Below, one piece after another: positions 1 through 64,000 of a stretch of 64,000 bases of DNA. Location: assembly GCA_016839815.1 (NCBI GenBank), contig JAEOTM010000057.1:1-64000 (forward strand), written 5' to 3'. Within the stretch, counting starts at the first letter, position 1. The number at the start of each line of letters is the position of its first letter. The notes beneath the pieces are model-generated. The model was given only the letters and a program-made list of their open reading frames with translations, did no database searches and had not been told where the DNA came from. The translations under genes were made by a program, and so were the position numbers. The stretch is from Candidatus Hodarchaeota archaeon (GTDB lineage Archaea > Asgardarchaeota > Heimdallarchaeia > Hodarchaeales > Hodarchaeaceae).

Positions 1-1
1 A

Positions 2-145
2 GCCATTCCGCTAGTGTTGATGCTCTTTTTAGACCTTGAAATTCTTGCCAATATAGTTACAGCGATCGTTTTTGCATATAGTTTTTTGTCAGGGGGTTTA
101 TATTCAATGTACATTGCCGGAAAAATCCTCGATGGGTCTGTCTAA
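2..145 (+). CDS. 3' end of a membrane protein (partial, runs in from window start)
   Basis: Frame 2 open from base 2: AIPLVLMLFLDLEILANIVTAIVFAYSFLSGGLYSMYIAGKILDGSV*; hydrophobic; its TAA (143-145) overlaps the next ATG. Confidence 0.65.
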   Translation, partial: AIPLVLMLFLDLEILANIVTAIVFAYSFLSGGLYSMYIAGKILDGSV

Positions 146-480
146 TGGATCATGAAAGAGATATGGAGGAAAGAAGTCTTGCTTCTTACCATACTCTACT
201 TCGTAAAAATGATGATATCGGTAGACAACCACGTTTCAGTATTATGTTCCTGCTTTACCTACATAAAAGCGTTGGTTTCACTGAACTACAACGGTTACTT
301 GAATTAACTCCCGGAAATCTTGATCACCATCTTAGAAAGCTAAAAAAAATGAGTTATATTACAATACGTAAGGTTATTTCATGGAGACCACTGACAATTG
401 TTGAGATCACTGGGGAGGGAATCATTGTATTCAAAAAATACATAGAAACCTTACGGATAGTATTAAAAACTATTGAGTAA
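145..480 (+). CDS. Winged-helix transcriptional regulator (HTH_34/ArsR-like)
   Basis: R-F-S-I-M-F-L-L...FTELQRLLELTPGNLDHHLRKL...ITGEG pattern. Confidence 0.8.
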   Translation: MDHERDMEERSLASYHTLLRKNDDIGRQPRFSIMFLLYLHKSVGFTELQRLLELTPGNLDHHLRKLKKMSYITIRKVISWRPLTIVEITGEGIIVFKKYIETLRIVLKTIE

Positions 481-624
481 GGTTCTATTGTATGTTGTCT
501 CAATTCAAAAAACGTACTATTGATTCTGATCCAAGGCTACCCCATTTAGTTCATCTTGGAGAAAGAAATAATGTTTTTTATAAGAAGATGTCGTTACAAT
601 CCTTGAAATGTAGAGTTTCTCTGG

Positions 625-999
625 TTAATTCTGTTCTAGAACGATTTCATCCAATGCATTTTGGATGATTTTTGCTGATTTTACTAAATTAACTCCAACA
701 CGTGATTCAGCATTTAAGGTGCTTGCAAGTCCCTTAAGTGTTGGCCAAATGTTTATAGCAATTTCAAATTCGTCTTGAATTCTTAAGATAGGTTCAAGAA
801 AGAGTTCAAGCTGATTGTAGAGTTCAATAGAAAGACGGATATTTAATATTGGACAGAAAAAATAATTGTACTTTCTCATTAATGGACGTTCTTCTTGAGT
901 GTAACATCTTGCATTTAAACCAAGTATGAGAGTACACCCTGCTTGATGATCAGGGGTTTGAACACGAAATGGACAGTAACTATTGAAAGGTTCATCCAT
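625..999 (-). CDS. Hypothetical protein with Cys-containing N-terminal half
   Basis: 124-aa ORF, four Cys in N-terminal half, same strand as upstream operon; family not recognised. Confidence 0.5.
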   Translation of the reverse strand: MDEPFNSYCPFRVQTPDHQAGCTLILGLNARCYTQEERPLMRKYNYFFCPILNIRLSIELYNQLELFLEPILRIQDEFEIAINIWPTLKGLASTLNAESRVGVNLVKSAKIIQNALDEIVLEQN

Positions 1000-1091
1000 A
1001 AAGCTTTAACCTTGTCAAAAATTGTTTAGGTTTTTCCTCTGCATTAATACACTCTATACAGTTCAAAACGTTCTTCTTCTTACTTAAGTTC

Positions 1092-1586
1092 TTATAAATG
1101 TTGTTTACTTATTTCTTCCTTGAGTTTCTCTTTATAATCTGGCAAAGATGAGTCATACTTGATAGATTTACTTGGTTCTAACAGATTGAATAATTCTAAC
1201 AATCCTCTATGAATAGGTGACCAATCATCTACCTTATCATGCATTTTAATATAATTATTTGGCATAGGATGAGTACCTATCACCACAGGTAATCCAGTTC
1301 TTTCTTCTACGTACTTTTGGAATTTTTCTAGATAAATACATGGTGGATAACCTGCTAATACGCCAGTAGCAAAGTGAATAACTTGAGCACCATTTTTCTT
1401 GATTCTTAGTGCTGCATCCTCAATATTTCCTCCAGGACAACCACCACAAGTCGTATAAGCAACCACTTCTAACGGTTCTTCCTTAGAATATTGTTTAAAC
1501 GCACCCTCTCGGTTTTTAACTGAACGAAAACACTTTCCCCCTTCACAAAGTCGATATCGATCACAAATAATTATTCCTATTCTCAT
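1092..1586 (-). CDS. CGGC-domain metal-binding protein
   Basis: MRIGIIICDRY..CEGGKC, TCGGCPG, YPPC, VVIGTH motifs. Confidence 0.9.
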   Translation of the reverse strand: MRIGIIICDRYRLCEGGKCFRSVKNREGAFKQYSKEEPLEVVAYTTCGGCPGGNIEDAALRIKKNGAQVIHFATGVLAGYPPCIYLEKFQKYVEERTGLPVVIGTHPMPNNYIKMHDKVDDWSPIHRGLLELFNLLEPSKSIKYDSSLPDYKEKLKEEISKQHL

Positions 1587-1660
1587 TCTAGCACACTCAA
1601 ATGCAAATTCAGGATTACTATCAGTTTATTTAAAATCTGATCATACCCATGTTTATTCTA

Positions 1661-2392
1661 TTAATTTTCGATTCTAAAGATACAGGGAGAGTTACTCCTT
1701 GAATTTCCAGAAATTTTTGTTATTTTCTTACCAATTATCTCGCTTATAAGCGTTTCACACGCCACACAGACAAGAGGTTCAATTTGTACGATTTTATTCA
1801 GGATACAGTTATAATTCTTCAAAATATAGGATGAGTCATCCACAGTCAATTCAAGATAGTATCCAAACTCGGTAAGTAGGGATAATCTATCTTCTAGTCT
1901 CTGTTTAAAAGTTTCTTGTTCCTTATTATGGTCAATCCTTGAATTGGTCATTACCATTTTTTTCGCTAATGTTATTCCAACAGCACGTAAGAGGTTAATT
2001 AATTCCACAATCCCATAATGAGTTTTAAACACTGAAATCAAATAGAGAGAAAAATCCAAGTATTTCTTTGGAAATAAATCAAAAGCATTTTCATGTATGG
2101 TATATGCCATCGTTGGATGACCAAGTGGATTTTTTATCCTTAATTTTATCACTAGATTCTCTTTTTCAAGTAAAACTAAATTCTGCCGAATTGTAGTCGT
2201 ACTAAGGTTGAAACTGCAAGCAATTTCTTTTACAGTCCAGCCTTTATCAGATATTGAGCGATTAACTAGCAGAAACTCTAGGATTTTTTCTCGTGTGCTC
2301 AACACAGGGATATAGCTCGGTTTTTTATCCAATTTCTCGTTTTCATTAGCCAGCTTAGTTTGGTTTTTAACGGTGGCCACTTTTCTAATCAC
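1661..2392 (-). CDS. SufR-like HTH regulator with C-terminal Cys-ligand domain
   Basis: N-terminal wHTH (TVKEIA...TIRQNLVLLEKENLV...GHP..Y), FPKKY, C-terminal NC...VC...C; paralog of 36607-37290. Confidence 0.75.
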   Translation of the reverse strand: MIRKVATVKNQTKLANENEKLDKKPSYIPVLSTREKILEFLLVNRSISDKGWTVKEIACSFNLSTTTIRQNLVLLEKENLVIKLRIKNPLGHPTMAYTIHENAFDLFPKKYLDFSLYLISVFKTHYGIVELINLLRAVGITLAKKMVMTNSRIDHNKEQETFKQRLEDRLSLLTEFGYYLELTVDDSSYILKNYNCILNKIVQIEPLVCVACETLISEIIGKKITKISGNSRSNSPCIFRIEN

Positions 2393-3348
2393 TTACTTCG
2401 TAATTTAGTATTTTTGAGCTCCTGATTTTCATTTTGATAGATAAATTTGGTTTTTCGATACATGACTGTACCAATAGAATGCTTAATTAATTTTTCAAAA
2501 TAGCTTTCAGGATCATTAACATGGTATTGTTGAATAATTTCTAAAGCTTGAGTGTATTGAAGAGGATGTCTGTTTGTAATAGAGATAATTGCTTCTTCTG
2601 GTGTCTTAAACAAGCTCGAATCAAACTTTCCTACCTCATTCAGAGGTAAAATTTGGGCTGATTGTAATAGAAGTTGACTTATTGCTAAGGATTCACTTTT
2701 TGGAATTTTCACCCATTTTTCTGCGGGGGGCCTGGAAGGTATGTTAATATGCACCCTGTCAGGTTGAAATTTACTTAAAAATGAATGTATTTCTTCCAAA
2801 ATTTCAACAGAGTCATTGATATCATTAAGAAGCATTACTTCAATCCATATTTCATTATTGAATTCCTCTCTTAGCGTCTTTAAACCAGTTATAATATTTG
2901 AAAATTTAATCCCTTTATGAGGTCGATTGATAAACTTGAAGAGTTTGGAATTCCCTGCATCAAATGTAGGAATAATGACATCTACTTTCTTGATTTCATC
3001 TCTGACAGATTTAGAAAATAATAAGCTTCCATTTGTGATTAGTGCAATGGGAAGATTTGTCATACTTTTTATTTCTTCAATTAGATAACCTAAGTCATTA
3101 CAAAGAGTTGGTTCGCCTTCACCGACAATTGTAATATAATCTGATTTCCTTTCATCTTGAATGGCAACATTAATCTCTTCGAGAATATCCCTAGGTCTAA
3201 AAAACCGTTGCCTTTCATTTGTAAAGTTAGATGTTTTTCCTAGCTGGCAATATATGCAATTATAATTACACGTTTTAGCTGGAATAGGTGATACACCTAA
3301 AGATTGCCCTAATCTTCTGGAGGGTACAGGCCCATAAACATAATTCGT
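2389..3348 (-). CDS. Radical SAM protein (COG0731-type); true start lies upstream of the ORF-track call, probably at ACG
   Basis: Frame stays open upstream of 3063: (T)NYVYGPVPSRRLGQSLGVSPIPAKTCNYNCIYCQLG with CxxxCxxC, then GEGEPTL; GGAGG 10 nt before ACG at 3348. Confidence 0.85.
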   Translation of the reverse strand, partial: TNYVYGPVPSRRLGQSLGVSPIPAKTCNYNCIYCQLGKTSNFTNERQRFFRPRDILEEINVAIQDERKSDYITIVGEGEPTLCNDLGYLIEEIKSMTNLPIALITNGSLLFSKSVRDEIKKVDVIIPTFDAGNSKLFKFINRPHKGIKFSNIITGLKTLREEFNNEIWIEVMLLNDINDSVEILEEIHSFLSKFQPDRVHINIPSRPPAEKWVKIPKSESLAISQLLLQSAQILPLNEVGKFDSSLFKTPEEAIISITNRHPLQYTQALEIIQQYHVNDPESYFEKLIKHSIGTVMYRKTKFIYQNENQELKNTKLRSK

Positions 3349-3378
3349 GAATAATTAGCCTCCTGAATCAAATTTCTA

Positions 3379-3444
3379 TTTTGCATAGGTATTCATAAGT
3401 GTTTTGCATACCTATGCAAAAAGTTTATGAATATATATTCATAA
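3379..3444. promoter_or_regulatory. Three tandem 20-bp palindromic operator-like sites, 23-bp period
   Basis: TTTTGCATAGGTATTCATAA (3379-3398), TTTTGCATACCTATGCAAAA (3402-3421), TTATGAATATATATTCATAA (3425-3444) in a divergent intergenic region. Confidence 0.8.
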
Positions 3445-3579
3445 TGTTACATGAATTGATATTATCAAATTCCTTAACTAAAAAGCACTTAGATAACTAG
3501 AAACTTACAGTATTTAACTAATATAGCTTCAAATAAGGATCCTATAAATTCAATCTTGTAAAACAAGGAGACATTAAAG

Positions 3580-3978
3580 ATTCCCAGAGGTAGAAATCCT
3601 AGAACGATACGATGTGATCCAACGCACACCTATTTTAAACCACGCGGGATTCCGTTGAGTGAAATAACAGAGGAAGTTATCATTACCCTCGAGGAGCTAG
3701 AAACACTTCGTTTAACTTCACTAGAGGGGCTATCTCAAGGAGAAGCGGGAAAATTAATGGAAGTGTCTCAGTCTACTATTTCTAGACACCTTGATGATGT
3801 CCACCGAAAGATTGCGAATGCCTTAGTAAACGGACTAGCCATCCGAATCGAAAATACTACAGAAGTGTTTCATTGTGATGAATGTGGTAACATTTGGAGT
3901 TTTCCTGAAAACAAGGCAAAAACTTCAGTATGTGAGAAATGTGGATCCAATAAATTTCACATTCACACTCAAAGGTAA
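3580..3978 (+). CDS. DUF134 (UPF0251) HTH protein with C-terminal Zn ribbon; probable ATT start
   Basis: In-frame extension (I)PRGRNPRTIRCDPTHTYFKPRGIP preceded by AAGGAG; EELETLRL..EGLSQ..AG..MEVSQSTI; CxxC...CxxC tail. Confidence 0.88.
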   Translation: MPRGRNPRTIRCDPTHTYFKPRGIPLSEITEEVIITLEELETLRLTSLEGLSQGEAGKLMEVSQSTISRHLDDVHRKIANALVNGLAIRIENTTEVFHCDECGNIWSFPENKAKTSVCEKCGSNKFHIHTQR

Positions 3979-4035
3979 GATAGTACACAATTTCAGTAAA
4001 CGAATAAACATTAAAAATAGAATGAGGTTAAATAT

Positions 4036-4473
4036 ATGAAAATTGGATTATCTTCAAACGGAAATAGCTTATCTGATCCATTTGCTTCAAATTTTGGACG
4101 CTGTTCTTTCTTCATAGTATATGATTCATCTGCAAAGAATATTGCCACTGCTTATTCTAATACTGCCCAAAACGCGGCAGGCGGTGCAGGAATTCAAGCA
4201 GCACAATCTATGCTTGATAATGGAGTAGAAGCTGTTATTGCCCCTCAAATGGGTCCAAACGCATGGAATGTTTTACAGGGTGCGAATATTAAAGTTTTTT
4301 CAGGCATTATGGGTTCGATTCAAGAAAATATTGACGCGTTCTTAGCTGGAGAATTAAAAGAAATGTCTGGTGCACATGGAGTGGGACCAGGAAGAGGCCG
4401 AGGAATGGGTCGTGGACAAGGCCGTGGTATGGGTCGTGGTGGCGGCCGTGGCCGTGGTAATTACAGAGGTTGA
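4036..4473 (+). CDS. NifB/NifX-family (MTH1175/orange-protein-like) protein with Gly/Arg-rich tail
   Basis: FGRCSFF, GGAGIQAAQ, MGPNA; C-terminal GRGRGMGRGQGRGMGRGGGRGRG. Confidence 0.9.
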   Translation: MKIGLSSNGNSLSDPFASNFGRCSFFIVYDSSAKNIATAYSNTAQNAAGGAGIQAAQSMLDNGVEAVIAPQMGPNAWNVLQGANIKVFSGIMGSIQENIDAFLAGELKEMSGAHGVGPGRGRGMGRGQGRGMGRGGGRGRGNYRG

Positions 4474-4875
4474 ATGAAAATGAGATTATGTATACCATCC
4501 GAATCAACAGGTGGACTTGAAGATCAAGTTGGTTACCATTTTGGTCGAGTCGAGAATTATACTATTTACGATGATGCTTCAAACAAAGTAGAAGTAATCG
4601 AAAATACCTCATCTCATCGAGGAGGTACGAAATTACCTGCTGAACTTCTTCGGGAATATAATGTTGATGTGATGATCTGCGGAGGAATTGGGAGAAGAGC
4701 CATTCAATTGTTTGAGCAGTATGGAGTAGAAATATACATAGGTGCTCAAGGCATTATTAAAGAAGCTATTGAACAATTCAAACAAGATAAACTCAAAATG
4801 GCAACCAATAAAGACGCCTGTCAACAACATAAGTATCGAAACGAAGATCATGACCAACATCATGAACATCATTAG
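4474..4875 (+). CDS. NifB/NifX-family protein with His-rich tail
   Basis: HFGR, ICGGIGRRA; tail CQQH..EDHDQHHEHH. Confidence 0.9.
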   Translation: MKMRLCIPSESTGGLEDQVGYHFGRVENYTIYDDASNKVEVIENTSSHRGGTKLPAELLREYNVDVMICGGIGRRAIQLFEQYGVEIYIGAQGIIKEAIEQFKQDKLKMATNKDACQQHKYRNEDHDQHHEHH

Positions 4876-5766
4876 GTGGAATCACAAACGATAATAGGAG
4901 TAGCATCTGGAAAAGGGGGAACTGGTAAAACAACTGTAGCAGTAAATCTGTCACTTTATCTATCCAAAGAACAAGAGGTTGTATTATTTGACTTAGATGT
5001 AGAAGAACCTAATGACAATCACTTCCTTAAACGTACCATGGAACCGTTTCAGGAAGTAGGGTTAATGAGGCCTGATGTAGACGAAGAGATATGTTCACAC
5101 TGTGGATTATGTGCGGAATTATGTGAATTCAATGCACTTGCCGTTCTTCCAAACCAAGTTATGATTTTTCCAGAATTATGTCATGGATGCGGTTTATGTA
5201 CTCTTTCATGTCCCTTAAATGCAATAACAGAACGTTTTCACAAGCTAGGAATCGTAAGAAAATCAAAAACACCTTCAATAGACGAATCTTCTATTTATAA
5301 AAAACAAATTACATTCTTTGAAGGGACATTGAATGTAGGAGAGGCTATTGCTACTCCCATTATACATGAATTAAAAAAAATCGCTTTCAATCAACAGACT
5401 GAATATGTTATTTTAGATTTACCCCCTGGTTCTGCATGTCCTGTTGTAGAAGGTCTCAATGATTTGGATTATGTTATTCTGGTAACAGAACCAACCCCTG
5501 CAGGTGAACATGATCTTAAAATTGCCATAGAACTGGTGAAGATACTTAATATCCCCTTTGGAATAGTAAACAATAGATATGATATAGGTGATGACTGTAT
5601 CAATCGGTTAGTGGAAGAGAATGATTATACTCTGTTGTTAGAAATTCCACATGATAATGAAATTCTACATCTCTATTCACATGGGCTACCACTCGTAGGT
5701 ACAACAAAAAAGTTTGATGAATTATTTGGAAAGTTGTGGAATGCAATTAAGGAGGAAAATAAATGA
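4876..5766 (+). CDS. MinD-like P-loop ATPase with inserted 2x[4Fe-4S] ferredoxin (COG1149 type)
   Basis: SGKGGTGKTT, DLDVEEPN, CSHCGLC..C, CHGCGLC..CP, PPGSACP. Confidence 0.92.
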   Translation: MESQTIIGVASGKGGTGKTTVAVNLSLYLSKEQEVVLFDLDVEEPNDNHFLKRTMEPFQEVGLMRPDVDEEICSHCGLCAELCEFNALAVLPNQVMIFPELCHGCGLCTLSCPLNAITERFHKLGIVRKSKTPSIDESSIYKKQITFFEGTLNVGEAIATPIIHELKKIAFNQQTEYVILDLPPGSACPVVEGLNDLDYVILVTEPTPAGEHDLKIAIELVKILNIPFGIVNNRYDIGDDCINRLVEENDYTLLLEIPHDNEILHLYSHGLPLVGTTKKFDELFGKLWNAIKEENK

Positions 5767-6653
5767 CAAAAGAGAAAATTAAACAGATCACTGTCCTCTC
5801 AGGGAAAGGAGGAACTGGAAAAACAACTATTTCTGCCGCTCTTGCTCAATTATCAGCACCTTCTTCCCTAATGGCAGATTGTGATGTTGATGCACCTAAC
5901 CTTCATTTATTGCTCAATCCGAAAAATAATTCATCTAAACGCTTTTTGAGTGGAAAATTAGCAATAAAGGATGTAGAAAAATGCACCAACTGTGGTCAAT
6001 GTTTGGAAGTTTGTCGTTTCGATGCTATAAATACTAGTTTTGATATTGATCCCCTTCACTGTGAAGGATGTGGTGCATGTGCGTGGATATGTCCTGAAAA
6101 AGCAATTAAAATGGAAATTCAACCTTCGGGTACCATCTATGAGGCTGAGACCAGATTTGGTCCTATGGTTCATGCAATATTAGATATTGGTGCAGAGAAT
6201 TCAGGAAAGCTAGTAAGTGAAGTAATTCAAAAGAGTCAAGTAATCGCTAATGAACACAAAAAAGAAGTAATTATTGTTGATGGAAGTCCAGGAATTGGAT
6301 GTCCCGTTATTGCAGCATTAACAAATGCAGACCTCGTTATAATTGTTGTTGAACCTACAATGACGGCAATTCATGATATGATAAGAGTTAGCGAGCTCAT
6401 TCAATTCTTTAAACTTCTTACGGTAGTTATTATTAACAAAGCAACGATAAATACGGAACAGAGGGAAAGAATCGTCGAGTTTTGCCAAGAGGAAGGTATT
6501 CCTATAGTTGGAGAAGTTCCATATAATTTAGCAATTTATAAAGCAATGGTTAAAGGAGAAACTGTCCTAGAACATGGAATTTCTGACCTAAATGAACCGA
6601 TGAAAGAAATGTGGAAAAAATGTATTGATTTATTACATTTAAAGGAGAACTAA
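5763..6653 (+). CDS. MinD-like P-loop ATPase with inserted 2x[4Fe-4S] ferredoxin (paralog)
   Basis: SGKGGTGKTT, DCDVDAPN, CTNCGQC..C, CEGCGAC..CP, SPGIGCP. Confidence 0.92.
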   Translation: MTKEKIKQITVLSGKGGTGKTTISAALAQLSAPSSLMADCDVDAPNLHLLLNPKNNSSKRFLSGKLAIKDVEKCTNCGQCLEVCRFDAINTSFDIDPLHCEGCGACAWICPEKAIKMEIQPSGTIYEAETRFGPMVHAILDIGAENSGKLVSEVIQKSQVIANEHKKEVIIVDGSPGIGCPVIAALTNADLVIIVVEPTMTAIHDMIRVSELIQFFKLLTVVIINKATINTEQRERIVEFCQEEGIPIVGEVPYNLAIYKAMVKGETVLEHGISDLNEPMKEMWKKCIDLLHLKEN

Positions 6654-6659
6654 TCAGTC

Positions 6660-7904
6660 TTGGATCATAAAGAAAGGAAAGAATTGCTAGCTGAAGGAGA
6701 AAAAGCCACTCTAATTACTCTACTGAGTAATATAATCATAATTACCTTCAAATTAATAGCAGGAATAGTAATTGGAAGTATCGCATTACTTGCTTCTGCA
6801 TTAGATGCCTTGACCGATATAATTGCATCCCTAGCAGTTTTGTTTGGGTTACGTTTTTCTCAAAAAGATCCTTCTAAACGATTCCCTTACGGATATTATC
6901 GAATGGAAACATTAGCAACATTAATAGTTTCGATATTCATCCTGTTCTTTGGTTTAGATGTAATTTTCATGAGTATACAAGTTGTAAAAACTCCATCTAT
7001 ATTAAATCTTCCAGTGATAGGATTATTAACTTCCCTGATTTCTATTGGCCTTGCTTATGTGCTTTACAGATATAATTTGAGAGTTGGTACAAAAATCGCT
7101 TCGAATGCCTTGACAAGTACCGCAAATGAGTTTAAACTAGATATAATTACAAATTCCCTGGTTTTTTTGGGAATTTTTGGACATTTAATTGACATTCCTC
7201 AATTAGAAGGGTTTGTTGGGTTTATAATAGGATTTGTAATAATCAAGACAGGAATAGAATTTGGAAAAAACTCAATTTTAACATTATTAGATGCAGTTGA
7301 TGATCCTGAAGTAATTGATAAGATAAATGCACTTGTATCAGAATTTAATGAAGTACAGGATGTTTCGAATATCCGAATCAGGCAATCAGGTCCCTATTAT
7401 TTTGCAGATATCAATATCCGAATGGAAGCGACAAGGACAATCAAATCCTTAGCCAGGGTAACTCACTTGTTGGAGTTGTCTTTGAAGAAAAAAATTCCTC
7501 AACTAGATAGTGTTGTGATAAGTGTTGAACCTATAAAGAAAACTAGGCTAAAAATAGCGATTGCTGCACATTCGTTAGAAACAAAAGTTAATGAAGCTCC
7601 TGCGGAGCATTTTGGTCAAGCTCCTGCTTTTCTAATCGCAGATATAGACATTCCTACTCAAACTATACTATCAACCAGACTAATCGACAATCCCCATCGA
7701 TTAGCTGATCGAAAACGGGGTATTTTAGGTGCAGAGTTATTAATTAATGAGGGAATCGACATTCTAGTAACAAAAGACCCCAAAACATTCGGTATTGGAC
7801 CTAAAGCTATTCTTTCGGAAAATAATGTTCAAATTCACCAAGCTCAAGGCAATTCTATTCAAGAAATATTTGAGAATTTCATTCTATTGAATAAAAAAGG
7901 TTAA
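6660..7904 (+). CDS. Cation diffusion facilitator transporter fused to a C-terminal NifX-like domain
   Basis: SIALLASALDALTD, FPYGYYRMETL, TM core; C-terminal EHFGQAPAF...GIGPKA. Confidence 0.9.
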   Translation: MDHKERKELLAEGEKATLITLLSNIIIITFKLIAGIVIGSIALLASALDALTDIIASLAVLFGLRFSQKDPSKRFPYGYYRMETLATLIVSIFILFFGLDVIFMSIQVVKTPSILNLPVIGLLTSLISIGLAYVLYRYNLRVGTKIASNALTSTANEFKLDIITNSLVFLGIFGHLIDIPQLEGFVGFIIGFVIIKTGIEFGKNSILTLLDAVDDPEVIDKINALVSEFNEVQDVSNIRIRQSGPYYFADINIRMEATRTIKSLARVTHLLELSLKKKIPQLDSVVISVEPIKKTRLKIAIAAHSLETKVNEAPAEHFGQAPAFLIADIDIPTQTILSTRLIDNPHRLADRKRGILGAELLINEGIDILVTKDPKTFGIGPKAILSENNVQIHQAQGNSIQEIFENFILLNKKG

Positions 7905-7916
7905 AATTGAAACAAT

Positions 7917-8675
7917 TTGACGGTGAGACAAATGTTATTAATATGGATCATAATATGCAGTTCGTTAGGCAGTATTGGAGCGGTCATCACAGCTACGGGA
8001 TTTCTTTTAATTCGAGAACCCATTCAAAAATTTCTCATTCCCTCCTTAATTGCATTTGCAAGTGGTACGCTTCTCACCGCAGCTCTATTAGGACTAATTC
8101 CTCACGCGCTTGAGCATTTGAATCCACAAAAGGTTTTATCAACTGTACTAGTAGGGATTTTCCTTTTTTTCCTTTTGGAAAAAACAATAATTTGGAGGCA
8201 TTGTCATGATATGGAATGTGAAGCCCATAGAACTGTAGGTCCGATGATCATCATAGGAGATGCCTTTCATAATGCTGTGGATGGTCTTGTTATCACAGCC
8301 AGCTTCTTGATTTCGATTCCTGTTGGTATTGCTGCCACAATATCAGTAATTGCTCATGAAATTCCTCAAGAAATCGGTGATTTTGCGCTACTTCTACATT
8401 CAGGTTATTCTAAAAGAAAGGCTTTGATATTAAACCTTCTCTCCAGTATATCAACTATTCCTGTCGCAATTCTCGCATTCTTTGCTTTAAATACTATACA
8501 AACGATTATTCCATACATAATGGCAATTTCAGCGGCAAGCTTTCTCTATATTGCACTTACTGATATATACCCCGAATTACACTCTAAAGTAAGTTTTAAA
8601 GAAGAACTTCGTGAGTCTATTATGATGATACTTGGATCTGCAATAATCATTCTTCTACTTCAGTTTAACCATTGA
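7917..8675 (+). CDS. ZIP family metal transporter
   Basis: WRHCH, GDAFHNAVDG, AHEIPQEIGDF; alternative ATG at 7932. Confidence 0.92.
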   Translation: MTVRQMLLIWIIICSSLGSIGAVITATGFLLIREPIQKFLIPSLIAFASGTLLTAALLGLIPHALEHLNPQKVLSTVLVGIFLFFLLEKTIIWRHCHDMECEAHRTVGPMIIIGDAFHNAVDGLVITASFLISIPVGIAATISVIAHEIPQEIGDFALLLHSGYSKRKALILNLLSSISTIPVAILAFFALNTIQTIIPYIMAISAASFLYIALTDIYPELHSKVSFKEELRESIMMILGSAIIILLLQFNH

Positions 8676-8846
8676 TGTTACTCGGATGACTCTTGATAAA
8701 GAAGTCATTTCTGCATAAATGGGCGATAATGAGAGCAAAATTCCACGAAAATACCAATAGCTATTTCAATTGGCTGAAATATACCTTGATTATTTCTTGA
8801 GCTAATTTTTTTACCTTGGTCTATCCAAAGCTATCTTTTCATATTT

Positions 8847-9407
8847 CTATCTACCATACCTTTTCCGATCATACCTCGTTTGTTTAGGATTTCGAATAGT
8901 TCGGCCTTCAGCATCCTTGAATTTTTCAAATAAAATTACTAGGAAATCAACCCACCATAAGATGAATGCAGGGGCCCAAAGAAGAGCTACTAATTGAAAT
9001 AGGGGTTCTATTCTTAATACTAGAAATATACCAGCTACCCAGATTAGCAGGAAATATGCACCAGAATAAATTCTTCCAACCCAGAATCTATGAACACCCA
9101 TTATTCCTAATATAAGACTCAGAATAATCATTGTACCAGTATCAGTCTCTGCAAGTGGGGAAAGTGCTGGAGGACGTGCAGTAAAATCTTTTCGAATAGG
9201 ACGATTGTTACTATCCACAAAACGTCCATTTATAAGAGAATACAGGTCATATATCCAACCAATTAAATATACTCCAAATGTGAATTGGTAGAGGAGACCA
9301 GATCTTTTTCGTTTCACATAATAACGGTGGACACCAAATATCCCAAGAAAAAGACATAATTTAAAGACTTTATTGTAGTTATAATGCGATGCACTTCTTA
9401 TTTCCAT
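8847..9407 (-). CDS. Membrane protein with two TM2 domains
   Basis: LGIFGVHRYY...GWIYD and LGIMGVHRFWVG...WWVD. Confidence 0.85.
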   Translation of the reverse strand: MEIRSASHYNYNKVFKLCLFLGIFGVHRYYVKRKRSGLLYQFTFGVYLIGWIYDLYSLINGRFVDSNNRPIRKDFTARPPALSPLAETDTGTMIILSLILGIMGVHRFWVGRIYSGAYFLLIWVAGIFLVLRIEPLFQLVALLWAPAFILWWVDFLVILFEKFKDAEGRTIRNPKQTRYDRKRYGR

Positions 9408-9730
9408 TAAGTATCACCATTGTCACGGTTTAAACCATCACACTACCAGATTTTATAAGTTTTAGGGAAATTAACTTCTCAGGCCATAGTTCATCAGACA
9501 TTGAAGTCAATGTTGTACAATGAGATTACCCCTTAACCTCACAATTGCTACTTTTTTATGTCATTAATCTAACTTTTAATTCGAAATACGAGATTTTTTT
9601 GTACTTTCATTTTATAAGAGTAGAAGTACAAGAAACACATGACCTGTAAAGGTTAATGAAAAGTAAGATCAACTCACATGAAAAATAGAAGGTCATAAAT
9701 TGATTTTTCTATCTATTGAGGGTATAAAAA

Positions 9731-10135
9731 GTGTTAGTGACATCAAAATGGATAAAAAACCATCAATCAGCAGTGAATAATGGACGATCAGATGCAGTTA
9801 TAATGGATCTCCCTCCAGAAAAGGGTGATGATGATTATGCAGCTACAGCATTAGAATATGCAGTAATGGCTCTTGCAGGTTGTATTACCACCATCTTTTC
9901 AGTCGTAGCGAAAAATTCTCACGTTGAGATTGCAGATCTTGAAGCAATTGTGGACGCAAAGAAACCTGATGGAGCTTCAACAATAACTGAAGTCAAAATC
10001 AATATAAATGTACACGCAAACGTCCCAGAGGATAAATTAAAACGAATTTTAAGAATTACCCTGAAGCAATGTCCTGTCGAAACTCTTTATCGACAAGCTA
10101 ATATCAAAATGGATATTCAGCTAAATGGGACGTAA
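9731..10135 (+). CDS. OsmC/Ohr family protein
   Basis: ALAGC...QCPV with both family cysteines. Confidence 0.85.
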   Translation: MLVTSKWIKNHQSAVNNGRSDAVIMDLPPEKGDDDYAATALEYAVMALAGCITTIFSVVAKNSHVEIADLEAIVDAKKPDGASTITEVKININVHANVPEDKLKRILRITLKQCPVETLYRQANIKMDIQLNGT

Positions 10136-10323
10136 TAATCGAAATTCTCTAATTCCTTCTCTACTTAGAACACGTAGGGACAACAAAAGAGGGGACACTC
10201 ACACTTTTTCTTTTCAGGTCAATATTTCCAATTTTAATTTGCTATTTAATGGAGGTAAATTATTTGAAAGTAGGTTTAGCTTCAGAAAAAACAAATTTTT
10301 CTTTTGTCTTTGATTTAGATAAA

Positions 10324-10596
10324 ATGGAACAAGAAAATCTAATAATTGATTTGTTAACACATGAAATAAAACCAGATAGAGTATTAGATTGTAGATTACT
10401 CTCATGTCCGATTCCAATTATATGTCTCAGATGTGGAATGAAGAATATTTCAGTTGGACAAATACTGGAACTGCTTGTTACCGATCTTGAATGTATAGAA
10501 TATGTACCACAGTGGTGTAACCATACTGGTAATTATTTTCTAGAGGTAACAGGGAAATGCGGTGAAACACGGTTTTTTATTAGACGGAACAAGTGA
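10324..10596 (+). CDS. TusA/SirA-family sulfurtransferase, Cys-rich (ORF track starts at 10249)
   Basis: LDCRLLSCPIP, GQILELLVTD, WCNHTGN, FFIRR; ATG at 10324 gives a TusA-sized protein; start uncertain. Confidence 0.78.
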   Translation: MEQENLIIDLLTHEIKPDRVLDCRLLSCPIPIICLRCGMKNISVGQILELLVTDLECIEYVPQWCNHTGNYFLEVTGKCGETRFFIRRNK

Positions 10597-10684
10597 AATA
10601 TATAAATTTACATAAGTTATGAAGGAATCATTTCTTGTCCAATATTCGCTCCTTTTGATACAGAAATATCTCTGAAAAAAAAGT

Positions 10685-10759
10685 AAGTGGGTTATTCCGA
10701 GGATGTTTACCCTCATAATCGATTGGCCATCAATTTAATTAAGGATATTTAACCCACTT
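10685..10759 (-). terminator. Branched stem-loop followed by T8 at the 3' end of the qmoC-like operon
   Basis: Perfect 10-bp inverted repeat AAGTGGGTTA/TAACCCACTT enclosing two short hairpins; A-run at about 10675-10682 is a minus-strand T-tract. Confidence 0.55.
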
Positions 10760-10773
10760 TCACCTAAATCTAA

Positions 10774-11913
10774 TTAAGTAGCTATGGATCTAGCTTTTTC
10801 CTTAACCATAGCCAAATATACAGCAAGAGGACGGTAAAGCATGTGCGACCATTTACCGAATGGTACCTCTATTATTAACATAGGTCCAGCTATCATTATA
10901 TGGATTACATAAATTATGTAACTTGGATAGGCTAGATTCATTAGACGAGACAGATGTAGAAATATCCCAGTGGTTGCTGTGAGAAAAAGTAAAATCAAAA
11001 ATAACCAATCAGATAAATGTGAATGCTTATGCATTTGTTCATTCTTTTTATACCGGCTCCACATCGCCTCTAGCGTAACGAAGAGTAACGCAGCTGTAGC
11101 ATAATATCCTAGAAGGGAAGTCATATTCCAGCCTGTGTCATCGACCTGAAAGATATCGATAAAGATCACGACGAGTGAAAAAATGGTAATATACCCTGTT
11201 ACAAGGAAGAGATGTTTTAACCATCTAGTCTTACTATCACAAGAAAGCCATCGATATTGGGCTACGAGACTGAGTCCAGCAAGTATATAGGCTTTGATTT
11301 CTGTGAAATACAATTTAATTGGCACTTTAACACTTTTATCGTTGAGAATTACGAAATAATACATTCTGAATGCATTTGAGAGCAAAAGAAACGCTAAGGT
11401 CCCACCTAAAATGAGATCACCTAAATGAATCCACTCAATAGGGGCAAAACCATCAATTGAAACATTATCCCCTTGCATCTTACTAATCCCAACAAGATTA
11501 GAAACCACAAATATTCCAAGGAAAACGAGAGCTAGGGCTACAAGTGCTCCTATTTCCCATTTTTCTGAGAGATAAAACTTCTTTGATAAGCCAGTCCAAT
11601 CATATCTCGACGTGAGATAACGACGTGTCGCCATCATAAATTCCCCAGGTTCAGCTTCACTTGGACATTGATCAGAACAGTCTCCACAGTAATAACATAA
11701 CCATGGTTCAGGATGGGAAATTAATTTTTCATCTAATCCCAAAACTGCATATCTTATTAATTTCCTAGGAAATTCATTGCCCGATACGGACAGAGGACAT
11801 GAAACTGTGCACATTCCACAATTCATACAAGCTGTCACGTCAAATGCCCCCATCTTTTTAATGTCTTCAAAGACCTGTGTATTAGCAGTAAAACCCTGAT
11901 TAACTACAACCAT
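10774..11913 (-). CDS. QmoC-like subunit (HdrC-type 2x[4Fe-4S] domain + heme b membrane domain), copy 1
   Basis: CMNCGMC..SCP, WLCYYCGDC..CP, several TM helices with conserved His, VPFGKWSHM. Confidence 0.85.
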   Translation of the reverse strand: MVVVNQGFTANTQVFEDIKKMGAFDVTACMNCGMCTVSCPLSVSGNEFPRKLIRYAVLGLDEKLISHPEPWLCYYCGDCSDQCPSEAEPGEFMMATRRYLTSRYDWTGLSKKFYLSEKWEIGALVALALVFLGIFVVSNLVGISKMQGDNVSIDGFAPIEWIHLGDLILGGTLAFLLLSNAFRMYYFVILNDKSVKVPIKLYFTEIKAYILAGLSLVAQYRWLSCDSKTRWLKHLFLVTGYITIFSLVVIFIDIFQVDDTGWNMTSLLGYYATAALLFVTLEAMWSRYKKNEQMHKHSHLSDWLFLILLFLTATTGIFLHLSRLMNLAYPSYIIYVIHIMIAGPMLIIEVPFGKWSHMLYRPLAVYLAMVKEKARSIAT

Positions 11914-11924
11914 CTTAATATCAC

Positions 11925-12233
11925 CTATTTAATCAGCTTATATTTCCAATAATCCTCATCTGTTTTTTCTACAGGTTCGATCAATCGATATCTTAGACTT
12001 GTTGCAACATGCCATAAAACTTCATGAGAAGGAATGCCAGTTTTCACTGAAATCTCAGGAACAGTCATGGTTTCACCTTCCATGGCTTTAAAAATAGCTC
12101 TTTTAATTTTATTATTATGTTTGTTTCGTTCCTTTAACTTCTCACTTACTACTGCTCCAGTTTGTTTTTTATACAGTTTGGCTGTGATAGTCTTCTTCTT
12201 TTTTTCTGATGATTCATTACTTACTTGACTCAT
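11925..12233 (-). CDS. Small winged-helix protein inside the Hdr/Qmo-like operon
   Basis: ATG at 12233 after GGTGA (ORF-track start 12362 overlaps hdrA); MTVPEISVKTGIPSHEVLWHV. Confidence 0.7.
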   Translation of the reverse strand: MSQVSNESSEKKKKTITAKLYKKQTGAVVSEKLKERNKHNNKIKRAIFKAMEGETMTVPEISVKTGIPSHEVLWHVATSLRYRLIEPVEKTDEDYWKYKLIK

Positions 12234-12250
12234 TTGATTTTCACCTTCAG

Positions 12251-13984
12251 TTATGATTTTGCCATGGCTTTGATCATTTCTCGAATTTGTGATGTTGTTA
12301 GAGTCTTTATCTGAATAGCTTCTGTGGGACATACAGCTGTACATATAGCACAGCCTATACATAACGCTTCATTTACAACAGATTTGTTATTTTGAGTCTC
12401 AATAGCATTGGTAGGACATTCAGGGATACACTTTTGATGATTAGAACAGAGATCTGGGTTAACAATTGCAACTGCTGGTTCTAACATCAATTCTCCCCTT
12501 AATACTAAACTAGCAGCTTTTGCTGCCGATGCAGAGGCCGAAGCTAGCGTTTCTGATATATCACGAGGAGATTGAGCCGTACCTGCCAACAGAACGCCCA
12601 TTCTTCCCGTTTCCACTGGCTTCAACTTGGGATGTGATTCCTTGTAGAAACCATCCAATCCAGGAGTAATCTTTACTAATTCTTCCATTCGTTTATTTTC
12701 TCTTGCTTCCATTCCAGTGACAAGTACTAAAAGATCAACAGGAACTGTTATTTTTTCTCCTTCAGTTAGAATATCAGCTACTGTAACATTGATATTATTA
12801 TTAGAATTTACTTCAAGTGGAGTATAAGGATCATATTTCAGAAAAACTGCTCCATTTTCTCTTGCTTGAAGGTAATAAGCTTCATTTTTACCATATGCAC
12901 GAATATCTTGGTAAAAGTGATATGTGTAAAGATTTGGGAAGCTTTTTTGAAGCTCGGCAGTCAGAAAAACTGTCGCATTACAACAATAACGTGAACAATA
13001 CTCGTTTCCTGATTCACCAGCCTCTAAGTTTCTTTGTCTAGAGCCCACACAATATATGAACCCAATTTTGTTAATTTTTTGACCATTATAAGTGAGATTT
13101 TCTTTATATTCACTCTTATTCAGATGAGCCATAAAATCAGGTAACGTTATAATGTTACTATGGGTATTATATCCATATTCTCCATCCTTAGGTACATAAG
13201 ACTTGAAACCAGACGCAACAATAATTATTCCAACAGATTTTTCAGCCACATTTCCAGTAGAATTATTAGTAATCTGGACAACGAAATTACCGATATAACC
13301 AGAGACTCCTGTAACTTCAGAAGAAGTATACATCTCAAGTTTATCTTCGTATTCAACCAGCTGATCAACCATTAAATCACGAATTTCTTTACCAGTTTTA
13401 CCTTCGGGATATGTCTTGTAAATATTCGAAGTATATCCACCAAGGATATCGGCCGATTCAACAAGAACAACCTCGATACCCATTCTGGCCAGATCAACTG
13501 CTGCACGAACACCTGAAATTCCAGCTCCTATTATTAGAACTTTTTTGGTAGTACTCACCTTTATTTTAGCTAAAGGAGAGGTCTGTTTCACGTATTCAAT
13601 TCCAGCATTGACCATACGAATCGCTTTTTCTGTAGCTCCTTTTGGGTCATCTGAATGCGGCCAAGAAGCATCTTCTCTGATGTTCACATGATAGAATTCA
13701 TAAGGATTCAACCCCGCACGTTCGGCAACATTCATAAAAGTGATCTCGTGTAATTTAGGTGAACAAGAGGCTACTACAAGTCCATCAAGATCTAATTCCT
13801 TCACATCATCTACTATCATCTGTTGACCAGCATCAGAACACATAAACATGAAGTCTTTTCCGAGAACGACATTAGGATGATTACCAGCTGCCTCAGAAAC
13901 CGCGGCGACATCCACAACATCTGAAATGTTCCCACCACAATGGCAAATATATACACCTATTCGTTTTTTGAATTCATTTGTCAT
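12251..13984 (-). CDS. hdrA: HdrA-like flavoprotein (QmoB-like half)
   Basis: YICHCGGNI, MCS, SCSP, GAGISG FAD motif, CVGSR..YCSRYCC, C-terminal ferredoxin. Confidence 0.9.
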   Translation of the reverse strand: MTNEFKKRIGVYICHCGGNISDVVDVAAVSEAAGNHPNVVLGKDFMFMCSDAGQQMIVDDVKELDLDGLVVASCSPKLHEITFMNVAERAGLNPYEFYHVNIREDASWPHSDDPKGATEKAIRMVNAGIEYVKQTSPLAKIKVSTTKKVLIIGAGISGVRAAVDLARMGIEVVLVESADILGGYTSNIYKTYPEGKTGKEIRDLMVDQLVEYEDKLEMYTSSEVTGVSGYIGNFVVQITNNSTGNVAEKSVGIIIVASGFKSYVPKDGEYGYNTHSNIITLPDFMAHLNKSEYKENLTYNGQKINKIGFIYCVGSRQRNLEAGESGNEYCSRYCCNATVFLTAELQKSFPNLYTYHFYQDIRAYGKNEAYYLQARENGAVFLKYDPYTPLEVNSNNNINVTVADILTEGEKITVPVDLLVLVTGMEARENKRMEELVKITPGLDGFYKESHPKLKPVETGRMGVLLAGTAQSPRDISETLASASASAAKAASLVLRGELMLEPAVAIVNPDLCSNHQKCIPECPTNAIETQNNKSVVNEALCIGCAICTAVCPTEAIQIKTLTTSQIREMIKAMAKS

Positions 13985-13997
13985 TTCATCAACACTC

Positions 13998-15302
13998 CTA
14001 CATACTACTCTTGTGTGTTTCGATATACGCTAAACACTGTGAAACAGCAGCATTGGCTTCTACTATTGTATCAGGAATATCCTTAGGACCAGTTACACAA
14101 CCCGCTGCAAATATCCCTGGAACATTTGTCTCCACAGGGTTACATAATGGACATTTAATCCATCCTAGCGAGTCAGTTTCCAATTCAACATTTTTAAACA
14201 CTTTAGAGATGCCAGTAATTGAGGGCCATAGACCAACTGCCAAAACAACTAAATCAAAGGCTTCCTCTTTGATTTTTCCTTTATCATCAATGTCCTCATA
14301 TTTTACAATTACATCCCCATTTTCATCTTCATCTACAAACATAATTCTGCCTTTGATAAAGAATGCACCCATATCGCGTGCCTGTTGATAGAATTCTTCA
14401 AAACCCTTCCCTTGTGCTCGAATATCTATATAGAATGAAAAAACATCAGCTAAAGGCAAGGCTCCTAAAATTAATTGAGACTGTTTGATTGAATACATAC
14501 AGCATATTTGTGAACAAAGTTCATTTCCTACCGTTTTATCCCGACTACCGACCCAATACAGGTAGGCAATTTTCCCTGGTTCTTTACCATCAGAAGGTCT
14601 CAATACAGCATTATATGGTCGAGTCGGGGCCAGTAATCGATCCATCTGCATAGCAGTTATGATATTCTTGCTTTTCCCAAAACCAAATTCTGGTTTTAAT
14701 GCTGCATCGAATAGTTCAAACCCAGTTGCAAGCAATATAGATTTTATTCGTACATTTTTTAAAACAGGCTTTTGAAGAAAATTGATTGCGGAAGTCGGAC
14801 AAACTTTTTCGCACTGTCCACAGAATATACAGTTATCAATATCGATTACGGATTTCTTTGGAACTGCGATATCAAAAGCAATGTACACTGCCTTTCGGCC
14901 TCGCATATGATATTGAAATTCATCACTAACTATTACTGGGCATTCCATTTCACATAAAGAACATCCTGTACAATCATCCCATTCTACATATTTTGGTTTT
15001 TGAACGATTTTGGCGGTAAAATTAGCTTCCTCGTGCTTTACGACTTCTTCAATCTCAGAATAAGCTGAAAGCGTTATATTAGGATGATATACAGCACTCG
15101 CCATTTTAGGAGTGGCAATACAAGCTGAACAATCAAGCGTAGGAAATACTTTACTTAGTTGGGCCATGATTCCTCCTACTGTAGGAGATTTATCTACGAG
15201 TAGGACTTTTCCACCTGCATCACCAAGAGTTAGAGCAGCTTCTATACCTGCAATACCTGCTCCAATAATCAATGTATCATAATCTTCATAATCTTCAGTC
15301 AT
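13998..15302 (-). CDS. hdrA: HdrA-like flavoprotein (QmoA-like half with inserted ferredoxin)
   Basis: GAGIAG, FPTLDCSACI, two CxxCxxCxxxCP, WVGSRD..LCSQICC, GPKDIPDT. Confidence 0.9.
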   Translation of the reverse strand: MTEDYEDYDTLIIGAGIAGIEAALTLGDAGGKVLLVDKSPTVGGIMAQLSKVFPTLDCSACIATPKMASAVYHPNITLSAYSEIEEVVKHEEANFTAKIVQKPKYVEWDDCTGCSLCEMECPVIVSDEFQYHMRGRKAVYIAFDIAVPKKSVIDIDNCIFCGQCEKVCPTSAINFLQKPVLKNVRIKSILLATGFELFDAALKPEFGFGKSKNIITAMQMDRLLAPTRPYNAVLRPSDGKEPGKIAYLYWVGSRDKTVGNELCSQICCMYSIKQSQLILGALPLADVFSFYIDIRAQGKGFEEFYQQARDMGAFFIKGRIMFVDEDENGDVIVKYEDIDDKGKIKEEAFDLVVLAVGLWPSITGISKVFKNVELETDSLGWIKCPLCNPVETNVPGIFAAGCVTGPKDIPDTIVEANAAVSQCLAYIETHKSSM

Positions 15303-15318
15303 AATAACACCCTTTGGA

Positions 15319-15726
15319 TTAAGTACTAGCTAACTCCTGCAATTTTTCAGAAAAGGTTTTTACATGATTTAAAAATGGTTCAACACAAACAGAACATATA
15401 GCAGCCATTTTTAATCTATTTACATCAATATTATGACTTTCCAGAAGTTCTATTGCTTCACGTATTCGATCAGAAGTTTTTTGAGGACATTCCTCAGTAA
15501 AAGGACAATCTCCCCCATCTGCGGTGATGAATACACCATCAAAACCACTCTGAAGTGCAAGAAGAACATAATCAGCTCTTACCATGCTTGAACAAGGAAC
15601 TCGAATAATTGAGGTTGAAGGAGAATAATGCCTGTGTAATAATCCAGTTTGGTCAACAGCTGGATCAGAGATTAAATTTGTTGTAAATATAAGAATTTTC
15701 GGTTTTACTTTCTCACTACTGGTCAT
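15319..15726 (-). CDS. mvhD: Divergent MvhD-like Fe-S subunit
   Basis: IRVPCSS, GFDGVFI, DCPF, RLKMAAICSVC; MvhD layout without the N-terminal CxxC. Confidence 0.78.
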   Translation of the reverse strand: MTSSEKVKPKILIFTTNLISDPAVDQTGLLHRHYSPSTSIIRVPCSSMVRADYVLLALQSGFDGVFITADGGDCPFTEECPQKTSDRIREAIELLESHNIDVNRLKMAAICSVCVEPFLNHVKTFSEKLQELAST

Positions 15727-15789
15727 CTACATCACATAACTCGTCTAATTAGAGAAACTCTGACTCTTTGTCGATTTTCTTTAGATTTG

Positions 15790-15828
15790 TAAAATAAAAA
15801 AAGAAAGGGGAAGGAAACTACCTCTTTC
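15790..15828 (-). terminator. Intra-operon hairpin + T-tract after tusA
   Basis: Minus strand GAAAGAGG...CCCCTTTC followed by TTTTTTTATTTT. Confidence 0.5.
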
Positions 15829-15839
15829 GTTAAACACAC

Positions 15840-16088
15840 TCAACGTTTTCGTCTAACAAATATTTTGAAGTAACCTTTACCTTCAGCGTCACCTAAATAT
15901 TCATGGCCAATCTTTTTGCACCAAAGGGGGATATCTCTTTTTGTACCTGCATCCGCAGACCAAACTTCGAGAACACCATCCATAGGAACCTTTGTCATCG
16001 CTTTTTTAGCAGCTAATAAAGGGCCTGGACAACTCTCAGCACGGGCATCAACCAAGTGATCTGATTTCATGTTTTCTACATCGGTCAT
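15840..16088 (-). CDS. tusA: TusA-family sulfurtransferase
   Basis: VDARAESCPGP, DIPLWC. Confidence 0.92.
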   Translation of the reverse strand: MTDVENMKSDHLVDARAESCPGPLLAAKKAMTKVPMDGVLEVWSADAGTKRDIPLWCKKIGHEYLGDAEGKGYFKIFVRRKR

Positions 16089-16117
16089 TTTTTATCACCA
16101 TTTCAATTTCTTTGCAT

Positions 16118-16540
16118 CTAAATAAAGTAAGTTGCTTTTGATTGGGTGCTAGTCCATACAATTTCTCCAGCACCGACAATATCATCGACATATTCTAAAT
16201 TTTCCAAATCTGCACTCCAAGCTTTACCGCAAGCAGCACAAACGTAAATTTTTACTTGTCCCATTTCTTTAGCTTGTTTGATCATCTCGTACCAAGGGGA
16301 AATGCCACCTCTCATAATGAGTTCTTTGAATTTCTCATCGGTATATTCGAGATGTTCACTTAGTGTGTTATCTTTTCCAATAACATCCTTCTTGAAGGCA
16401 TAGGTCCCCCATAGCATGAGATAGATATCAACAGAATAATCCATCGCTATAGCGGCATTTGTTAGAATAGCCATGCCAATAAGTCTATCTATTGTTCCAG
16501 AAAATACAACCATTGTAATCTTTTCTTCTTCTGCTTCCAT
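16118..16540 (-). CDS. DsrE/DsrF/DrsH-like sulfur-transfer protein
   Basis: MVVFSGTIDR, AMDYSV..LMLWG, KIYVCAAC, IVGAGE. Confidence 0.85.
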   Translation of the reverse strand: MEAEEEKITMVVFSGTIDRLIGMAILTNAAIAMDYSVDIYLMLWGTYAFKKDVIGKDNTLSEHLEYTDEKFKELIMRGGISPWYEMIKQAKEMGQVKIYVCAACGKAWSADLENLEYVDDIVGAGEIVWTSTQSKATYFI

Positions 16541-16916
16541 TTCTATACAACTCTCATCGATTTAACAAGAAAAACTGTATTTTTTCTGAAAATTAAGTTG
16601 TTAATTGTGCGCTAATAACTCTCCGTTTTTAACTTTTCGTCTCAAGTCACAATATAGTTATCTTAAGTCATAGCGGAAATTTATTTTGCTCAATTTCGCG
16701 AATAGAAGTACTATATGTAACAAGAGAACTATCTATTGTGAATAAATATGTAAAATAGAGGACAGAAGGTTTTTAACAATATTTGATTTACGTTGTTAAC
16801 TCGACGTAAATAACTTGGGGTTATTAGCATGTAGCAAAAAAAACTGTAAAACCCCTAAAAGCTATTTACATTGGGTAATTTAAAAACAAACCAATAAAAC
16901 ATAGGATAGATATAGA

Positions 16917-17150
16917 ATGGTCGATATAGACATGACATTGGACTGCAAAGGCTTATCCTGTCCAATGCCTATCGTGAAATTAAACGCAGCTATCAAAAAG
17001 CTAGAAGTAGGACAAGTTCTAGAGATGCTCGGAACTGATCCTGGATCAAAGAAAGACGTACCCTTGTGGTGCAAGCGAAAAGGCAATGAAGTACTAGAGA
17101 CAAGCGAAGACGGCGGTATTTTTAGATTTATTATCCAACGTAAAAAATGA
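16917..17150 (+). CDS. tusA: TusA-family sulfurtransferase (YeeD-like)
   Basis: LDCKGLSCPMP, TDPGS, WC. Confidence 0.93.
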   Translation: MVDIDMTLDCKGLSCPMPIVKLNAAIKKLEVGQVLEMLGTDPGSKKDVPLWCKRKGNEVLETSEDGGIFRFIIQRKK

Positions 17151-17159
17151 GGTAATTTT

Positions 17160-18350
17160 ATGTCAGAAAAAGGAATGTTTTCAGAAGTATACGAAGTATT
17201 ATTTGGTGACTCATGGAAGATGTGGGTTGGCGCAATCATTCTCTCCTTCCTCAGCCTATCACTCTGGTTCTTCTTTGGACCTTGGGGTGCTACAGGTGGC
17301 TATATCTGGTGGGGCAATGAAGTTTTTAATCTCATTGGTGACAGAATGGTTGAAATAGTCCCTGGTGTTAATTCAGGCTGGGAAAATTACGCCTACCTGA
17401 ACATGCTAATTTTGGTTGGTGCTTTTGCCAGTGCATTATTAGCTAAAGAATTTGCCATTCGCATTCCACCAGTTGGTGAGCTTGTTAAAGGTCTAATCGG
17501 TGGTCTTTTAATGGGTATTGGAGCTGTAATTGGTGGTGGCTGTACTATTGGTGGATTCTATAGTGGTTGGCCCGCTCTAAGTGCAGCTGGATTGTTTATC
17601 GTATTAGGTTTCGTGATTGGAGTTTTCATTGCTGTACGATATCTTCTTTGGGAAGCTGATAAATATCCAGGTATCAGTTCAGGTGAATCCAAAAGCTTCT
17701 TAGCTGGTGGCAGTTGGCAACCAATCGTAGGATTCATTGTACTGGTTGCTGGTTTTGGAGTGTTACTTATCTTTGACGTAGCTACTCAGCTATCCATAAT
17801 TGGTGCTGTATTCATAGGTCTTCTCATAGGTTTTGTACTCCAACGATCTCGTTTTTGTATTGTTCGAGCTTTACGAGAACCTTTCATGACTGGTGAAGCT
17901 GCTCCTGCAAAAGCTGTAATGGTCGGTCTTTTGGTTGGTCTTGTTGGTTTTCTTGCAATGAAAGTATCTGGCACTGGTGCAGCACTGACAATGGTTGCAG
18001 GGAGCTTCTTTATACCTGCACTTTTAGGTGGAACCATTTTCGGTCTTGGTATGACAGTAGCTGGTGGTTGTGTTGTCGGTTCCTTATGGCGAAGTGGAGA
18101 AGGCCAAGTAAAATTATGGTTCTCCGTTCTCGGCCTTACCTTTGGTACTCTCTTCACAGTTGAATTCTTGAAAGAACCAGTTTATGATTTGTTCGAACCC
18201 ACTAAAGAATTCCTTCCCACCATGCTCAACGATGATCCAGCATCTTTAATTGGTTTCTTCCTCGCAGCTCTAGTCATACTAGCTGTTATTGCAATCTGGT
18301 ATATCATTGTTTCTTGGAATGAACGCACTGGTAAACTCCAACAGATGTAA
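17160..18350 (+). CDS. yeeE: YeeE/YedE family thiosulfate/sulfur transporter
   Basis: Gly-rich TM protein with GGCTIG, SRFC and AGGCVVG cysteine motifs; directly after tusA. Confidence 0.9.
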   Translation: MSEKGMFSEVYEVLFGDSWKMWVGAIILSFLSLSLWFFFGPWGATGGYIWWGNEVFNLIGDRMVEIVPGVNSGWENYAYLNMLILVGAFASALLAKEFAIRIPPVGELVKGLIGGLLMGIGAVIGGGCTIGGFYSGWPALSAAGLFIVLGFVIGVFIAVRYLLWEADKYPGISSGESKSFLAGGSWQPIVGFIVLVAGFGVLLIFDVATQLSIIGAVFIGLLIGFVLQRSRFCIVRALREPFMTGEAAPAKAVMVGLLVGLVGFLAMKVSGTGAALTMVAGSFFIPALLGGTIFGLGMTVAGGCVVGSLWRSGEGQVKLWFSVLGLTFGTLFTVEFLKEPVYDLFEPTKEFLPTMLNDDPASLIGFFLAALVILAVIAIWYIIVSWNERTGKLQQM

Positions 18351-18376
18351 AGAAGATTCTTTCGAGCAAGTTTTGA

Positions 18377-18419
18377 ATTGAAAGGAGGCAAATCCGATCC
18401 TCCTTTCAATCTTTTTTTT
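18377..18419 (+). terminator. Intrinsic terminator after yeeE
   Basis: 12-bp stem ATTGAAAGGAGG/CCTCCTTTCAAT then T8. Confidence 0.8.
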
Positions 18420-18551
18420 GAGAGTCAGAAAGTAGACGCATTTCGTAAAATATGTTAAATAAATGTTAAATCATAATTCTGAATCATTAAGGTTTAACCA
18501 TATGTTATACCATGATTAAAAGAAAAGCAATTAGTAAGTTGTGAATAATAA

Positions 18552-19334
18552 ATGGACAATTTTAGTTGTAGTTTAGATCATCCCATATTTGAGATCCTGT
18601 CCAATAAAACACGTTTAGAAATTCTCCGGATGATTGCGTGTGAGCAAAATTATGGGAGTAGAATCGCCTCCATTCTGAATATTTCTGCTCCTGCTATCCA
18701 TCGTCATCTCAAATTTCTCTCTCAGGATATGAAAGATGACAATATGGAGGATTTTTCATATATCAAACCCTCTTACAAGACAAGTGAAAGCTATTCAGGT
18801 CATAAAGGTGCTGAAGCTACAGTGTATGAAATTGGAACCAAGATGTATTTTTCTTTTGCGTTATACCCAAATTTTATTCAATCTCATGCTTTCCTTGTAG
18901 CTGCTGAAGCATCTTTAAGTGATAACAACTCTAATAACATTGAAGATGAAATACTTGACTATAAGAAAGATATGAAACATATTTCTAATGGTAGAATAGA
19001 AGAATACTCCAAGTTATTCAGCAAAATCCAAGAAAAAAACGAAAAAATTAGAACTCTGGAAAGTCAGATTATGAATATTTTGGAAGAAAAAAATGAACTT
19101 ATGAAAGATATCGACTCCTCTATCCAGAAAAGTTCCTCACTTTCATTTGACGAACGAGTCAGCTTACGTCTGATGGCTTGTCAAGGACCAGTATGCATTC
19201 CTAATTTACCAGAACTTCTTCGTCAGGATGTTGAAGTTACGAAGAAAAATCTCTTAAACCTTAAACTCAGAGGCTGGTTTTCAAAATTTGAAGACGAAAT
19301 CCAGAATGGAATCAAAAATATTCCAGAGGTTTAA
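18552..19334 (+). CDS. ArsR-family regulator with coiled-coil C-terminal extension
   Basis: FEILSNKTRLEILRMI, IASILNISAPAIHRHLKFL; heptad region; several Cys. Confidence 0.82.
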   Translation: MDNFSCSLDHPIFEILSNKTRLEILRMIACEQNYGSRIASILNISAPAIHRHLKFLSQDMKDDNMEDFSYIKPSYKTSESYSGHKGAEATVYEIGTKMYFSFALYPNFIQSHAFLVAAEASLSDNNSNNIEDEILDYKKDMKHISNGRIEEYSKLFSKIQEKNEKIRTLESQIMNILEEKNELMKDIDSSIQKSSSLSFDERVSLRLMACQGPVCIPNLPELLRQDVEVTKKNLLNLKLRGWFSKFEDEIQNGIKNIPEV

Positions 19335-19381
19335 ATAGTCTTTACAGTTATATAGGAATAGAAAAAAAAGAGTGGGGAAGG

Positions 19382-19573
19382 TTAAGCAGCTAGCTTATCT
19401 AAAAGTGCTTGAACCTTAATTGTGTGCATCTTAAAGCCGGCACTGAAATCCATACCCATTGGAAAATCAAGTATTCCTCCAAAGAAAAATACTGGAGGGT
19501 TGGTCTAATTTAACTCTTCTTTCATAAACAGTTGGCCTATGTCATAAGGAATGAAGCACACGGGACAAATTAA
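19382..19573 (-). pseudogene. Degenerate copy of the hdrB 3' end
   Basis: Translates LICPVCFIPYDIGQLFMKEELN*TNPPVFFFGGILDFPMGMDFSAGFKMHTIKVQALLDKLAA*, collinear with HdrB VCPTCFISYDTGQ...FKMHSIKVQPFLDKLSE; in-frame TAG at 19505-19507. Confidence 0.85.
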
Positions 19574-19744
19574 TATATCGTATAAAAAGTCCCCAAAACC
19601 ATTAATTCTTTATTGGGGGTTGTACAAAGAAGCTGAAACATCAAGAGTGGCAAAAGCTTATCAAGATATCACTGGTTTCTACTTGAACCGCCCTAGAATG
19701 AACTAGGAAGATATCAAATAAAAAAAGAGAGAAAATGGGGGAGA

Positions 19745-20617
19745 TTACTCAGAGAGCTTATCCAAAAAGGGTTGGACTTTGATACTGTGCATCTTGAACC
19801 CCGTACTGAAATCCATACCCATTGTCAGGCCAAGAAGTTCCCCGAAGAAAAATACAGGAAGAGTGGTCTTTTCAAACTCTTTAGCCATTAAACGTTGGCC
19901 AGTGTCGTAGGAAATGAAACAAGTAGGACAAACTGTGACCAATGCATCGGCTTGTGCCATCTCTGCTCCGACAATCTTTTCATGAGCTATTTTTAAAGCC
20001 GTATCTTTATCTGTAGGTCTTGTACCAGCACCACAACAAGCGAGTTTGTTTAAATATGGGACTGATTCAGCACCTAAAGCTTCCACGAGATGATCAAGTT
20101 TTACTGGCATCTCAGGATTGTCAACTTGCATGATTTCAGGTGGTTTGAGGAAGTGACAGCCATTATGTGTTGCAAGTTTGATTCCAGATAGGGGTTTCCC
20201 AACTTGTTGTGCTATCCTATCTATTCCAATTTCAGTATAGAGAAATTCCGCAAAGTGATTGACTTGGATGGAACCCTTGAATTCCTTGCCAACCTCTTTT
20301 AGATTCTCGTTGACTTTCTTTTTCAGATCAGGATCACTCTTCAAACGCTCGTTAACCATTTTGAGTGTTTCAAAACAACCACTACACGCGGTAAGAATGT
20401 CAAGTCCCTGTTCTTCAGCCAGACAGATGTTACGAGCAGCCAATGTGTGCCATGCAACATTATCAAATGCTTGAACACCACCAGGATCTGGACAACAAGC
20501 AAAGGGGAGATCTACCAATTCTACGTCAAATTCTGGCATAGTTTTCCGCAATGAAGTTTCAATAAACGGAACGCGGTAGGGTATTGTACAACCAATAAAA
20601 AATGCATATTTTGACAT
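19745..20617 (-). CDS. hdrB: Heterodisulfide reductase subunit B
   Basis: FFIGC, ACCP, ACSGC, HNGCH, ACCGAG, VCPTC (two CCG domains). Confidence 0.95.
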   Translation of the reverse strand: MSKYAFFIGCTIPYRVPFIETSLRKTMPEFDVELVDLPFACCPDPGGVQAFDNVAWHTLAARNICLAEEQGLDILTACSGCFETLKMVNERLKSDPDLKKKVNENLKEVGKEFKGSIQVNHFAEFLYTEIGIDRIAQQVGKPLSGIKLATHNGCHFLKPPEIMQVDNPEMPVKLDHLVEALGAESVPYLNKLACCGAGTRPTDKDTALKIAHEKIVGAEMAQADALVTVCPTCFISYDTGQRLMAKEFEKTTLPVFFFGELLGLTMGMDFSTGFKMHSIKVQPFLDKLSE

Positions 20618-21114
20618 TAGGCTACATCCTCCTTTAGACTACTTAATTTTGTTGTCACACCCGTTATATCCATGAGTTTCTGTATCTCATTCATATCAGG
20701 AGCTGGAACTTCAGGTAATCCGAGTTTTTCTCTACGCTTCATAACAGATTGAGATTTACCTGCCGTGATACCAGTTTCTAAGATTGCAGTCATTTCCGCA
20801 ATAATCCCTTCTGGAGCATTTTTGACTTTCACAGCCATATTTTTCATCTCAAAAATTACATGTGCAATGTCTATCTCTTGAGGGCACCTGGTACTACAAG
20901 TGAAACATCCTGTACAATACCAGATTCGCTGTTCATCAAATACTTCTTGTTTAAATTCTCCAGCGAGTAATTTCTCCATTATTCGTCTGGGATTAAAACT
21001 CGAATACTGCTTGAATACTGGGCATCCACCCGCACAGGTACCACATTGGTAGCAAAGCTTCACTTTTTCGTAAAGATGTTGAAAATCACTAATGAGTTCT
21101 GTTGATTCAGTCAT
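20617..21114 (-). CDS. hdrC: Heterodisulfide reductase subunit C
   Basis: CYQCGTCAGGCP, IWYCTGCFTCSTRCP. Confidence 0.95.
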   Translation of the reverse strand: MTESTELISDFQHLYEKVKLCYQCGTCAGGCPVFKQYSSFNPRRIMEKLLAGEFKQEVFDEQRIWYCTGCFTCSTRCPQEIDIAHVIFEMKNMAVKVKNAPEGIIAEMTAILETGITAGKSQSVMKRREKLGLPEVPAPDMNEIQKLMDITGVTTKLSSLKEDVA

Positions 21115-21139
21115 TTGTTATTTCACCTTGTTTCACTAA

Positions 21140-23566
21140 TTACCGTTCAAGTTTTCCTAGCTTCTTGAGCTTATTGGCCATTTTCTTGGCGGTTATATCG
21201 AACTTATCACAGCTCATGAAGTAGACTGTTTCCTTTTCTAGGCGTGCAGGATCAATACCAGAGTATTCTAGCATTTGTTTCATGAGTGCAACACGAATCG
21301 TTGATGCTTTGGAACCTGAATCATAATGACATTTATCTTCATAACAGCCAAGTATTATAATTCCATCTGCTCCCATAGCAAAGGTATTATTAATTAGTCT
21401 GGCTGATATATTGCCTGTGCACTGAACAGGAAGTACTCTGACATTATGTGGGTATGCTCCAGGAACCATTTTCGTAGTATGTGCTAATGTACGAGCAGCC
21501 ATCCCAGAGGCATCAACTGCAGAATAAGCGCACTCCCAACAAGCGAGTGTAACTATTGTGGGCTCTGGATTATCCTTCACGTCATATAACAAACCTTCAA
21601 GTTGTTTAAGAATTATATCTTCCGAATAATAATCTACTCCTATAGCTGAAGCAGGACAGGTCGATACACATTGTCCGCAACCGAGACAACTAACGGGATC
21701 AACTTGCATTTTTACCCCAGGATTTTCTACGGGTATTACATCGATTGCTCCAAAAGGACAGGCCGTTACACAAAGTTCACATAATGTACACTTGTCATTA
21801 TCGATCTCTGCGGTTGGGAACTTTTTCTCGACAGATCCTTTAGAGAGAATCATGTCTAGATGACTAGCAGCATATCCAGCTCTATTAAGTGAGGTGGGAA
21901 TATCAGCAGGAGCAATAGCTGTACCAGCGACAAACACACCAGCTTTTTTAGTCTCTGTTGTCTTAAATTTGGAATATAATGCCTCAAAATATCCAGTATT
22001 TGAAATACCTACTTTTAGTTTCTTCGCTAATTCTTGGATACCAGGGGCAGCAACCATTGACATTGATAATGCTACCATATCAGTTTTGATGGTCACAAAT
22101 TGATCTGCTTGTGAATCTTCTGCTTGGACGTATAGGTTTGTCCCATCTGTCTCAACTTCGGCAGGACGACCCCGAATGAACTTTACACCAAGATCACGAG
22201 CTTTATTGTAAAATTCCTCGTAATTGGATCCGACAGCACGAATGTCGATATAACAGCAAGTCACATCAACCTTGGGAAATTTCTCCTTAATTTTGAGGGC
22301 GTGCTTTATCCCAATCATACAACAGACATTAGAACACCAGATGTTGTACTTCTGAGATCTCGAGCCAACACAATTAATTATAACAATGCTCTTTACTTTT
22401 TCGCCATTCTTTTTCCGTAAAAATCCATTGGTAGGTCCAGCGATATCTAATAATCGTGCGAGCTCGGTTTGTGTAACTATATTCTCATATCCAGGGACTC
22501 CATAGTGGTACTCCTCGACTACCTTCGCATCTAACTCTTCGAAACCTGTTGCGAGAATAAAACCACCTGCTTGTATAGTTTGGATTTCTTCTTGCATATT
22601 GAGATCTATAGCATCCACGGGACAGACTTTAGCACATTCAGTACAACCTTCAGGACATTTTTCTCTAGAAACTACATATTTAGTTGAAGTAGATACTTTA
22701 ACTGGTAAATCAATGGCTTTTCTATTGACCATCCCAAGATTGAATTCATCAGGAAATTCAACGGGACATTTCTGCGTACAAAGATTACAGTTGATACATT
22801 TATCCATTTTTACATAGGTTGGTTTCGTCTTGACTTCAACAGAATAGTTACCTAAAGCACCTTTAATATCTCCAACCTCTGAATTAATCAAGAGCTTAAT
22901 ATTTGGATGGAGATCAAAAGCCGACCGATAATGACATCTCCTAACATGACTCTGATCAATTCCTTTAACGCCATTACTGGGCATACAGGTTGCACAGTCC
23001 TCACTTGGGAAGAAAGTACCCATTTTGGCTGCATTTCCACCAATATACGAGTTTCGATCAATTAGATAGACTTTATGTCCTTTTTCAGCTAAATCTTGTG
23101 CTGCTTGTAACCCTGCAGGACCAGCTCCTATAACAACAGCAGAGTCTTGAATTTCAATTCTGTGTTTTTCAACATTAGTTTCAAAATTCGCTTTATTATA
23201 AGAGCTAAGCAAAACTGCTTTTGCTTTATTTGTAGCTAAGGTCTTGTCTGGTTCAACCCATCCAATGTGTTCTCTGAGATTAGCACCCACAATTTGATAG
23301 GGGGACATATTAACCTCTTTCATAACATCCTCAAATAAATAGCCTGCAGTTTTAGGTGTGCAGCCACCAAACACAATTGAGTCGGGTTGTTCTCTACCTA
23401 CTGCTTCTTTGAAGAAATCTTTCCCTTCTTTTGAACAAAGACTTTCATGATAGACACAGAACCCGGGTCTTTCTTTCATGAAGCCTTGTAGTTCATTCCA
23501 ATCGAGATTATCCAGTGAACCACCGCAATTACATAAAAATGTTCCAACTTTCATTGCTTTTTCCAC
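21140..23566 (-). CDS. hdrA: HdrA-MvhD fusion protein
   Basis: CNCG, GAGPAG, CVGSR..WCSNVCC, ferredoxins, then CWECAY..VQCTG..GCYEDKCHY MvhD domain. Confidence 0.93.
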   Translation of the reverse strand: MEKAMKVGTFLCNCGGSLDNLDWNELQGFMKERPGFCVYHESLCSKEGKDFFKEAVGREQPDSIVFGGCTPKTAGYLFEDVMKEVNMSPYQIVGANLREHIGWVEPDKTLATNKAKAVLLSSYNKANFETNVEKHRIEIQDSAVVIGAGPAGLQAAQDLAEKGHKVYLIDRNSYIGGNAAKMGTFFPSEDCATCMPSNGVKGIDQSHVRRCHYRSAFDLHPNIKLLINSEVGDIKGALGNYSVEVKTKPTYVKMDKCINCNLCTQKCPVEFPDEFNLGMVNRKAIDLPVKVSTSTKYVVSREKCPEGCTECAKVCPVDAIDLNMQEEIQTIQAGGFILATGFEELDAKVVEEYHYGVPGYENIVTQTELARLLDIAGPTNGFLRKKNGEKVKSIVIINCVGSRSQKYNIWCSNVCCMIGIKHALKIKEKFPKVDVTCCYIDIRAVGSNYEEFYNKARDLGVKFIRGRPAEVETDGTNLYVQAEDSQADQFVTIKTDMVALSMSMVAAPGIQELAKKLKVGISNTGYFEALYSKFKTTETKKAGVFVAGTAIAPADIPTSLNRAGYAASHLDMILSKGSVEKKFPTAEIDNDKCTLCELCVTACPFGAIDVIPVENPGVKMQVDPVSCLGCGQCVSTCPASAIGVDYYSEDIILKQLEGLLYDVKDNPEPTIVTLACWECAYSAVDASGMAARTLAHTTKMVPGAYPHNVRVLPVQCTGNISARLINNTFAMGADGIIILGCYEDKCHYDSGSKASTIRVALMKQMLEYSGIDPARLEKETVYFMSCDKFDITAKKMANKLKKLGKLER

Positions 23567-23569
23567 CTT

Positions 23570-25027
23570 TTAGTCCTCCCAATTCCTTAATGTCTTTAGT
23601 GTCGATCCTTTGTGATCGATTATCTGTACTTCTGTCGCTACGGCACCTGATTTCAAAACGTGTGTCGCACAGCTGAAACAGGGATCATAGGCTCTAACAA
23701 TCATTTCAAGTCGATTCAGTAATCCTTCAGCTGGTTCTGCATCAACTATTAATTCTTTTGCCGAAACATTTACAGAACGATTGATTGCTTCATTATTACT
23801 TACCGTTGCAACGATTAAATTAACATCGGTTGTGATTCCTTTGCGATCTGTGACATAGTGATGGAAAAGAGTTCCTCTATGTGCTTCAAGAATTCCTACA
23901 CCTTCTTCTTCACGAGGTTCGACAGGGGTTCGTAATTTGGTCCCCAAGATATCAGGGTCTTCTAAAAGTTCGAGCGTTGCTTCAACTCCATGTGCTAATT
24001 CAATAATACGGGAATAATTATACAACAAAGATTGTGGAGTTGGACGTCCGAATTTATTACGAAATTCTGTTAGGAGTTCCTGTGCTATTGGTGTATCGAT
24101 TTTATCTGCAGCATTCACTCTAGCAAGGGGCCCGACACGATAACATCCTTCTTCAAACGATTTTTTCTTGTAATAGGGGAATTTCAGGTATGAATAATCC
24201 TTGATACGTTCAGAGATCACATCGCGGTATGAAGGATCGGAACTAGAGAATTCCTCGAGTACTTGAGCATCATGACCAAGCAATCTAACCTTTCCGTCAT
24301 AAAATCGCAATTCTCCTTCATTTCCTACCATTCCCATGTGCATCGTAGGTAGAACTCCTAAAGACCCAATTGCATCTGCATATTGATCGAAAAGAGCCAT
24401 CGCTGTATCTTTAGCCTCAGGTAGGAAATTTGTTGCAATATCCTTTACATCCTTCATTATGGAATCGCGATTTTCTTGAGAAAGTCCTTGAGATTGTCCC
24501 CCAGGGACAGCAGTCACGGGATGAACAGTTCTTCCACCAAGAATCTTAGTAATCTTCTGCCCAACTTTTCTAGCTGCAATAACCTTCTTTACTAGTTCGG
24601 GATTTGCTTCCAGAACTCCAAATACATTCCTTTTAGCTGGATCTGAATCAGGTCCCAGAACTAAATCTGGTGCTGCAAGATAAAAGAAATGTAATACATG
24701 GGAATGAATGAAGGAACCCATGAGCATTAATCTTCGTAGCTTAAATGCTGTAGGGGGAAGATCCTGTGGTTCTAAGCCGAAAGCTCTATCAACAGCTTTA
24801 CCAGAGCATAAATGATGAGGAGAATGGCATATACCACACATTCGTGGTGTCAATAATGGCATTTCTTCAACTGGTCGACCAATAAGGAATTTTTCGAAAC
24901 CTCGGAATTCTACTACTTTTACTTGGGAATCAATTAGATGATTATTCTCGTCTAAGAATAATTTTATCTCTGCATGTCCTTCAATCCGAGTAACGGGATC
25001 TACTTTAATAATTTTTGTAGCATTCAT
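23570..25027 (-). CDS. mvhA: [NiFe]-hydrogenase large subunit, group 3c (Mvh)
   Basis: TRIEGH, RGFEKF, RMCGICH, RAYDPCFSCATH plus cleavable C-terminal tail. Confidence 0.95.
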   Translation of the reverse strand: MNATKIIKVDPVTRIEGHAEIKLFLDENNHLIDSQVKVVEFRGFEKFLIGRPVEEMPLLTPRMCGICHSPHHLCSGKAVDRAFGLEPQDLPPTAFKLRRLMLMGSFIHSHVLHFFYLAAPDLVLGPDSDPAKRNVFGVLEANPELVKKVIAARKVGQKITKILGGRTVHPVTAVPGGQSQGLSQENRDSIMKDVKDIATNFLPEAKDTAMALFDQYADAIGSLGVLPTMHMGMVGNEGELRFYDGKVRLLGHDAQVLEEFSSSDPSYRDVISERIKDYSYLKFPYYKKKSFEEGCYRVGPLARVNAADKIDTPIAQELLTEFRNKFGRPTPQSLLYNYSRIIELAHGVEATLELLEDPDILGTKLRTPVEPREEEGVGILEAHRGTLFHHYVTDRKGITTDVNLIVATVSNNEAINRSVNVSAKELIVDAEPAEGLLNRLEMIVRAYDPCFSCATHVLKSGAVATEVQIIDHKGSTLKTLRNWED

Positions 25028-25947
25028 TATTCTTTCTTCTCCTTAATTTTTCCAAGTTTAGAGTAGGCAAACTGATGTTGGTACATCACAGATACTGGAT
25101 CATTTCCCATTGCTTCGAAGACCTGTTCAACTCCAACTTGACTGGCTAATGTTCCCAAAAAGGATGAAGTATCTACTCCAGGATCAGTACCTTTCTCTGG
25201 ATCGGGATTCAATGGACCGTGACATCCACGACAAGGTACACCAACTTTGGTACATCTCGCATCACATAATCCCCAGGTAACTGGACCTACACAAATATAT
25301 CCCTGCTCTAAAAAGCATTTATCAGGATCAATTTCTTCTCCAGCAGATTTGTACCAACGTTTCAGTTCAGTAATTTTATCATGACTCTTTTCTCTTGGAC
25401 ATGGTTCACAAACAGACTGATTTGGCAGATTTAAAGGTTCTCCATTTAACAAAGCCATAACACCAGTAGCTATCAACTCTGGTACAGGTGGACAACCTGG
25501 AACCACAACATCAACATCAATGACAGATGAAAGTGGAAGCACTTTTTCTGTTAAGGGAGGAACATCGTCTCTAGGCTCTCTACCTAAAGGATTATCTAAA
25601 CCCATACAATTACCAGGATAATAGACTTTATCAAATATTTCCTCGCGTGTGTATAAATTACCTAGTCCAGGGGTCCCGCCAAAGCAGGCACATGACCCCA
25701 AAGAGACGATTATCTTACAGTTTTTCCGCATTTCTTTAGCTACGTGAATATTATGCTCATTCCTTATTCCTCCTGTGATAATTCCCACATCTGCAGGAAC
25801 AAATTCTTTCACATCGGCAAGAACAGGAGATCGCACTATATCAGCTTTAGCTAGTACGTCAAGAATAGCTTCATGAATATCCAGTAGCGATATATGACAG
25901 CCACTGCATACCATTAACCACTCAGTCGCGACTCTTGCTTTACTCAT
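25027..25947 (-). CDS. mvhG: [NiFe]-hydrogenase small subunit
   Basis: CSGCH, GSCACFGG, PGCPP, CEPCPR, CFLEQGYIC, CRGC. Confidence 0.95.
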   Translation of the reverse strand: MSKARVATEWLMVCSGCHISLLDIHEAILDVLAKADIVRSPVLADVKEFVPADVGIITGGIRNEHNIHVAKEMRKNCKIIVSLGSCACFGGTPGLGNLYTREEIFDKVYYPGNCMGLDNPLGREPRDDVPPLTEKVLPLSSVIDVDVVVPGCPPVPELIATGVMALLNGEPLNLPNQSVCEPCPREKSHDKITELKRWYKSAGEEIDPDKCFLEQGYICVGPVTWGLCDARCTKVGVPCRGCHGPLNPDPEKGTDPGVDTSSFLGTLASQVGVEQVFEAMGNDPVSVMYQHQFAYSKLGKIKEKKE

Positions 25948-26211
25948 ATTAAATATCCTCTTATTAATTAATATTAATTATTGATAGATCTAGGGGTAAA
26001 AATAGTGTTAAGATCTATTCTTTTTACATATAGATGGCCAATCTACTGAATTTTGACACAAGAGAATTTTATATTAATATATCTGTAACTATTGTTAAAT
26101 TCTGAGCAAAAACGTCCATTTAGATTTATCTACACAGAGTCAGATTGTATACAATATAGTTATAATGTCACATCTTCTACTAAGCGGAAAAGTATTCTTC
26201 TCTCGAACGAA

Positions 26212-26733
26212 TTAATCGGTTTTGATCGTATAATTCTCTGATGAGAGAAGACTGATGATATGGGATTTCAATTTAGGAATAAGTTCTTTTACCCCTTTGG
26301 TTACTTCAGGAGTTAACTCTTCCCCAATGAAACCAATTTCCTTAATCTGTACACCATAAATTTCTATGGGGTTAGGAACTTCATATCCGCCTATTTTTGC
26401 ATACTTTAAAACCGGTAATACTCCAACCCCATGAGAAGAAAATCCTCCCGCATCTTTAACGTCAACATCGTGTAAATTTCCTAAATAGAAAATATCTCCA
26501 GGTTTCAATCCTTGATCAGCCATGGAAGCTGCATCAACTATAATAGCGTGGTCAAATCCATCTATTGCATCAAGAATATCCAATCCACCTGTATTTAAAT
26601 ATTGAAATGAAATTCCCATCTTTAGTAATTCTTCATCCTGTTCTAATTGCTCGACTACTCGAATTCCTGCTCCATCATCCATTCTTATTGAGTTCCCCAC
26701 TCCCAGAATTACTAATCTTTTCGAATTGTTCAT
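26212..26733 (-). CDS. Hydrogenase maturation protease (HyaD/HycI family)
   Basis: GVGN..RMDDGAG, IVDA, SSH. Confidence 0.92.
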   Translation of the reverse strand: MNNSKRLVILGVGNSIRMDDGAGIRVVEQLEQDEELLKMGISFQYLNTGGLDILDAIDGFDHAIIVDAASMADQGLKPGDIFYLGNLHDVDVKDAGGFSSHGVGVLPVLKYAKIGGYEVPNPIEIYGVQIKEIGFIGEELTPEVTKGVKELIPKLKSHIISLLSSENYTIKTD

Positions 26734-26960
26734 TAAATATCGTTGATATTCATTGATTTTAAGAAGTACTTGAGTGGAGAAAATTAAATGCTTATGATGT
26801 GAATCTTTGTCCTGTCACATTAATCACCACTCATGAATAAATGAGACCTAACTTAGTAATCATTTTTGTATCATTATTCCGCAATTACCAAGATAGTGGT
26901 ACGAAATAAGTTTATTTCTATCTTACAGGGATTCTATATGTGGATCTGAGCGTTTACTAT

Positions 26961-26999
26961 AAAAAAATTGTATGAATCTCTTAGAAAACCAAGAGATTC
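26961..26999 (-). terminator. Terminator after the second qmoC-like gene
   Basis: 9-bp inverted repeat GAATCTCTT/AAGAGATTC followed on the minus strand by T7. Confidence 0.65.
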
Positions 27000-27008
27000 G
27001 TCTTTGAT

Positions 27009-28172
27009 TTACACAGTAGCAATCAATCTAGCTTTTTCTTTTATCGAGGCAAAATACACGGCTAGTGGTCGATAAAGCATGTGTGACCATTTTCCAAAAG
27101 GTACTTCAATAATCAGCATTGGTCCTGCAATCATCAGATGGATAACATATATGAAATAACTTGGATAGGTGAAATTCATTAGACGGAATAAGTGTAGGAA
27201 GATACCTGTAACTGCAGTTAAGAAAAGTAGAATCAGGAATAGCCAATCAGATAGATGAGAAAATTTGTGTAATTGTTCTTTCTTTTTATACCGACTCCAC
27301 ATTGCTTCAAGAGTGACAAATAAGAGAGCTACAGTGCCATAATAACCGAGAAGTGAGGTAATATCCCAACGTGTATCATCCACTTGGAAAATATCGATAA
27401 AGACTACAACGAGAGTAAAAATTGTTACATATCCAGTGACTAAGAATACATGTTTTAACCAGCGGAATTTATTATCACAATTCCTCCAGCGAATTTGAAA
27501 CGGAAAACTTAGCGCTGTTTCAATAATTCCTTTAAATTCTGTAAAATACAGTTTGATAGGTACTTTCACACTTTTATCGCTTAGAATTATGTAATAATAC
27601 ATTCTAAATGCATTTGTAAGCAATAGAAAAGCTAACGTTCCTCCCAGTACTAGGTCACCAATGTGAATCCATTCTTTAGGTGCAAAACTGTCAATTGAGA
27701 CATTACTACCTTCCATTGTACTGATTCCAGTCAGATTTGCTACTAGAAAGATTCCCAAAATTAATAATGCTAATGCAATTAAAGCTCCAAATTCCCATTT
27801 ATGAGAAAGATATAATCTTTTAGATAATCCTGTCCAGTCATATCTCGCAGTAAGATATCTACGAGTAGCCATCATAAATTCACCAGGTTCTGCTTGACTA
27901 GGACATGAAGTGGAACAATCTCCACAATAATAACACAACCATGGTTCGGCATGAGTTAAGATTTTTTCTTCTAAGCCTAGTTTCGCATATCTGATAAATC
28001 TACGAGGAAAATCATTACCACTGACTGAAAGAGGACACGAAACAGTGCATTGACCACATGAAAAGCATGCAGATACGTCAAATGCTCCAAACTTCTTGAT
28101 AGTTTTAAATACATCAGGTTTAACATTAAGAACCTTTTCTGTACCAGTATGTGCAGTTACCATGATAATCAC
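27009..28172 (-). CDS. QmoC-like subunit, copy 2
   Basis: CFSCGQC..SCP, WLCYYCGDC..CP; close paralog of 10774-11913; probable ATG a few codons into the ORF. Confidence 0.85.
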   Translation of the reverse strand: MIIMVTAHTGTEKVLNVKPDVFKTIKKFGAFDVSACFSCGQCTVSCPLSVSGNDFPRRFIRYAKLGLEEKILTHAEPWLCYYCGDCSTSCPSQAEPGEFMMATRRYLTARYDWTGLSKRLYLSHKWEFGALIALALLILGIFLVANLTGISTMEGSNVSIDSFAPKEWIHIGDLVLGGTLAFLLLTNAFRMYYYIILSDKSVKVPIKLYFTEFKGIIETALSFPFQIRWRNCDNKFRWLKHVFLVTGYVTIFTLVVVFIDIFQVDDTRWDITSLLGYYGTVALLFVTLEAMWSRYKKKEQLHKFSHLSDWLFLILLFLTAVTGIFLHLFRLMNFTYPSYFIYVIHLMIAGPMLIIEVPFGKWSHMLYRPLAVYFASIKEKARLIATV

Positions 28173-28615
28173 CTTTTCTTTATTGGACCTAACTCCTTTA
28201 TTTGATCAGTAAACTCGGTCATAATTTGAGCAAAACGCTTTCCTTCAGAGGCTGAAATCCATTCTAACCGTAAGCGATCAGTTTCCCAGCCTAATATATC
28301 AAAAGCCTCTTTCGTATTTTTAATTCGAACCTCAGCGCTCAAATTTCCTTCAAGATAGTGGCAATCTCCCGGGTGACATCCGGCTACGATAACTCCATCA
28401 GCCCCTTTAAGAAACGCCTTCATAATAAAAGCAGGATCAACACGTCCAGAACACATAACACGAACTATCCGGATATTTGAGGGATATTTCAATCTTGAAA
28501 CACCAGCTAAGTCAGCTCCCGCATATGAACACCAATTACACGCTATACAAATAATGGTTGGTTCAAATGATCCTTCTGTTTTTTCAGTTTGAATTTCTGT
28601 TGTTGTTTGAGTCAT
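28169..28615 (-). CDS. mvhD: MvhD [2Fe-2S] subunit
   Basis: CNWCSYAGAD, VMCSGRV, GCHPGDCHY, WISASEG. Confidence 0.95.
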   Translation of the reverse strand: MTQTTTEIQTEKTEGSFEPTIICIACNWCSYAGADLAGVSRLKYPSNIRIVRVMCSGRVDPAFIMKAFLKGADGVIVAGCHPGDCHYLEGNLSAEVRIKNTKEAFDILGWETDRLRLEWISASEGKRFAQIMTEFTDQIKELGPIKKR

Positions 28616-28632
28616 TTCCTATCACTACTCCT

Positions 28633-31600
28633 TTAGGGTGCCTCCACAGGTGGTTGTTCGACGCCTTCGATACTCGGTTCAGATTTTGAAAGTATAGCTT
28701 CAATCTGAGCATTAATCGTTTCATTTTGGAAGTGGCTAATTGTGATTGCACTAACGGGACACGTTACTACGCATAAACCACAACCTTTGCAAACTCCTGG
28801 ATTGACAAAGGCTTTTACTGTCTTTATGGTAGTTGTTTCCATACTAATTTCCTTCTCGTGAAGTTCTATGGCCTTATAAGGACATATTTCTTCACATCGT
28901 CCACATCCTCGACACATTTCCTCATTCACTTCAGAAATGGCTCCTTCAGATAATAGATAACCTGGTGCCAGTAATGCCATTACTCGAACAGCTGCTCCAC
29001 TTGCTTGATATATACTTTCATAGGTAAATTTCGGGTAATGAGCTGTTCCTGCAAGAAAAACTCCGTCAGTGGCAAAATCCAAAGGTCTTAATTTGACATG
29101 TGCTTCAAGGAAGAACTTATCTGCACCTCTTGGAACTTTGAACATTTGACTTAGCTCTTCGTTGGGTTTAGGGACAAGAGGAGTGCTAAGAAGAATTGTA
29201 TCAACATCCTGAATTCGTAGCTTTTCACCCAGTGTGATATCCAATACTTCCACTGATCCATCAGAATTTATTGTTGGTTTGTTATCATCATTGTAACCTA
29301 TGAAAACTGTTCCCAATTTCCGGGTTTTGAGATATAACTCCTCAAGATCACCATAAGTACGGACATCTTTATAGAGAATGAATACATTTGCATCTGGATC
29401 TCTTTCTTTAATTCTAATGCTGTTCTTAATTGCGGTGGTACAGCAAATTCTAGAACAATACGTTCTAGGAGCTTCATCTTCACGTGAACCCACACACTGG
29501 ATCATTACAACTGTTTTTGGGTCTGTTTGGTCAAATTCTAGCTCAAATTCTCTTTGTGTTTTCACCCGAGTATCATTCCCATATTCATAGTATCCTTCTG
29601 GGATGAATGGTCGTGCCCCAGTTGCTAGCACTGCTGCACCAAACTTTATCTCCTGTCCATTAACAATACCTGTAAATTTACCTACCGCTCCAGTCAAAGA
29701 TTCGAGATTTGCCCCTGTGAATACCGTGATATTTTCTTCATCATTTACTTGGTTTGCTAATTCTTTAACAATATCTTCCCCCTGAAGCTCATTATGGAGA
29801 CGTGGTATCTCCAGTAATTCACCCCCAAGCTGATTTTCCTTTTCAACAAGGTAAACAGGATACCCTCCACGGGCTATATCTAGTGCCGCAGTCATTCCAG
29901 AGATTCCCCCTCCAACAACTAATGCCTTCTGGTCAATAGGAATTTTCTCTTTCAGTAATGGTTCTAGTCGACAAGTTCGTGCGATGGCACCACGTAACAT
30001 ATCTTTTGCTTTCTCTGTTGCTTCACCTTTTTCATGGGGATGAACCCAGGAGATATGTTCTCTTAGATTTGTTAACTCGAAAAGAAATTCATTTAATCCT
30101 GCTTCTTTTAATGTACTTCTAAATAGTGGTTCATGAGTTCGAGGAGTACAGGAGGCGACTATGATTCGATTTAGGTTGTGCTCTTTGATTTTTTCTTTAA
30201 TTGTAAGTTGTGTATCAGCAGCACATGCATAAAGAGGATCATCAGCGAATTTCACATTCGGAAAAGTCCGAGCATATTCTGCTACCTCTTTAACATCTAC
30301 TACCGAAGCAATGTTATGGCCACAGTGGCACACAAATACACCTATTCGCGATTCATCAGCTGAATCAACAGCTATTGCACGGGGATACTTCTTTTCTTTT
30401 ACTTCAGTTCCCCTAACATCTTTGAGTAAGATAGCTGCTTTTGCGGCCGCTCCACTAGCTTGTGCAACGGTATCAGGTATATCTTTTGGCCCTGATGCTA
30501 CTCCACAAACATAGACCCCAGGTTTACTTGTCTCAATTGGTTTCAAAGGATCTGAAACTACAAATCCATTATGATCTAATTCCAGATGAAGTTGGTTCTG
30601 CAAAAAGTCTGTTTGAGACGTGGTATCCATCCCTGTAGATAAGACTACCATATCCATTTCCTTTGTTGTAATTGAAGGAGAGTCCATAAATTGCTCAAAT
30701 TTTAAAATAAGATTCTGATTCTCAGGATTTTCTTCTATTTCGTAAATTCTAGAGTTAATGAATTTGATCCCAAACTCATTGATGGCTCTTTTATAGAATT
30801 CCTCAAACCCCTTTCCAAATGCTCTTATATCCATATAGAAAATGTAGGCTTCGACATCTGGATCGTGTTCTTTTGCCATAATTGCCTCTTTTATCGCATA
30901 CATACAACAGGCTGCCGAACAGTACTCTTTATTGATTGATAAGTCACGTGAACCAACACATTGAAGAAATGCAATTTTCTTTGGATGTTTCCCGTCTGAG
31001 CGACGGACAACTTCTCCTTCAGTTGGACCTGAAGCATTGAGAAGTCTTTCAAATTGCAAAGTTGTAAACACGTTTGGATACTCCTCGAAATGCAGTCTCT
31101 CAATTTCCTTAGCATCAAAAGGATCAAAACCAGTGGTAGTAATTACTGCACCAACATTGACAGAGCATTCCTCATCCTTTTGAGTATAATCGATAGCTCC
31201 TGGACCACATTTCTTCTCACATATCTTACACTTACCTTCCTGAAAATATCTACACGTATCATGCTCTAAATATGCAACCTTTGGAACCGCCTGTGGAAAT
31301 GGAATTGAAATATTCTTCCTACCAGCTTTTTCTCTCCCTTTTTTATCTTTTTTAGTTAATCCTGCATTAAAATCATCCTCAATCCAGACTGGACATTTTT
31401 CTTCACAAATTCCACAACCTGTACAGAGCTCCTCATCTACATAACGTGCTTTTTTCGTATATTTGAGAGTAAAATTTCCAGCAGATCCTTCTAAATCCAC
31501 GGGATCACAGTAAGATAACAATTCGATGTTTGGATGTCTTTCTACTTCTACTAGTTTTGGCCCTAAAATACACATCGCACAATCTAAAGTTGGAAATGTT

Positions 31601-31752
31601 TTATCCAGCTGAACCATTCTCCCACCGATGCTTGGGTTGCTTTCTAGCAAATAAACTTTAAATCCTTGATCTGCTAAGTCAAGAGATGACTGTATTCCTG
31701 CAATTCCACCGCCAATTATCGCAACTGATCCTCTTTTTTCTGCTTCTGTCAT
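28633..31752 (-). CDS. hdrA: Large two-module HdrA-like flavoprotein (QmoA+QmoB-like fusion)
   Basis: Two GGGI(A/S)G FAD motifs, two CVGSR..YCS..CC motifs, internal CHCG module, terminal ferredoxin. Confidence 0.92.
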   Translation of the reverse strand: MTEAEKRGSVAIIGGGIAGIQSSLDLADQGFKVYLLESNPSIGGRMVQLDKTFPTLDCAMCILGPKLVEVERHPNIELLSYCDPVDLEGSAGNFTLKYTKKARYVDEELCTGCGICEEKCPVWIEDDFNAGLTKKDKKGREKAGRKNISIPFPQAVPKVAYLEHDTCRYFQEGKCKICEKKCGPGAIDYTQKDEECSVNVGAVITTTGFDPFDAKEIERLHFEEYPNVFTTLQFERLLNASGPTEGEVVRRSDGKHPKKIAFLQCVGSRDLSINKEYCSAACCMYAIKEAIMAKEHDPDVEAYIFYMDIRAFGKGFEEFYKRAINEFGIKFINSRIYEIEENPENQNLILKFEQFMDSPSITTKEMDMVVLSTGMDTTSQTDFLQNQLHLELDHNGFVVSDPLKPIETSKPGVYVCGVASGPKDIPDTVAQASGAAAKAAILLKDVRGTEVKEKKYPRAIAVDSADESRIGVFVCHCGHNIASVVDVKEVAEYARTFPNVKFADDPLYACAADTQLTIKEKIKEHNLNRIIVASCTPRTHEPLFRSTLKEAGLNEFLFELTNLREHISWVHPHEKGEATEKAKDMLRGAIARTCRLEPLLKEKIPIDQKALVVGGGISGMTAALDIARGGYPVYLVEKENQLGGELLEIPRLHNELQGEDIVKELANQVNDEENITVFTGANLESLTGAVGKFTGIVNGQEIKFGAAVLATGARPFIPEGYYEYGNDTRVKTQREFELEFDQTDPKTVVMIQCVGSREDEAPRTYCSRICCTTAIKNSIRIKERDPDANVFILYKDVRTYGDLEELYLKTRKLGTVFIGYNDDNKPTINSDGSVEVLDITLGEKLRIQDVDTILLSTPLVPKPNEELSQMFKVPRGADKFFLEAHVKLRPLDFATDGVFLAGTAHYPKFTYESIYQASGAAVRVMALLAPGYLLSEGAISEVNEEMCRGCGRCEEICPYKAIELHEKEISMETTTIKTVKAFVNPGVCKGCGLCVVTCPVSAITISHFQNETINAQIEAILSKSEPSIEGVEQPPVEAP

Positions 31753-31769
31753 TTTTTCTTCCTCACATA

Positions 31770-32897
31770 TTATTTACTTGATGTAGATTCATCTACTATC
31801 ATTCCAAGCTCCTTAATTTTAATTTGGAAGTTGTGTTGAGGTTTTCTATCTTCCATTACGCAATTTAAATGCGCAAAACATTTTGTGCATCCGACAGCAA
31901 GAGTTCCTTCATCTCCTACTACGTCTTTAGTTTCTTCTAACTTTCTTAGCATTATTGCGCGTGAGTTATCATCACATTTGAGCCATGCAGACACACCACA
32001 GCACTTCGTATGTTGTTTATTCAAGGTAAATTCTTTTATATTACCACCAGCAGCTTTTAACACAGATCTAGGTGTATCATACTCGTTCATGTATCGACCT
32101 AATCTACAGGCATCATGATAGGCTACATCATAACTATCTCCCTTGAAATCTAATTTCTCCTTATTCTCTTCAATGAATTGAGCGATATGTTGAACTCGAA
32201 CGTTGAGATCATACAATTTCTCAAAAGAATAGTAGCATTCTGCACACGAAACAACAAGGGTTGTTATTCCTGCTTCCTTAATGTATTGGGTATTATACTC
32301 ACGTACTTTCTCATAGGCGTCTTCGTCACCCGTCCAGTACGCATCATGACCACAACATTTAAGAGATATCAGATTAGGACTCACTCCCGCTTTATTCATG
32401 AGATTGATAGCACTTTGACCAATCTGATGAAAATTAGTTTCTTCTAAATCTAAAAATTTGTCAAACAGGTCAATACAACCAGGGAAATATGCAATCTTTG
32501 ATTCAGGATTCGTTTGACCTTCATACTCAAACTTCATCCCTGAATCAGTCATTTCACCCATAAATACTTGCAGTAAATTAAAGATATTATGATGAGCAAA
32601 TTTATCTTCACTAATTCCTTTTTTTCTGGATAATCGTATAAATTCAGGAAAATCAACTTCTTGGGGACATATTTCTAAGCAGAGTCCACATGTTAAACAG
32701 GAAGTTAGTTCATCCTCGGTCACTGAGTCGTATATCTTGAAATTGTGAATGATTCTTCTTGGGTTAAATTTTGATACTCTACGGACTGGACATACACTTA
32801 CACAGGATGAACATTGATAACAAGCTAATAATATTGATTTCAGTTCATCGGAATTTATATCAAATTCATATTTCGGTTGACTCTCTGATAGTACCAT
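31770..32897 (-). CDS. HdrD-like (HdrC+HdrB fusion) Fe-S protein
   Basis: Two ferredoxin motifs then FPGC..CCG..CAEC and HDAC..CCG..CTKC. Confidence 0.88.
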   Translation of the reverse strand: MVLSESQPKYEFDINSDELKSILLACYQCSSCVSVCPVRRVSKFNPRRIIHNFKIYDSVTEDELTSCLTCGLCLEICPQEVDFPEFIRLSRKKGISEDKFAHHNIFNLLQVFMGEMTDSGMKFEYEGQTNPESKIAYFPGCIDLFDKFLDLEETNFHQIGQSAINLMNKAGVSPNLISLKCCGHDAYWTGDEDAYEKVREYNTQYIKEAGITTLVVSCAECYYSFEKLYDLNVRVQHIAQFIEENKEKLDFKGDSYDVAYHDACRLGRYMNEYDTPRSVLKAAGGNIKEFTLNKQHTKCCGVSAWLKCDDNSRAIMLRKLEETKDVVGDEGTLAVGCTKCFAHLNCVMEDRKPQHNFQIKIKELGMIVDESTSSK

Positions 32898-33275
32898 AAG
32901 TTTGTCTCCTCACACTATTATTGATTTCTTTTTTGAATTCGGTCTCAACGGATTGTCAAAATATCTAAAACACTTTATTAGTTGTGAACTGCCCTCTCCA
33001 GTAACCACTTCATTGTTAGAATATAAACTAGCATTATATAAACTAATGGTCAATAATGGCATTAAAATCACAACTCTTAGTCCTACGGTGGACTAAAAGG
33101 AAGTTGTCAACAGTTTTGATTACTGGCTTTATATATTCTTTGATAAGTGATCGTTTTGTAGCCAAAAGTTAACCAAAGATAACAATAGAAAAGAATTTAA
33201 GAATTAAAAAATGTTTTAAGCACATAATCACCCACCCTCTTAAACATATTAGTTTTTGAAAAGGAAGTAAAAAAT

Positions 33276-33659
33276 ATGTCCCCCGAAGTAGATGATTCTT
33301 GTAAATACTATAAAGAACACCAATGGGTAAGAGTGGAAGATGGTATATGCTTAGTCGGAATTTCCGATTTTGCTCAAGATTCTTTAAAAGATGTCGTAAT
33401 GGTTGAACTCCCTGAGGTTGGAGATTCTGTTACACAAGGTGAAGTATTCACCTCTATCGAAAGCGTAAAAGCTGTAAGTGATGTCTTCAGTCCAATCTCA
33501 GGAGAAATTATTGAGGTCAATGAAGAGCTAGAAGACACTCCAGAGAATGTCAATGAAGATCCTTATGGAAGTTGGCTTGTGAAAGTCAAACCATCGAATC
33601 TTGATGCTGATTTAGCTAATTTAATGAGTCCTGCAGAATATGAAGATTTCTGCGGTTAG
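33276..33659 (+). CDS. gcvH: Glycine cleavage H-type lipoyl carrier protein
   Basis: EHQWV, GISDFAQ, IESVKAVSD lipoyl-Lys motif, VNEDPYG. Confidence 0.95.
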   Translation: MSPEVDDSCKYYKEHQWVRVEDGICLVGISDFAQDSLKDVVMVELPEVGDSVTQGEVFTSIESVKAVSDVFSPISGEIIEVNEELEDTPENVNEDPYGSWLVKVKPSNLDADLANLMSPAEYEDFCG

Positions 33660-33685
33660 AGTTTAATCTTCCTATTCATTTCATG

Positions 33686-33723
33686 CCCTATGGAGTTTTT
33701 CCTCCCTGGGAAACCTTTTTTTT
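33686..33723 (+). terminator. Probable terminator after gcvH
   Basis: Imperfect CCC..GGAG/CTCC..GGG hairpin then T8. Confidence 0.5.
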
Positions 33724-33753
33724 ATTATTAGACCTTCTAGTCGATTTTAAAAT

Positions 33754-34443
33754 TTATTCTGAGATCAAATCCTCTACAAGTAAAAGTGTTAACACTGCTA
33801 TTATGATAGCATGGAGAAATAAAATTAGCGCATTACTAAGTGCAGCCATAGGATCGTAATAAAATGTTAGATTTTTAGTTGCATCTGCTGCAATAATTAT
33901 TGAGGGAATTATTAGAGGAAAGAATAGAATTGGAACAGCTAATGTTTTTGATTTCGCATAAACTGTTAACAATGAGACTATACACCCTGCAACAGTAAGG
34001 TCCACTGTTCCCAGTACTAATACAAGGATAAATACTGCCATACTTCCTTGAATAGAAATATTTAGAAAAATAATTGCCACAATAAAGGCAAAAAATTCTA
34101 CAACCCCCACTATCACCAGCAGATAGAGAAGTTTGGACAAAAATATTGCCTGAGGTTTTACGGGTAATGATAACAGGGAATAAAGAGAATTTTTTTGTGT
34201 TTCACGTGAAAACACCGAATTAACCCCAAGCATAATTGTAAAGGTAATAATAAACCACATTGCTGCTGTTGAGATGGTATACTGGGCTTCAAGGGTAACA
34301 TCTTCAATAAGTTTGAACAAGGAAGAAAATATTAATACAGCGGCAAATGAAAATAACCCCATTGAAAAAAGAGTTTCTTTAGTTCTGAATTCTAAAACTA
34401 AATCTTTTTTCATCATATTCAATGTATCACTGATTATAGACAT
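33754..34443 (-). CDS. ccmB: Heme exporter membrane protein CcmB
   Basis: KDLVLEFR, F.RE...L..L, IFLSK, PILFFPL..P; adjacent to ccmA. Confidence 0.9.
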   Translation of the reverse strand: MSIISDTLNMMKKDLVLEFRTKETLFSMGLFSFAAVLIFSSLFKLIEDVTLEAQYTISTAAMWFIITFTIMLGVNSVFSRETQKNSLYSLLSLPVKPQAIFLSKLLYLLVIVGVVEFFAFIVAIIFLNISIQGSMAVFILVLVLGTVDLTVAGCIVSLLTVYAKSKTLAVPILFFPLIIPSIIIAADATKNLTFYYDPMAALSNALILFLHAIIIAVLTLLLVEDLISE

Positions 34444-34468
34444 TGTGATTCAACAGCTAACTATTTTT

Positions 34469-35170
34469 TTATTTCTTTAAACTTAAAAATTGATCATAAT
34501 CGGTTGGTAAATAGGAATGAATGATTTTACCTTTTTCTAAATAATAAACACGATTGCATAATTGGGCTATAGCCTCAAAATCATGAGAACATATTATTAT
34601 TGTATTATCTGGATTCTTTTCTTTAATTATTTTGTACAACATCTCCCGATTCTCAACATCTAATCCACTAAAAGGTTCGTCAAGAAGTAACACTCCAGGT
34701 AACGTTGGATATGAAGCGCGGAGGATTTCTAACTTCTTTGCCATACCGGTGGAATACTCCCTTACGGGTCGATCAATGAAGAGTTTTAGCTTGAATGTCT
34801 TAATAATCTCCTTGACAGCCTGTTTAGGATTTTTAACACGTTTACTCATTTTGAAATAATATTCAAGGTTTTCTCTACCAGTAAGATCATCAAATAAGAA
34901 TGCTTGGCTTAATAATACTTCCATATTCTTTTTAAGATCAGATTTACGTTCTTTGATATCCACACCATCAATTTCTAATATTCCAGAAGATGGAGATATG
35001 AGCAGTGCAATAATTTTGAGTAAAGTACTTTTACCTGCTCCATTATGACCAATTAATCCAATCGTTTCTCCCAGTTCAATGGTTAAATCTATATTTTTGA
35101 GTGCTGTTGTAAATACAAATGTTTTATTGATTTTTGAAAGCTTTACAACGGGTTGTGGAATTTTAACCAT
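34469..35170 (-). CDS. ccmA: ABC ATPase CcmA
   Basis: GHNGAGKST, YSTGM, LLLDEPF, SH; located between ccmD and ccmB. Confidence 0.88.
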   Translation of the reverse strand: MVKIPQPVVKLSKINKTFVFTTALKNIDLTIELGETIGLIGHNGAGKSTLLKIIALLISPSSGILEIDGVDIKERKSDLKKNMEVLLSQAFLFDDLTGRENLEYYFKMSKRVKNPKQAVKEIIKTFKLKLFIDRPVREYSTGMAKKLEILRASYPTLPGVLLLDEPFSGLDVENREMLYKIIKEKNPDNTIIICSHDFEAIAQLCNRVYYLEKGKIIHSYLPTDYDQFLSLKK

Positions 35171-35216
35171 TGGAAATCCCTTGTAAAAGTAGAAGTAGTT
35201 TCTTGTTATGAGAAGT

Positions 35217-35375
35217 TTAGTCGTCCTTTAGACTCTCAAGTTCCAATTCTAATTTCCTCACTCTATTATTAGTGTAATAGAGATAATAGAAAATTATTAA
35301 CCATACCACTACTGAAATAAAAAATAGTAGACTTAGTTCGGATCCCAATAAATCATCAAAAATATCTGTTATCAT
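35217..35375 (-). CDS. ccmD: CcmD-like small membrane protein (52 aa, below the ORF-track cutoff)
   Basis: MITDIFDDLLGSELSLLFFISVVVWLIIFYYLYYTNNRVRKLELELESLKDD; AAGGA upstream; one TM helix + charged helix; directly after ccmC. Confidence 0.75.
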   Translation of the reverse strand: MITDIFDDLLGSELSLLFFISVVVWLIIFYYLYYTNNRVRKLELELESLKDD

Positions 35376-35405
35376 ATTGATTCCTTCTATCTGTACGCTT
35401 ATCTC

Positions 35406-36179
35406 TTAAGCTTCCTCCATTTTTATCTTTCTTATCCTCTGGAGTTCAAATTCTATCCTGTTAGTTCGATACGCCTGCAGGATAAGAAAAATCGCGAATG
35501 CACTAATGAAGACAAAATTTATCATTAAAAATACCCCGGCACCTGTACTATACCCAGTTTCTGAAGGATTCGGATGTATTATCCCCACAATGAAATATGA
35601 TAGGGGAATAGAGACAAATGCAAGTATTCCAAAAATCGCGGATATAGTTGCCCTTCTTTCATGATTATCCACCTCTAACATATCACGAAATATTAGTAAT
35701 CCAACATATATTAACCACATTATTAAGGTTATCGTCTCACGAGGATTCCAATCCCAAAAAGCTCCCCATTCAACTTTTGCCCACATCATTCCTATTATGA
35801 TAGTAATTGCTCCCAACATAACCCCCACCTGAGCACTTGAAAGTAGTATCAAGTCTAATCTAATATCCTTTCTCCAGATCAAATATAAGATTCCACTTAT
35901 GAGAGTAATCCCGAAACAGAAATAGGTTGCAAACGCAAAAGGAACCATTAGAAAGACAGGGCGTGGACTGACACTATAATAATCAGCATATTTAAATTGG
36001 ATTACCAGATAAATTATAAAAAAATTCATCAGTAAAAAACTGGGAAGAAAGGTTAAAAGAATCCATTTCTCATATTTTCTAAAGGTTAAAAGAATCCATT
36101 TCTCATATTTTCTAAAGCTTAAAAGAATCCTTTCCGCGTATTTTCGTATACTTTCCAACATCATGAGTAGATCTCTCAT
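35406..36179 (-). CDS. ccmC: Cytochrome c biogenesis protein CcmC
   Basis: GMMWAKVEWGAFWDWNPRET WWD motif, IHP. Confidence 0.9.
   Translation of the reverse strand: MRDLLMMLESIRKYAERILLSFRKYEKWILLTFRKYEKWILLTFLPSFLLMNFFIIYLVIQFKYADYYSVSPRPVFLMVPFAFATYFCFGITLISGILYLIWRKDIRLDLILLSSAQVGVMLGAITIIIGMMWAKVEWGAFWDWNPRETITLIMWLIYVGLLIFRDMLEVDNHERRATISAIFGILAFVSIPLSYFIVGIIHPNPSETGYSTGAGVFLMINFVFISAFAIFLILQAYRTNRIEFELQRIRKIKMEEA
36048..36146. repeat. 33-bp tandem repeat x3 within the ccmC 5' end
   Basis: AAAGGTTAAAAGAATCCATTTCTCATATTTTCT twice perfectly (36048-36113) plus a degenerate third copy; encodes RKYEKWILLTF. Confidence 0.9.
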
Positions 36180-36606
36180 CTAGTGAATAATTTTTTAGTA
36201 TTAAGCTCAATAAATCTTAGGGAGGAAATATCTTCATTTTTGTAAAACTCTATTATTACTTTTGTAAGTCTTTCTTGAAGGAAAATTGAAAAGTAAGATA
36301 GGTTCACTATAGTAAATATTTGTACACATTGTAGTATTAATCAAGTCTCATCTGATTTAGAACTATTTCCAAAAATCTCAACAAAAGTATCCTTAGCTTT
36401 CATCCTAGTGTAGTATACAACAGAAAATATCTCCTCCTCAATTTCATCGTCCTAACATATTATGTATATGAAATAAATTAAAAACTTAAAAACCATTAAT
36501 ACTTATTAATTCATAGGAGGCAATGGACAGGTTTTTTGTATTCGATCATTGTCTACACACTGAAAGATATCTAAAAATATAAATAAATTAAAAGGTCCGC
36601 TTAAAT

Positions 36607-37290
36607 TTGGAACTAGAAGCAACTGCATCCTCAAAAGATAAAATATTGCAGTACTTATTGCTCAGTGGATCTACCGCTGAGGAATCATGTACTGTAAAAG
36701 AAATTGCTAATCATTTGAATATCAGTATTAATGCTACTCGTCAGTATTTAATTGTTTTAGAAAAAGAAGGCTTGGTGGTACGAACCACTCAAAAAAGTAC
36801 CACAGGTAGACCTGCAATTCTCTACTCATTACATCCAGATGCTATCGAAGAATTTCCAAAACAATACCGAGATTTTTCTGTAAAATTATTAGCTGAGGTT
36901 CAAGAAAGGATTGGGACTCAAGCTACTATCGACCTTTTAAGAGAAGTTGGTAAACAGATAGCTCAGGAAGTACAACCTTATGTCTTAGCAAATCTAGAGC
37001 CTGGAGGCTCCTATGAGTCTTTGAGAGATAGACTACATAGTGTGGTAAAGGTTTATCACCAGTATGGTAAGTATCCTGAATTATTAGAAGATGATGCATC
37101 TTTCGCACTTAAAAATTATAACTGTCTAATATTCGGAGTTGCTAAGGAAAACAGCCTCGCTTGTACAGTTGATGAGTCAATAGTAACTGAATTAGTAGGA
37201 GCACCCGCAGTAAAAGAGAAGTGTATTCGCGAAGGCGACGAGTGCTGCTTATATCGGATTAAAAAAACTGAATTCTCAGGTAAAGCTTAG
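36607..37290 (+). CDS. SufR-like HTH regulator with C-terminal Cys-ligand domain
   Basis: TVKEIA..ATRQYL..LEKEGLV..GRP..Y; NCL..ACTVD..ECCLY. Confidence 0.8.
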   Translation: MELEATASSKDKILQYLLLSGSTAEESCTVKEIANHLNISINATRQYLIVLEKEGLVVRTTQKSTTGRPAILYSLHPDAIEEFPKQYRDFSVKLLAEVQERIGTQATIDLLREVGKQIAQEVQPYVLANLEPGGSYESLRDRLHSVVKVYHQYGKYPELLEDDASFALKNYNCLIFGVAKENSLACTVDESIVTELVGAPAVKEKCIREGDECCLYRIKKTEFSGKA

Positions 37291-37818
37291 TTTGTGGAAT
37301 ATTTTCAGAATAAACGACATCCAGAGTCAAGAGAAATATCCGACTCTCTAGTCGAAGACATCTACTTATGTTTTTTTAAAAGGAAAACTAATCCCACCTC
37401 TATTCCCCTACCTTCAAATCCTAAATGATTGAACATACTTCTGCATTCCTGCTTCAATCATTTTTCTAGGATTTCTTTGTGTAATTCCATTTTTTCATCT
37501 GTACATTGCGTATGTTTTGTAACTTTTTGATGTAAAAACATAGATATACTTTTTAACATTATTAATTGTTTGTACTTTTGTATTCAGATACAGATGAGCG
37601 TCTTTATCGGCGGTAATACACAGATTTCACAAAATTGACTATTAGTTCCTATTAGCTATTACTAGAGTAGACGGAATATACCACAGATATCAAATCTAAA
37701 TCGCTTTGAGAATACAAGATGAAACAGAAATAAAAAGACGCAATGTAGAAATTAATAATAATCATCTCGCATAAAGTAGGTAGAGAGATAACAGTATTAT
37801 TGCAAGAGTGTTAAAGAA

Positions 37819-38697
37819 ATGAAACTCACTAAAAAGAAAATTATAATGATTACGTTTATTGCATTTTTATCCTTTGGTTCCATTGGGTCTAGCGTCTTGG
37901 GAGGAACGGTATCGGTTACTCAATCCACATCCGGATTTGTTGCACCGATAGCTCCCTCAGATTTAAGTCTGGTTGACGGTCAAATCGCAGATTTTTGGAT
38001 CAACGTCACCTCTTATCAAAACATTTCAGAATTCGGAGAAGGAGGATATGTCAAATTTGCAAATAATGAAACACATCTTTATTCGTTACTTGTATTCCCA
38101 TCAGATAGTGATTGGGTTTCAGTTGAATTTCAACCAGAACCTGATGCATGTATGACTAACCTAAATGATGGATGGAGCCTGTATGTGACAGAAAATCCCG
38201 ATACAGTCGAAGCTAAAGATATTAAATTTGTCGGGGTTGTAATGCCAGACGATGATGCCCAAAAAGATATTACAATTGAAAGTGTATTCGAGGGAAGTAT
38301 GACATACGTGGAGTTAGTTCGGCCATTTGATACTGGAGATACAGACGGTTATGATATTGTTTATACAAACGGAAGTTTAAATATGATGCAGTTTGCCTCA
38401 GCTTCGGATCATATTGGAGCTCATACTGATTATTATTTGCTTATTACTGATTCCCTTGCAGGAGATGTTCCCACTAATCCTTCCGTTGATATTCCAACAG
38501 GTGCCAATCTTGGACAGATAAAATTCCTCTTATTAGGTGTAACTCCAGTGGGTGTCGTCGTTTTCATTCTTTTCCATGCATTCCGTAGAGTATATTCAAG
38601 TCCTATTAAACACGAATTCAATAGAGTTGTTGGTAATTCTCATAAACCCCCAACATTTATGGAACGTTGGAGAGAAACTTTTGGATCAAAGCAATAA
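37819..38697 (+). CDS. Secreted DOMON-like protein with C-terminal membrane anchor
   Basis: Signal peptide; WVSVEF..CM..DG, ELVRPFDTGD..D, FAS..DHIGAH; single C-terminal TM. Confidence 0.62.
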   Translation: MKLTKKKIIMITFIAFLSFGSIGSSVLGGTVSVTQSTSGFVAPIAPSDLSLVDGQIADFWINVTSYQNISEFGEGGYVKFANNETHLYSLLVFPSDSDWVSVEFQPEPDACMTNLNDGWSLYVTENPDTVEAKDIKFVGVVMPDDDAQKDITIESVFEGSMTYVELVRPFDTGDTDGYDIVYTNGSLNMMQFASASDHIGAHTDYYLLITDSLAGDVPTNPSVDIPTGANLGQIKFLLLGVTPVGVVVFILFHAFRRVYSSPIKHEFNRVVGNSHKPPTFMERWRETFGSKQ

Positions 38698-38750
38698 ACT
38701 CTGAAGTCAATCCTCCCAACAATCTTAATCGACCAGTTAACAAGTAAGAT

Positions 38751-39476
38751 GTGGCGAACATGTCTGAAACAGCGAAATCTAGCACAGAAGTACAAACTAA
38801 ATTTAAACTTCTCATTGTCGAACGATATAAGCGATCTCAGCGAATTCATCACTGGATCCATGTCATATTTATGATTTTTTTCCTATTCACAGGTCTCGAA
38901 CTGATCCTTAAGATGTATTTTGTTGGAGATTACTTCTTTACTCGAGATTTACACCTAGCATCTGGTATTTTTATAGGGTTCTGGGACCTTATTATCTTCC
39001 CTGCTATTGTGGTAAAATTCAAAAAGTATGGAGAATTGATACCTACTCCAAGAGATTTCCTGGATATGGTCATAATATTTCTATGTGCAATCAGAATTCT
39101 TCCTGATGAAAAATATCCACATTATGACTATTATAACCCTGAAGAAAAGAAATACATCATGAAATATCACCCTGCTCAAAAAGTACTCTCTTTAACGAAT
39201 CTACTAGCCATATTTGCTATGGGAGTTACAGGAATTGTTCTTTCAAAAACAACTCATCCTGACAAATTACCAGTGATTGTTGTTGACATTTTTTCAGCGA
39301 TCGCTAGTCCGTTAGACGCTCTCTTTATTGATATCCGTTTTGTTCACTTTTTGGTCTTTCTATACTTTATTATGACAACTATGATTCACTTTTATTTCGC
39401 AATTATTCCACAGAATCGTGAGCGTCTCCGAGGTATGGTCACAGGAAAGGAACGAATTCCACTCGAGAAAAAATGA
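38751..39476 (+). CDS. Cytochrome b (FdnI/HyaC-like di-heme membrane subunit)
   Basis: QRIHHW, LHL.SG, KYHPAQK, FVH...IHFY, MVTG; alternative ATG at 38760. Confidence 0.85.
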   Translation: MANMSETAKSSTEVQTKFKLLIVERYKRSQRIHHWIHVIFMIFFLFTGLELILKMYFVGDYFFTRDLHLASGIFIGFWDLIIFPAIVVKFKKYGELIPTPRDFLDMVIIFLCAIRILPDEKYPHYDYYNPEEKKYIMKYHPAQKVLSLTNLLAIFAMGVTGIVLSKTTHPDKLPVIVVDIFSAIASPLDALFIDIRFVHFLVFLYFIMTTMIHFYFAIIPQNRERLRGMVTGKERIPLEKK

Positions 39477-39639
39477 ATTTCTGATTCATTGTTTCTCTCG
39501 AATGTTTCTTTCTTACTTCTTTTGATGAATGCAATTCTTTACAAAGTTTACACTGAAATATATGAAAAAAGTATTAAAAATGTGTAAACCGCCAGTAGAC
39601 CTTATATAGAACCCTTTCCCAACTATTACATGATTTATA

Positions 39640-40305
39640 GTGTTTATCAGGGAAAAAGAAGTCAATTTTTCAGATTATAATGTCAAATTTCTTCTAGCTT
39701 TTCTTTTTGCAGTAATTCTACCTTTCTTGATGGTAAGCACTCTAATCATTAATATCTCTTTTAACATTATTTTTTTCCCGTTTACTGTTATCCATGAAGT
39801 AGGTCATTTTATTGTAGCTATACTGCTCTTTCCTGAACAAAATCCTCAATTAAAATTACTTACCTTTAAAGAAGGATTAAAATGCGGATGTGTGACCCTT
39901 GGTGGATTAGAAATCTCTTGGGGAACAATTATTCTATTACTATCTGGATCTGTACTTGTAATATTAACTGTAACAATGGGGATGTGTATTTTAAGCCGCA
40001 AAAATAACAAACTAAACCCATACATTCAAAAATATCTTCTATTCGGCTTACTCTGCGATCTTCCCAATCTTTTTCCTACCTATCCTTCTGAGGGGGTTGT
40101 AACCGATGGCTTTCGTACTTGGTTATTTCTTCATGATCTTATCAATCTTCCCTACCCAACTCCCCAATTTTCTCTGATCTTTACAGCAATTGCTTCAGTT
40201 ATAATATTCTATTCTTCCTTTTATCTTGGACTCTTTTTATTTGAAATTCTACTAAATTCCGTTGGAAAATGGCAAAACCAGTCAATATATCCTTCGGTAT
40301 CCTGA
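39640..40305 (+). CDS. M50-like membrane metallopeptidase
   Basis: HEVGH next to a TM helix, later TDG. Confidence 0.65.
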   Translation: MFIREKEVNFSDYNVKFLLAFLFAVILPFLMVSTLIINISFNIIFFPFTVIHEVGHFIVAILLFPEQNPQLKLLTFKEGLKCGCVTLGGLEISWGTIILLLSGSVLVILTVTMGMCILSRKNNKLNPYIQKYLLFGLLCDLPNLFPTYPSEGVVTDGFRTWLFLHDLINLPYPTPQFSLIFTAIASVIIFYSSFYLGLFLFEILLNSVGKWQNQSIYPSVS

Positions 40306-40481
40306 TAATCAGTATCTTCACTCTTTTCGGAAACAAAAATTTATGATCTGAATGATTTCGTACAAGAATGAGATTCTTATCCCATTTCGTTTGAAAAATT
40401 ACCCGAAATCTGTAAAAATTTAGTGCAAACTTAGTAAAGTTAAGTATATTCACCGAACAGAAGAGAAATTCGTGAACTGTT

Positions 40482-40958
40482 ATGCCATCAGAGGATTATA
40501 TTATTTCTATGTTCAGGAAAGATGATTGTAAACGGCTTATTCGGTCTAAACTAAATGCTTTATCTGAATCGGCAACCATACGAGAAGCAATTGATGCACT
40601 TCGGTCTCAATGGTCAAGTTATGTCTGTGTATTGGATGAAGAACAAAATTTAAAGGGAATCATAACAGAGCGGGATATTCTTCGCTTTATTGGGTCAGGT
40701 TCATTGGATGAGACTGCTCTCGCAACTACTATCATGAATAGCGACTACCATACAATTGAATGTAGAGAATCCATTGCTCAGATCGCTTTAACTCTTTATA
40801 AAAATACATTTATGCATTTGCCTATTTTAGATGAAGGAAAGCTTGTCGGAATTGTCTCTGCACGCGATTTTATACACTATCTAGTCGAATATTTTGCGGA
40901 AAGCGTCCATACACTCAAACCAGCTCAACCAACCCAAGAAAGACGCGAAGGAGCATAA
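40482..40958 (+). CDS. CBS-pair protein
   Basis: GIITERD, HLPI..GKLVGIVS.RD. Confidence 0.88.
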   Translation: MPSEDYIISMFRKDDCKRLIRSKLNALSESATIREAIDALRSQWSSYVCVLDEEQNLKGIITERDILRFIGSGSLDETALATTIMNSDYHTIECRESIAQIALTLYKNTFMHLPILDEGKLVGIVSARDFIHYLVEYFAESVHTLKPAQPTQERREGA

Positions 40959-40999
40959 ATAGCTTCTATATTATTGAGATTATTAATAGAGGAAAATCG

Positions 41000-42901
41000 A
41001 TGACTGAGGTCCAAAAACTCGAAAAACGGAAAAAAGGATTTCCTAAAAAATCTAAAAAAGAACTAGATAGAGTGGTTATTCGTCTAGCGGGTGATAGTGG
41101 GGATGGAATGCAACTAGCCGGCTTGAAATTCACTTCCGCATCTGTAATGTTAGGCAATGATGTTTCTACTTTTCCTGATTATCCTGCAGAGATCCGAGCT
41201 CCTCAAGGAACTTTAGCAGGTGTCTCTGGATTTCAGGTACACTTTTCTGCCACAGAAATTTATACTCCAGGAGATTCCTTGGATACACTCGTTGCAATGA
41301 ACCCCGCAGCGTTGAAAGTTAACATTCAGGATTTAAAACCAAGTGGAATATTAATAATTAACAAGGATTCTTTTACTCCAAGAAATTTAACAAAGGCTGG
41401 ATATTCAACTAGTCCATTAGAGGATGGATCGTTGGAAAATTTCCGTGTATATCCTGTTAATATAACAAAACTGAATAAAGAGGCAGTAAGCAAAATAGAA
41501 GGGATGTCAGGTAAGCAGATCAATCTCACTAGAAATTTCTTTGCATTAGGATTAATATCATGGTTGTATGATAGGCCTCTTGACACGACAATCACTTGGA
41601 TTTCGCAGAAATTTAAAAATCGTCCAACTATCGTAAAAGCTAACACAGAAACACTAAAAGCTGGTTTTTACTTTGGGGAGACTAACGAATTTGTACCTGT
41701 CCAATACACTGTTCCAAAGGCAATGATGGACCCAGGTTTCTATCGATATATTTCAGGGACTCAAGCACTAAGTTTGGGGTTAGCCACTGCTGCTCAACTT
41801 GCGAAACGGGAATTATTTTTCGGTGCTTATCCAATCACGCCAGCAAGTGATTTATTACATGAATTAGTACGGTTAAAGGGGTATGGGATAAAAACCTTTC
41901 AAGCTGAAGATGAAATAGCTGCTATTGGCTCAATAATTGGCGCTGCTTTTGGGGGAAGTATTGGAGTTACTGGAACTTCAGGACCTGGCCTAGCTTTAAT
42001 GAGTGAAGCACTTGGACTTGCAGTAATTACCGAACTACCACTAGTTCTAGTGAATGTGCAACGTGCTGGCCCTAGCACAGGAATGCCTACAAAACCCGAA
42101 CAGAGTGATCTGCTTCAAGTGCTCTTTGGTAGAAATGGAGAATCCCCACTTCCCGTTTTTGCTCCTGAAACTCCAGGAGATTGTTTTACTCTCGCTATAG
42201 AAGCAGTACGAATTGCTTTCAAGTACATGACTCCTGTGGTACTACTATCAGATGCGTATTTAGCTAATAATATTGATCCATGGAAGATTCCAAACATCAG
42301 TAAATATCCCACAATTGAGATTGTCAATCCAACTGATGCCCCTCAAGACTCTGAAGGAAGGTACACACCTTATACAAGAGATGAAAATTTAGCACGTCCA
42401 TATGTTATTCCTGGAACTAAGGGCTTGGAACACAGAATTGGAGGGCTTGAAAAAGAACAAGTAACTGGAAACGTGAGTTATGATCCAGTAAATCATGAAG
42501 AGATGGTAACCCTCAGAGACCAGAAAATCCTTGGTATTTCCCGAGATATTCCTCTCCAGACCATTAATGGGCCTTCTGAAGGTGATGTTCTTGTCTTGTC
42601 TTGGGGTTCAACTTATGGTGCAGCACATACTGCGTGTGAGAATCTAAGAAAAAAAGGACTTTCTGTTGCAGATACTAACTTAAGATATCTTAATCCGTTC
42701 CCTTCAAATCTCAGAGAGATTGTGAAATCCTACAAACAAATTCTTATCCCTGAAATGAACAAAGGACAGTTACAATTCCTTATTCAAGCTCGTTATGCTA
42801 TCAAAACAGAAAGCATGACAAAAGTGCAAGGAAAACCATTTTATATTGAAGAAATTGAAAATAAAATAGAAAAACTTATTATGGGGCTAAATCATGACTA
42901 A
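41000..42901 (+). CDS. korA: 2-oxoacid:ferredoxin oxidoreductase alpha (gamma-alpha fused)
   Basis: AGDSGDGMQ, YPITPA, QAEDEI, TSGPG, QRAGPSTG. Confidence 0.95.
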   Translation: MTEVQKLEKRKKGFPKKSKKELDRVVIRLAGDSGDGMQLAGLKFTSASVMLGNDVSTFPDYPAEIRAPQGTLAGVSGFQVHFSATEIYTPGDSLDTLVAMNPAALKVNIQDLKPSGILIINKDSFTPRNLTKAGYSTSPLEDGSLENFRVYPVNITKLNKEAVSKIEGMSGKQINLTRNFFALGLISWLYDRPLDTTITWISQKFKNRPTIVKANTETLKAGFYFGETNEFVPVQYTVPKAMMDPGFYRYISGTQALSLGLATAAQLAKRELFFGAYPITPASDLLHELVRLKGYGIKTFQAEDEIAAIGSIIGAAFGGSIGVTGTSGPGLALMSEALGLAVITELPLVLVNVQRAGPSTGMPTKPEQSDLLQVLFGRNGESPLPVFAPETPGDCFTLAIEAVRIAFKYMTPVVLLSDAYLANNIDPWKIPNISKYPTIEIVNPTDAPQDSEGRYTPYTRDENLARPYVIPGTKGLEHRIGGLEKEQVTGNVSYDPVNHEEMVTLRDQKILGISRDIPLQTINGPSEGDVLVLSWGSTYGAAHTACENLRKKGLSVADTNLRYLNPFPSNLREIVKSYKQILIPEMNKGQLQFLIQARYAIKTESMTKVQGKPFYIEEIENKIEKLIMGLNHD

Positions 42902-43925
42902 GGACGAAAGTATTACAACTGATTCCTTGTTATCACCGAAGGATTTTGATTCAGGATTTGATGTACGATGGTGTCCAGGTTGTGGAGATTACGCAATTTT
43001 AGCGAATTTAAAGCGAGTTTTTCCTACTTTGGGTATTCCTAAAGAGAATTTTGTTATAATTAGTGGAATTGGATGTAGTAGTCGATTTCCGTATTATATG
43101 GACACATATGGTATGCATACAATCCACGGGAGAGCTCCAACAATTGCAACGGGACTTAAATGTAGTAGACCTGATCTTTCAGTCTGGGTAGTTACTGGTG
43201 ATGGTGACGGTTTATCTATTGGAGGAAACCATTTAATGCATGCAATTCGGAGAAATATCGATATCAAAATCATTCTCTTTAACAATCAAATATATGGATT
43301 AACCAAAGGACAGTATTCTCCAACGACAAAACAATCTAAACGCACGAAATCATCCCCCACAGGATCCATAGATTACCCTGTGAATCCAATTTCATGGGCA
43401 TTAGGAGCTGAGGCTACATTTATCGCTCGAACGATATTCCAGTACCCAGATCATATGCAATACGTTCTCCGTCGTGCGGCTGAACATAAGGGAGTCAGTT
43501 TTGTCGAAATTTATCAAAACTGTGTGATTTTTAATGATGGAGCTTTCCAGTATGCTACTGATAAAGAGATGCGGTATGATAATATCTTTGAATTAGAACA
43601 TGGAAAACCCATGAAATTTGGCCGTGATCAAGAAAAAGGTATATTTCTCCATGGATTAACACCCAAAGTTATTAATTATAAACAAGCAGGTTTTGAAGAA
43701 ACAGATTTACTCCACCACGATGAGAGTGTCCAAGAATCAACATTAGCGTTTTTTCTTTCACGAATGCGCTATCCTGAATTTCCTGAACCAATTGGAATCT
43801 TTCGTGCTATTCAAAAACCAACCTATAATGATCTCCTGAGTAAACAGATGGAAGAAGCAAAACAAGGTGTTAATAGGCCTCTTCAAGAAGTTATAAATGG
43901 AGAAGAAAATTGGACGGTTACATAA
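42894..43925 (+). CDS. korB: 2-oxoacid:ferredoxin oxidoreductase beta
   Basis: WCPGCGD, GIGCSS, GDGDG, NNQIYGLTKGQ. Confidence 0.95.
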   Translation: MTKDESITTDSLLSPKDFDSGFDVRWCPGCGDYAILANLKRVFPTLGIPKENFVIISGIGCSSRFPYYMDTYGMHTIHGRAPTIATGLKCSRPDLSVWVVTGDGDGLSIGGNHLMHAIRRNIDIKIILFNNQIYGLTKGQYSPTTKQSKRTKSSPTGSIDYPVNPISWALGAEATFIARTIFQYPDHMQYVLRRAAEHKGVSFVEIYQNCVIFNDGAFQYATDKEMRYDNIFELEHGKPMKFGRDQEKGIFLHGLTPKVINYKQAGFEETDLLHHDESVQESTLAFFLSRMRYPEFPEPIGIFRAIQKPTYNDLLSKQMEEAKQGVNRPLQEVINGEENWTVT

Positions 43926-43980
43926 TCCTTTGTAAAATGACATTTAACTAATATAAACAGCGGTATAGGAAGAAACTAGT

Positions 43981-44493
43981 ATGAAATGTCCAGCGTGTGG
44001 ATATACAAATTTACCTGGAGCATCAGTATGCGAGAATTGTAGTACTGACTTGACATATTTTGAGGAACCAAAAATCGTTACAGAATCCAAAATAGAAAAA
44101 GCTATCATGAAAGATACGCTTGATCATATCTGCAAAGAAAAATCTATTGCAATTAAAGTTACACCCACAATGTCGATACGAGAAGTAATCGATCTAATGT
44201 TGAAAAACCAAAAATGTTCAGTTGTCATTATGGAGGAGGAGAAGATTGTAGGAATATTTACAGAAAGGTCATTACTTAAACGTGTCTGCGGAGAATCACC
44301 TATTAATGTAGATCGACCAATATCAGAAGCCATGCTTTGCGATCCCGAAATCTTGAATTCTAATAATTGTGTAGCGGATGCTTTACACATGATGGAAGCG
44401 GGTGGATATACTTATGCTATTGTAGAAGGGAATCCTTTACGAGTATTAAATATCAAAGATATCTTAGAGTATATTATCGAACTAGAAGTCTGA
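43981..44493 (+). CDS. Zinc-ribbon + CBS-pair protein
   Basis: CPAC..CENC then GIFTERS. Confidence 0.85.
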   Translation: MKCPACGYTNLPGASVCENCSTDLTYFEEPKIVTESKIEKAIMKDTLDHICKEKSIAIKVTPTMSIREVIDLMLKNQKCSVVIMEEEKIVGIFTERSLLKRVCGESPINVDRPISEAMLCDPEILNSNNCVADALHMMEAGGYTYAIVEGNPLRVLNIKDILEYIIELEV

Positions 44494-44517
44494 AGAATAG
44501 CTTGTAGATGAAATTCT

Positions 44518-44928
44518 ATGAATAAAAAAGTCAATTCCTCTGAAGAGGAATGGAGAGAGAAGTTATCTCTTAACCAATTTCGAATTCTTCGAGAAAAAGG
44601 TACTGAACCAGCTTTTACTGGTGAATTTTGGAATCATTTTGAAGATGGACAATACATATGTGCAGGTTGTGATACAATTTTATTCGTTTCTGATACGAAA
44701 TTTGAATCTAATTGTGGATGGCCAAGCTTCTCAGTTCCAGCAGATGACGTTATTGATGAAAAAAAAGATGTTAGTCATGGAATGATCAGGACAGAAGTAT
44801 TATGCAAAAACTGTGGTGGTCACCTTGGACATGTTTTTAATGATGGCCCCAAAGATAAAGGTGGTCTACGCTATTGTATCAATTCCCTCTCACTTATTTT
44901 TAAAGACAAGAAATCCAACTCTGATTAG
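44518..44928 (+). CDS. msrB: Methionine-R-sulfoxide reductase
   Basis: GTEPAF, CAGC, CGWPSF, HLGHVF.DGP, RYCINS. Confidence 0.96.
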
Positions 44929-44982
44929 TCTAAGATCCTGTCAAATTAAATTCCTTAGTACTCAAAGGATAAGAAATGCGGT

Positions 44983-46341
44983 TTAATACTGATTTCTCTT
45001 TTTTCTATACCTGTACAGAACGAGTGCTATAAGAAAAACATAAGGGAGAATTTGGCTAGAGGTCAAGTAAGGGAAACTATCACTTGTCATTTCTGTACTG
45101 GTGTCATTACTTTGAGTAGAAGATGCATTATATGGAGTACTTAATGGATATGGATCAGAATTTTCGGCTTCTCCATGTATATTATAAGGGAAATCGACAT
45201 AATTATCACTATCATCGTCCGGGATTGTCCAATCATCCCAGAAATTATGAATAAATGTATTTCCAAAACCAGAGTCAAACGCCTGAGCCGTATTTGTTAT
45301 GGAATTAACGAAAAAATTATTGTAGGATACATGGTTATTTGAGGTTGAATTAGTAAGTGATAATCCGTAGTTCTGAGAGTATTCAATGTTGTTTCGAATA
45401 ATTGTTATATTATGGCAATCTTCAAGGGCACCTATACCATAATTACTGTGTTGGGAGATCGAGTTGTTCTCAATTCTGAAGTTGGATGCCCATAAAATCT
45501 CAATTCCACTTATTCCATTGTAATAGATCAGATTATCGGTAATTGTGGAATTTCCAAATGCAAATTCATACTGAATTCCATTCATTTCATTGTGGTGAAT
45601 TCTGTTTTTAGTAATATTTACAAGAAAATTGTCACCAAGGAAGATACCACATCGAGTATTATCATGAATATCATTTTCATATACTTCTGTATCACGAGTA
45701 AACATTAGAAATTCCAACCCCTCTCCATTCTCATAGACATTATTTCTAATAATTTTTACATGTTCAAAATCTTCTATACCTATTCCTTTCCAGGAATTCC
45801 TTGTGATTTCATTCTCAAATATTAGCGCGGCTCCATGGCCGAACATTTCTATTCCCACATCATTATCTTCAATTACATTGTTCGATATAGTGGTATTCGA
45901 ACCTTGCAGGAGAATCCCTGACCAAGCGTTATTGAAAATATGATTCATAGAAACTTTTATATTGTATGTATTCAAAAGTGATATTCCTAATTCTCCACCA
46001 GACAATTCATTTTTCTCGATAGTTACATGCAGTGATGTTCCTTCTATCCTAATGAGTCTCTCATCAGCTTGAGAGATTGATAGATTTGAAATAATAAAAG
46101 GTGTGTTCGATGACCCATCACGAGTTCCATTTAAATCCCAGTTCTCAGCCCGAGCTTTAGATCTAAGATCTTCGTTATTTGTAATGTGAATAGGATCATG
46201 AACTTTAAAGTCTGCTGGTGAGTTAATGGACTGATTTTTAGAGCCTGAATTGATCAATAAATTTCCACTGTGTAAATTAATTACAATTACGGTACAAATA
46301 CAGAGAATTAACAAATACTTTCGAGACACTACCTCGTCCAC
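44983..46341 (-). CDS. Cell-surface right-handed beta-helix (NosD-like) protein
   Basis: Signal peptide, repeated NxIxxN..GI strands, NFWDD, D.YPL, Ser/Thr linker, C-terminal TM + basic tail. Confidence 0.85.
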   Translation of the reverse strand: MDEVVSRKYLLILCICTVIVINLHSGNLLINSGSKNQSINSPADFKVHDPIHITNNEDLRSKARAENWDLNGTRDGSSNTPFIISNLSISQADERLIRIEGTSLHVTIEKNELSGGELGISLLNTYNIKVSMNHIFNNAWSGILLQGSNTTISNNVIEDNDVGIEMFGHGAALIFENEITRNSWKGIGIEDFEHVKIIRNNVYENGEGLEFLMFTRDTEVYENDIHDNTRCGIFLGDNFLVNITKNRIHHNEMNGIQYEFAFGNSTITDNLIYYNGISGIEILWASNFRIENNSISQHSNYGIGALEDCHNITIIRNNIEYSQNYGLSLTNSTSNNHVSYNNFFVNSITNTAQAFDSGFGNTFIHNFWDDWTIPDDDSDNYVDFPYNIHGEAENSDPYPLSTPYNASSTQSNDTSTEMTSDSFPYLTSSQILPYVFLIALVLYRYRKKRNQY

Positions 46342-46468
46342 TCCAATCTATTCTTACCAAGTTCTTTTATTGGGAGAATGAAAGATATGACCTTTTCTGG
46401 ATATTAATAGTTTATCTTTCTATGCAACACTTTTGACCGAAGAAGGTCTACGACTGAAAAAATGTTTT

Positions 46469-46616
46469 CTAGTCAAATTTAGGTTTAGATGCTTTCAATA
46501 TAAGCATTAAAGGAATTTTTGGATATTTGTCAGGAAGTTGCCACCACCTCTCTCTCTTCCAGAAAAGGATACATTTCCCAAGAGATAAATGGAGATTCAA
46601 GGATAAAATCTATTCT
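46469..46616 (-). pseudogene. Degenerate copy of the 3' end of the SAM methyltransferase gene
   Basis: IDFILESPFISWEMYPFLEERE/(2-nt deletion)/WWQLPDKYPKIPLMLILKASKPKFD*, collinear with the C-terminus of 47653-48471. Confidence 0.85.
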
Positions 46617-46660
46617 CATCAAATTTTGAAGAAGAAAAAGTATTAGAAATATTGCATTAC

Positions 46661-47506
46661 TTAACCTGCTAATCTCCAAACAATTGCTTTCTTCTCCTTT
46701 GAAAGCCGTTTTACAACTCTATTTTCTTTCTCTAAGACAACTAATGCGTTAGGAATACGATCTTTACAGTCATGTGAGATGACGGATGCTTTATCAATAA
46801 TCTCTGCAGTAGTGGCTTCACCTAAGTCTTCTAGGATGGTAGATATTGTGATTTTAGGATCAGGAAGTTTATTCATCAATCTTGTAGCCTCTATTACGAG
46901 AGTAATTCCAAGAATAACTTCAACCAACACAGCAATAAACACGCCGAGAGAAGAAAACCAGGTAAAACTAGGAAAAAATATGTGAGTCAGACTTTCTAGG
47001 AGATAACCCATAGATCCTCCTAATACTAGGAAGATACCTAAAAAACTACTAAGGAATAATCCAAAAAAACGGGATTTGAAAGTTAAAAGTCCAATAAATA
47101 TAAGATAGAACCCATAAACAATATGTGCTAGAAGAAACATGTTTATAAAAAGCTTGATGTCAGCTAGAAGAAATACCATGCTAATAGTAAAAAGAATAAC
47201 CTCTATAGACCTTGAAACTGAAGCAAATAATGAAAGTTTTCTACTTACAGACTTAAAAACATTGAAACCTGCTACAGTGACCATCAAATTAAAAAATAAT
47301 ATAATAAGCAAAGAAAATATTAGAACAAGAAAGATTAATCCATTATCTACAAGATTCGCGACTGTTGTTCGGGTAGATTCTATCGGTACTGTAAATATCG
47401 TATCTAGAGAAAATAGTATGAGGAAAGTAAGAAAAGAGCTACCCAATAATCCAATTCCCACGTTTCTCGCACACATTCGTCTTGTTAAAGGTATCTCTTG
47501 ATTCAA
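46661..47506 (-). CDS. DUF4386-like membrane protein with a C-terminal winged-helix-like domain
   Basis: About 6 TM helices, then ISTILEDLGEATTAEII...LEKENRV...VWRL. Confidence 0.6.
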   Translation of the reverse strand: MNQEIPLTRRMCARNVGIGLLGSSFLTFLILFSLDTIFTVPIESTRTTVANLVDNGLIFLVLIFSLLIILFFNLMVTVAGFNVFKSVSRKLSLFASVSRSIEVILFTISMVFLLADIKLFINMFLLAHIVYGFYLIFIGLLTFKSRFFGLFLSSFLGIFLVLGGSMGYLLESLTHIFFPSFTWFSSLGVFIAVLVEVILGITLVIEATRLMNKLPDPKITISTILEDLGEATTAEIIDKASVISHDCKDRIPNALVVLEKENRVVKRLSKEKKAIVWRLAG

Positions 47507-47652
47507 TTATTATCCTCTCTTTCTTAGTTAGAACCTTTGAGTGAATCTTTGATTCGGATTGAATGTAAACTAGAATTTAAATATGGGTAAATAGGAACTC
47601 TCAGAGACATTAGAACATAGATCCTGAGGATCAATCAGATTTGATTGATTCT

Positions 47653-48471
47653 TTACTTTGGTTTGGTAGCTTTTAAAGAAAACATTAGGGGAATCTTCTG
47701 AAATTTGTCAGGTAGGTGCCACCACCCCTCTCTTTCTTCCAGAAAAGGATACATTTCCCAAGAAATAAATGGAAATTCATGAATAAATTCAATCTGCAGG
47801 CCAGCATCTATTAAATTATTCACAATATATCCTAAATCATGTACCCAACCATATTCTCTAGTATTTTTTATTTTAACATCTCCACTCGCATAGGAGGAAT
47901 CATAATCAAATGCTAAAGGTTCATCTTGATGAAAATAAGGATATCGAACCCGTAGTTCTGATTCATGTTCATCATCGAAAATTAACGCAGTAGGATGGCC
48001 TTCAGCAATATAAAAGAAACCACCTGGCTTTAAGTAATATGCAATCATTTCAGCCCATTTCTTCAACTCTGGAAGCCAATAAATTGCCCCATGACTTGTG
48101 AACACAATATCAAACGACTCTTTAGTAAGGTCTGTCTGATCTAATTTTTGTATTTCTGTTTGAATAAAGGTAGCATTGATCTCTAGTTCTTTACTGAGCT
48201 CTGAAGCTAGTCTGATCGCATTAGAGGAGAAATCAACACCTGTTACACTCGCTCCAAGTCTTGCCCAAGATAATGTGTCTTTTCCAAAATGACATTGGAA
48301 ATGTAATAATTTTTTTCCTTCTACATCTCCAACTTCTTTAACTTCCAAATCACTAATTGATATCCCTCCTTCTCGGAATTTCTTAATGTTATAAAATTCA
48401 CTATCAAAATGAACTTCCGCGAGTTCTTCCCATCGTTTTTTATTCTCTTGAATGTAGTCTTTCATAACCAT
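47653..48471 (-). CDS. Class I SAM-dependent methyltransferase
   Basis: LHFQCHFGKD, GVDFS, FDIVFTS, LKPGG. Confidence 0.92.
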   Translation of the reverse strand: MVMKDYIQENKKRWEELAEVHFDSEFYNIKKFREGGISISDLEVKEVGDVEGKKLLHFQCHFGKDTLSWARLGASVTGVDFSSNAIRLASELSKELEINATFIQTEIQKLDQTDLTKESFDIVFTSHGAIYWLPELKKWAEMIAYYLKPGGFFYIAEGHPTALIFDDEHESELRVRYPYFHQDEPLAFDYDSSYASGDVKIKNTREYGWVHDLGYIVNNLIDAGLQIEFIHEFPFISWEMYPFLEEREGWWHLPDKFQKIPLMFSLKATKPK

Positions 48472-48498
48472 TCTCCAAAAATTTTTTCTCTTTTGTCA

Positions 48499-49053
48499 CT
48501 AAAGGATAGGTTTCAATTTGTGATTAAATTTCTGACGGATCTTTGATATTTTAGGTGATATAACAAACGAGCAATAGGCTTGTGTAGGATTATTTTTGTA
48601 ATAATCTTGATGATAATCCTCGGCAGGATAGAAAATGTTAAATGGAGTTAATTCTGTGACAATTGGATCCTTCCAAATCTTTTTTTGTTCTAGAGATTTG
48701 ATTGCATATGCAGCCTCTTCCCATTGACTATCAGAATGAAAAAAAATCACTGATCGATACTGTGTTCCAATATCATTTCCTTGTCTATTGAGCTGTGTGG
48801 GATCATGTATAGCAAAGAAGATTTCTAAGATTTCATTAAAGGAAATAACTTTTGGATCAAACGAAATTTGTACAACTTCCGCATGACCCGTTGTCCCTGT
48901 GCATACTTGTTCATATGTAGGGTTATTAACTTTCCCACCCGAATAACCAGAAATTACCTTGGTAACTCCTTGAATTTCCGAAAAAATTGCTTCAAGACAC
49001 CAAAAACAACCTCCTCCCAGAATAGCTACTGATTTAGATCCATCGGTGGGCAT
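48499..49053 (-). CDS. msrA: Methionine-S-sulfoxide reductase
   Basis: GGGCFWC, GHAEVV, HDPT, AEDYHQ. Confidence 0.96.
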
Positions 49054-49145
49054 ACCAATTCACTTCTTGCTATATGAATCAGTAATTCATATGTGTAAAT
49101 CCAATTTTCTCCGATTTTCATATTTCTTGTATCTTTACGGAATCA

Positions 49146-50117
49146 TTACTCTATCGCAACAACTATTCTCCCCTTAGCATGACCTGTTTCGTAATGTCGA
49201 TGAGCATCAGCAATTTGATGTAAGGGATACACTTTGTCAATGACTGATTTGATCTTGCCTTTTTCAATCCATTCCCTTAGCAAATTAAGATCATCAAAAT
49301 TTCCCAACATCCCTGATTTAATTTTCTTGTTAGTAAATTTACTAGTAATCATTTGAAGTAGGTGCTTTTTTGGGTTATAAAAATCAACAGTTATGTAAAC
49401 TCCTTTTTCTGTTAGAGAATTCTTACACTTTGAGAATGTACTTTTTCCAACAGCATCGAATATAGTATCATAGACTTGACCATTTTTAGTGAAATCCTCT
49501 TCTCTATAATCAATTACATAATCTGCACCAAGGTCTTTTACCATACTCAGATTACTTGTCCCACATACACCAGTAACTTCAGTTTCATATACATGTTTAG
49601 CAATTTGTACAGCAAGAGTACCAATTCCACCTGAAGCACCATTGATAAGAATAGTTTGACCTGGCTTAATTTTCGCCAAATCTTTAAGAGCAGCTAATGC
49701 AGGTATCGCACCACCGACTACTGAGGCAGCTTCTTGAAAACTCATGTTGGAGGGTTTTATGGCTAACTCCGCATTGGCGGAAATAGTCATATATTCAGCA
49801 CACGCACCACCTTTCTTGGAAAGTCCATAAACCTGATCACCTTTCTTGTAATTTGTCACTTTATTCCCTACAGAAACAATTTCACCCGAAAAATCTAACC
49901 CTGGGATCTTCACTCGCGGTTTACGGATTCCGCTCATGAATATTCTATCAATTCCTGAAAGTACCTTTCTTCCACTTCGAAACGTAATATCCATCGCTTG
50001 CATTGCTGATGCATAATTTCTTATTAGCACTTCATTCTCTTTGGGGGTTGGTTTCTCTAAATCCTTTATTTTTAAAACTTCAGGAGGACCAAAATTTTCA
50101 CAAACTATACCTTTCAT
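49146..50117 (-). CDS. MDR-family NAD(P)-dependent oxidoreductase (zinc-independent)
   Basis: GLDFSG, NGASGGIG, GADYVIDY, GHAKGRIV. Confidence 0.9.
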   Translation of the reverse strand: MKGIVCENFGPPEVLKIKDLEKPTPKENEVLIRNYASAMQAMDITFRSGRKVLSGIDRIFMSGIRKPRVKIPGLDFSGEIVSVGNKVTNYKKGDQVYGLSKKGGACAEYMTISANAELAIKPSNMSFQEAASVVGGAIPALAALKDLAKIKPGQTILINGASGGIGTLAVQIAKHVYETEVTGVCGTSNLSMVKDLGADYVIDYREEDFTKNGQVYDTIFDAVGKSTFSKCKNSLTEKGVYITVDFYNPKKHLLQMITSKFTNKKIKSGMLGNFDDLNLLREWIEKGKIKSVIDKVYPLHQIADAHRHYETGHAKGRIVVAIE

Positions 50118-50119
50118 TT

Positions 50120-50863
50120 TTATTCTTCTCCTATCGTTTTTCCTTTCAGTTGTTTACTTCTTAAAAATATAGCTATCAAATCTAAGGTATTTGTAACAAT
50201 CGTTTCTTCTTCCAAACCAATTCTCTTTAACATTGGTTTATTTAAATCCATTCCAAAAACTATTCCAGAAATCATCACATAAAGATGATTAACAGCCTGT
50301 TCAGCTTCTAGTTCATTGTCGATACTACCATCCTTTTTTCCATTTTTAACAGCTCTGATCCATAATTCAGCGTTTTTAGCAAGTCCTATATAGAAATTTA
50401 TCATGTTAAGTTCTTCTAAATAACTAACCACTTTTTCTGTTTTTCTAGTTCCCTTACTTTCAACGACATACTCATGTATATCTTCGATGGGTATATCTTT
50501 ATCAGTAATGTACTTATAGAACTCTGCTAATATAGAAAAGAATACTAGCATCTCACGTCTTCCTTTGAAAGAATTATCACAAAAGAATAATAGTTGTTCA
50601 ATACCAGTTAATTGAGAGGGAAAATTATTTTCAGTGTATTCATTCGCATCTTGAAGTATTTGTGCACCTAAACCAAAAAAAATGTCATTCTTGTTTTTAA
50701 AATAATTATATATCGTTTTTCTACTTACAAATGCTTCTTCGGCGATATCCTCTACTGTGACATCATTAATTTGTTTTTCTAAGAGAAGTTCATGTGTAAC
50801 TTTCAGGATTTCCATTCCAGTCCTTTCTTTTTTTCTATTACGTAACTTTTGTTTCTTTGACAC
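50120..50863 (-). CDS. TetR/AcrR family regulator
   Basis: VTVEDIAEEAFVSRKTIYNYFKNK; GTG at 50863 follows GAGGA (ORF track uses TTG 50884). Confidence 0.9.
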   Translation of the reverse strand: MSKKQKLRNRKKERTGMEILKVTHELLLEKQINDVTVEDIAEEAFVSRKTIYNYFKNKNDIFFGLGAQILQDANEYTENNFPSQLTGIEQLLFFCDNSFKGRREMLVFFSILAEFYKYITDKDIPIEDIHEYVVESKGTRKTEKVVSYLEELNMINFYIGLAKNAELWIRAVKNGKKDGSIDNELEAEQAVNHLYVMISGIVFGMDLNKPMLKRIGLEEETIVTNTLDLIAIFLRSKQLKGKTIGEE

Positions 50864-50893
50864 TGATTTTACTTCCTCTCGCAATTATAACAA

Positions 50894-50981
50894 TACAGTC
50901 AACGTAAAATTCACAGTATATATAAAGTTTCACATCCAAAGTATTTATATACTTATTGTGAAAATTTATACATGCCATGTA
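50894..50981. promoter_or_regulatory. Array of five TACA-N5-TGTA-like operator sites
   Basis: TACAGTCAACGTA 50894, CACAGTATATATA 50912, CACATCCAAAGTA 50931, TATACTTATTGTG 50948, perfect TACATGCCATGTA 50969; between divergent TetR and DUF4386 genes. Confidence 0.55.
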
Positions 50982-51008
50982 AACTTTGGTTTCAATTTGG
51001 TGAGTATC

Positions 51009-51671
51009 ATGAATGTTAATCAAACTTGGAAAAATTTGTATAAAGCAAGTGGGCTTTCTCTGTTCACATCTGCTTTAATTGTAATTATATTCGTACTATT
51101 TGTAATTGGTACGCAACAAACCCTTCCACTCCCTGCAGAGGAAACCCTTGAAGATCCTGTCTTTCCAATCGCTCTTTTCATTTTTGCCGTGATTGGAGAG
51201 ATGCTTTTGATGCTTGGAATGCTAGGGCTATACTCTTCTCTGAAAGATGATAACCAGACTTCCATGTTATTTGCAGCCACATTATGGATAACAGCAGTCA
51301 TCATGTTCCTAGTTTCCCGTGGTTTAATCATTACACTTCTTTCGGTAAGCGATATGTACATTTCTGCTGCGAGTGAAAGCATGAAAACCTCATATTTGGC
51401 ATTGGCCGAATATACAATAGAGTTACAAAACACTTTCGCAACAATGGCTTTAATTCTCCTTAATGCTGCAACTATAATTATAGGTTGGGTTATGCTGAAA
51501 ACAAAAATATTTGGTGAACGTTTAGGTTACTTGACTGTCATTGCTGGCATATATACTCTCTTTACGCCATTCCTAGTTATTATGGGTTTTCCTATACTGG
51601 GATTTATTGGCTTAGTGTTATCATTCGCTTGGCAAGCGTTTGCAGGTTTCAAACTCTATAAACTCGGTTAG
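51009..51671 (+). CDS. DUF4386-like membrane protein
   Basis: ATG at 51009 (ORF-track start 50757 overlaps TetR); about 6 TM helices, GFKLYKL end. Confidence 0.72.
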   Translation: MNVNQTWKNLYKASGLSLFTSALIVIIFVLFVIGTQQTLPLPAEETLEDPVFPIALFIFAVIGEMLLMLGMLGLYSSLKDDNQTSMLFAATLWITAVIMFLVSRGLIITLLSVSDMYISAASESMKTSYLALAEYTIELQNTFATMALILLNAATIIIGWVMLKTKIFGERLGYLTVIAGIYTLFTPFLVIMGFPILGFIGLVLSFAWQAFAGFKLYKLG

Positions 51672-51782
51672 GATATCTTCACCTTCTTTTTTTTATTTCC
51701 ATCTATGCTTCATATATCAAACTGTAAAAGAATTACCAGTTTCATTTCATATATAATCTAACTCAAAGTTTCCTCTCTAACT

Positions 51783-53681
51783 ATGAATTCTCTTCACGAA
51801 CCAGAGAAAAATCCAAATAACTTACATTCCGATCAAACCGCTGACTTAAAAACAGTTCTCATGATTGCTATTCCTTTTGGACTCTTCTTCAACTTTATTA
51901 ATTTGTACCTATCAATTTCCATGGGTTTCATCTCCATTGGTTTGGGGGGAATCTTTGCTTTGTTACTAGGGAAATTCATTCTTAGTAAGAAAGGAATTGA
52001 TAAACGATCAAATTTAACTCTTATTGCAATCGCCTTTGGTGCTAGCCTTTCAGCTGAAGCTAGTCGTACATTACTGTTTTTAATCTGGCTTGCATTGAAT
52101 GCGGATGGAATTGGTGATTTTGGTTTTGAACGTCCCTCCTGGTTACTCCCTGGAGATGAGATTATATCCAATACGATTATATTTAGCGATACTTGGATTC
52201 AACCTATCTTATTACATTGGTTTTTAATGCTTGTACCAGGTGTTATGGGTATCTTTCTTGGATTGTTGTTGAAAAATCGATTTATTCATGATGATGAAGA
52301 ATATCCATTCCCAGATCAGATAATCCAAACCGAAGTTATTAATGTGTTGACAGAACAAACTGAAAAATTACCTCTTTTCGCAAAATCTGCATTAATTGGA
52401 TTTATAGTGAGTGCAGGAACATTATTTCTAGGTTTTAGTTATATTGATATTTCTCAACCTCAGAATGGGTGGATCTTAGGACTATCACTTGGGATCATAG
52501 GAGTTGCTTTGTTTTCAGTTGGATTCATCATTAATAGACCAAAAATGACCTTCGCAGCAGGTATTGCGTCTATCTGTATCTATGGCCCTGTGTTAGGCCC
52601 ATTACTTTTGGAAAAGTCCCCTGAAGGAACTGAATTTTATACTTTTTTTGTCTCGGGGTTGGAGGATGTGTATTTATCATTTACGATTGGTTTTTTACTT
52701 GGAGCATTAATATTATCTGGGATTTTCTACTCTATAATCAAGAAGATCTTCCCTAAGTTAGTAAAAAATAACACATCGAAAAAAAATAACTCTATCGATT
52801 CTTGTTCTGAAACCTTAACCGATGAAGAGGAGAAGGATGAAATCGATACTCCTCAAATTTATACAGGTAAAGAGAGCAATTGGAAAGACACGATTCTCAC
52901 GGTGAGGACCCTAAACTTTATCTTGGTGTATGGTGTTTTACTCCTTCTGTGCGTTGCATTTGTGTATTACTTCAGAATTCTTGGAGATAATCTTCTTATA
53001 ACATTTTTAGTCGTGTTTTGGATAATGGGGATCGGTTCTGTAGTCACTTTCTACATATCTATCTCAAGTGCTGCAAAATCATCAACTTCTATCTCTCCTC
53101 CATTTATCTTCGATTTATTACCCATTTATCTTGTGGGTATTCGTAATAAGTATACACCATTTATAGCTACACCTGTACCAGAAATTCGAGAGGGAAGAAC
53201 TCTTGTGGTTGCATATAAATTGGCACAGATGACAAAAACTGATGACATATTTGTCCTAAAGACTTTCTTTGTGGGTTACCTTGCCGCAGCGATGACAACT
53301 CCCTTCTTTGCTTTGATTCTGTGGTCTACAATCGGTATTGGAACTCCAGAATTTCCTGCACCTACATTTCCGTTTGAAGCTGCTCTATTATCAGTGTTTG
53401 CATCAGGAGACATAGGCGCTGTCATTGAACTTGGTGAATTGTTACTAGGAGGTCTTTTGGGTATGTTGGCTGGGGCTAATATGGGATTAGGTTTTGTATT
53501 AGCCTTTTTCTTTCCTCCACACATGGCTATTCCCATTACCCTGGGAGGAGTGCTGAGAGTATTAGCAAACAAACAATATGGTATAGAAAAAGTGAAAGAT
53601 AAAGGAGTTACCATCTTGACAGGAGTTAGTGTAGGTGCAAGTGCAGTATTAATCCCCTTAGTAATACTAAGTCTCTTGTGA
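51783..53681 (+). CDS. OPT-family oligopeptide transporter-like membrane protein
   Basis: NLYL, YPFP, IGTPEFPAP, many TM helices. Confidence 0.75.
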   Translation: MNSLHEPEKNPNNLHSDQTADLKTVLMIAIPFGLFFNFINLYLSISMGFISIGLGGIFALLLGKFILSKKGIDKRSNLTLIAIAFGASLSAEASRTLLFLIWLALNADGIGDFGFERPSWLLPGDEIISNTIIFSDTWIQPILLHWFLMLVPGVMGIFLGLLLKNRFIHDDEEYPFPDQIIQTEVINVLTEQTEKLPLFAKSALIGFIVSAGTLFLGFSYIDISQPQNGWILGLSLGIIGVALFSVGFIINRPKMTFAAGIASICIYGPVLGPLLLEKSPEGTEFYTFFVSGLEDVYLSFTIGFLLGALILSGIFYSIIKKIFPKLVKNNTSKKNNSIDSCSETLTDEEEKDEIDTPQIYTGKESNWKDTILTVRTLNFILVYGVLLLLCVAFVYYFRILGDNLLITFLVVFWIMGIGSVVTFYISISSAAKSSTSISPPFIFDLLPIYLVGIRNKYTPFIATPVPEIREGRTLVVAYKLAQMTKTDDIFVLKTFFVGYLAAAMTTPFFALILWSTIGIGTPEFPAPTFPFEAALLSVFASGDIGAVIELGELLLGGLLGMLAGANMGLGFVLAFFFPPHMAIPITLGGVLRVLANKQYGIEKVKDKGVTILTGVSVGASAVLIPLVILSLL

Positions 53682-53726
53682 ATAATTTTATAGTTACAAC
53701 TGAGTAGAGGTGAGAGTCAATAGAAA

Positions 53727-54776
53727 GTGATTCTCATGCAGGAAAATACGATCCTTGAGCTATATGAGTCGATGTATCGCAGTCGGTATTTAGAGGAAAA
53801 AATTGCTCATCTTTGGTATGATGGACTTATTTATGGGGAAATGCATCTTGGTATTGGAGAAGAAGCAATCATTGCTGGGGTTATATCACACTTAATTCCA
53901 GGTGATGCCATTGCGACGGATCATCGGAGTACTCCACCATTTGTGATGAGAGGGGTTGACCTCAAAACCCTATTACTAGAGCTACTAGGACATCCTAAAG
54001 GATTATGTTTAGGATTGGGAGGACACATGCACTTATTTGATAAAGAACGTTTATTAACATCATCAGGAATTGTAGGATCATCTGGACCTTCCGCAGCGGG
54101 TTTTGCACTTGCTGCAAAATATAAGAAAACCAAAAATATTGCTGTGGCATTTTTTGGAGAGGGAAGTATGAATCAAGGAATGTTATTGGAATCAATGAAC
54201 CTTGCTGCTAGTATGCAACTTCCAGTGTTGTTCGTCTGTAAAGATAATAATTGGGCTATTACAACGCGTTCCAATGAGGTCACAGGTGGCGTGTTATTAG
54301 ATCGAGTACGAGGATTTGGTATAGAGGCAAGGGAAGTAGATGGTTCAGATGTGTCTGCAGTGTGGAAATCGGTTCAAACTGCTATTCCAAGGCTACGGAA
54401 TAATCCTAAGTCTCCCTATTTTATTCAAGCCTACTGTACTCACCACGAGGGTCATTTTCTAGGTGATCCACTGCTCAGGTTTCATCGTGCACCTAAAAAA
54501 GAATTTGGTGCAGTTACAGGTCCGCTAACAAGATCAATGCTCCATTATAAAGGAGGTCGCATAGATAAAAGGATTGGTAGTGTAACGAAAGTCCTTTCGT
54601 TGATTGCAAAGGCAAGATCACAGTTAAAAGAATCGAACGATCCGATACTACTCTTGGAAAATGAACAAAAAGCTCTTGGAGAGCAATTTGCACTAATAAA
54701 AACCAAGATCTCGACTGAGATCAATTCACTTATAGATGAAATAGAAGTGATGATACAGGAGGAAAGAGCATTATGA
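53727..54776 (+). CDS. TPP-dependent dehydrogenase E1 alpha (PdhA/AcoA family)
   Basis: HLGIGEEA, GGHMH, GEG..NQG...KDNNW TPP-binding motif, EGH..GDP. Confidence 0.9.
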   Translation: MILMQENTILELYESMYRSRYLEEKIAHLWYDGLIYGEMHLGIGEEAIIAGVISHLIPGDAIATDHRSTPPFVMRGVDLKTLLLELLGHPKGLCLGLGGHMHLFDKERLLTSSGIVGSSGPSAAGFALAAKYKKTKNIAVAFFGEGSMNQGMLLESMNLAASMQLPVLFVCKDNNWAITTRSNEVTGGVLLDRVRGFGIEAREVDGSDVSAVWKSVQTAIPRLRNNPKSPYFIQAYCTHHEGHFLGDPLLRFHRAPKKEFGAVTGPLTRSMLHYKGGRIDKRIGSVTKVLSLIAKARSQLKESNDPILLLENEQKALGEQFALIKTKISTEINSLIDEIEVMIQEERAL

Positions 54777-55789
54777 GGAAGATGAGTTTTGCAGATGCTA
54801 TAGAAAGTGCTCTAAAGCAAGTAATGAAGAATGATCCCAAAATTTTCCTCATAGGAGAAGATTTGCATACACTACGAGTTAATCTTTTAGCTCAATTTGG
54901 TAAAGAGCGAGTTATTTCCGCTCCCATTAGTGAAAGTGCATTTTTAGGTGCCGGAGTTACAGCTGCCATGGCAGGCCTTCATCCGATTGTAGAAATCATG
55001 TTAATTGATTTTATTGGGGTAGCTATTGATGCTTTACTCAATCATGCAGCAAAAATAAGGACTTTTTCAGGGAATAAGTGGAATGTTCCATTAGTAGTTC
55101 GAGCAAGTTGTGGGGGAGGTTATGGAGATGGTGGACAGCATGAACAATCATTATGGGGATGGCTTGCTCATATTCCTGGACTTAACGTTGTTGTACCATC
55201 TAATCCGTCCGATGCAGGAAGATTACTTCTTTCCGCGATAGAAGATGAAGATCCAGTTGTTTATCTCGAACACAAAATGCTCGCTGATTATTGGCTAGAT
55301 TACATGGGAACTGGAGGTCGAGAGAAGATAACTTTCAACGTTCCTGCATTGGGAGCATTTGGAGATGTTCCAGATAAATGGACAGCTCTTCCTATAGGTA
55401 AAGGAAAAGTTGTTCGAGAGGGATCAGACCTTTCATTGATTAGTCTAGGGGTCTCAGTACACAGATGTTTAGAAGTTGCTGAATTATTTGCAGAGAAAGG
55501 AGTTTCTATTGAAGTTATTGACCTATTATGGGTTTCACCTCTTGATAAAAGACTGATAATTAATTCTGTATCAAAAACCAAGCGGGTTATTGTAGTAGAT
55601 GAGGATTATTTGCAATTTGGATTATCAGGAGAAGTCGCAGCTGTCTTAGCCGAAGAACTTGAATTCAAATATCAATTTGGAAGGGTTTGCACCGAATATA
55701 CTATTCCTTTTAATCGAACCTTAGAAGACAATATCTTACCAAATGTAAATCGTATTCTCGAAGTTGCTAACGGATTCACATATGAATAA
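54773..55789 (+). CDS. TPP-dependent dehydrogenase E1 beta
   Basis: GED, PISESAFLG, GGQHEQ, EHK, EVIDL..SPLD. Confidence 0.92.
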   Translation: MRKMSFADAIESALKQVMKNDPKIFLIGEDLHTLRVNLLAQFGKERVISAPISESAFLGAGVTAAMAGLHPIVEIMLIDFIGVAIDALLNHAAKIRTFSGNKWNVPLVVRASCGGGYGDGGQHEQSLWGWLAHIPGLNVVVPSNPSDAGRLLLSAIEDEDPVVYLEHKMLADYWLDYMGTGGREKITFNVPALGAFGDVPDKWTALPIGKGKVVREGSDLSLISLGVSVHRCLEVAELFAEKGVSIEVIDLLWVSPLDKRLIINSVSKTKRVIVVDEDYLQFGLSGEVAAVLAEELEFKYQFGRVCTEYTIPFNRTLEDNILPNVNRILEVANGFTYE

Positions 55790-55825
55790 ATACAATGAAA
55801 GTAGGGATAGTTTGGGTGATTATGG

Positions 55826-56035
55826 TTGGAACCAATAGATTATGAAGCAGAATACGAAGAGATCAAGCGTGTTTTACAAGAACATGGAGGGGAATTAGAA
55901 TATCGTACACTAAATGAAATATTAGCCGATAAATTCGAAGGTATTCGTTTACGACTCAAAACGATGAAGGAAAAGGGATTTGTCGACTTTGAAGGTGTTG
56001 TACCATCCTTTGATTCAAAAATACGGTTAGTCTAA
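55826..56035 (+). CDS. Small hypothetical protein, winged-helix-like
   Basis: 69 aa after GGTGA; LQEHGGELEY..L...LKTMKEKGFV. Confidence 0.6.
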   Translation: MEPIDYEAEYEEIKRVLQEHGGELEYRTLNEILADKFEGIRLRLKTMKEKGFVDFEGVVPSFDSKIRLV

Positions 56036-56043
56036 CAAAAAAA

Positions 56044-57072
56044 TTATAGACTTGGCTCCTCTGAAATTTTTATTATGAGTTTACCTTTGTTGGAACCGTC
56101 AAAAAGTTTGTTGAGGGATTTAGGAGCATTTTCTAGCCCATCAATAATTTCTTCTCTGTAGTGCAATCTCCCTTTAGCATACCAACTGTACAAATTCTTA
56201 AATGCTTCATCCATTCGCTTAAAATAATCGGTAACAATGAATCCTGTCACTGTAGCCCGTTTAGTTAAGATATTAGGGAAATTGTATGGGCCTGGAACTC
56301 TTTCAGTCGCGTTGTACTGCGAAATGAGTCCACATAAGATTATTCGGGCATGGAGTCTTAAGTTTCCTAGGGCTGCATCCAGTATTTTCCCCCCAACGTT
56401 TGCGAAGAAAATGTCAATACCTTCGGGAGCTAATTCTTTCAAACGATTAAAAACTGACTCCGTCTTATAATTGATTGCAGCGTCAAATTCTAAGGTTTGA
56501 GTCAACCAATTGCATTTTTCTTCTGTTCCAGCAATTCCAATCACACGACAGTCTTGGATTTTACCTATTTGACCAACTAATGATCCAACTGCACCAGCAG
56601 CAGCAGAGATTACAAGGGTTTCTCCTTCCTTGGGTTTTCCAATATCCATTAGCCCAAAATATGCAGTTAAGCCAATCATTCCGAACAAATTCAGGTATGC
56701 AGACAGGGGAACATTAGAAAATGAAGGTATTTTGGTCATCCAACCTGATCCATCACTAACAAAATAATCTTGCCAGCCTAGTAATCCAGTAACTATATCT
56801 CCCGCTTTGAACTCAGCATTGTTACTTTCCTTAACTATTCCAAGTCCAATTCCTCTCATCACACTACCAAGTTTGACAGGAGGGACATATGTTTCAACAG
56901 GATTCATCCATCCCCTATTTGTCGGATCAAGGGATAAGTACAGGTTTTGAATCAGAAATTCTCCCGTTTTCAATTCTGGAATACTACTCTCTATCATATC
57001 AAAGTCTGATTCCTGTATTAAGCCAACTGGACGACTTCTCAAGAGCCATTGACGGTTGATGTCCTTAGTCAT
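56044..57072 (-). CDS. NADP-dependent alkenal/one oxidoreductase (PTGR/CurA family)
   Basis: YLSLDP..RGWM, GLTAYFG, AAAGAVGS, CGLISQYN. Confidence 0.93.
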   Translation of the reverse strand: MTKDINRQWLLRSRPVGLIQESDFDMIESSIPELKTGEFLIQNLYLSLDPTNRGWMNPVETYVPPVKLGSVMRGIGLGIVKESNNAEFKAGDIVTGLLGWQDYFVSDGSGWMTKIPSFSNVPLSAYLNLFGMIGLTAYFGLMDIGKPKEGETLVISAAAGAVGSLVGQIGKIQDCRVIGIAGTEEKCNWLTQTLEFDAAINYKTESVFNRLKELAPEGIDIFFANVGGKILDAALGNLRLHARIILCGLISQYNATERVPGPYNFPNILTKRATVTGFIVTDYFKRMDEAFKNLYSWYAKGRLHYREEIIDGLENAPKSLNKLFDGSNKGKLIIKISEEPSL

Positions 57073-57334
57073 ACTTCAATCTCCAATAAAATGGATATAA
57101 AGATAATCTAGCAATTCGACTATAATTCTTTTTTAAATTCACTTCGTAGAATGACATCCCGTAATTTTAGGTAATTAAGTAATTTCCGCATATTTTCTTC
57201 AAAAAAATCAGTAGAGGAATTTAAAGGATTAAACGAACCAAACTCTTTTATTGTTCTTAACTTACCAGAAAGTAAGTTGAGTTTTTAAAAAGAAATATAG
57301 AGATAGGAGAGAATGAATAATACCAATGTAAAAA

Positions 57335-57928
57335 TTGAGGAGAATAGACTTGGTTAAAAAAATAACTCGTATCAGTTTTATCGGGCTCTTCGGAGCTTTT
57401 ATAATCTTAATTGGGGGAATCTTTGTCATCCAAGCAACTTCATCACCCTATCAGCTTAATTATCAATCAGCTTCCCAATCAGTGGAACAAGATGCATGCT
57501 GTGGACATACAGATACCACAGAACCTGTAATAAGACTTATTACACCTGGAAATAATTCAGTTCTTCTAGCTGATTATGTAATTGCATTTGAAATAACAGA
57601 TGACAATCCTATGGATGATTTACTGCCTACAGAAGTACTATTTAATTGGGATGGCAGTAGTAATATCACACTAAACGCTCCATACAATATTAGTATGACA
57701 GGTACCGATGGGGAACATGTATTGAATATTTTCGCAACGGATGCAAAAGAAAATTGGGCTGGAGCAAAATTTATTTTTACAACCACCTCTGATCCAGATG
57801 CAGTTGTGATAATAGGAGTAGATTATACAAAAACAACAATCCCACGAAGATCAGATGGATTTCTTTTTCTAACAACATTTTCCGTGCTTATTCTTGGTGT
57901 GATGTTTTTAACAAAAAGAAAACTTTGA
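57335..57928 (+). CDS. Cell-surface protein with CCGH motif and C-terminal sorting-like signal
   Basis: N-terminal TM/signal, DACCGH, beta-rich domain, SDGF-TM-KRK end. Confidence 0.7.
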   Translation: MRRIDLVKKITRISFIGLFGAFIILIGGIFVIQATSSPYQLNYQSASQSVEQDACCGHTDTTEPVIRLITPGNNSVLLADYVIAFEITDDNPMDDLLPTEVLFNWDGSSNITLNAPYNISMTGTDGEHVLNIFATDAKENWAGAKFIFTTTSDPDAVVIIGVDYTKTTIPRRSDGFLFLTTFSVLILGVMFLTKRKL

Positions 57929-58358
57929 ACTGTATCAAATCTCATGTCAATAGTGAATTAGCAATAGTTAATTCACTTTGATCCCTTTTTCCTCAAATAT
58001 CTTGTATCTTTTCCTTGATTTATAGAAAGAAAAACATCTAAGACATGATAATTCTTTAATAAATCCAAAGAAACCACATATACTACAGAAAACGAAATAT
58101 ACATTTGTTAGAATGCGAAATAGTAAAGAAAGTAATTTTTCGTAGATTGCCTCCCCTTTTTCAACTTTACAGCCTAATTCATCGGAAGTTGTCCAAAAGT
58201 TATCGGGTTGGTTAAAGCATAGGAAAATTAATAAAGCTGGTTTTCTCCTAGATTGGAGCTGTGTTTGCTAGTGAAATTCTGTTTAAACTGGCAACATTTT
58301 AAAAAAATACAAGGAAGAAGATTCTGGTGAATCTTTTTCTCTAATGGCGGTATTTTGA

Positions 58359-59768
58359 ATGAACGATGAAAATGATATCTTACTTCGTCAAAGCAAGTGG
58401 AATGGACGTAGAGTAGTTTTATTCTACTGGTTTGCCATTGCCTTTATGGGTACTGCTGTGGCCGTTGGGTTAGGAACCTCAATTCTTGAACCTACATTCA
58501 AGTATGAGGCATTTGACCATAGCACTATCACAGACCCTTGGCATCCTGAAGACTGTTCTCCTTGTCACGATGAAACAATTGATACATGGAACAACACTTG
58601 GCATTCGACCTATGTCGGTGATAAGTTAGTTGTGAATGAAACCCATGTCATCCGCTATGGTAACAATCCCTTCATGCCTCCCAGTGTATGGACACTTGAA
58701 GAGTTTGCTGCCGAAGGCGGTTGCTGTATGGTAACAAGATGGGAAAATACTACCCAACCTGGCGATTTAGAACCTTCTGGTGACTTTTGGGATTATGGTA
58801 TTACCTGTGCTGCCTGTCATGATGAACCTGGAGTTGTTAATGAAGATCCTTCCGTCTGTGCTGGTTGTCACCTTCCTGGTGGAAATCAATACGCAGCGTG
58901 GGCTCAAAGTGCGCACTCTGATTCACTTGAAGATCTTTTGGCAAGTCCAGGTGCATCGTCCTACTGTCTTCATTGTATGGCTGGACAAGGTACCTACGCA
59001 AACTTAACTGGGGTCGATCCTACTGATTCTAGTCTATCAAGTATTTACTGTGCTACCTGTCACGATCCTCATGACGCTTCTACAAACTATGATGAAGCAT
59101 CCGATCATATGGGTCCAAATGGTCATCAATTGAGAGCTGCTACTACTAATGAACTTTGTGGAAAATGTCATAGTCAATATGAGTTTATTTCCTCTACGAG
59201 TCCAATGAGTATCCATAATGACACTCTGTCGTGTACAGATTGTCACGGCTATCGATGGCTCCCAGCATACAATTCTACAGATCGATTCGGAAATCCTGTT
59301 GTAGTTCCAGCTGGCTTTGCAAGTATAAACCATACTTGGGAATTTAGTCCATTCCCTGAGGCTTGTGGTTTATGTCATGGCAATGATAATGCCACAGTTT
59401 ATGCAACCATGGAAGGTTATATCGGTGATGTTGAAACTTTAATCGCGCAGTATGATACACTGTTTGAAAACGTTTCAGCAAAAGTCGATGAAGCCAATGA
59501 TACAAAAGGTGTCGATCAAGCGGAAGTAGACAAAGCCTATGCACTTCTAGATGAAGCGAAAGACTTGGCTAAAGCATATGATACGGCATTCCACAATCCT
59601 GAACTTGCCAAACAAAAAGTACAACTGGCACTGACAAAATTAGATGAAGCATATACCATTGCTGTTGATGCAATGGATGCTGCAGATTCAGCGCCTGGAT
59701 TTGGTTGGATTCTTGGTTTATCTGTATTCGCTGTATTTGCTTTCGTTATTCGTAAGAAACGACGCTAA
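58359..59768 (+). CDS. Surface-anchored multiheme cytochrome c (7 CxxCH + CLHCM + GCCM)
   Basis: CSPCH, CAACH, CAGCH, CATCH, CGKCH, CTDCH, CGLCH; helical C-terminus with FHNP; APGF-TM-RKKRR. Confidence 0.93.
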   Translation: MNDENDILLRQSKWNGRRVVLFYWFAIAFMGTAVAVGLGTSILEPTFKYEAFDHSTITDPWHPEDCSPCHDETIDTWNNTWHSTYVGDKLVVNETHVIRYGNNPFMPPSVWTLEEFAAEGGCCMVTRWENTTQPGDLEPSGDFWDYGITCAACHDEPGVVNEDPSVCAGCHLPGGNQYAAWAQSAHSDSLEDLLASPGASSYCLHCMAGQGTYANLTGVDPTDSSLSSIYCATCHDPHDASTNYDEASDHMGPNGHQLRAATTNELCGKCHSQYEFISSTSPMSIHNDTLSCTDCHGYRWLPAYNSTDRFGNPVVVPAGFASINHTWEFSPFPEACGLCHGNDNATVYATMEGYIGDVETLIAQYDTLFENVSAKVDEANDTKGVDQAEVDKAYALLDEAKDLAKAYDTAFHNPELAKQKVQLALTKLDEAYTIAVDAMDAADSAPGFGWILGLSVFAVFAFVIRKKRR

Positions 59769-59803
59769 GCTAGGGTTGAATAAAAACACTGTACAAGCAC
59801 AAG

Positions 59804-59840
59804 AACAGTCCTTTTGGACTGTTTCTTTTGTTTTTTTTTT
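59804..59840 (+). terminator. Intrinsic terminator after the cytochrome gene
   Basis: AACAGTCC-TTTT-GGACTGTT then a long T-tract. Confidence 0.8.
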
Positions 59841-60044
59841 ATTACTAGTTGGGGACTGTGAGAGTTATTTTCCTATTTTGTTGCTTAAGTCAAAATCCAT
59901 GATTTTGAAGCATGAACAATCGTTCATATGATTTCTCACCCCTAACCTATCAGTAATCAGTACATAAATAAAATCAACAAATATCTTCCCCAATATCGAG
60001 TAAATACACTTTAGAAATTTAAAAATGAAAAAAGATGGAAATCC

Positions 60045-62267
60045 ATGTCGAAGCAATTATCTCTACGTCCTAATAGAAAAGAATGGGCAATATACTCGTT
60101 CCTAACACTCTTCATTCTTGGAGCGTTCCTTCCAAGTTTTCTTACTCTTAATTCCTTTCCAACTACTACTAAATCAGAACTAACCCAGTCCTTAAGTCCT
60201 TTAGATCATCCAGATCGAACATCTATTGATATTCCCTCTTCCTCTTTTAAATTAAGTAAGATTTCTCAAGAAGAACCCGAAGCCTACTTTCCTAACTTTC
60301 TATATTACTCAATTGAAGTAGCAAATGCCATGATCGATCATTTATTTGACAATGACTCTGGTGGATTCTTTACCTCCAAAGATCAGCATTGGCAAGAATC
60401 TAGTGTTAATAGTGAAAAAAAGACCTATGACAATGCTCAGGCAATCCTTGCTCTTCTCAAACTTGCTGATGCAGTGATAAATAACACTGAGCGAGATTTT
60501 GCTCTTGAAATCGCTGATAAAACTGGAACCAACATGATTAATGAATTATATGACACAATTTTTGACGGGTTTTTCTTTAGCCAATCTATTCGTTATAAAA
60601 GGCCTGGTGTGCAAGGTAAAGCCATCCAAGCTCTCCTTTCTCTTGCAGAGGCAACTGGAAATCAAACTTATCGAGATTATGCAGTTAGTACGTTTAATTT
60701 TATGGATAGATATGGTTGGAATAGCACAGATGGCTATTATTACTATATACTTTCACATTCTGGATTTATTCCTGTTGTTAATCCAAGCGCAGAGGATCCT
60801 TACGTTCCTTGGGCTCCAAGAGCAGACCATAATGCCATTTTTGGAGATGCTTTGCTTGATCTTTATGAATATGAATCGAATACAACCTATCTAAATAGAG
60901 CCGTTGATATATACAACTTCTTTAACACTACTTGTCGCAATATGACAAATGGCTTATTTTATACAGGACTTAATAGTACCTATCATGTGGTCGATCCTGA
61001 TAGTGCTGATATCTTCATTAATTCTCTTATCCTTGAGTTTCTCGCCCATTTATATAATGTAACTGGGAACCAAGTGTATTATGATGATTTCTTTCTCCTT
61101 CTAAATAGTGTTCTCTTAAATTACTGGGATCAGAGATATGGGGGTTTTTACGCAACAATTTCTCTGAATACTGGAGGTTCTGTTGATTATAAAAAATATA
61201 CAGAAAGACAATTTTATGCTATCAGAGCATTAGACAGAGCGTACAAACTATCGGATAATAGTTTGTTTTATAATCTCATTTTAGATGCATTAGAATTTCT
61301 TAATGATAAGCTATACGATAATGATCATGGCGGATATTATCAATTATCCAATGAGGATGGGACTGGTGGATTCGAAACATCTTGGAATGATAAGTTTACT
61401 GTTACCCAATCACTCTCCATTTATGCCCTCTCAAATCTATGGCTTTATAGTAAGCCAGGTGTTCTTAATGCATTATGGTCTCCTTCCGCTCCACGGCCAA
61501 CGGATCCTGTAACTATTCTAATTGCTGCATTTGACTCAGATGGAATTTCTAATGTTTTGTTCAACTATTCCATAAATAAGGAGCCATATCATGCAGTCGA
61601 AATGGTTCCCCACTCTTTGGTGGGAAACATGTACAATACATCCTTAGATCCTCACGCTGATAGTACAAGTGTGAATTTCAATATAATTGTTAACGACACA
61701 TTGGGAAACCAAGTTGTTCGTGGCAATTATTTCTTTGTGTGGCAGGCTGATCTTTTTCCTCCGAATGTTGTCGAAATTGGTTTTTTTCCATCATTAGAAA
61801 TCCCTGTACATAAAGAATTTTCGATTACTGTAAGTGCTCAAGATGTTCCTTCTCAAGGAAGAGTTAGGTACGTACGTATACGCTACCATCGCTCGGGTCA
61901 ATCTGAGAAGTCAGAATCCCTTGTACAAATTGATACTCATATTTGGCAGATTACATTCCCAGAAGGTTTACCAACCCCAGGGACTTATGCTTATTACTTT
62001 GAATCCACTGATGATATGTTAAATACTGGGTGGAGTCATAAAAGCTATTTCTATATTCTCGGCCATCAAGAATCCACACCTTTTGAGCTGGTGATTGGTT
62101 TGCTAGCCGTTGTAGGTATTTTTATCCCTGCTGGACTATATACATACGTGGAATATAAGAAAAAAGATGCTCGTAAGACTCTCAAGAGCAGAAGAGAGGT
62201 TAGATATAGAAAACGAAGTACTTCAAGTATAAATAAAAGAACACGACGAGGTACAAAAAGAATATAA
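60045..62267 (+). CDS. Membrane-anchored extracellular alpha/alpha-barrel protein (AGE/GH76-like) with C-terminal beta domains
   Basis: Repeated D...GGF(F/Y) helix-loop units, K.YDNA, many NxS/T sequons, C-terminal TM + basic tail. Confidence 0.7.
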   Translation: MSKQLSLRPNRKEWAIYSFLTLFILGAFLPSFLTLNSFPTTTKSELTQSLSPLDHPDRTSIDIPSSSFKLSKISQEEPEAYFPNFLYYSIEVANAMIDHLFDNDSGGFFTSKDQHWQESSVNSEKKTYDNAQAILALLKLADAVINNTERDFALEIADKTGTNMINELYDTIFDGFFFSQSIRYKRPGVQGKAIQALLSLAEATGNQTYRDYAVSTFNFMDRYGWNSTDGYYYYILSHSGFIPVVNPSAEDPYVPWAPRADHNAIFGDALLDLYEYESNTTYLNRAVDIYNFFNTTCRNMTNGLFYTGLNSTYHVVDPDSADIFINSLILEFLAHLYNVTGNQVYYDDFFLLLNSVLLNYWDQRYGGFYATISLNTGGSVDYKKYTERQFYAIRALDRAYKLSDNSLFYNLILDALEFLNDKLYDNDHGGYYQLSNEDGTGGFETSWNDKFTVTQSLSIYALSNLWLYSKPGVLNALWSPSAPRPTDPVTILIAAFDSDGISNVLFNYSINKEPYHAVEMVPHSLVGNMYNTSLDPHADSTSVNFNIIVNDTLGNQVVRGNYFFVWQADLFPPNVVEIGFFPSLEIPVHKEFSITVSAQDVPSQGRVRYVRIRYHRSGQSEKSESLVQIDTHIWQITFPEGLPTPGTYAYYFESTDDMLNTGWSHKSYFYILGHQESTPFELVIGLLAVVGIFIPAGLYTYVEYKKKDARKTLKSRREVRYRKRSTSSINKRTRRGTKRI

Positions 62268-62285
62268 AACTTTGGAGATATTACA

Positions 62286-64000
62286 ATGATTTACATTGGT
62301 TTTGGAACGTTTGGTATAGATTTAGGGGCGATTATTCTAGTCATCAGCTTAGTTGCGTTTATTCTTGATGCCGTATTTGTCTTACTTGGTAAATATGTTG
62401 AAAAATGGGAAATATATTCTGAGATGAGTTTGTCTACTGGGATGGTTGCCCTTCTCATTGCATTTCTTTATTTCGCTTTTTCTGTCGTGACAAACGATTA
62501 TACCTTTTTCTATGTCAGTGAATATGTAAATAATGATATGGATTTCTTCTTCAAATTATCCGCCCTCTGGAGTGGACAAGCAGGAAGTTATTTCTTTTGG
62601 GCATTCCTTATTGGTGTAGCCTACTATATCTTCAGATTGCTATTTCGTGAATATGCTCATGAACCCCTCTTTTGGCGAGCTTTTGCATTAGCTGCAATTC
62701 AAGTTGCTGTGTTATTGCTGTTAGCTGTAATGAGTAACCCTTTCAAGCTAAATAAATCCATTCGCTCGGATGGACTTGGACTTAATCCCTTTTTAATGAA
62801 TATCTGGAATGTTATTCACCCGCCTGTTATCTTCATTGGATATGCTTTATGTTTAATTCCCATGGTGATCGCTATTGCTCGAATATCACTGCTTGAAGAC
62901 GGAAAGGTTCCTGACTTCGAAGGTAAACAAAAATTGGACTCTTTCTTTGAATTTACAGTCTCTGCTGCTTGGTTAATCTTGAGTTCTGGAATCATTGTTG
63001 GGGGGTACTGGGCATATATTACCCTTGGATGGGGTGGATTCTGGGCCTGGGATCCTGTAGAAACAGCCTCCCTTGTTCCTTGGTTATTTATCACACTCTA
63101 TTATCACGGAAAACCATTTTTACGGAAACATGAATATTTAAATAACTATATTGTCAGTATGAGCTACGTGGGTGCATTATTTGTTACATACATTACACGG
63201 GGTGGAATAATTAATAGTGTCCACGCTTTCGTTCCAGGAGCAGGACTTGAAACAATATTAGAACACCCATTTTCAATCTTGAAAGACATCCCATTCTTGG
63301 ATATACTCCATCCATTACTCAAGGATATTCCTTTTATTCCTAGAAATAGTTTCATTATGAGCTTTATTCTCCGATTCATTCCTGAAGAACGAATATTGAT
63401 TCTTTTCATACTTATTCTTACATCATTTCTCCTTCCTCATATCCTTGGATTTACTAGAAGAGAGATAGGTACAATTCCCAGATTAATTGGAAGAGATGAC
63501 TTAAAAGCTTCTCGTACGCGAATGACTGCCATAAAAATATCGTTTATTGCAGGTTTAATTGGCACTTATGTTATCGTTTTTGCTCTGATTACTCCTGTTA
63601 TCTATGATATGTTGGGATATTTAGTCACACTCAGCAATGATGGTTTCAATGGAAGAATTATCATCGACAAACCGATTTACAATACAATAATTGCAGTGTT
63701 TGGAGGTGCTATGCTACTTGCTCAATTCTTCTGTACGTTTTTCCCACGAATATCCATCAACAGAAAATTCCAATTATTGACTGGAGGAGTCGCTGCAGGT
63801 ATTATTTTCTCTGTTACTGGCTATTTCTATAGGACGGGCTCATTCAAATCTTTCTTTAGCTCTAGTAATCCTATTGTATCCATTTTAAGTAACTTCTGGA
63901 CCTCAAGTGAAAAAGCAAACTTAGTTCTACCCTTAATCATTATTGGGATTATTGGATTAATCTGGGAGTTTATTCAGGTGGCTTTGAAAGAAGAAAAACA
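62286..64000 (+). CDS. ccmF: Cytochrome c synthase CcmF (partial, runs off window end)
   Basis: Not in the ORF track; ATG 62286; LWSGQAGS..FW, GLGLNP, VIHPP..FIGY, WAYITLGWGGFWAWDPVETASLVPW, SVHAF. Confidence 0.93.
   Translation, partial: MIYIGFGTFGIDLGAIILVISLVAFILDAVFVLLGKYVEKWEIYSEMSLSTGMVALLIAFLYFAFSVVTNDYTFFYVSEYVNNDMDFFFKLSALWSGQAGSYFFWAFLIGVAYYIFRLLFREYAHEPLFWRAFALAAIQVAVLLLLAVMSNPFKLNKSIRSDGLGLNPFLMNIWNVIHPPVIFIGYALCLIPMVIAIARISLLEDGKVPDFEGKQKLDSFFEFTVSAAWLILSSGIIVGGYWAYITLGWGGFWAWDPVETASLVPWLFITLYYHGKPFLRKHEYLNNYIVSMSYVGALFVTYITRGGIINSVHAFVPGAGLETILEHPFSILKDIPFLDILHPLLKDIPFIPRNSFIMSFILRFIPEERILILFILILTSFLLPHILGFTRREIGTIPRLIGRDDLKASRTRMTAIKISFIAGLIGTYVIVFALITPVIYDMLGYLVTLSNDGFNGRIIIDKPIYNTIIAVFGGAMLLAQFFCTFFPRISINRKFQLLTGGVAAGIIFSVTGYFYRTGSFKSFFSSSNPIVSILSNFWTSSEKANLVLPLIIIGIIGLIWEFIQVALKEEK

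What the first reader, a model, noticed from the sequence alone, without database searches (positions are those of the whole stretch)
9731..18350. Qmo-like membrane Hdr complex embedded in a sulfur-relay cluster, with no AprAB and no HdrB of its own
Seen: operon dsrE-tusA-mvhD'-hdrA(434 aa)-hdrA(577 aa)-wHTH-qmoC-like, with divergent tusA-yeeE on one side and osmC-tusA on the other. No aprAB, sat or dsrAB is in the window. Established: QmoABC links the quinone pool to AprAB; TusA and DsrE carry persulfides; YeeE with YeeD imports and processes thiosulfate; the sHdr sulfur-oxidation complex uses HdrC1B1A-hyp-C2B2 and has no QmoC. Inference: this is a different architecture in which imported sulfur on TusA/DsrE is coupled through HdrA flavins to a membrane heme b subunit, i.e. 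a candidate persulfide:quinone oxidoreductase.
Basis: partly seen in the sequence, partly recalled or inferred. Interest (0 to 1): 0.75.

Follow-up and report, generated by a model that had tools for sequence, protein, structure and literature searches.

The report
TusA-linked Qmo-like membrane redox complex
An Asgard (Hodarchaeales) archaeon carries a tight operon for a membrane-anchored flavin/iron-sulfur/haem complex that resembles the Qmo complex of sulfate reducers but is wired to small sulfur-carrier proteins instead of APS reductase; the same uncharacterised module is widespread in anaerobic bacteria and probably moves electrons between the quinone pool and carrier-bound sulfur.

Summary
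On the minus strand, 16540-10774 encodes DsrE3-like, TusA, a variant MvhD, two complementary HdrA paralogues, a winged-helix protein and a QmoC-like subunit. It is flanked by tusA-yeeE and osmC-tusA.

The MAG (89.5% complete) shows no AprA, DsrA, Sat, DsrC or NIR_SIR sulfite reductase. The subunits do not group with canonical QmoABC.

The core TusA-MvhD'-HdrA-HdrA-QmoC recurs in 27 of the 80 best-scoring related loci, across about ten bacterial phyla and Asgard archaea. DsrE-family genes lie beside it in about 17 to 21 of those 27 (counts differ by method). Only 7 of the 27 genomes have AprA over the family cut-off.

New here: the TusA-linked MvhD has a degenerate canonical cysteine set and an invariant CxxC (24/24 against 0/33). 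Sister operons carry MvhAG or an HdrD-like protein where TusA sits.

Caveats: an HdrB, an HdrD-like gene and a second QmoC paralogue lie in neighbouring operons. YeeE linkage is local. No catalytic site or direction is shown.

Best reading: a quinone-linked oxidoreductase for carrier-bound sulfane sulfur, probably reductive. This scan has noted the family on other DNA (99 notes, at least 83 genomes). It is a new variant of a known kind.

The parts
16118..16540 (-). DsrE3-like sulfur transferase, 140 aa, first gene of the operon
   Evidence: Pfam DsrE/DrsE_2. The best PDB sequence match is 2qs7, E 4e-19, with the conserved Cys aligned (VKIYVCAAC). Orthologues at 68-75% identity lead the operon in three other Asgard loci (L003, L006, L098); weaker relatives (28-35%) lie beside Bacteroidales operons.
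15840..16088 (-). TusA sulfur carrier, 82 aa (operon copy)
   Evidence: Pfam TusA, 68 bits. The CPGP active-site Cys and the flanking motif VDAR..CPGPLL.AKK are kept in all 24 aligned orthologues from this architecture.
15319..15726 (-). MvhD variant (MvhD'), 135 aa, with a rearranged cysteine set
   Evidence: Pfam FlpD, 87 bits. The AF2 model (pLDDT 85.5) superposes on MvhD 5odc_D (TM 0.84, rmsd 1.7 A). The canonical CxxC and GCHxxDCH cysteines are lost or variable. IC(S/T/G)VC (C111, C114) is invariant in 24/24 TusA-linked copies and absent from 33 other MvhD domains.
13998..15302 (-). HdrA paralogue A (QmoA-shaped), 434 aa: FAD core plus an inserted 2x[4Fe-4S] ferredoxin domain
   Evidence: It aligns to residues 146-561 of solved HdrA, E 6e-108. 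DCxxC, 8 ferredoxin Cys and CSxxCC are invariant in 26 orthologues, but the first Cys of CxGSRD is missing.
12251..13984 (-). HdrA paralogue B (QmoB-shaped but with no fused MvhD), 577 aa: N-terminal Fe-S domain, FAD core without the insert, C-terminal ferredoxin
   Evidence: It aligns to solved HdrA in two stretches that skip the inserted ferredoxin, E 7e-118. The N-terminal 4 Cys, CVGSR..CSxxCC and C-terminal ferredoxin Cys are invariant, and DCxxC is lacking.
11925..12233 (-). Small winged-helix protein, about 102 aa, no cysteine
   Evidence: No Pfam or NCBIfam hit. The AF2 model has pLDDT 84.7 and three helices plus a beta hairpin. The Foldseek top hits are SmtB, NolR, MarR and Z-alpha, all weak (E about 2e-3 to 2e-2). 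It is conserved directly upstream of QmoC in TusA-linked and MvhAG-linked operons.
10774..11913 (-). QmoC-like membrane subunit, 379 aa: HdrC-like 2x[4Fe-4S] domain plus a 5-6 helix membrane domain with conserved His
   Evidence: NF038018 qmoC matches full length at 167.9 bits against a 300-bit cut-off. The N-terminus resembles HdrC. 8 Cys and H234, H320, H338 and H357 are conserved in 80-84 of 84 relatives, and hydropathy suggests 5-6 helices.
16541..16916 (.). Divergent promoter region with two phased triplets of GTT-n3-AAC-type boxes
   Evidence: Exact boxes lie at 16625, 16769 and 16792. With one mismatch allowed, triplets appear at 16597/16611/16625 and 16792/16806/16820, spaced 14 bp. 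This is one of only two places in the 4.24-Mb MAG with 3 exact boxes within 250 bp. One exact box lies about 90-130 bp upstream of dsrE in all four Asgard loci.
16917..17150 (+). TusA/YeeD-like carrier, 77 aa
   Evidence: Pfam TusA, 93.7 bits. NCBIfam scores for TusA (54.8) and YedF (52.9) are nearly equal.
17160..18350 (+). YeeE/YedE-family membrane transporter, 396 aa
   Evidence: Pfam Sulf_transp. It matches Spirochaeta YeeE 6leo in two halves, with the RxC and two GGC cysteine motifs aligned. NCBIfam YedE/FdhT scores 113 bits and TsuA 89 bits, both under their cut-offs.
18552..19334 (+). ArsR-type, SurR-like regulator, 260 aa
   Evidence: Pfam HTH_5. The best solved relative is PF0095 (2qlz), E 8e-5 over residues 11-145, and the position of its CxxC reads CEQN here. 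Orthologues follow the operon in L003, L006 and L098.
9731..10135 (+). OsmC-family protein, convergent with the operon
   Evidence: Pfam OsmC, 55 bits, and a weak match to 'OsmC-related (seleno)protein'. The same OsmC-TusA pair lies behind QmoC in a congeneric genome (L102).
10249..10596 (+). Third TusA-family protein (domain at residues 45-113 of the ORF)
   Evidence: Pfam TusA, 58 bits. The CPxP Cys is kept (CPIP).

Best explanation
The seven-gene operon encodes a membrane complex. A QmoC-like subunit (dihaem b plus two [4Fe-4S] clusters) connects the quinone pool to an asymmetric heterodimer of two complementary HdrA-type flavoproteins. A variant MvhD acts as the adaptor to the substrate.

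The substrate is sulfane sulfur carried as a persulfide, or a related adduct, on the operon's own TusA. TusA is loaded by the DsrE3-like transferase.

I propose that the invariant CxxC of the MvhD variant attacks the TusA persulfide, releases sulfide and forms a disulfide. The HdrA pair then re-reduces that disulfide with electrons from menaquinol and possibly from reduced ferredoxin. The reaction would be a carrier-bound sulfur:quinone oxidoreductase, about 60:40 reductive over oxidative.

Shown: gene content, cofactor motifs, conservation of the architecture, the cysteine pattern, absence of apr/dsr/sat, and the operator boxes.

Inferred: that the subunits form one complex, that TusA is the substrate carrier, the role of the CxxC, the quinone coupling and the direction.
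For: 1. TusA leads the MvhD'-HdrA-HdrA-(wHTH)-QmoC core in 27 of the 80 best-scoring related loci. These come from Asgard archaea and about ten bacterial phyla.
2. DsrE-family proteins with a conserved Cys lie beside about 17 to 21 of the 27. ArsR-type regulators lie beside 13, and rhodanese beside 2.
3. Sister operons with the same HdrA clades and the same QmoC family carry MvhG-MvhA, or an HdrD-like CCG protein, where TusA/DsrE sit here. Their MvhD then has the canonical cysteines. TusA therefore occupies the slot of a redox-substrate module.
4. The MvhD variant keeps the MvhD fold, has a degenerate [2Fe-2S] cysteine set and carries an invariant CxxC between a strand and a helix N-cap. The motif is present in 24/24 TusA-linked copies and in none of 33 others. 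In a search of 1.84 billion representatives, the 12 best hits all show it, and no canonical MvhD motif appears among the 40 best.
5. The genome has no AprA, DsrA, Sat, DsrC or NIR_SIR enzyme, so only sulfane/sulfide-level chemistry is left. Only 7 of the 27 carrier genomes have AprA over the cut-off, and 7 have DsrA. In one of them canonical aprBA-qmoABC sits elsewhere.
6. MenA is present (123 bits against a cut-off of 102). 20 of the 21 other Asgard genomes with a QmoC-like gene have a MenA-family hit, against 130 of all 301 sampled.
7. Phased GTT-n3-AAC boxes and a SurR-like regulator sit at the divergent promoter. In Thermococcales, SurR controls the switch to sulfur reduction (my knowledge of that system).
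Against: - No HdrB/HdrD-type catalytic site is in the operon, and the HdrA pair has no extra conserved cysteine.
- The CxxC could simply be new ligands for a relocated Fe-S cluster.
- Menaquinol is a poor reductant for persulfide on standard potentials, so the reductive direction needs a second low-potential donor that is not identified.
- YeeE linkage is not conserved outside this genus plus one locus.
- The regulator lacks SurR's CxxC.
- No expression data exist.
- A later check on an earlier scan finding of this family preferred an oxidative reading for a Bacteroidales host that also has AprAB, classical QmoABC and SQR.
- The MAG is 89.5% complete, so the absences are not proof.
Confidence: 0.5

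Rival explanations
1. Same complex and same carrier, but run oxidatively. Sulfide or sulfane sulfur is oxidised on the TusA/DsrE relay. The electrons enter the quinone pool through the HdrA pair and QmoC, possibly with flavin-based bifurcation to ferredoxin. This would be a cytoplasmic, carrier-based counterpart of SQR or of the entry steps of sHdr.
For: - DsrE3-TusA pairs are the delivery cascade of the sulfur-oxidising sHdr system (PMC11094781).
- The one printed mention of an Hdr/TST/TusA/transporter cluster reads it as oxidation (PMC8542988).
- Some carrier genomes also have AprAB and DsrAB.
- Hodarchaeales are reported to have quinone-dependent respiratory chains (bioRxiv 10.1101/2024.07.04.601786).
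Against: - No enzyme to take sulfur beyond the sulfane level was found in this genome.
- There is no HdrB/C or LbpA in the operon.
- A SurR-type operator is known from sulfur-reduction regulons (my knowledge).
- No site for sulfide oxidation is evident.
Confidence: 0.22
2. A general Qmo/Hdr-type electron-transfer module (type II Qmo) links quinone, ferredoxin and an unidentified partner. TusA and DsrE are not substrates. They serve cofactor or Fe-S sulfur supply, sensing or regulation of the complex.
For: - Type II Qmo proteins occur with and without Apr/Dsr, and their role is called open (PMC10504309).
- The same QmoC family serves several other heads: MvhAG, HdrD-like and HdrC fusions.
- No catalytic sulfur site is proven.
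Against: - TusA is the first or second gene in 27 of 27 operons of this architecture.
- A dedicated TusA subfamily is conserved.
- The MvhD cysteine change tracks TusA perfectly.
- Biosynthetic sulfur supply would not need a dedicated carrier in every operon.
Confidence: 0.15
3. A protein-disulfide or thiol-stress system. The complex reduces a TusA-DsrE (or other) mixed disulfide, or supports OsmC-type peroxide detoxification. Alternatively it handles selenium rather than sulfur, on the YedE/YedF model.
For: - OsmC lies next to the operon here and in a congener, and is weakly like 'OsmC-related (seleno)protein'.
- YeeE scores best against the selenium protein YedE/FdhT.
- The tusA next to yeeE scores equally as YedF.
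- A CxxC is also the hallmark of thiol-disulfide oxidoreductases.
Against: - OsmC and YeeE linkage are local, not family-wide.
- All scores against the selenium models are far under their cut-offs.
- DsrE3-TusA pairs are established sulfur carriers (PMC11094781).
Confidence: 0.08

Closest known systems
Canonical (type I) QmoABC of sulfate reducers and green sulfur bacteria
   Same: - There are two HdrA-derived flavoproteins, one short with the inserted ferredoxin and one long with N- and C-terminal Fe-S domains.
- There is an MvhD-type module.
- The membrane subunit combines an HdrC-like di-cluster domain with a multi-helix haem b domain.
- No HdrB is present.
   Different: - QmoC scores 168 bits against the 300-bit cut-off, and sits on a long separate branch.
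- The HdrA paralogues fall outside the QmoA/QmoB clade.
- MvhD is a separate protein with a different cysteine set.
- An extra winged-helix gene is present.
- TusA/DsrE take the place of aprBA.
- Canonical aprBA-qmoABC coexists with this module in one Desulfobacterales genome.
'Type II' QmoABC (Ammonifex degensii, 'Ca. Vulcanisaeta moutnovskia'; Neukirchen et al. 2023, PMC10504309)
   Same: The Qmo-like subunits are closer to ordinary hdrA than to bacterial qmoAB. They occur in organisms with or without Apr/Dsr. Their function is declared open.
   Different: The reference sequences could not be fetched, so membership is untested. That paper does not describe linkage to TusA/DsrE, the MvhD CxxC variant or the winged-helix gene.
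Mvh-HdrABC and related bifurcating Hdr complexes (PDB 5odc, 8rvu, 7bkb)
   Same: The HdrA fold and cofactor motifs match (E 1e-107 to 1e-118). The MvhD fold matches (TM 0.84). MvhD serves as the adaptor between HdrA and the donor module.
   Different: - HdrA is split into two complementary halves.
- There is no HdrBC.
- The high-potential side is a membrane QmoC-like subunit.
- MvhD has lost the canonical [2Fe-2S] cysteines.
sHdr-LbpA sulfur oxidation system with its DsrE3/TusA/rhodanese cascade (PMC11094781, PMC6067878)
   Same: DsrE3-like and TusA carriers are encoded with an Hdr-derived redox complex.
   Different: - There is no HdrB1/B2, HdrC1/C2 or LbpA in the operon.
- There are two HdrA paralogues, not one.
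- A membrane QmoC-like subunit is present.
- The host shows no route to sulfite or sulfate.
YTD cluster (yedE-tusA-dsrE plus chp1-3) of sulfur disproportionators (PMC12998232, PMC13047784)
   Same: A YeeE/YedE transporter, a TusA/YeeD carrier and a DsrE-like protein are encoded together.
   Different: No Hdr/Qmo genes belong to YTD. Its conserved hypothetical proteins were not identified here. Here yeeE-tusA form a separate, divergent transcription unit.
SurR regulon of Thermococcales (PF0095; PDB 2qlz, 2quf)
   Same: GTT-n3-AAC-type boxes lie at the promoters of sulfur-related operons, and the adjacent regulator's best solved relative is SurR.
   Different: The similarity is weak (E 8e-5). 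SurR's redox CxxC reads CEQN here. The target genes are different.

Membership tests
Canonical QmoABC | QmoC reaches the NCBIfam equivalog score (NF038018, 300 bits) | tested here: not met
   167.9 bits, full-length match. Canonical QmoC from three sulfate-reducer genomes scores 416-495 bits.
Canonical QmoABC | QmoA and QmoB group with canonical QmoA/QmoB in a tree | tested here: not met
   Canonical QmoA plus QmoB form their own clade (SH-aLRT 100). The window's paralogues fall in clades with MvhAG-linked HdrAs and nearer to ordinary HdrA.
Canonical QmoABC | Genomic or functional link to APS reductase AprBA | tested here: not met
   No AprA in the MAG. AprA is over the cut-off in 7 of 27 carrier genomes. 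In G002, aprBA sits beside canonical qmoABC and not beside this module.
Canonical QmoABC | QmoB carries a C-terminal MvhD domain | tested here: not met
   The long HdrA is 577 aa and ends after the C-terminal ferredoxin. MvhD' is a separate upstream gene.
Canonical QmoABC | QmoC architecture: HdrC-like 2x[4Fe-4S] domain plus a multi-helix membrane domain with His ligands for haem b | tested here: met
   8 Cys are invariant. H234, H338 and H357 are shared with canonical QmoC, and H320 is conserved in the family. There are 5-6 hydrophobic helices. Haem binding itself was not tested.
Type II Qmo (PMC10504309) | QmoAB closer to ordinary hdrA than to bacterial qmoAB; found with or without Apr/Dsr | tested here: met
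   Tree. The best NCBIfam hits are HdrA2/HdrA. Apr/Dsr are absent here and in most carriers.
Type II Qmo (PMC10504309) | Same clade as the Ammonifex degensii and Vulcanisaeta moutnovskia proteins | not tested
   The reference sequences could not be obtained by name with these tools.
HdrABC / Mvh-Hdr | HdrB (two CCG domains, non-cubane clusters) and HdrC in the complex | tested here: not met
   There is no CCG-domain gene in the operon or in the 27 related loci. HdrB and HdrC in the window (19745-21114) belong to the separate mvhGA-hdrA operon.
HdrABC / Mvh-Hdr | MvhD with the canonical [2Fe-2S] cysteine set | tested here: not met
   The first CxxC and GCHxxDCH are lost or variable, and a new invariant CxxC is present.
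sHdr sulfur oxidation system | hdrC1B1A-hyp-C2B2 plus LbpA | tested here: not met
   None of these is in the operon. A GcvH (163 bits, a true GcvH by score) lies 17 kb away beside another operon.
sHdr sulfur oxidation system | Accompanying DsrE3/TusA sulfur transferases | tested here: met
   A DsrE3-like protein (2qs7, E 4e-19) and a TusA with a CPGP Cys are present.
YTD cluster | yedE, tusA and dsrE together with conserved hypothetical proteins chp1-3 | tested here: inconclusive
   yeeE, tusA and dsrE are present. chp1-3 have no model here, and no candidate was seen. Orthology to the YTD orthologous groups was not tested.
TusA family | Conserved active-site Cys in a CPxP motif | tested here: met
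   CPGP in the operon copy and in all 24 orthologues; CPIP and CPMP in the two flanking copies.
YeeE/TsuA thiosulfate importer | Three conserved cysteines and the NCBIfam TsuA score | tested here: inconclusive
   The cysteine motifs align to 6leo. TsuA scores 76-89 bits against cut-offs of 400-645, and YedE/FdhT scores higher at 113 bits.
SurR-type regulation | GTT-n3-AAC operator boxes plus a SurR-like regulator with a redox CxxC | tested here: inconclusive
   The boxes are clustered and phased. The regulator resembles SurR only weakly, and its CxxC is not kept.

The most novel reading that the evidence does not exclude
The MvhD variant's CxxC is a new catalytic site that lets an Hdr-superfamily complex cleave S-S bonds without HdrB. 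With it, the complex would be a flavin-based electron-confurcating or -bifurcating reductase for carrier-bound sulfur, tied to the quinone pool. That would be an undescribed mode of cytoplasmic sulfur respiration. It would be shared by many uncultured anaerobes, passed by gene transfer between Bacteroidota-like bacteria and Asgard archaea, and switched in Hodarchaeales by a SurR-like regulator.
Probability: 0.2. Interest if true: 0.8.

Novelty: new variant of a known kind. Interest (0 to 1): 0.6.

Why it matters
If the reading holds, three things follow.
- Many uncultured anaerobes, including close archaeal relatives of eukaryotes, have a cytoplasmic route that couples protein-bound zero-valent sulfur to the membrane quinone pool. 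That route is absent from current sulfur-cycle gene catalogues.
- The Hdr/Qmo superfamily would work as a modular core: an HdrA pair plus QmoC, with exchangeable substrate heads (AprAB, MvhAG, HdrD-like, TusA/MvhD').
- Hodarchaeales would gain a sulfur-linked branch of energy metabolism, in up to three copies in this MAG, with its own operator and regulator pair that can be tested at the bench.

Tried and rejected
- Neighbourhoods came from the search for related loci and the genome search instead.
- **Literature.** Searches for 'Qmo-like'+TusA and for 'QmoC-like' returned nothing. Asgard+QmoC gave two irrelevant papers. The HdrA review 10.1016/j.bbabio.2021.148379 is not held.
- **Expression.** No RNA holder was listed for the locus. 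There are only four DNA runs from one marine-sediment study.
- **Quinone synthesis.** The futalosine-pathway genes MqnA/D and MqnC were not found. Only MenA supports quinone synthesis.
- **HdrA cysteines.** I looked for an extra conserved cysteine in the HdrA pair that could act on sulfur and found none.
- **Winged-helix protein.** Foldseek gave only weak generic wHTH matches, and no known redox-complex subunit.
- **Rejected: canonical Qmo with apr elsewhere.** The refutation tests failed.
- **Rejected: the neighbouring HdrBC belongs to this complex.** It sits in a standard mvhGA-hdrACB operon. The adjacency recurs only on contig C25 of this MAG; no HdrB was found within the up-to-10-kb flanks of L003 or L006.
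- **Unresolved.** Contigs C25 and C189 could be one organism or two co-binned strains. Their GC is alike and contamination is 7.8%.

Full report
**What is there.**

The minus strand from 16540 to 10774 carries seven tightly spaced genes, with gaps of 11-113 bp:
- a DsrE-family protein (140 aa)
- TusA (82 aa)
- an MvhD/FlpD protein (135 aa)
- an HdrA of 434 aa
- an HdrA of 577 aa
- a small ORF
- a 379-aa QmoC-like protein

The small ORF most likely starts at M44 of the 145-aa frame, giving 102 aa at 12233-11925.

A TusA-YeeE pair lies upstream and divergent (16917-18350), followed by an ArsR-type regulator (18552-19334). OsmC and a third TusA lie downstream and convergent (9731-10596).

It is 89.5% complete with 7.8% contamination.

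**Anatomy of the subunits.**

Against solved HdrA, the 434-aa protein covers residues 146-561: the FAD core plus the inserted di-cluster ferredoxin. The 577-aa protein has the N-terminal Fe-S domain, the FAD core without the insert, and the C-terminal ferredoxin.

Across 26 orthologue pairs the two are reciprocally incomplete:
- The short one keeps DCxxC and CSxxCC but lacks the first Cys of CxGSRD.
- The long one keeps CVGSR..CSxxCC but lacks DCxxC.

This predicts an obligate heterodimer. No further conserved cysteine exists in either.

The QmoC-like protein has eight invariant Fe-S cysteines. It has four conserved histidines in a 5-6-helix membrane domain. It matches the qmoC model end to end, but at 168 bits against a cut-off of 300.

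The small protein has no family hit. It folds with confidence as a winged helix.

**The MvhD variant.**

The model superposes on MvhD of the Mvh-Hdr complex (TM 0.84). Its canonical cysteines are lost or differ from lineage to lineage; two Chloroflexota copies keep none of them.

An IC(S/T/G)VC motif is invariant in all 24 TusA-linked copies. It is absent from 33 MvhD domains of other operon types, of HdrA fusions and of canonical QmoB. In the model it lies between strand 105-109 and the N-cap of helix 115-134.

A profile search of 1.84 billion representatives supports this. The 12 best hits all carry the motif, none of the 40 best carries a canonical MvhD motif, and canonical MvhDs appear further down the list.

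The first-stage reader had flagged this cysteine pattern in a separate note on this window. I tested it across families.

**Is it a true Qmo?** No.
- In one Desulfobacterales genome, canonical aprB-aprA-qmoA-qmoB-qmoC (QmoC 495 bits) sits elsewhere on the same contig that carries this module.
- In the QmoC tree the whole QmoC-like family is separated from canonical QmoC by a long branch.
- In the HdrA tree, canonical QmoA and QmoB form their own clade. The window's two paralogues fall in clades shared with hydrogenase-linked operons and lie nearer to ordinary HdrA.
- The MAG shows no AprA, DsrA, Sat, DsrC or NIR_SIR protein.

The module fits the description of 'type II' Qmo, whose role Neukirchen et al. 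left open (PMC10504309). I could not place the reference sequences.

**Conservation.**

At least 594 loci in species-representative genomes encode a QmoC-like relative. Among the 80 best:
- 27 have TusA-MvhD'-HdrA-HdrA-(wHTH)-QmoC. They come from Hodarchaeota- and Hermodarchaeota-labelled MAGs, Planctomycetota, Chloroflexota, Bacteroidota, Thermodesulfobacteriota, Verrucomicrobiota, Acidobacteriota and others.
- About 17 to 21 of the 27 have a DsrE-family gene with a conserved Cys alongside; clustering gave 21 and a direct BLAST gave 17 loci.
- 13 of the 27 have an ArsR-type regulator, and 9 have a sigma-54 activator.
- YeeE is linked only here, on contig C25 and in one Bacteroidales locus.
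- Only 7 of the 27 genomes have AprA over the cut-off, and 7 have DsrA.

Other operon types use the same QmoC family:
- HdrA/MvhD-MvhG-MvhA-HdrA-wHTH-QmoC in Acidobacteriota
- an HdrD-like protein with a fused double HdrA, MvhD and QmoC in Promethearchaeota
- QmoC fused to an HdrC-like domain in Desulfobacterales

The HdrA pair plus QmoC therefore behaves as a core with exchangeable heads, and TusA/DsrE stand where a hydrogenase or a CCG protein stands elsewhere.

**In this genome and its relatives.**

The window itself holds the HdrD-like type: 32897-27009, whose QmoC is 76% identical to the first. Directly after it come hycI, mvhG, mvhA, hdrA-mvhD, hdrC and hdrB, down to 19745.

Contig C25 repeats the whole neighbourhood at 54-92% amino-acid identity, with the TusA operon inverted relative to tusA-yeeE. 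Contig C45 carries a third, divergent TusA-linked operon with a DsrE and an Lrp-type regulator beside it. Whether C25 belongs to the same cell or to a co-binned relative is open.

In a sample of 301 Asgard genomes, 22 have a QmoC-like gene, counting this MAG, and 8 of the 21 other species of this genus do. Both HdrA paralogues of the Asgard operons are sister to those of Bacteroidales, which share the same DsrE type. This points to transfer of the whole operon between domains.

**Regulation.**

Following it, I found two 14-bp-phased triplets of GTT-n3-AAC-type boxes in the divergent promoter: 16597/16611/16625 and 16792/16806/16820.

This is one of only two places in the MAG with three exact boxes within 250 bp. 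An exact box lies upstream of dsrE in all four Asgard loci. Two more exact boxes lie upstream of the HdrD-like operon (32981, 33103).

The neighbouring regulator's best solved relative is PF0095, the SurR of Pyrococcus (E 8e-5). Its CxxC reads CEQN here.

**How it most likely works.**

Shown:
- the parts
- their cofactor motifs
- their conservation
- the TusA-specific CxxC
- the lack of any sulfite- or sulfate-level enzyme
- MenA in the genome, and a MenA-family hit in 20 of the 21 other QmoC-bearing Asgard genomes

Inferred: DsrE3 loads TusA with sulfane sulfur. The MvhD' dithiol takes it and releases sulfide. The HdrA heterodimer re-reduces the disulfide, and QmoC ties this to the quinone pool.

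Because menaquinol is a weak reductant for persulfide, a second low-potential donor such as ferredoxin is likely. Otherwise the complex runs the other way, from sulfide to quinone. I give the general function 0.5 and prefer the reductive direction about 60:40.

The weakest points are these:
- No catalytic site is proven.
- The CxxC may instead be a cluster ligand pair.
- There are no expression data.
- A later check of a related scan finding favoured an oxidative reading in a host with an oxidiser's gene set.

**What is known.**

Nearest in print:
- type II Qmo (PMC10504309)
- a one-paragraph mention of an Hdr/rhodanese/TusA/transporter cluster in Cloacimonadota, read as sulfur oxidation (PMC8542988)
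- the sHdr carrier cascade (PMC11094781)
- the YTD cluster (PMC12998232, PMC13047784)

I found no description of the TusA-MvhD'-HdrA-HdrA-wHTH-QmoC operon or of the CxxC variant. A preprint on Hodarchaeales energy metabolism does not mention Qmo or TusA. The library lacks most subscription journals.

This scan has noted the same family many times on other DNA: 99 notes in at least 83 genomes. The family-level novelty is therefore not specific to this window.

New for this window:
- the Asgard host
- the multiple copies
- the pairing with a second Qmo-like operon
- the SurR-like operator
- the family-wide test of the MvhD cysteine switch

Noticed in passing
window 27009-32897 (-): There is a second Qmo-like operon. 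It encodes an HdrD-like protein (Fer4 + 2 CCG, 375 aa), a fused double HdrA (1039 aa), a canonical MvhD (148 aa) and a QmoC paralogue 76% identical to the first. The same operon occurs in Promethearchaeota (L004, L005). The two QmoCs are near-copies, while their HdrA partners are only 30-40% identical.
   Followed up: partly
window 19745-26733 (-): This is a standard hydrogenase/heterodisulfide reductase operon: hycI, mvhG, mvhA, hdrA-mvhD fusion (808 aa), hdrC, hdrB. It abuts the sulfur-carrier genes. The same adjacency recurs on contig C25.
   Followed up: partly
window 32981 and 33103; 33276-33659 (+): Two exact GTT-n3-AAC boxes lie in the promoter region shared by the HdrD-like operon and a lone GcvH gene (163 bits, above the GcvH cut-off). 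ccmABC-type cytochrome c maturation genes follow at 33754-36179.
   Followed up: no
G000 contig C25 (L098:2295-17407) and contig C45 (L099:8882-15919): C25 repeats the whole cluster at 54-92% amino-acid identity, with the TusA operon inverted. C45 holds a third, divergent TusA-MvhD'-HdrA-HdrA-wHTH-QmoC operon (QmoC 31% identical) with DsrE and an Lrp-type regulator. Whether C25 is a true paralogous copy or a co-binned strain is unresolved.
   Followed up: partly
L037, L047, L064, L071, L072, L082 (short-HdrA orthologues of 903-962 aa): In several bacterial operons the short HdrA carries an insert of about 470 aa. Earlier scan notes identify it as a GltD/NfnB-like NAD(P)H module (HdrL type). 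I did not test this.
   Followed up: no
L008-L030 and others, e.g. L022:10001-11326 (Desulfospira joergensenii DSM 10085): In Desulfobacterales the QmoC-like protein is fused to an HdrC-like domain (760-850 aa). It is followed by HdrA-like proteins of about 1130 aa and by MvhD. This type occurs in a cultured strain, which could serve as an experimental entry to the QmoC-like family.
   Followed up: no
L109, L111, L112, L123 (other Asgard genomes): MvhA lies directly upstream of a QmoC-like gene. This suggests hydrogenase-QmoC units without an intervening HdrA.
   Followed up: no
window 17160-18350 (+): The two halves of the YeeE-like protein match the solved Spirochaeta YeeE in swapped order: query 217-330 matches chain 6-117, and query 74-159 matches chain 240-324. 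Either the repeat order is permuted or this is cross-matching of the internal repeat.
   Followed up: no
window 6660-7904 (+): A cation-efflux (CDF) transporter carries a C-terminal dinitrogenase FeMo-cofactor-binding-type domain (Nitro_FeMo-Co, E 1e-9). This is an unusual fusion.
   Followed up: no
window 58359-59768 (+): A 469-aa protein has a weak match to DmsE-family decahaem cytochromes. It sits in the same window as the ccm genes of an Asgard archaeon.
   Followed up: no

Follow-up and report, generated by a model that had tools for sequence, protein, structure and literature searches.

A canonical gcvH gene kept beside an HdrD-like operon in a Hodarchaeales-type clade: lipoyl-GcvH as a possible partner of an Hdr-like complex

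Described Hdr-like systems and lipoyl proteins

Few energy genes of Asgard archaea are discussed as much, or expressed as highly, as those for Hdr and Mvh. To our knowledge, these archaea make no CoM or CoB. The substrate of their Hdr complexes has been described as an "unidentified heterodisulfide" (PMC11291895).

A link between Hdr-like complexes and lipoyl proteins is known from the sHdr systems, where the GcvH-like protein LbpA is genetically essential for the complex (PMC6067878). LbpAs form a branch separate from GcvH, with conserved N-terminal and C-terminal cysteines (Cao 2018, PMC6067878). The sHdr systems comprise type I (shdrC1B1AHC2B2) and type II (shdrC1B1AHB3-etfAB-emo; PMC6067878; PMC11094781). 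Type II is defined by shdrC1B1AHB3 and etfAB in one syntenic cluster and has been reported from just one archaeal phylum, Thermoplasmatota; its sHdrB3 is described as binding a single non-cubane cluster (Tanabe et al. 2024, PMC11094781). In the non-methanogenic Culexarchaeia, gcvH is found among Hdr and [NiFe]-hydrogenase genes (Ehe/HdrA2B2C2), and GcvH has been proposed as a disulfide carrier for HdrB (Kohtz et al. 2022, PMC9723716). Hdr clusters with fused HdrA proteins of >1000 aa and HdrD-like proteins are described from ANME archaea and Bathyarchaeia (Chadwick et al. 2022, PMC9012536).

The gcvH locus and its conservation

The window analyzed here, a 64,000-nt stretch of Candidatus Hodarchaeota archaeon DNA, carries a gcvH gene head-to-head with an operon encoding, in order, HdrD-like, double HdrA, MvhD and QmoC-like proteins (Table 1). 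A previous sequence-only reading had described this arrangement, and its features are all present where it placed them, including the intact lipoyl site, the 378-bp divergent region and the two-CCG protein leading the operon; it overlooked the [NiFe] hydrogenase and HdrABC genes downstream. The divergent region presumably holds the putative promoters of both gcvH and the operon.

Table 1. Features of the gcvH-HdrD-like locus in the window, and glycine-cleavage genes elsewhere in the genome.
Feature	Position	Strand	Remarks
gcvH, canonical-type lipoyl carrier	33276..33659	+	127 aa; lipoyl-Lys K65 in ESVKA
AT-rich divergent intergenic region, gcvH / HdrD-like gene	32898..33275	.	378 bp
HdrD-like protein, HdrC-type domain fused to HdrB-type domain	31770..32897	-	375 aa
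Fused double HdrA	28633..31752	-	1039 aa; two FAD/thioredoxin-reductase-type modules and C-terminal 2x[4Fe-4S] ferredoxin domain
MvhD, [2Fe-2S] electron-transfer adaptor	28169..28615	-	148 aa; FlpD 185 bits
QmoC-like subunit, HdrC-type 2x[4Fe-4S] domain and multi-span membrane domain	27009..28172	-	387 aa
Hydrogenase maturation protease, HycI/FrhD family	26212..26733	-	275 bp downstream of QmoC-like gene
MvhG, small subunit, predicted Mvh/Vhu-type (group 3c-like) [NiFe] hydrogenase	25947..25027	-	VhuG 262.6 bits (under equivalog cut-off)
MvhA, large subunit, predicted Mvh/Vhu-type (group 3c-like) [NiFe] hydrogenase	25027..23570	-	VhuA 448 bits (under equivalog cut-off)
HdrA-MvhD fusion	23566..21140	-	808 aa; with HdrC and HdrB, a conventional soluble Hdr set right behind mvhA
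HdrC	21114..20617	-	Conventional soluble Hdr set directly after mvhA
HdrB	20617..19745	-	Last gene of the soluble Hdr set that follows mvhA
Sulfur-relay and second Qmo-like block	9731..19334	.	OsmC, TusA, QmoC-like, wHTH, HdrA (577 aa), HdrA (434 aa), MvhD-like, TusA, DsrE, TusA, YeeE, ArsR-type regulator
gcvPA/PB	C112:53.3-56.3 kb
gcvT	C112:76.6 kb

The gcvH product passes the family cut-off of the NCBIfam GcvH equivalog TIGR00527 (143.9 bits; cut-off 115.85) and retains the lipoyl-lysine motif, placing it in the GcvH family; it also matches solved GcvH structures (E 1e-33). ESVKA with its lysine is invariant across the 17 GcvH sequences aligned. The protein is 54-62% identical to canonical GcvHs, including one from a bacterial gcvT-gcvH operon, and lies on a short branch amid canonical sequences in a tree.

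The HdrD-like protein has two CxxCxxCxxxCP ([4Fe-4S]) motifs in its HdrC-type part and two complete CCG motifs in its HdrB-type part (C141..C181C182..C218xxC221 and C264..C299C300..C337xxC340), the composition expected of an HdrD; its N-terminal part matches solved HdrC chains, and all 18 cluster cysteines are invariant in 15 homologues. The double HdrA matches the HdrA2 model over three stretches (979 bits), with dinucleotide-binding motifs at residues 9-47 and 609-647 and Fer4 at 941-1007. The QmoC-like product aligns over its full length with NCBIfam qmoC, at 177.9 bits and below the cut-off of 300, and its membrane part has seven histidines invariant in seven homologues; the haem b membrane subunit proposed for the end of the operon is recovered as a QmoC-like protein for which haem binding is putative. 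Its gene overlaps the end of mvhD by 4 bp, suggesting translational coupling. At 76% identity to the QmoC-like gene at 10774..11913, it is a duplicate of the QmoC gene in the neighbouring Qmo-like set.

The same strand resumes 275 bp past the QmoC-like gene, with HycI, MvhG, MvhA, an HdrA-MvhD fusion, HdrC and HdrB (26733..19745). VhuA (448 bits), VhuG (262.6) and VhuD (132) are the best NCBIfam matches, all under their equivalog cut-offs; with MvhA, MvhG and MvhD encoded beside HdrA, a Mvh/Vhu-type (group 3c-like) hydrogenase is predicted. Within 13-24 kb, this island also holds genes for three TusA proteins, DsrE, a transporter of YeeE type and a regulator of ArsR type. This block is joined to the Hdr-like cluster only in the closest relatives; in G066, G070 and G074, no TusA, DsrE or YeeE was found within 34-60 kb of the cluster.

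Other genomes, too, have gcvH next to an HdrD-like gene. At 15 loci in 14 genomes of a Hodarchaeales-type clade, the two genes are divergent, with gcvH placed 0.3-7.8 kb upstream; the HdrD-like products are 56-79% identical across these loci. The linkage persists through at least five local arrangements: direct neighbours; HdrC'-HdrB' between the two genes; EtfB-EtfA-EMO-like-HdrC'-HdrB'-small HdrA between them; gcvH wedged between an EMO-like gene and HdrD; and, in G073, HdrAA-MvhD-small HdrA followed by gcvH on one strand. The gcvH gene is divergently transcribed in every arrangement except one. Some relatives have fuller loci that also encode EtfAB, HdrC'B', a membrane protein of EMO-like type and a flavoprotein of 349 aa resembling sHdrA; one (G066/L021) has EtfBA, the EMO-like gene, HdrC', HdrB', the 349-aa HdrA and a fused HdrC+B subunit. 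The window copy is without HdrC'B', small HdrA and EtfAB. A QmoC gene comes after MvhD in the window, L013/G063, L017/G074 and L018 alone; most relatives are without it, as is the second copy, on contig C25.

The window gcvH is a copy ("class A") that in this clade is always tied to the Hdr-like cluster. It occurs in every clade genome carrying an HdrD-like ortholog; G059 (87% complete, 20 contigs) has neither, and keeps gcvT and a gcvH of the other canonical kind ("class B"), whose conserved context is FttA-PUA-diphthine-synthase. Where subclade genomes have class B, their class A copy is still next to the Hdr-like cluster. None of 30 gcvH loci from a sister family of Heimdallarchaeia has any Hdr or Etf gene within 1.5 kb, and among some 65 Bathyarchaeia, ANME and Methanoperedens loci with the nearest HdrD-like homologues (about 40% identity), none has gcvH in the flanks covered, which reach up to 10 kb. 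In the closest relatives ccmB-ccmA-ccmC is equally conserved on the other side of gcvH, a link that is gone in the more distant G066, G070 and G074. All of the linkage loci come from one genus-level group with shared ancestry, and so are not independent.

The absence of gcvT/P/L neighbours, noted in the sequence-only reading, is real but weak evidence, since glycine-cleavage genes are scattered in this genome and a lone gcvH is normal. The gcvT and gcvPA/PB genes and two LpdA genes above the curated cut-off are on contigs other than that of gcvH, and two further GcvH-family genes, on C112, could serve them. LpdA is found in 20 of 22 clade genomes, so that no alternative lipoyl oxidoreductase is required; the proposal that the complex replaces E3/Lpd is thus unsupported. 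In seven relatives (G060, G064, G066, G067, G071, G074, G075), all of which keep gcvT, class A is the sole canonical GcvH; there it probably also does the housekeeping job, which alone could keep the gene conserved. Two LplA-family genes are present in the window's genome (contigs C17 and C45). McrA and ComA have no match in this genome (89.5% complete), making CoM-S-S-CoB an unlikely substrate.

Comparison with known complexes

The methanogen MvhADG-HdrABC complex (e.g., 5ODC) shares with the locus an HdrA-type flavoprotein, an MvhD adaptor, a CCG disulfide-reducing module and same-strand Mvh-type [NiFe] hydrogenase genes. The locus differs in that its genome has no McrA/ComA match, that HdrC and HdrB are joined in the HdrD-like protein and two HdrA modules in the double HdrA, that there is a QmoC-like subunit in the membrane, and that a separate, conventional MvhGA-HdrA/MvhD-HdrCB set lies just downstream. 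The nearest HdrD-like homologues outside the clade (39-44% identity) are in the ANME and Bathyarchaeia clusters, which also share HdrCB, double HdrA and MvhD; their hosts, or kin of these, use CoM/CoB. The locus does not fit methanophenazine-dependent HdrDE, whose HdrD pairs with the cytochrome b HdrE and acts on CoM-S-S-CoB: double HdrA is the next gene in place of an adjacent HdrE, and the genome gave no McrA/ComA match.

Like QmoABC of sulfate reducers, the operon combines two HdrA-type modules, an MvhD-type domain and an HdrC-type domain with a cytochrome-b-type membrane subunit, but a CCG protein leads it and the QmoC-like gene varies among relatives. Assignment to QmoABC was rejected: the qmoC score falls short of the cut-off, and aprAB and sat are not among the annotated window genes. 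The Culexarchaeia locus resembles the window in its gcvH among Hdr and hydrogenase genes; its phylum is another one, its hydrogenase is a membrane enzyme of group 4 and its Hdr set is not the same, and the GcvH role there is a proposal.

Like the sHdr-LbpA systems, the window encodes a GcvH-family lipoyl protein beside an Hdr-like complex with two CCG-type modules, with TusA, DsrE, YeeE and ArsR on its island, and its relatives add a 349-aa HdrA without a ferredoxin domain, EtfAB, an EMO-like membrane CCG protein and fused HdrC+HdrB. The closest non-Asgard full-length relatives of this small HdrA are in textbook sHdr-LbpA loci. Unlike those systems, the window has the 1039-aa double HdrA, MvhD and an attached Mvh-type hydrogenase, no sHdrB1-type subunit, and a canonical GcvH as lipoyl protein. 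The latter is not an LbpA: it shares 27-35% identity with five LbpAs encoded at two sHdr loci, has ESVKA where these have ESGKW, and falls among canonical GcvHs in the tree. An N-terminal cysteine is found only in a subclade of the clade's GcvHs, at a position other than that in LbpA, and the C-terminal cysteine of the window protein is common to ordinary GcvHs. Nor is the locus a type II sHdr cluster, as the window has only a fused HdrC+B subunit and the HdrB' of G066/L021 is of the B2/HdrB rather than the B1 type; the clade's fused subunit keeps both CCG motifs, unlike sHdrB3.

Candidate roles for the linked gcvH

The reading tentatively preferred here is that, in this clade, the CCG subunit has lipoyl-GcvH as its dithiol/disulfide partner. 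An ordinary-looking, lipoylatable H protein would have become the protein-bound partner of an Hdr-like flavo-iron-sulfur complex. The K65 lipoyl arm would enter the CCG domain of the HdrD-like subunit, where the lipoyl disulfide might be reduced, or the dithiol oxidized, at two non-cubane [4Fe-4S] clusters, as in HdrB with CoM-S-S-CoB. Electrons would next cross the HdrC-type clusters, which belong to the same chain, and reach the double-flavin HdrA; from there they would go to (or in reverse, from) ferredoxin and, via MvhD, a second partner. This partner may vary by lineage: the QmoC-like subunit (quinone pool) and/or the adjacent Mvh-type hydrogenase in the window, EtfAB and the EMO-like membrane protein in relatives. 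The window carries a pared-down version, without the HdrC'B' pair and the small HdrA, which were lost here and retained in relatives. LpdA, the L protein, is an NAD-linked flavoprotein disulfide reductase without Fe-S clusters and would act on the same substrate, the GcvH lipoyl arm; as it is also present, the Hdr-like complex would be an addition, working beside LpdA and tying the redox state of lipoyl-GcvH, and so glycine cleavage/synthesis, to low-potential carriers. In favour are the linkage through rearrangements, the negative controls, the co-occurrence, the invariant cluster cysteines and lipoyl lysine, the two LplA-family genes, and the precedents of LbpA in sHdr systems and of the GcvH proposal for Culexarchaeia, with all of the evidence being gene context within one clade. 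Protein-bound lipoate as the disulfide substrate, proposed in the sequence-only reading, thus gains from the adjacency and from the missing McrA/ComA, while the canonical GcvH, the sole such copy in seven relatives, may still have the housekeeping role.

That role is the basis of a serious, if somewhat unlikely, alternative: a housekeeping H protein that works with P, T and LpdA became fixed beside the cluster in the clade ancestor and does not interact with it directly, with at most shared regulation through the divergent promoter region. The canonical sequence and tree position of GcvH, its status as sole canonical copy in the seven gcvT-keeping relatives, near-universal LpdA, scattered glycine-cleavage genes, the single genus-level origin of every locus and the synteny with ccmBAC in near relatives all agree with this. 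Simple inheritance fits less well with an adjacency that outlived at least five rearrangements adding or removing 2-7 kb between or around the partners, when the Ccm link was lost in more distant members and class A stays by the Hdr-like cluster despite a second canonical gcvH. GcvH-family proteins are, moreover, tied to Hdr-like complexes in unrelated lineages (PMC6067878, PMC9723716).

A role in sulfur metabolism seems improbable. Here GcvH, as in sHdr/LbpA systems, would carry sulfane sulfur from TusA, DsrE and YeeE, and the Hdr-like complexes would oxidize or, with H2, reduce it. The accessory genes on the island are the same set found at a bona fide sHdr-LbpA locus (L120), the relatives' small HdrA aligns end to end with Hyphomicrobium denitrificans sHdrA (PDB 6TJR), and EtfAB with an EMO-like gene recalls type II sHdr. 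TusA, DsrE and YeeE, however, accompany the cluster in the closest subclade alone, and the window has no HdrC'B', small HdrA or EtfAB. The Asgard HdrB' matches sHdrB2 (170-180 bits) and HdrB (127) but sHdrB1 only weakly (about 49), GcvH lacks ESGKW, the N-terminal Cys position and the extended C-terminal Cys tail, and does not group with LbpAs, and no dedicated lipoate ligase or LipS1/S2 is among the annotated genes at 7-40 kb of the window. Very improbable is the model first put forward, a dihydrolipoamide:quinone oxidoreductase replacing E3/Lpd and ending in a haem b subunit. The coupling of the QmoC-like gene, with its invariant histidines, to mvhD is consistent with it, and the EMO-like protein found instead in some relatives means that a membrane link recurs. 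Against this, LpdA is present (twice here), MvhD and the hydrogenase next to it also suggest a soluble partner, and the quinone link fails on conservation, the QmoC-like gene being a duplicate that the C25 copy and most relatives lack.

The preferred reading has a broader form, in which a canonical H protein, rather than a specialized LbpA, is, with its lipoyl group, the physiological "heterodisulfide" of Hdr-type flavin-based electron bifurcation/confurcation in Hodarchaeales-type Asgard archaea and directly connects glycine cleavage/synthesis with the quinone pool, ferredoxin and, through Mvh, H2; this is put forward as a doubtful but possible case, which if true would identify the long-sought substrate of Hdr in the archaea nearest to eukaryotes. 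The literature search turned up no report that connects GcvH with Hdr in Asgard archaea; the general GcvH-Hdr idea is already published for Culexarchaeia, and the Asgard case is an extension rather than a new principle. A lipoyl protein kept by an Hdr-like operon through many rearrangements is a concrete candidate to purify and assay. If the partnership is real, it would extend the sHdr-LbpA principle, protein-bound lipoate as the working thiol, to a hydrogenase-linked setting outside sulfur oxidizers and from specialized LbpAs to ordinary GcvH.

The gcvH-HdrD locus and the surrounding island

The coordinates given in the sequence-only reading for gcvH, the divergent gap and the four-gene operon were all borne out (Table). 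The HdrD-like, HdrA, MvhD and QmoC-like genes form a tightly packed unit on the minus strand, and the last 4 bp of mvhD overlap the QmoC-like start. Every cluster cysteine of the HdrD-like protein is invariant among 15 homologues. The QmoC model covers the QmoC-like protein along its whole length, with a score under the model's cut-off; seven histidines in its membrane part are invariant, and it could plausibly bind haem. The closest homologues are named as Hodarchaeales or Heimdallarchaeota.

The HdrD-like operon is one module within a 25-kb island of Hdr-type redox genes, and not an isolated unit, since Hdr/Mvh, TusA/DsrE/YeeE, Qmo-like and ccm genes flank the operon and gcvH. The hydrogenase/Hdr set, overlooked earlier, begins 275 bp past the QmoC-like gene. 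The adjacency of gcvH to ccm genes is held in the closest relatives (contig C25 of the host genome; genomes G058, G062, and G063), and not in G066, G070, or G074.

Several features of the island vary locally. The window has two QmoC-like genes, 76% identical and within 16 kb of each other. The copy that follows mvhD seems to be a lineage-specific duplicate of the neighbouring QmoC that entered the HdrD operon; the window and loci L013, L017, and L018 have it, and C25 and most relatives do not. A stretch just downstream of the intact hdrB, 60% identical to the HdrB C-terminus, is probably the remnant of a duplicated or replaced hdrB. An OsmC-family gene adjoins TusA at the island edge, with no OsmC match on contig C25; Ohr/OsmC peroxidases are lipoyl-dependent, and a link to the reduced lipoyl-protein pool is conceivable. 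In close relatives two opposite-strand genes, for a radical SAM protein and for a 162-175-aa ORF with no family match, separate the Hdr-like operon from hycI; the window has neither, and the gap from qmoC to hycI there is only 275 bp.

Another, syntenic copy of the complete island takes up all of contig C25; protein identity to the window counterparts is given as 66-88% and, for the contig as a whole, as 54-92%. Here gcvH is at the contig end, an extra HdrC'-HdrB' pair lies between it and the HdrD-like gene, and no QmoC follows MvhD. Elsewhere in the clade no genome carries a pair of HdrD-like orthologs. With this, and an estimated contamination of 7.8% in the host bin, the copy may belong to a co-binned relative and not be a paralogue.

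Table. Features of the window, of other host contigs and of related genomes
Feature	Location	Strand	Description
gcvH (class A)	window 33276-33659	+	127 aa; passes curated GcvH model; lipoyl lysine within ESVKA
Divergent gap	window, between gcvH and HdrD-like gene		378 bp
HdrD-like	window 31770-32897	-	375 aa; HdrC-type double [4Fe-4S] domain and two complete CCG motifs
HdrA (double)	window 28633-31752	-	1039 aa; two flavin modules and C-terminal ferredoxin domain
QmoC-like, after mvhD	window 27009-28172	-
Hydrogenase maturation protease, MvhG, MvhA, HdrA-MvhD fusion, HdrC, HdrB	window 26733-19745	-	same strand as HdrD operon
HdrB-like stretch	window 19388-19576	-	63 aa
ArsR-type regulator, YeeE, three TusA genes, DsrE, OsmC, second Qmo-like set	window, beyond HdrB
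QmoC-like, neighbouring	window 10774-11913	-
OsmC family	window 9731-10135	+
ccmB-ccmA-ccmC	window 33754-36179	-	System I cytochrome c maturation; directly past gcvH, opposite side from HdrD
Second island copy	contig C25, whole 25.8 kb (L094, L095)		DsrE-TusA-MvhD'-QmoAB-wHTH-QmoC, TusA-YeeE-ArsR, HdrBC-HdrA/D-MvhAG-HycI, MvhD-HdrAA-HdrD-HdrB'-HdrC', gcvH
Class C gcvH-like	G000:C112:50204-50686 (L093:3205-3687)		160 aa; ETNK instead of ESVKA
Ras-family small GTPase	G000:C112:51697-52221 (L093:4698-5222)		Ras, 157 bits
Radical SAM protein	L013:15947-16843; L016:15569-16465	-	298 aa; Radical_SAM and Fer4_12
Truncated HdrD-like, genome G064	C1:593823-594611 (L114)		5'-truncated
gcvH, genome G064	C1:1338196-1338555 (L115)		beside partial EtfB

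Distribution of the linkage

The adjacency of gcvH and HdrD is not unique to this genome: cross-matched coordinates put the two genes 0.3-7.8 kb apart in 15 loci of 14 genomes. When 80 loci with an HdrD-like alignment were fetched, gcvH was upstream and divergent in 13 of the 15 with Asgard titles. The names of these MAGs (Thor-, Hermod-, Prometheo-, and Heimdall-) would imply conservation across Asgard phyla, but a search of 400 genomes found HdrD-like orthologs in 15 of the 21 other members of the window's genus-level group and in just one genome elsewhere in the phylum. The linkage is therefore claimed for a single clade. The sole carrier from another family (G297) has its HdrD-like gene on a 6-kb contig and gcvH elsewhere, and is therefore left out of the assessment. 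No Hdr or Etf gene was found within 1.5 kb of gcvH at any of 30 loci of a sister family, nor any gcvH in the flanks of the nearest HdrD-like homologues, at some 65 loci of Bathyarchaeia, ANME, or Methanoperedens.

Within the clade, the neighbourhood has been rearranged several times. In the window, G063, G060, G074, and G076, gcvH and HdrD stand head-to-head with no gene between them; HdrC'-HdrB' intervene in C25, G058, G061, and G062, and EtfB-EtfA-EMO-like-HdrC'-HdrB'-small HdrA in G066; in G073, gcvH shares the strand of HdrAA-MvhD-small HdrA and comes directly behind them. More distant members still have gcvH near the cluster, but no longer the ccm genes or the TusA/DsrE/YeeE block. The pair is split over two contig ends in G071, in the expected order. 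In the single-contig MAG G064 a truncated HdrD-like gene lies 0.74 Mb from a gcvH beside a partial EtfB, a pattern which suggests a misjoin or collapsed region of the assembly and may not be a real separation.

Affinities of the GcvH and of the Hdr subunits

The host genome encodes four GcvH-family proteins, one gcvT, gcvPA/PB, an E2, two LpdA genes over the curated cut-off, and two LplA-family genes. Its glycine-cleavage genes are scattered, so that while the gcvH of the window does stand alone, as first described, this is the normal state in the genome and weak evidence by itself.

Three GcvH classes can be distinguished in the clade: A (Hdr-linked) and B, which pass the GcvH cut-offs, and C, which fails them. 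Class B has a conserved FttA-PUA-diphthine-synthase context. Class C, a divergent form, has gcvPA/PB 2.7 kb downstream of it and gcvT at a distance of about 26.5 kb, an arrangement conserved in several genomes; it groups with LbpAs on the tree, but on a very long branch, and could be an alternative H protein. Between the class C gene and gcvPA is a gene for a Ras-family GTPase, which fits the Asgard origin of the genome.

Class A is 54-62% identical to ordinary GcvHs, including one from a bacterial gcvT-gcvH operon, versus only 27-35% to LbpAs; in a maximum-likelihood tree it has short branches among canonical sequences, apart from the LbpAs. On these comparisons it is classed as a canonical GcvH, and LbpA membership is rejected on the alignment and the tree, which included five LbpAs taken from two sHdr loci. 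Two possible LbpA hallmarks were also rejected: an N-terminal cysteine (DDSC) is found only in the window's subclade and at another position, and a C-terminal cysteine is common to ordinary GcvHs. Seven relatives, including G066, G071, and G074 (96-99% complete), have only classes A and C; in these class A probably also serves glycine cleavage.

Relatives have fuller versions of the cluster. In G066, a complete chromosome, the set consists of a GcvH-family protein, EtfAB, an HdrC/HdrB pair, a fused HdrC+B subunit, a 717-aa membrane Fer4+CCG protein, and a 349-aa HdrA without ferredoxin domains, a parts list matching type II sHdr-LbpA as defined in PMC11094781. The small HdrA aligns over its full length with Hyphomicrobium denitrificans sHdrA (PDB 6TJR). 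Outside the clade, the full-length relatives closest to it (about 31% identical) belong to textbook sHdr-LbpA loci, found in a Thermaerobacter and in a Thermoplasmata MAG, which include LbpAs, ligases, radical SAM genes, TusA, DsrE, and YeeE.

The Asgard cluster thus works with the same kinds of parts as sHdr. It is nevertheless not classed as an sHdr system: HdrB' matches sHdrB2 and ordinary HdrB far better than the sulfur-specific sHdrB1, so HdrC'B' cannot be equated with sHdrC1B1; the closest kin of the HdrD-like protein are ANME and Bathyarchaeia proteins rather than sHdr subunits; and neither a lipoate ligase nor a lipoyl synthase was seen in the cluster. In the window the cluster is reduced: it is without HdrC'B', small HdrA, and EtfAB, and has gained the QmoC duplicate.

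Possible roles of the linked GcvH

The reading judged most likely, if tentatively, is that lipoyl-GcvH may be the dithiol/disulfide partner of the CCG subunit. It draws on a linkage that is conserved, on cofactor motifs that are intact, and on a host genome that gave no match to McrA or ComA to point to the usual substrate; CoM synthesis is likely, not certainly, absent, since genome completeness is 89.5% and the ComA control misses Methanosarcina. Electrons would pass from the CCG subunit through HdrC-type clusters to the double-flavin HdrA, which would hand them to ferredoxin and to another partner that differs by lineage: QmoC/quinone or the Mvh hydrogenase in the window, EtfAB/EMO in relatives. 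The potentials are near -290 mV for lipoamide, -414 mV for H2, near -500 mV for ferredoxin, and near -75 mV for menaquinone. In these textbook terms H2-driven bifurcation to ferredoxin and lipoyl disulfide, and dihydrolipoyl-driven bifurcation to quinone and ferredoxin, are both roughly balanced, and sequence does not give the direction. Co-folding of the HdrD-like protein with GcvH (one alignment each) scored 0.00, which gives no answer and is neutral on binding.

A rather less likely explanation is that the synteny was inherited and that gcvH is a housekeeping gene whose product does not interact directly with the complex. The positive loci all descend from one ancestor and so are not independent observations, and class A is canonical; on the other side is the persistence of gcvH near a much-rearranged cluster. 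An LbpA-like sulfur-carrier role, for which the sHdr-like parts would speak and the canonical affinities of class A would not, is quite improbable. Least probable is the quinone-only model of the sequence-only reading, in which the complex replaces E3/Lpd: a QmoC-like subunit does end the window's operon, but replacement of E3 is unsupported, because class A is canonical and likely a housekeeping protein in seven relatives, and LpdA is found in 20 of 22 genomes of the clade.

A literature search found no paper linking GcvH to Hdr in Asgard archaea. The concept of a GcvH-family protein working with Hdr has been published with experiments for sulfur oxidizers (PMC6067878), and has been proposed for Culexarchaeia (PMC9723716). 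What is distinct here, besides the host lineage, is that the GcvH is canonical in place of LbpA-type, and that a double HdrA, MvhD, and an Mvh-type hydrogenase are attached.
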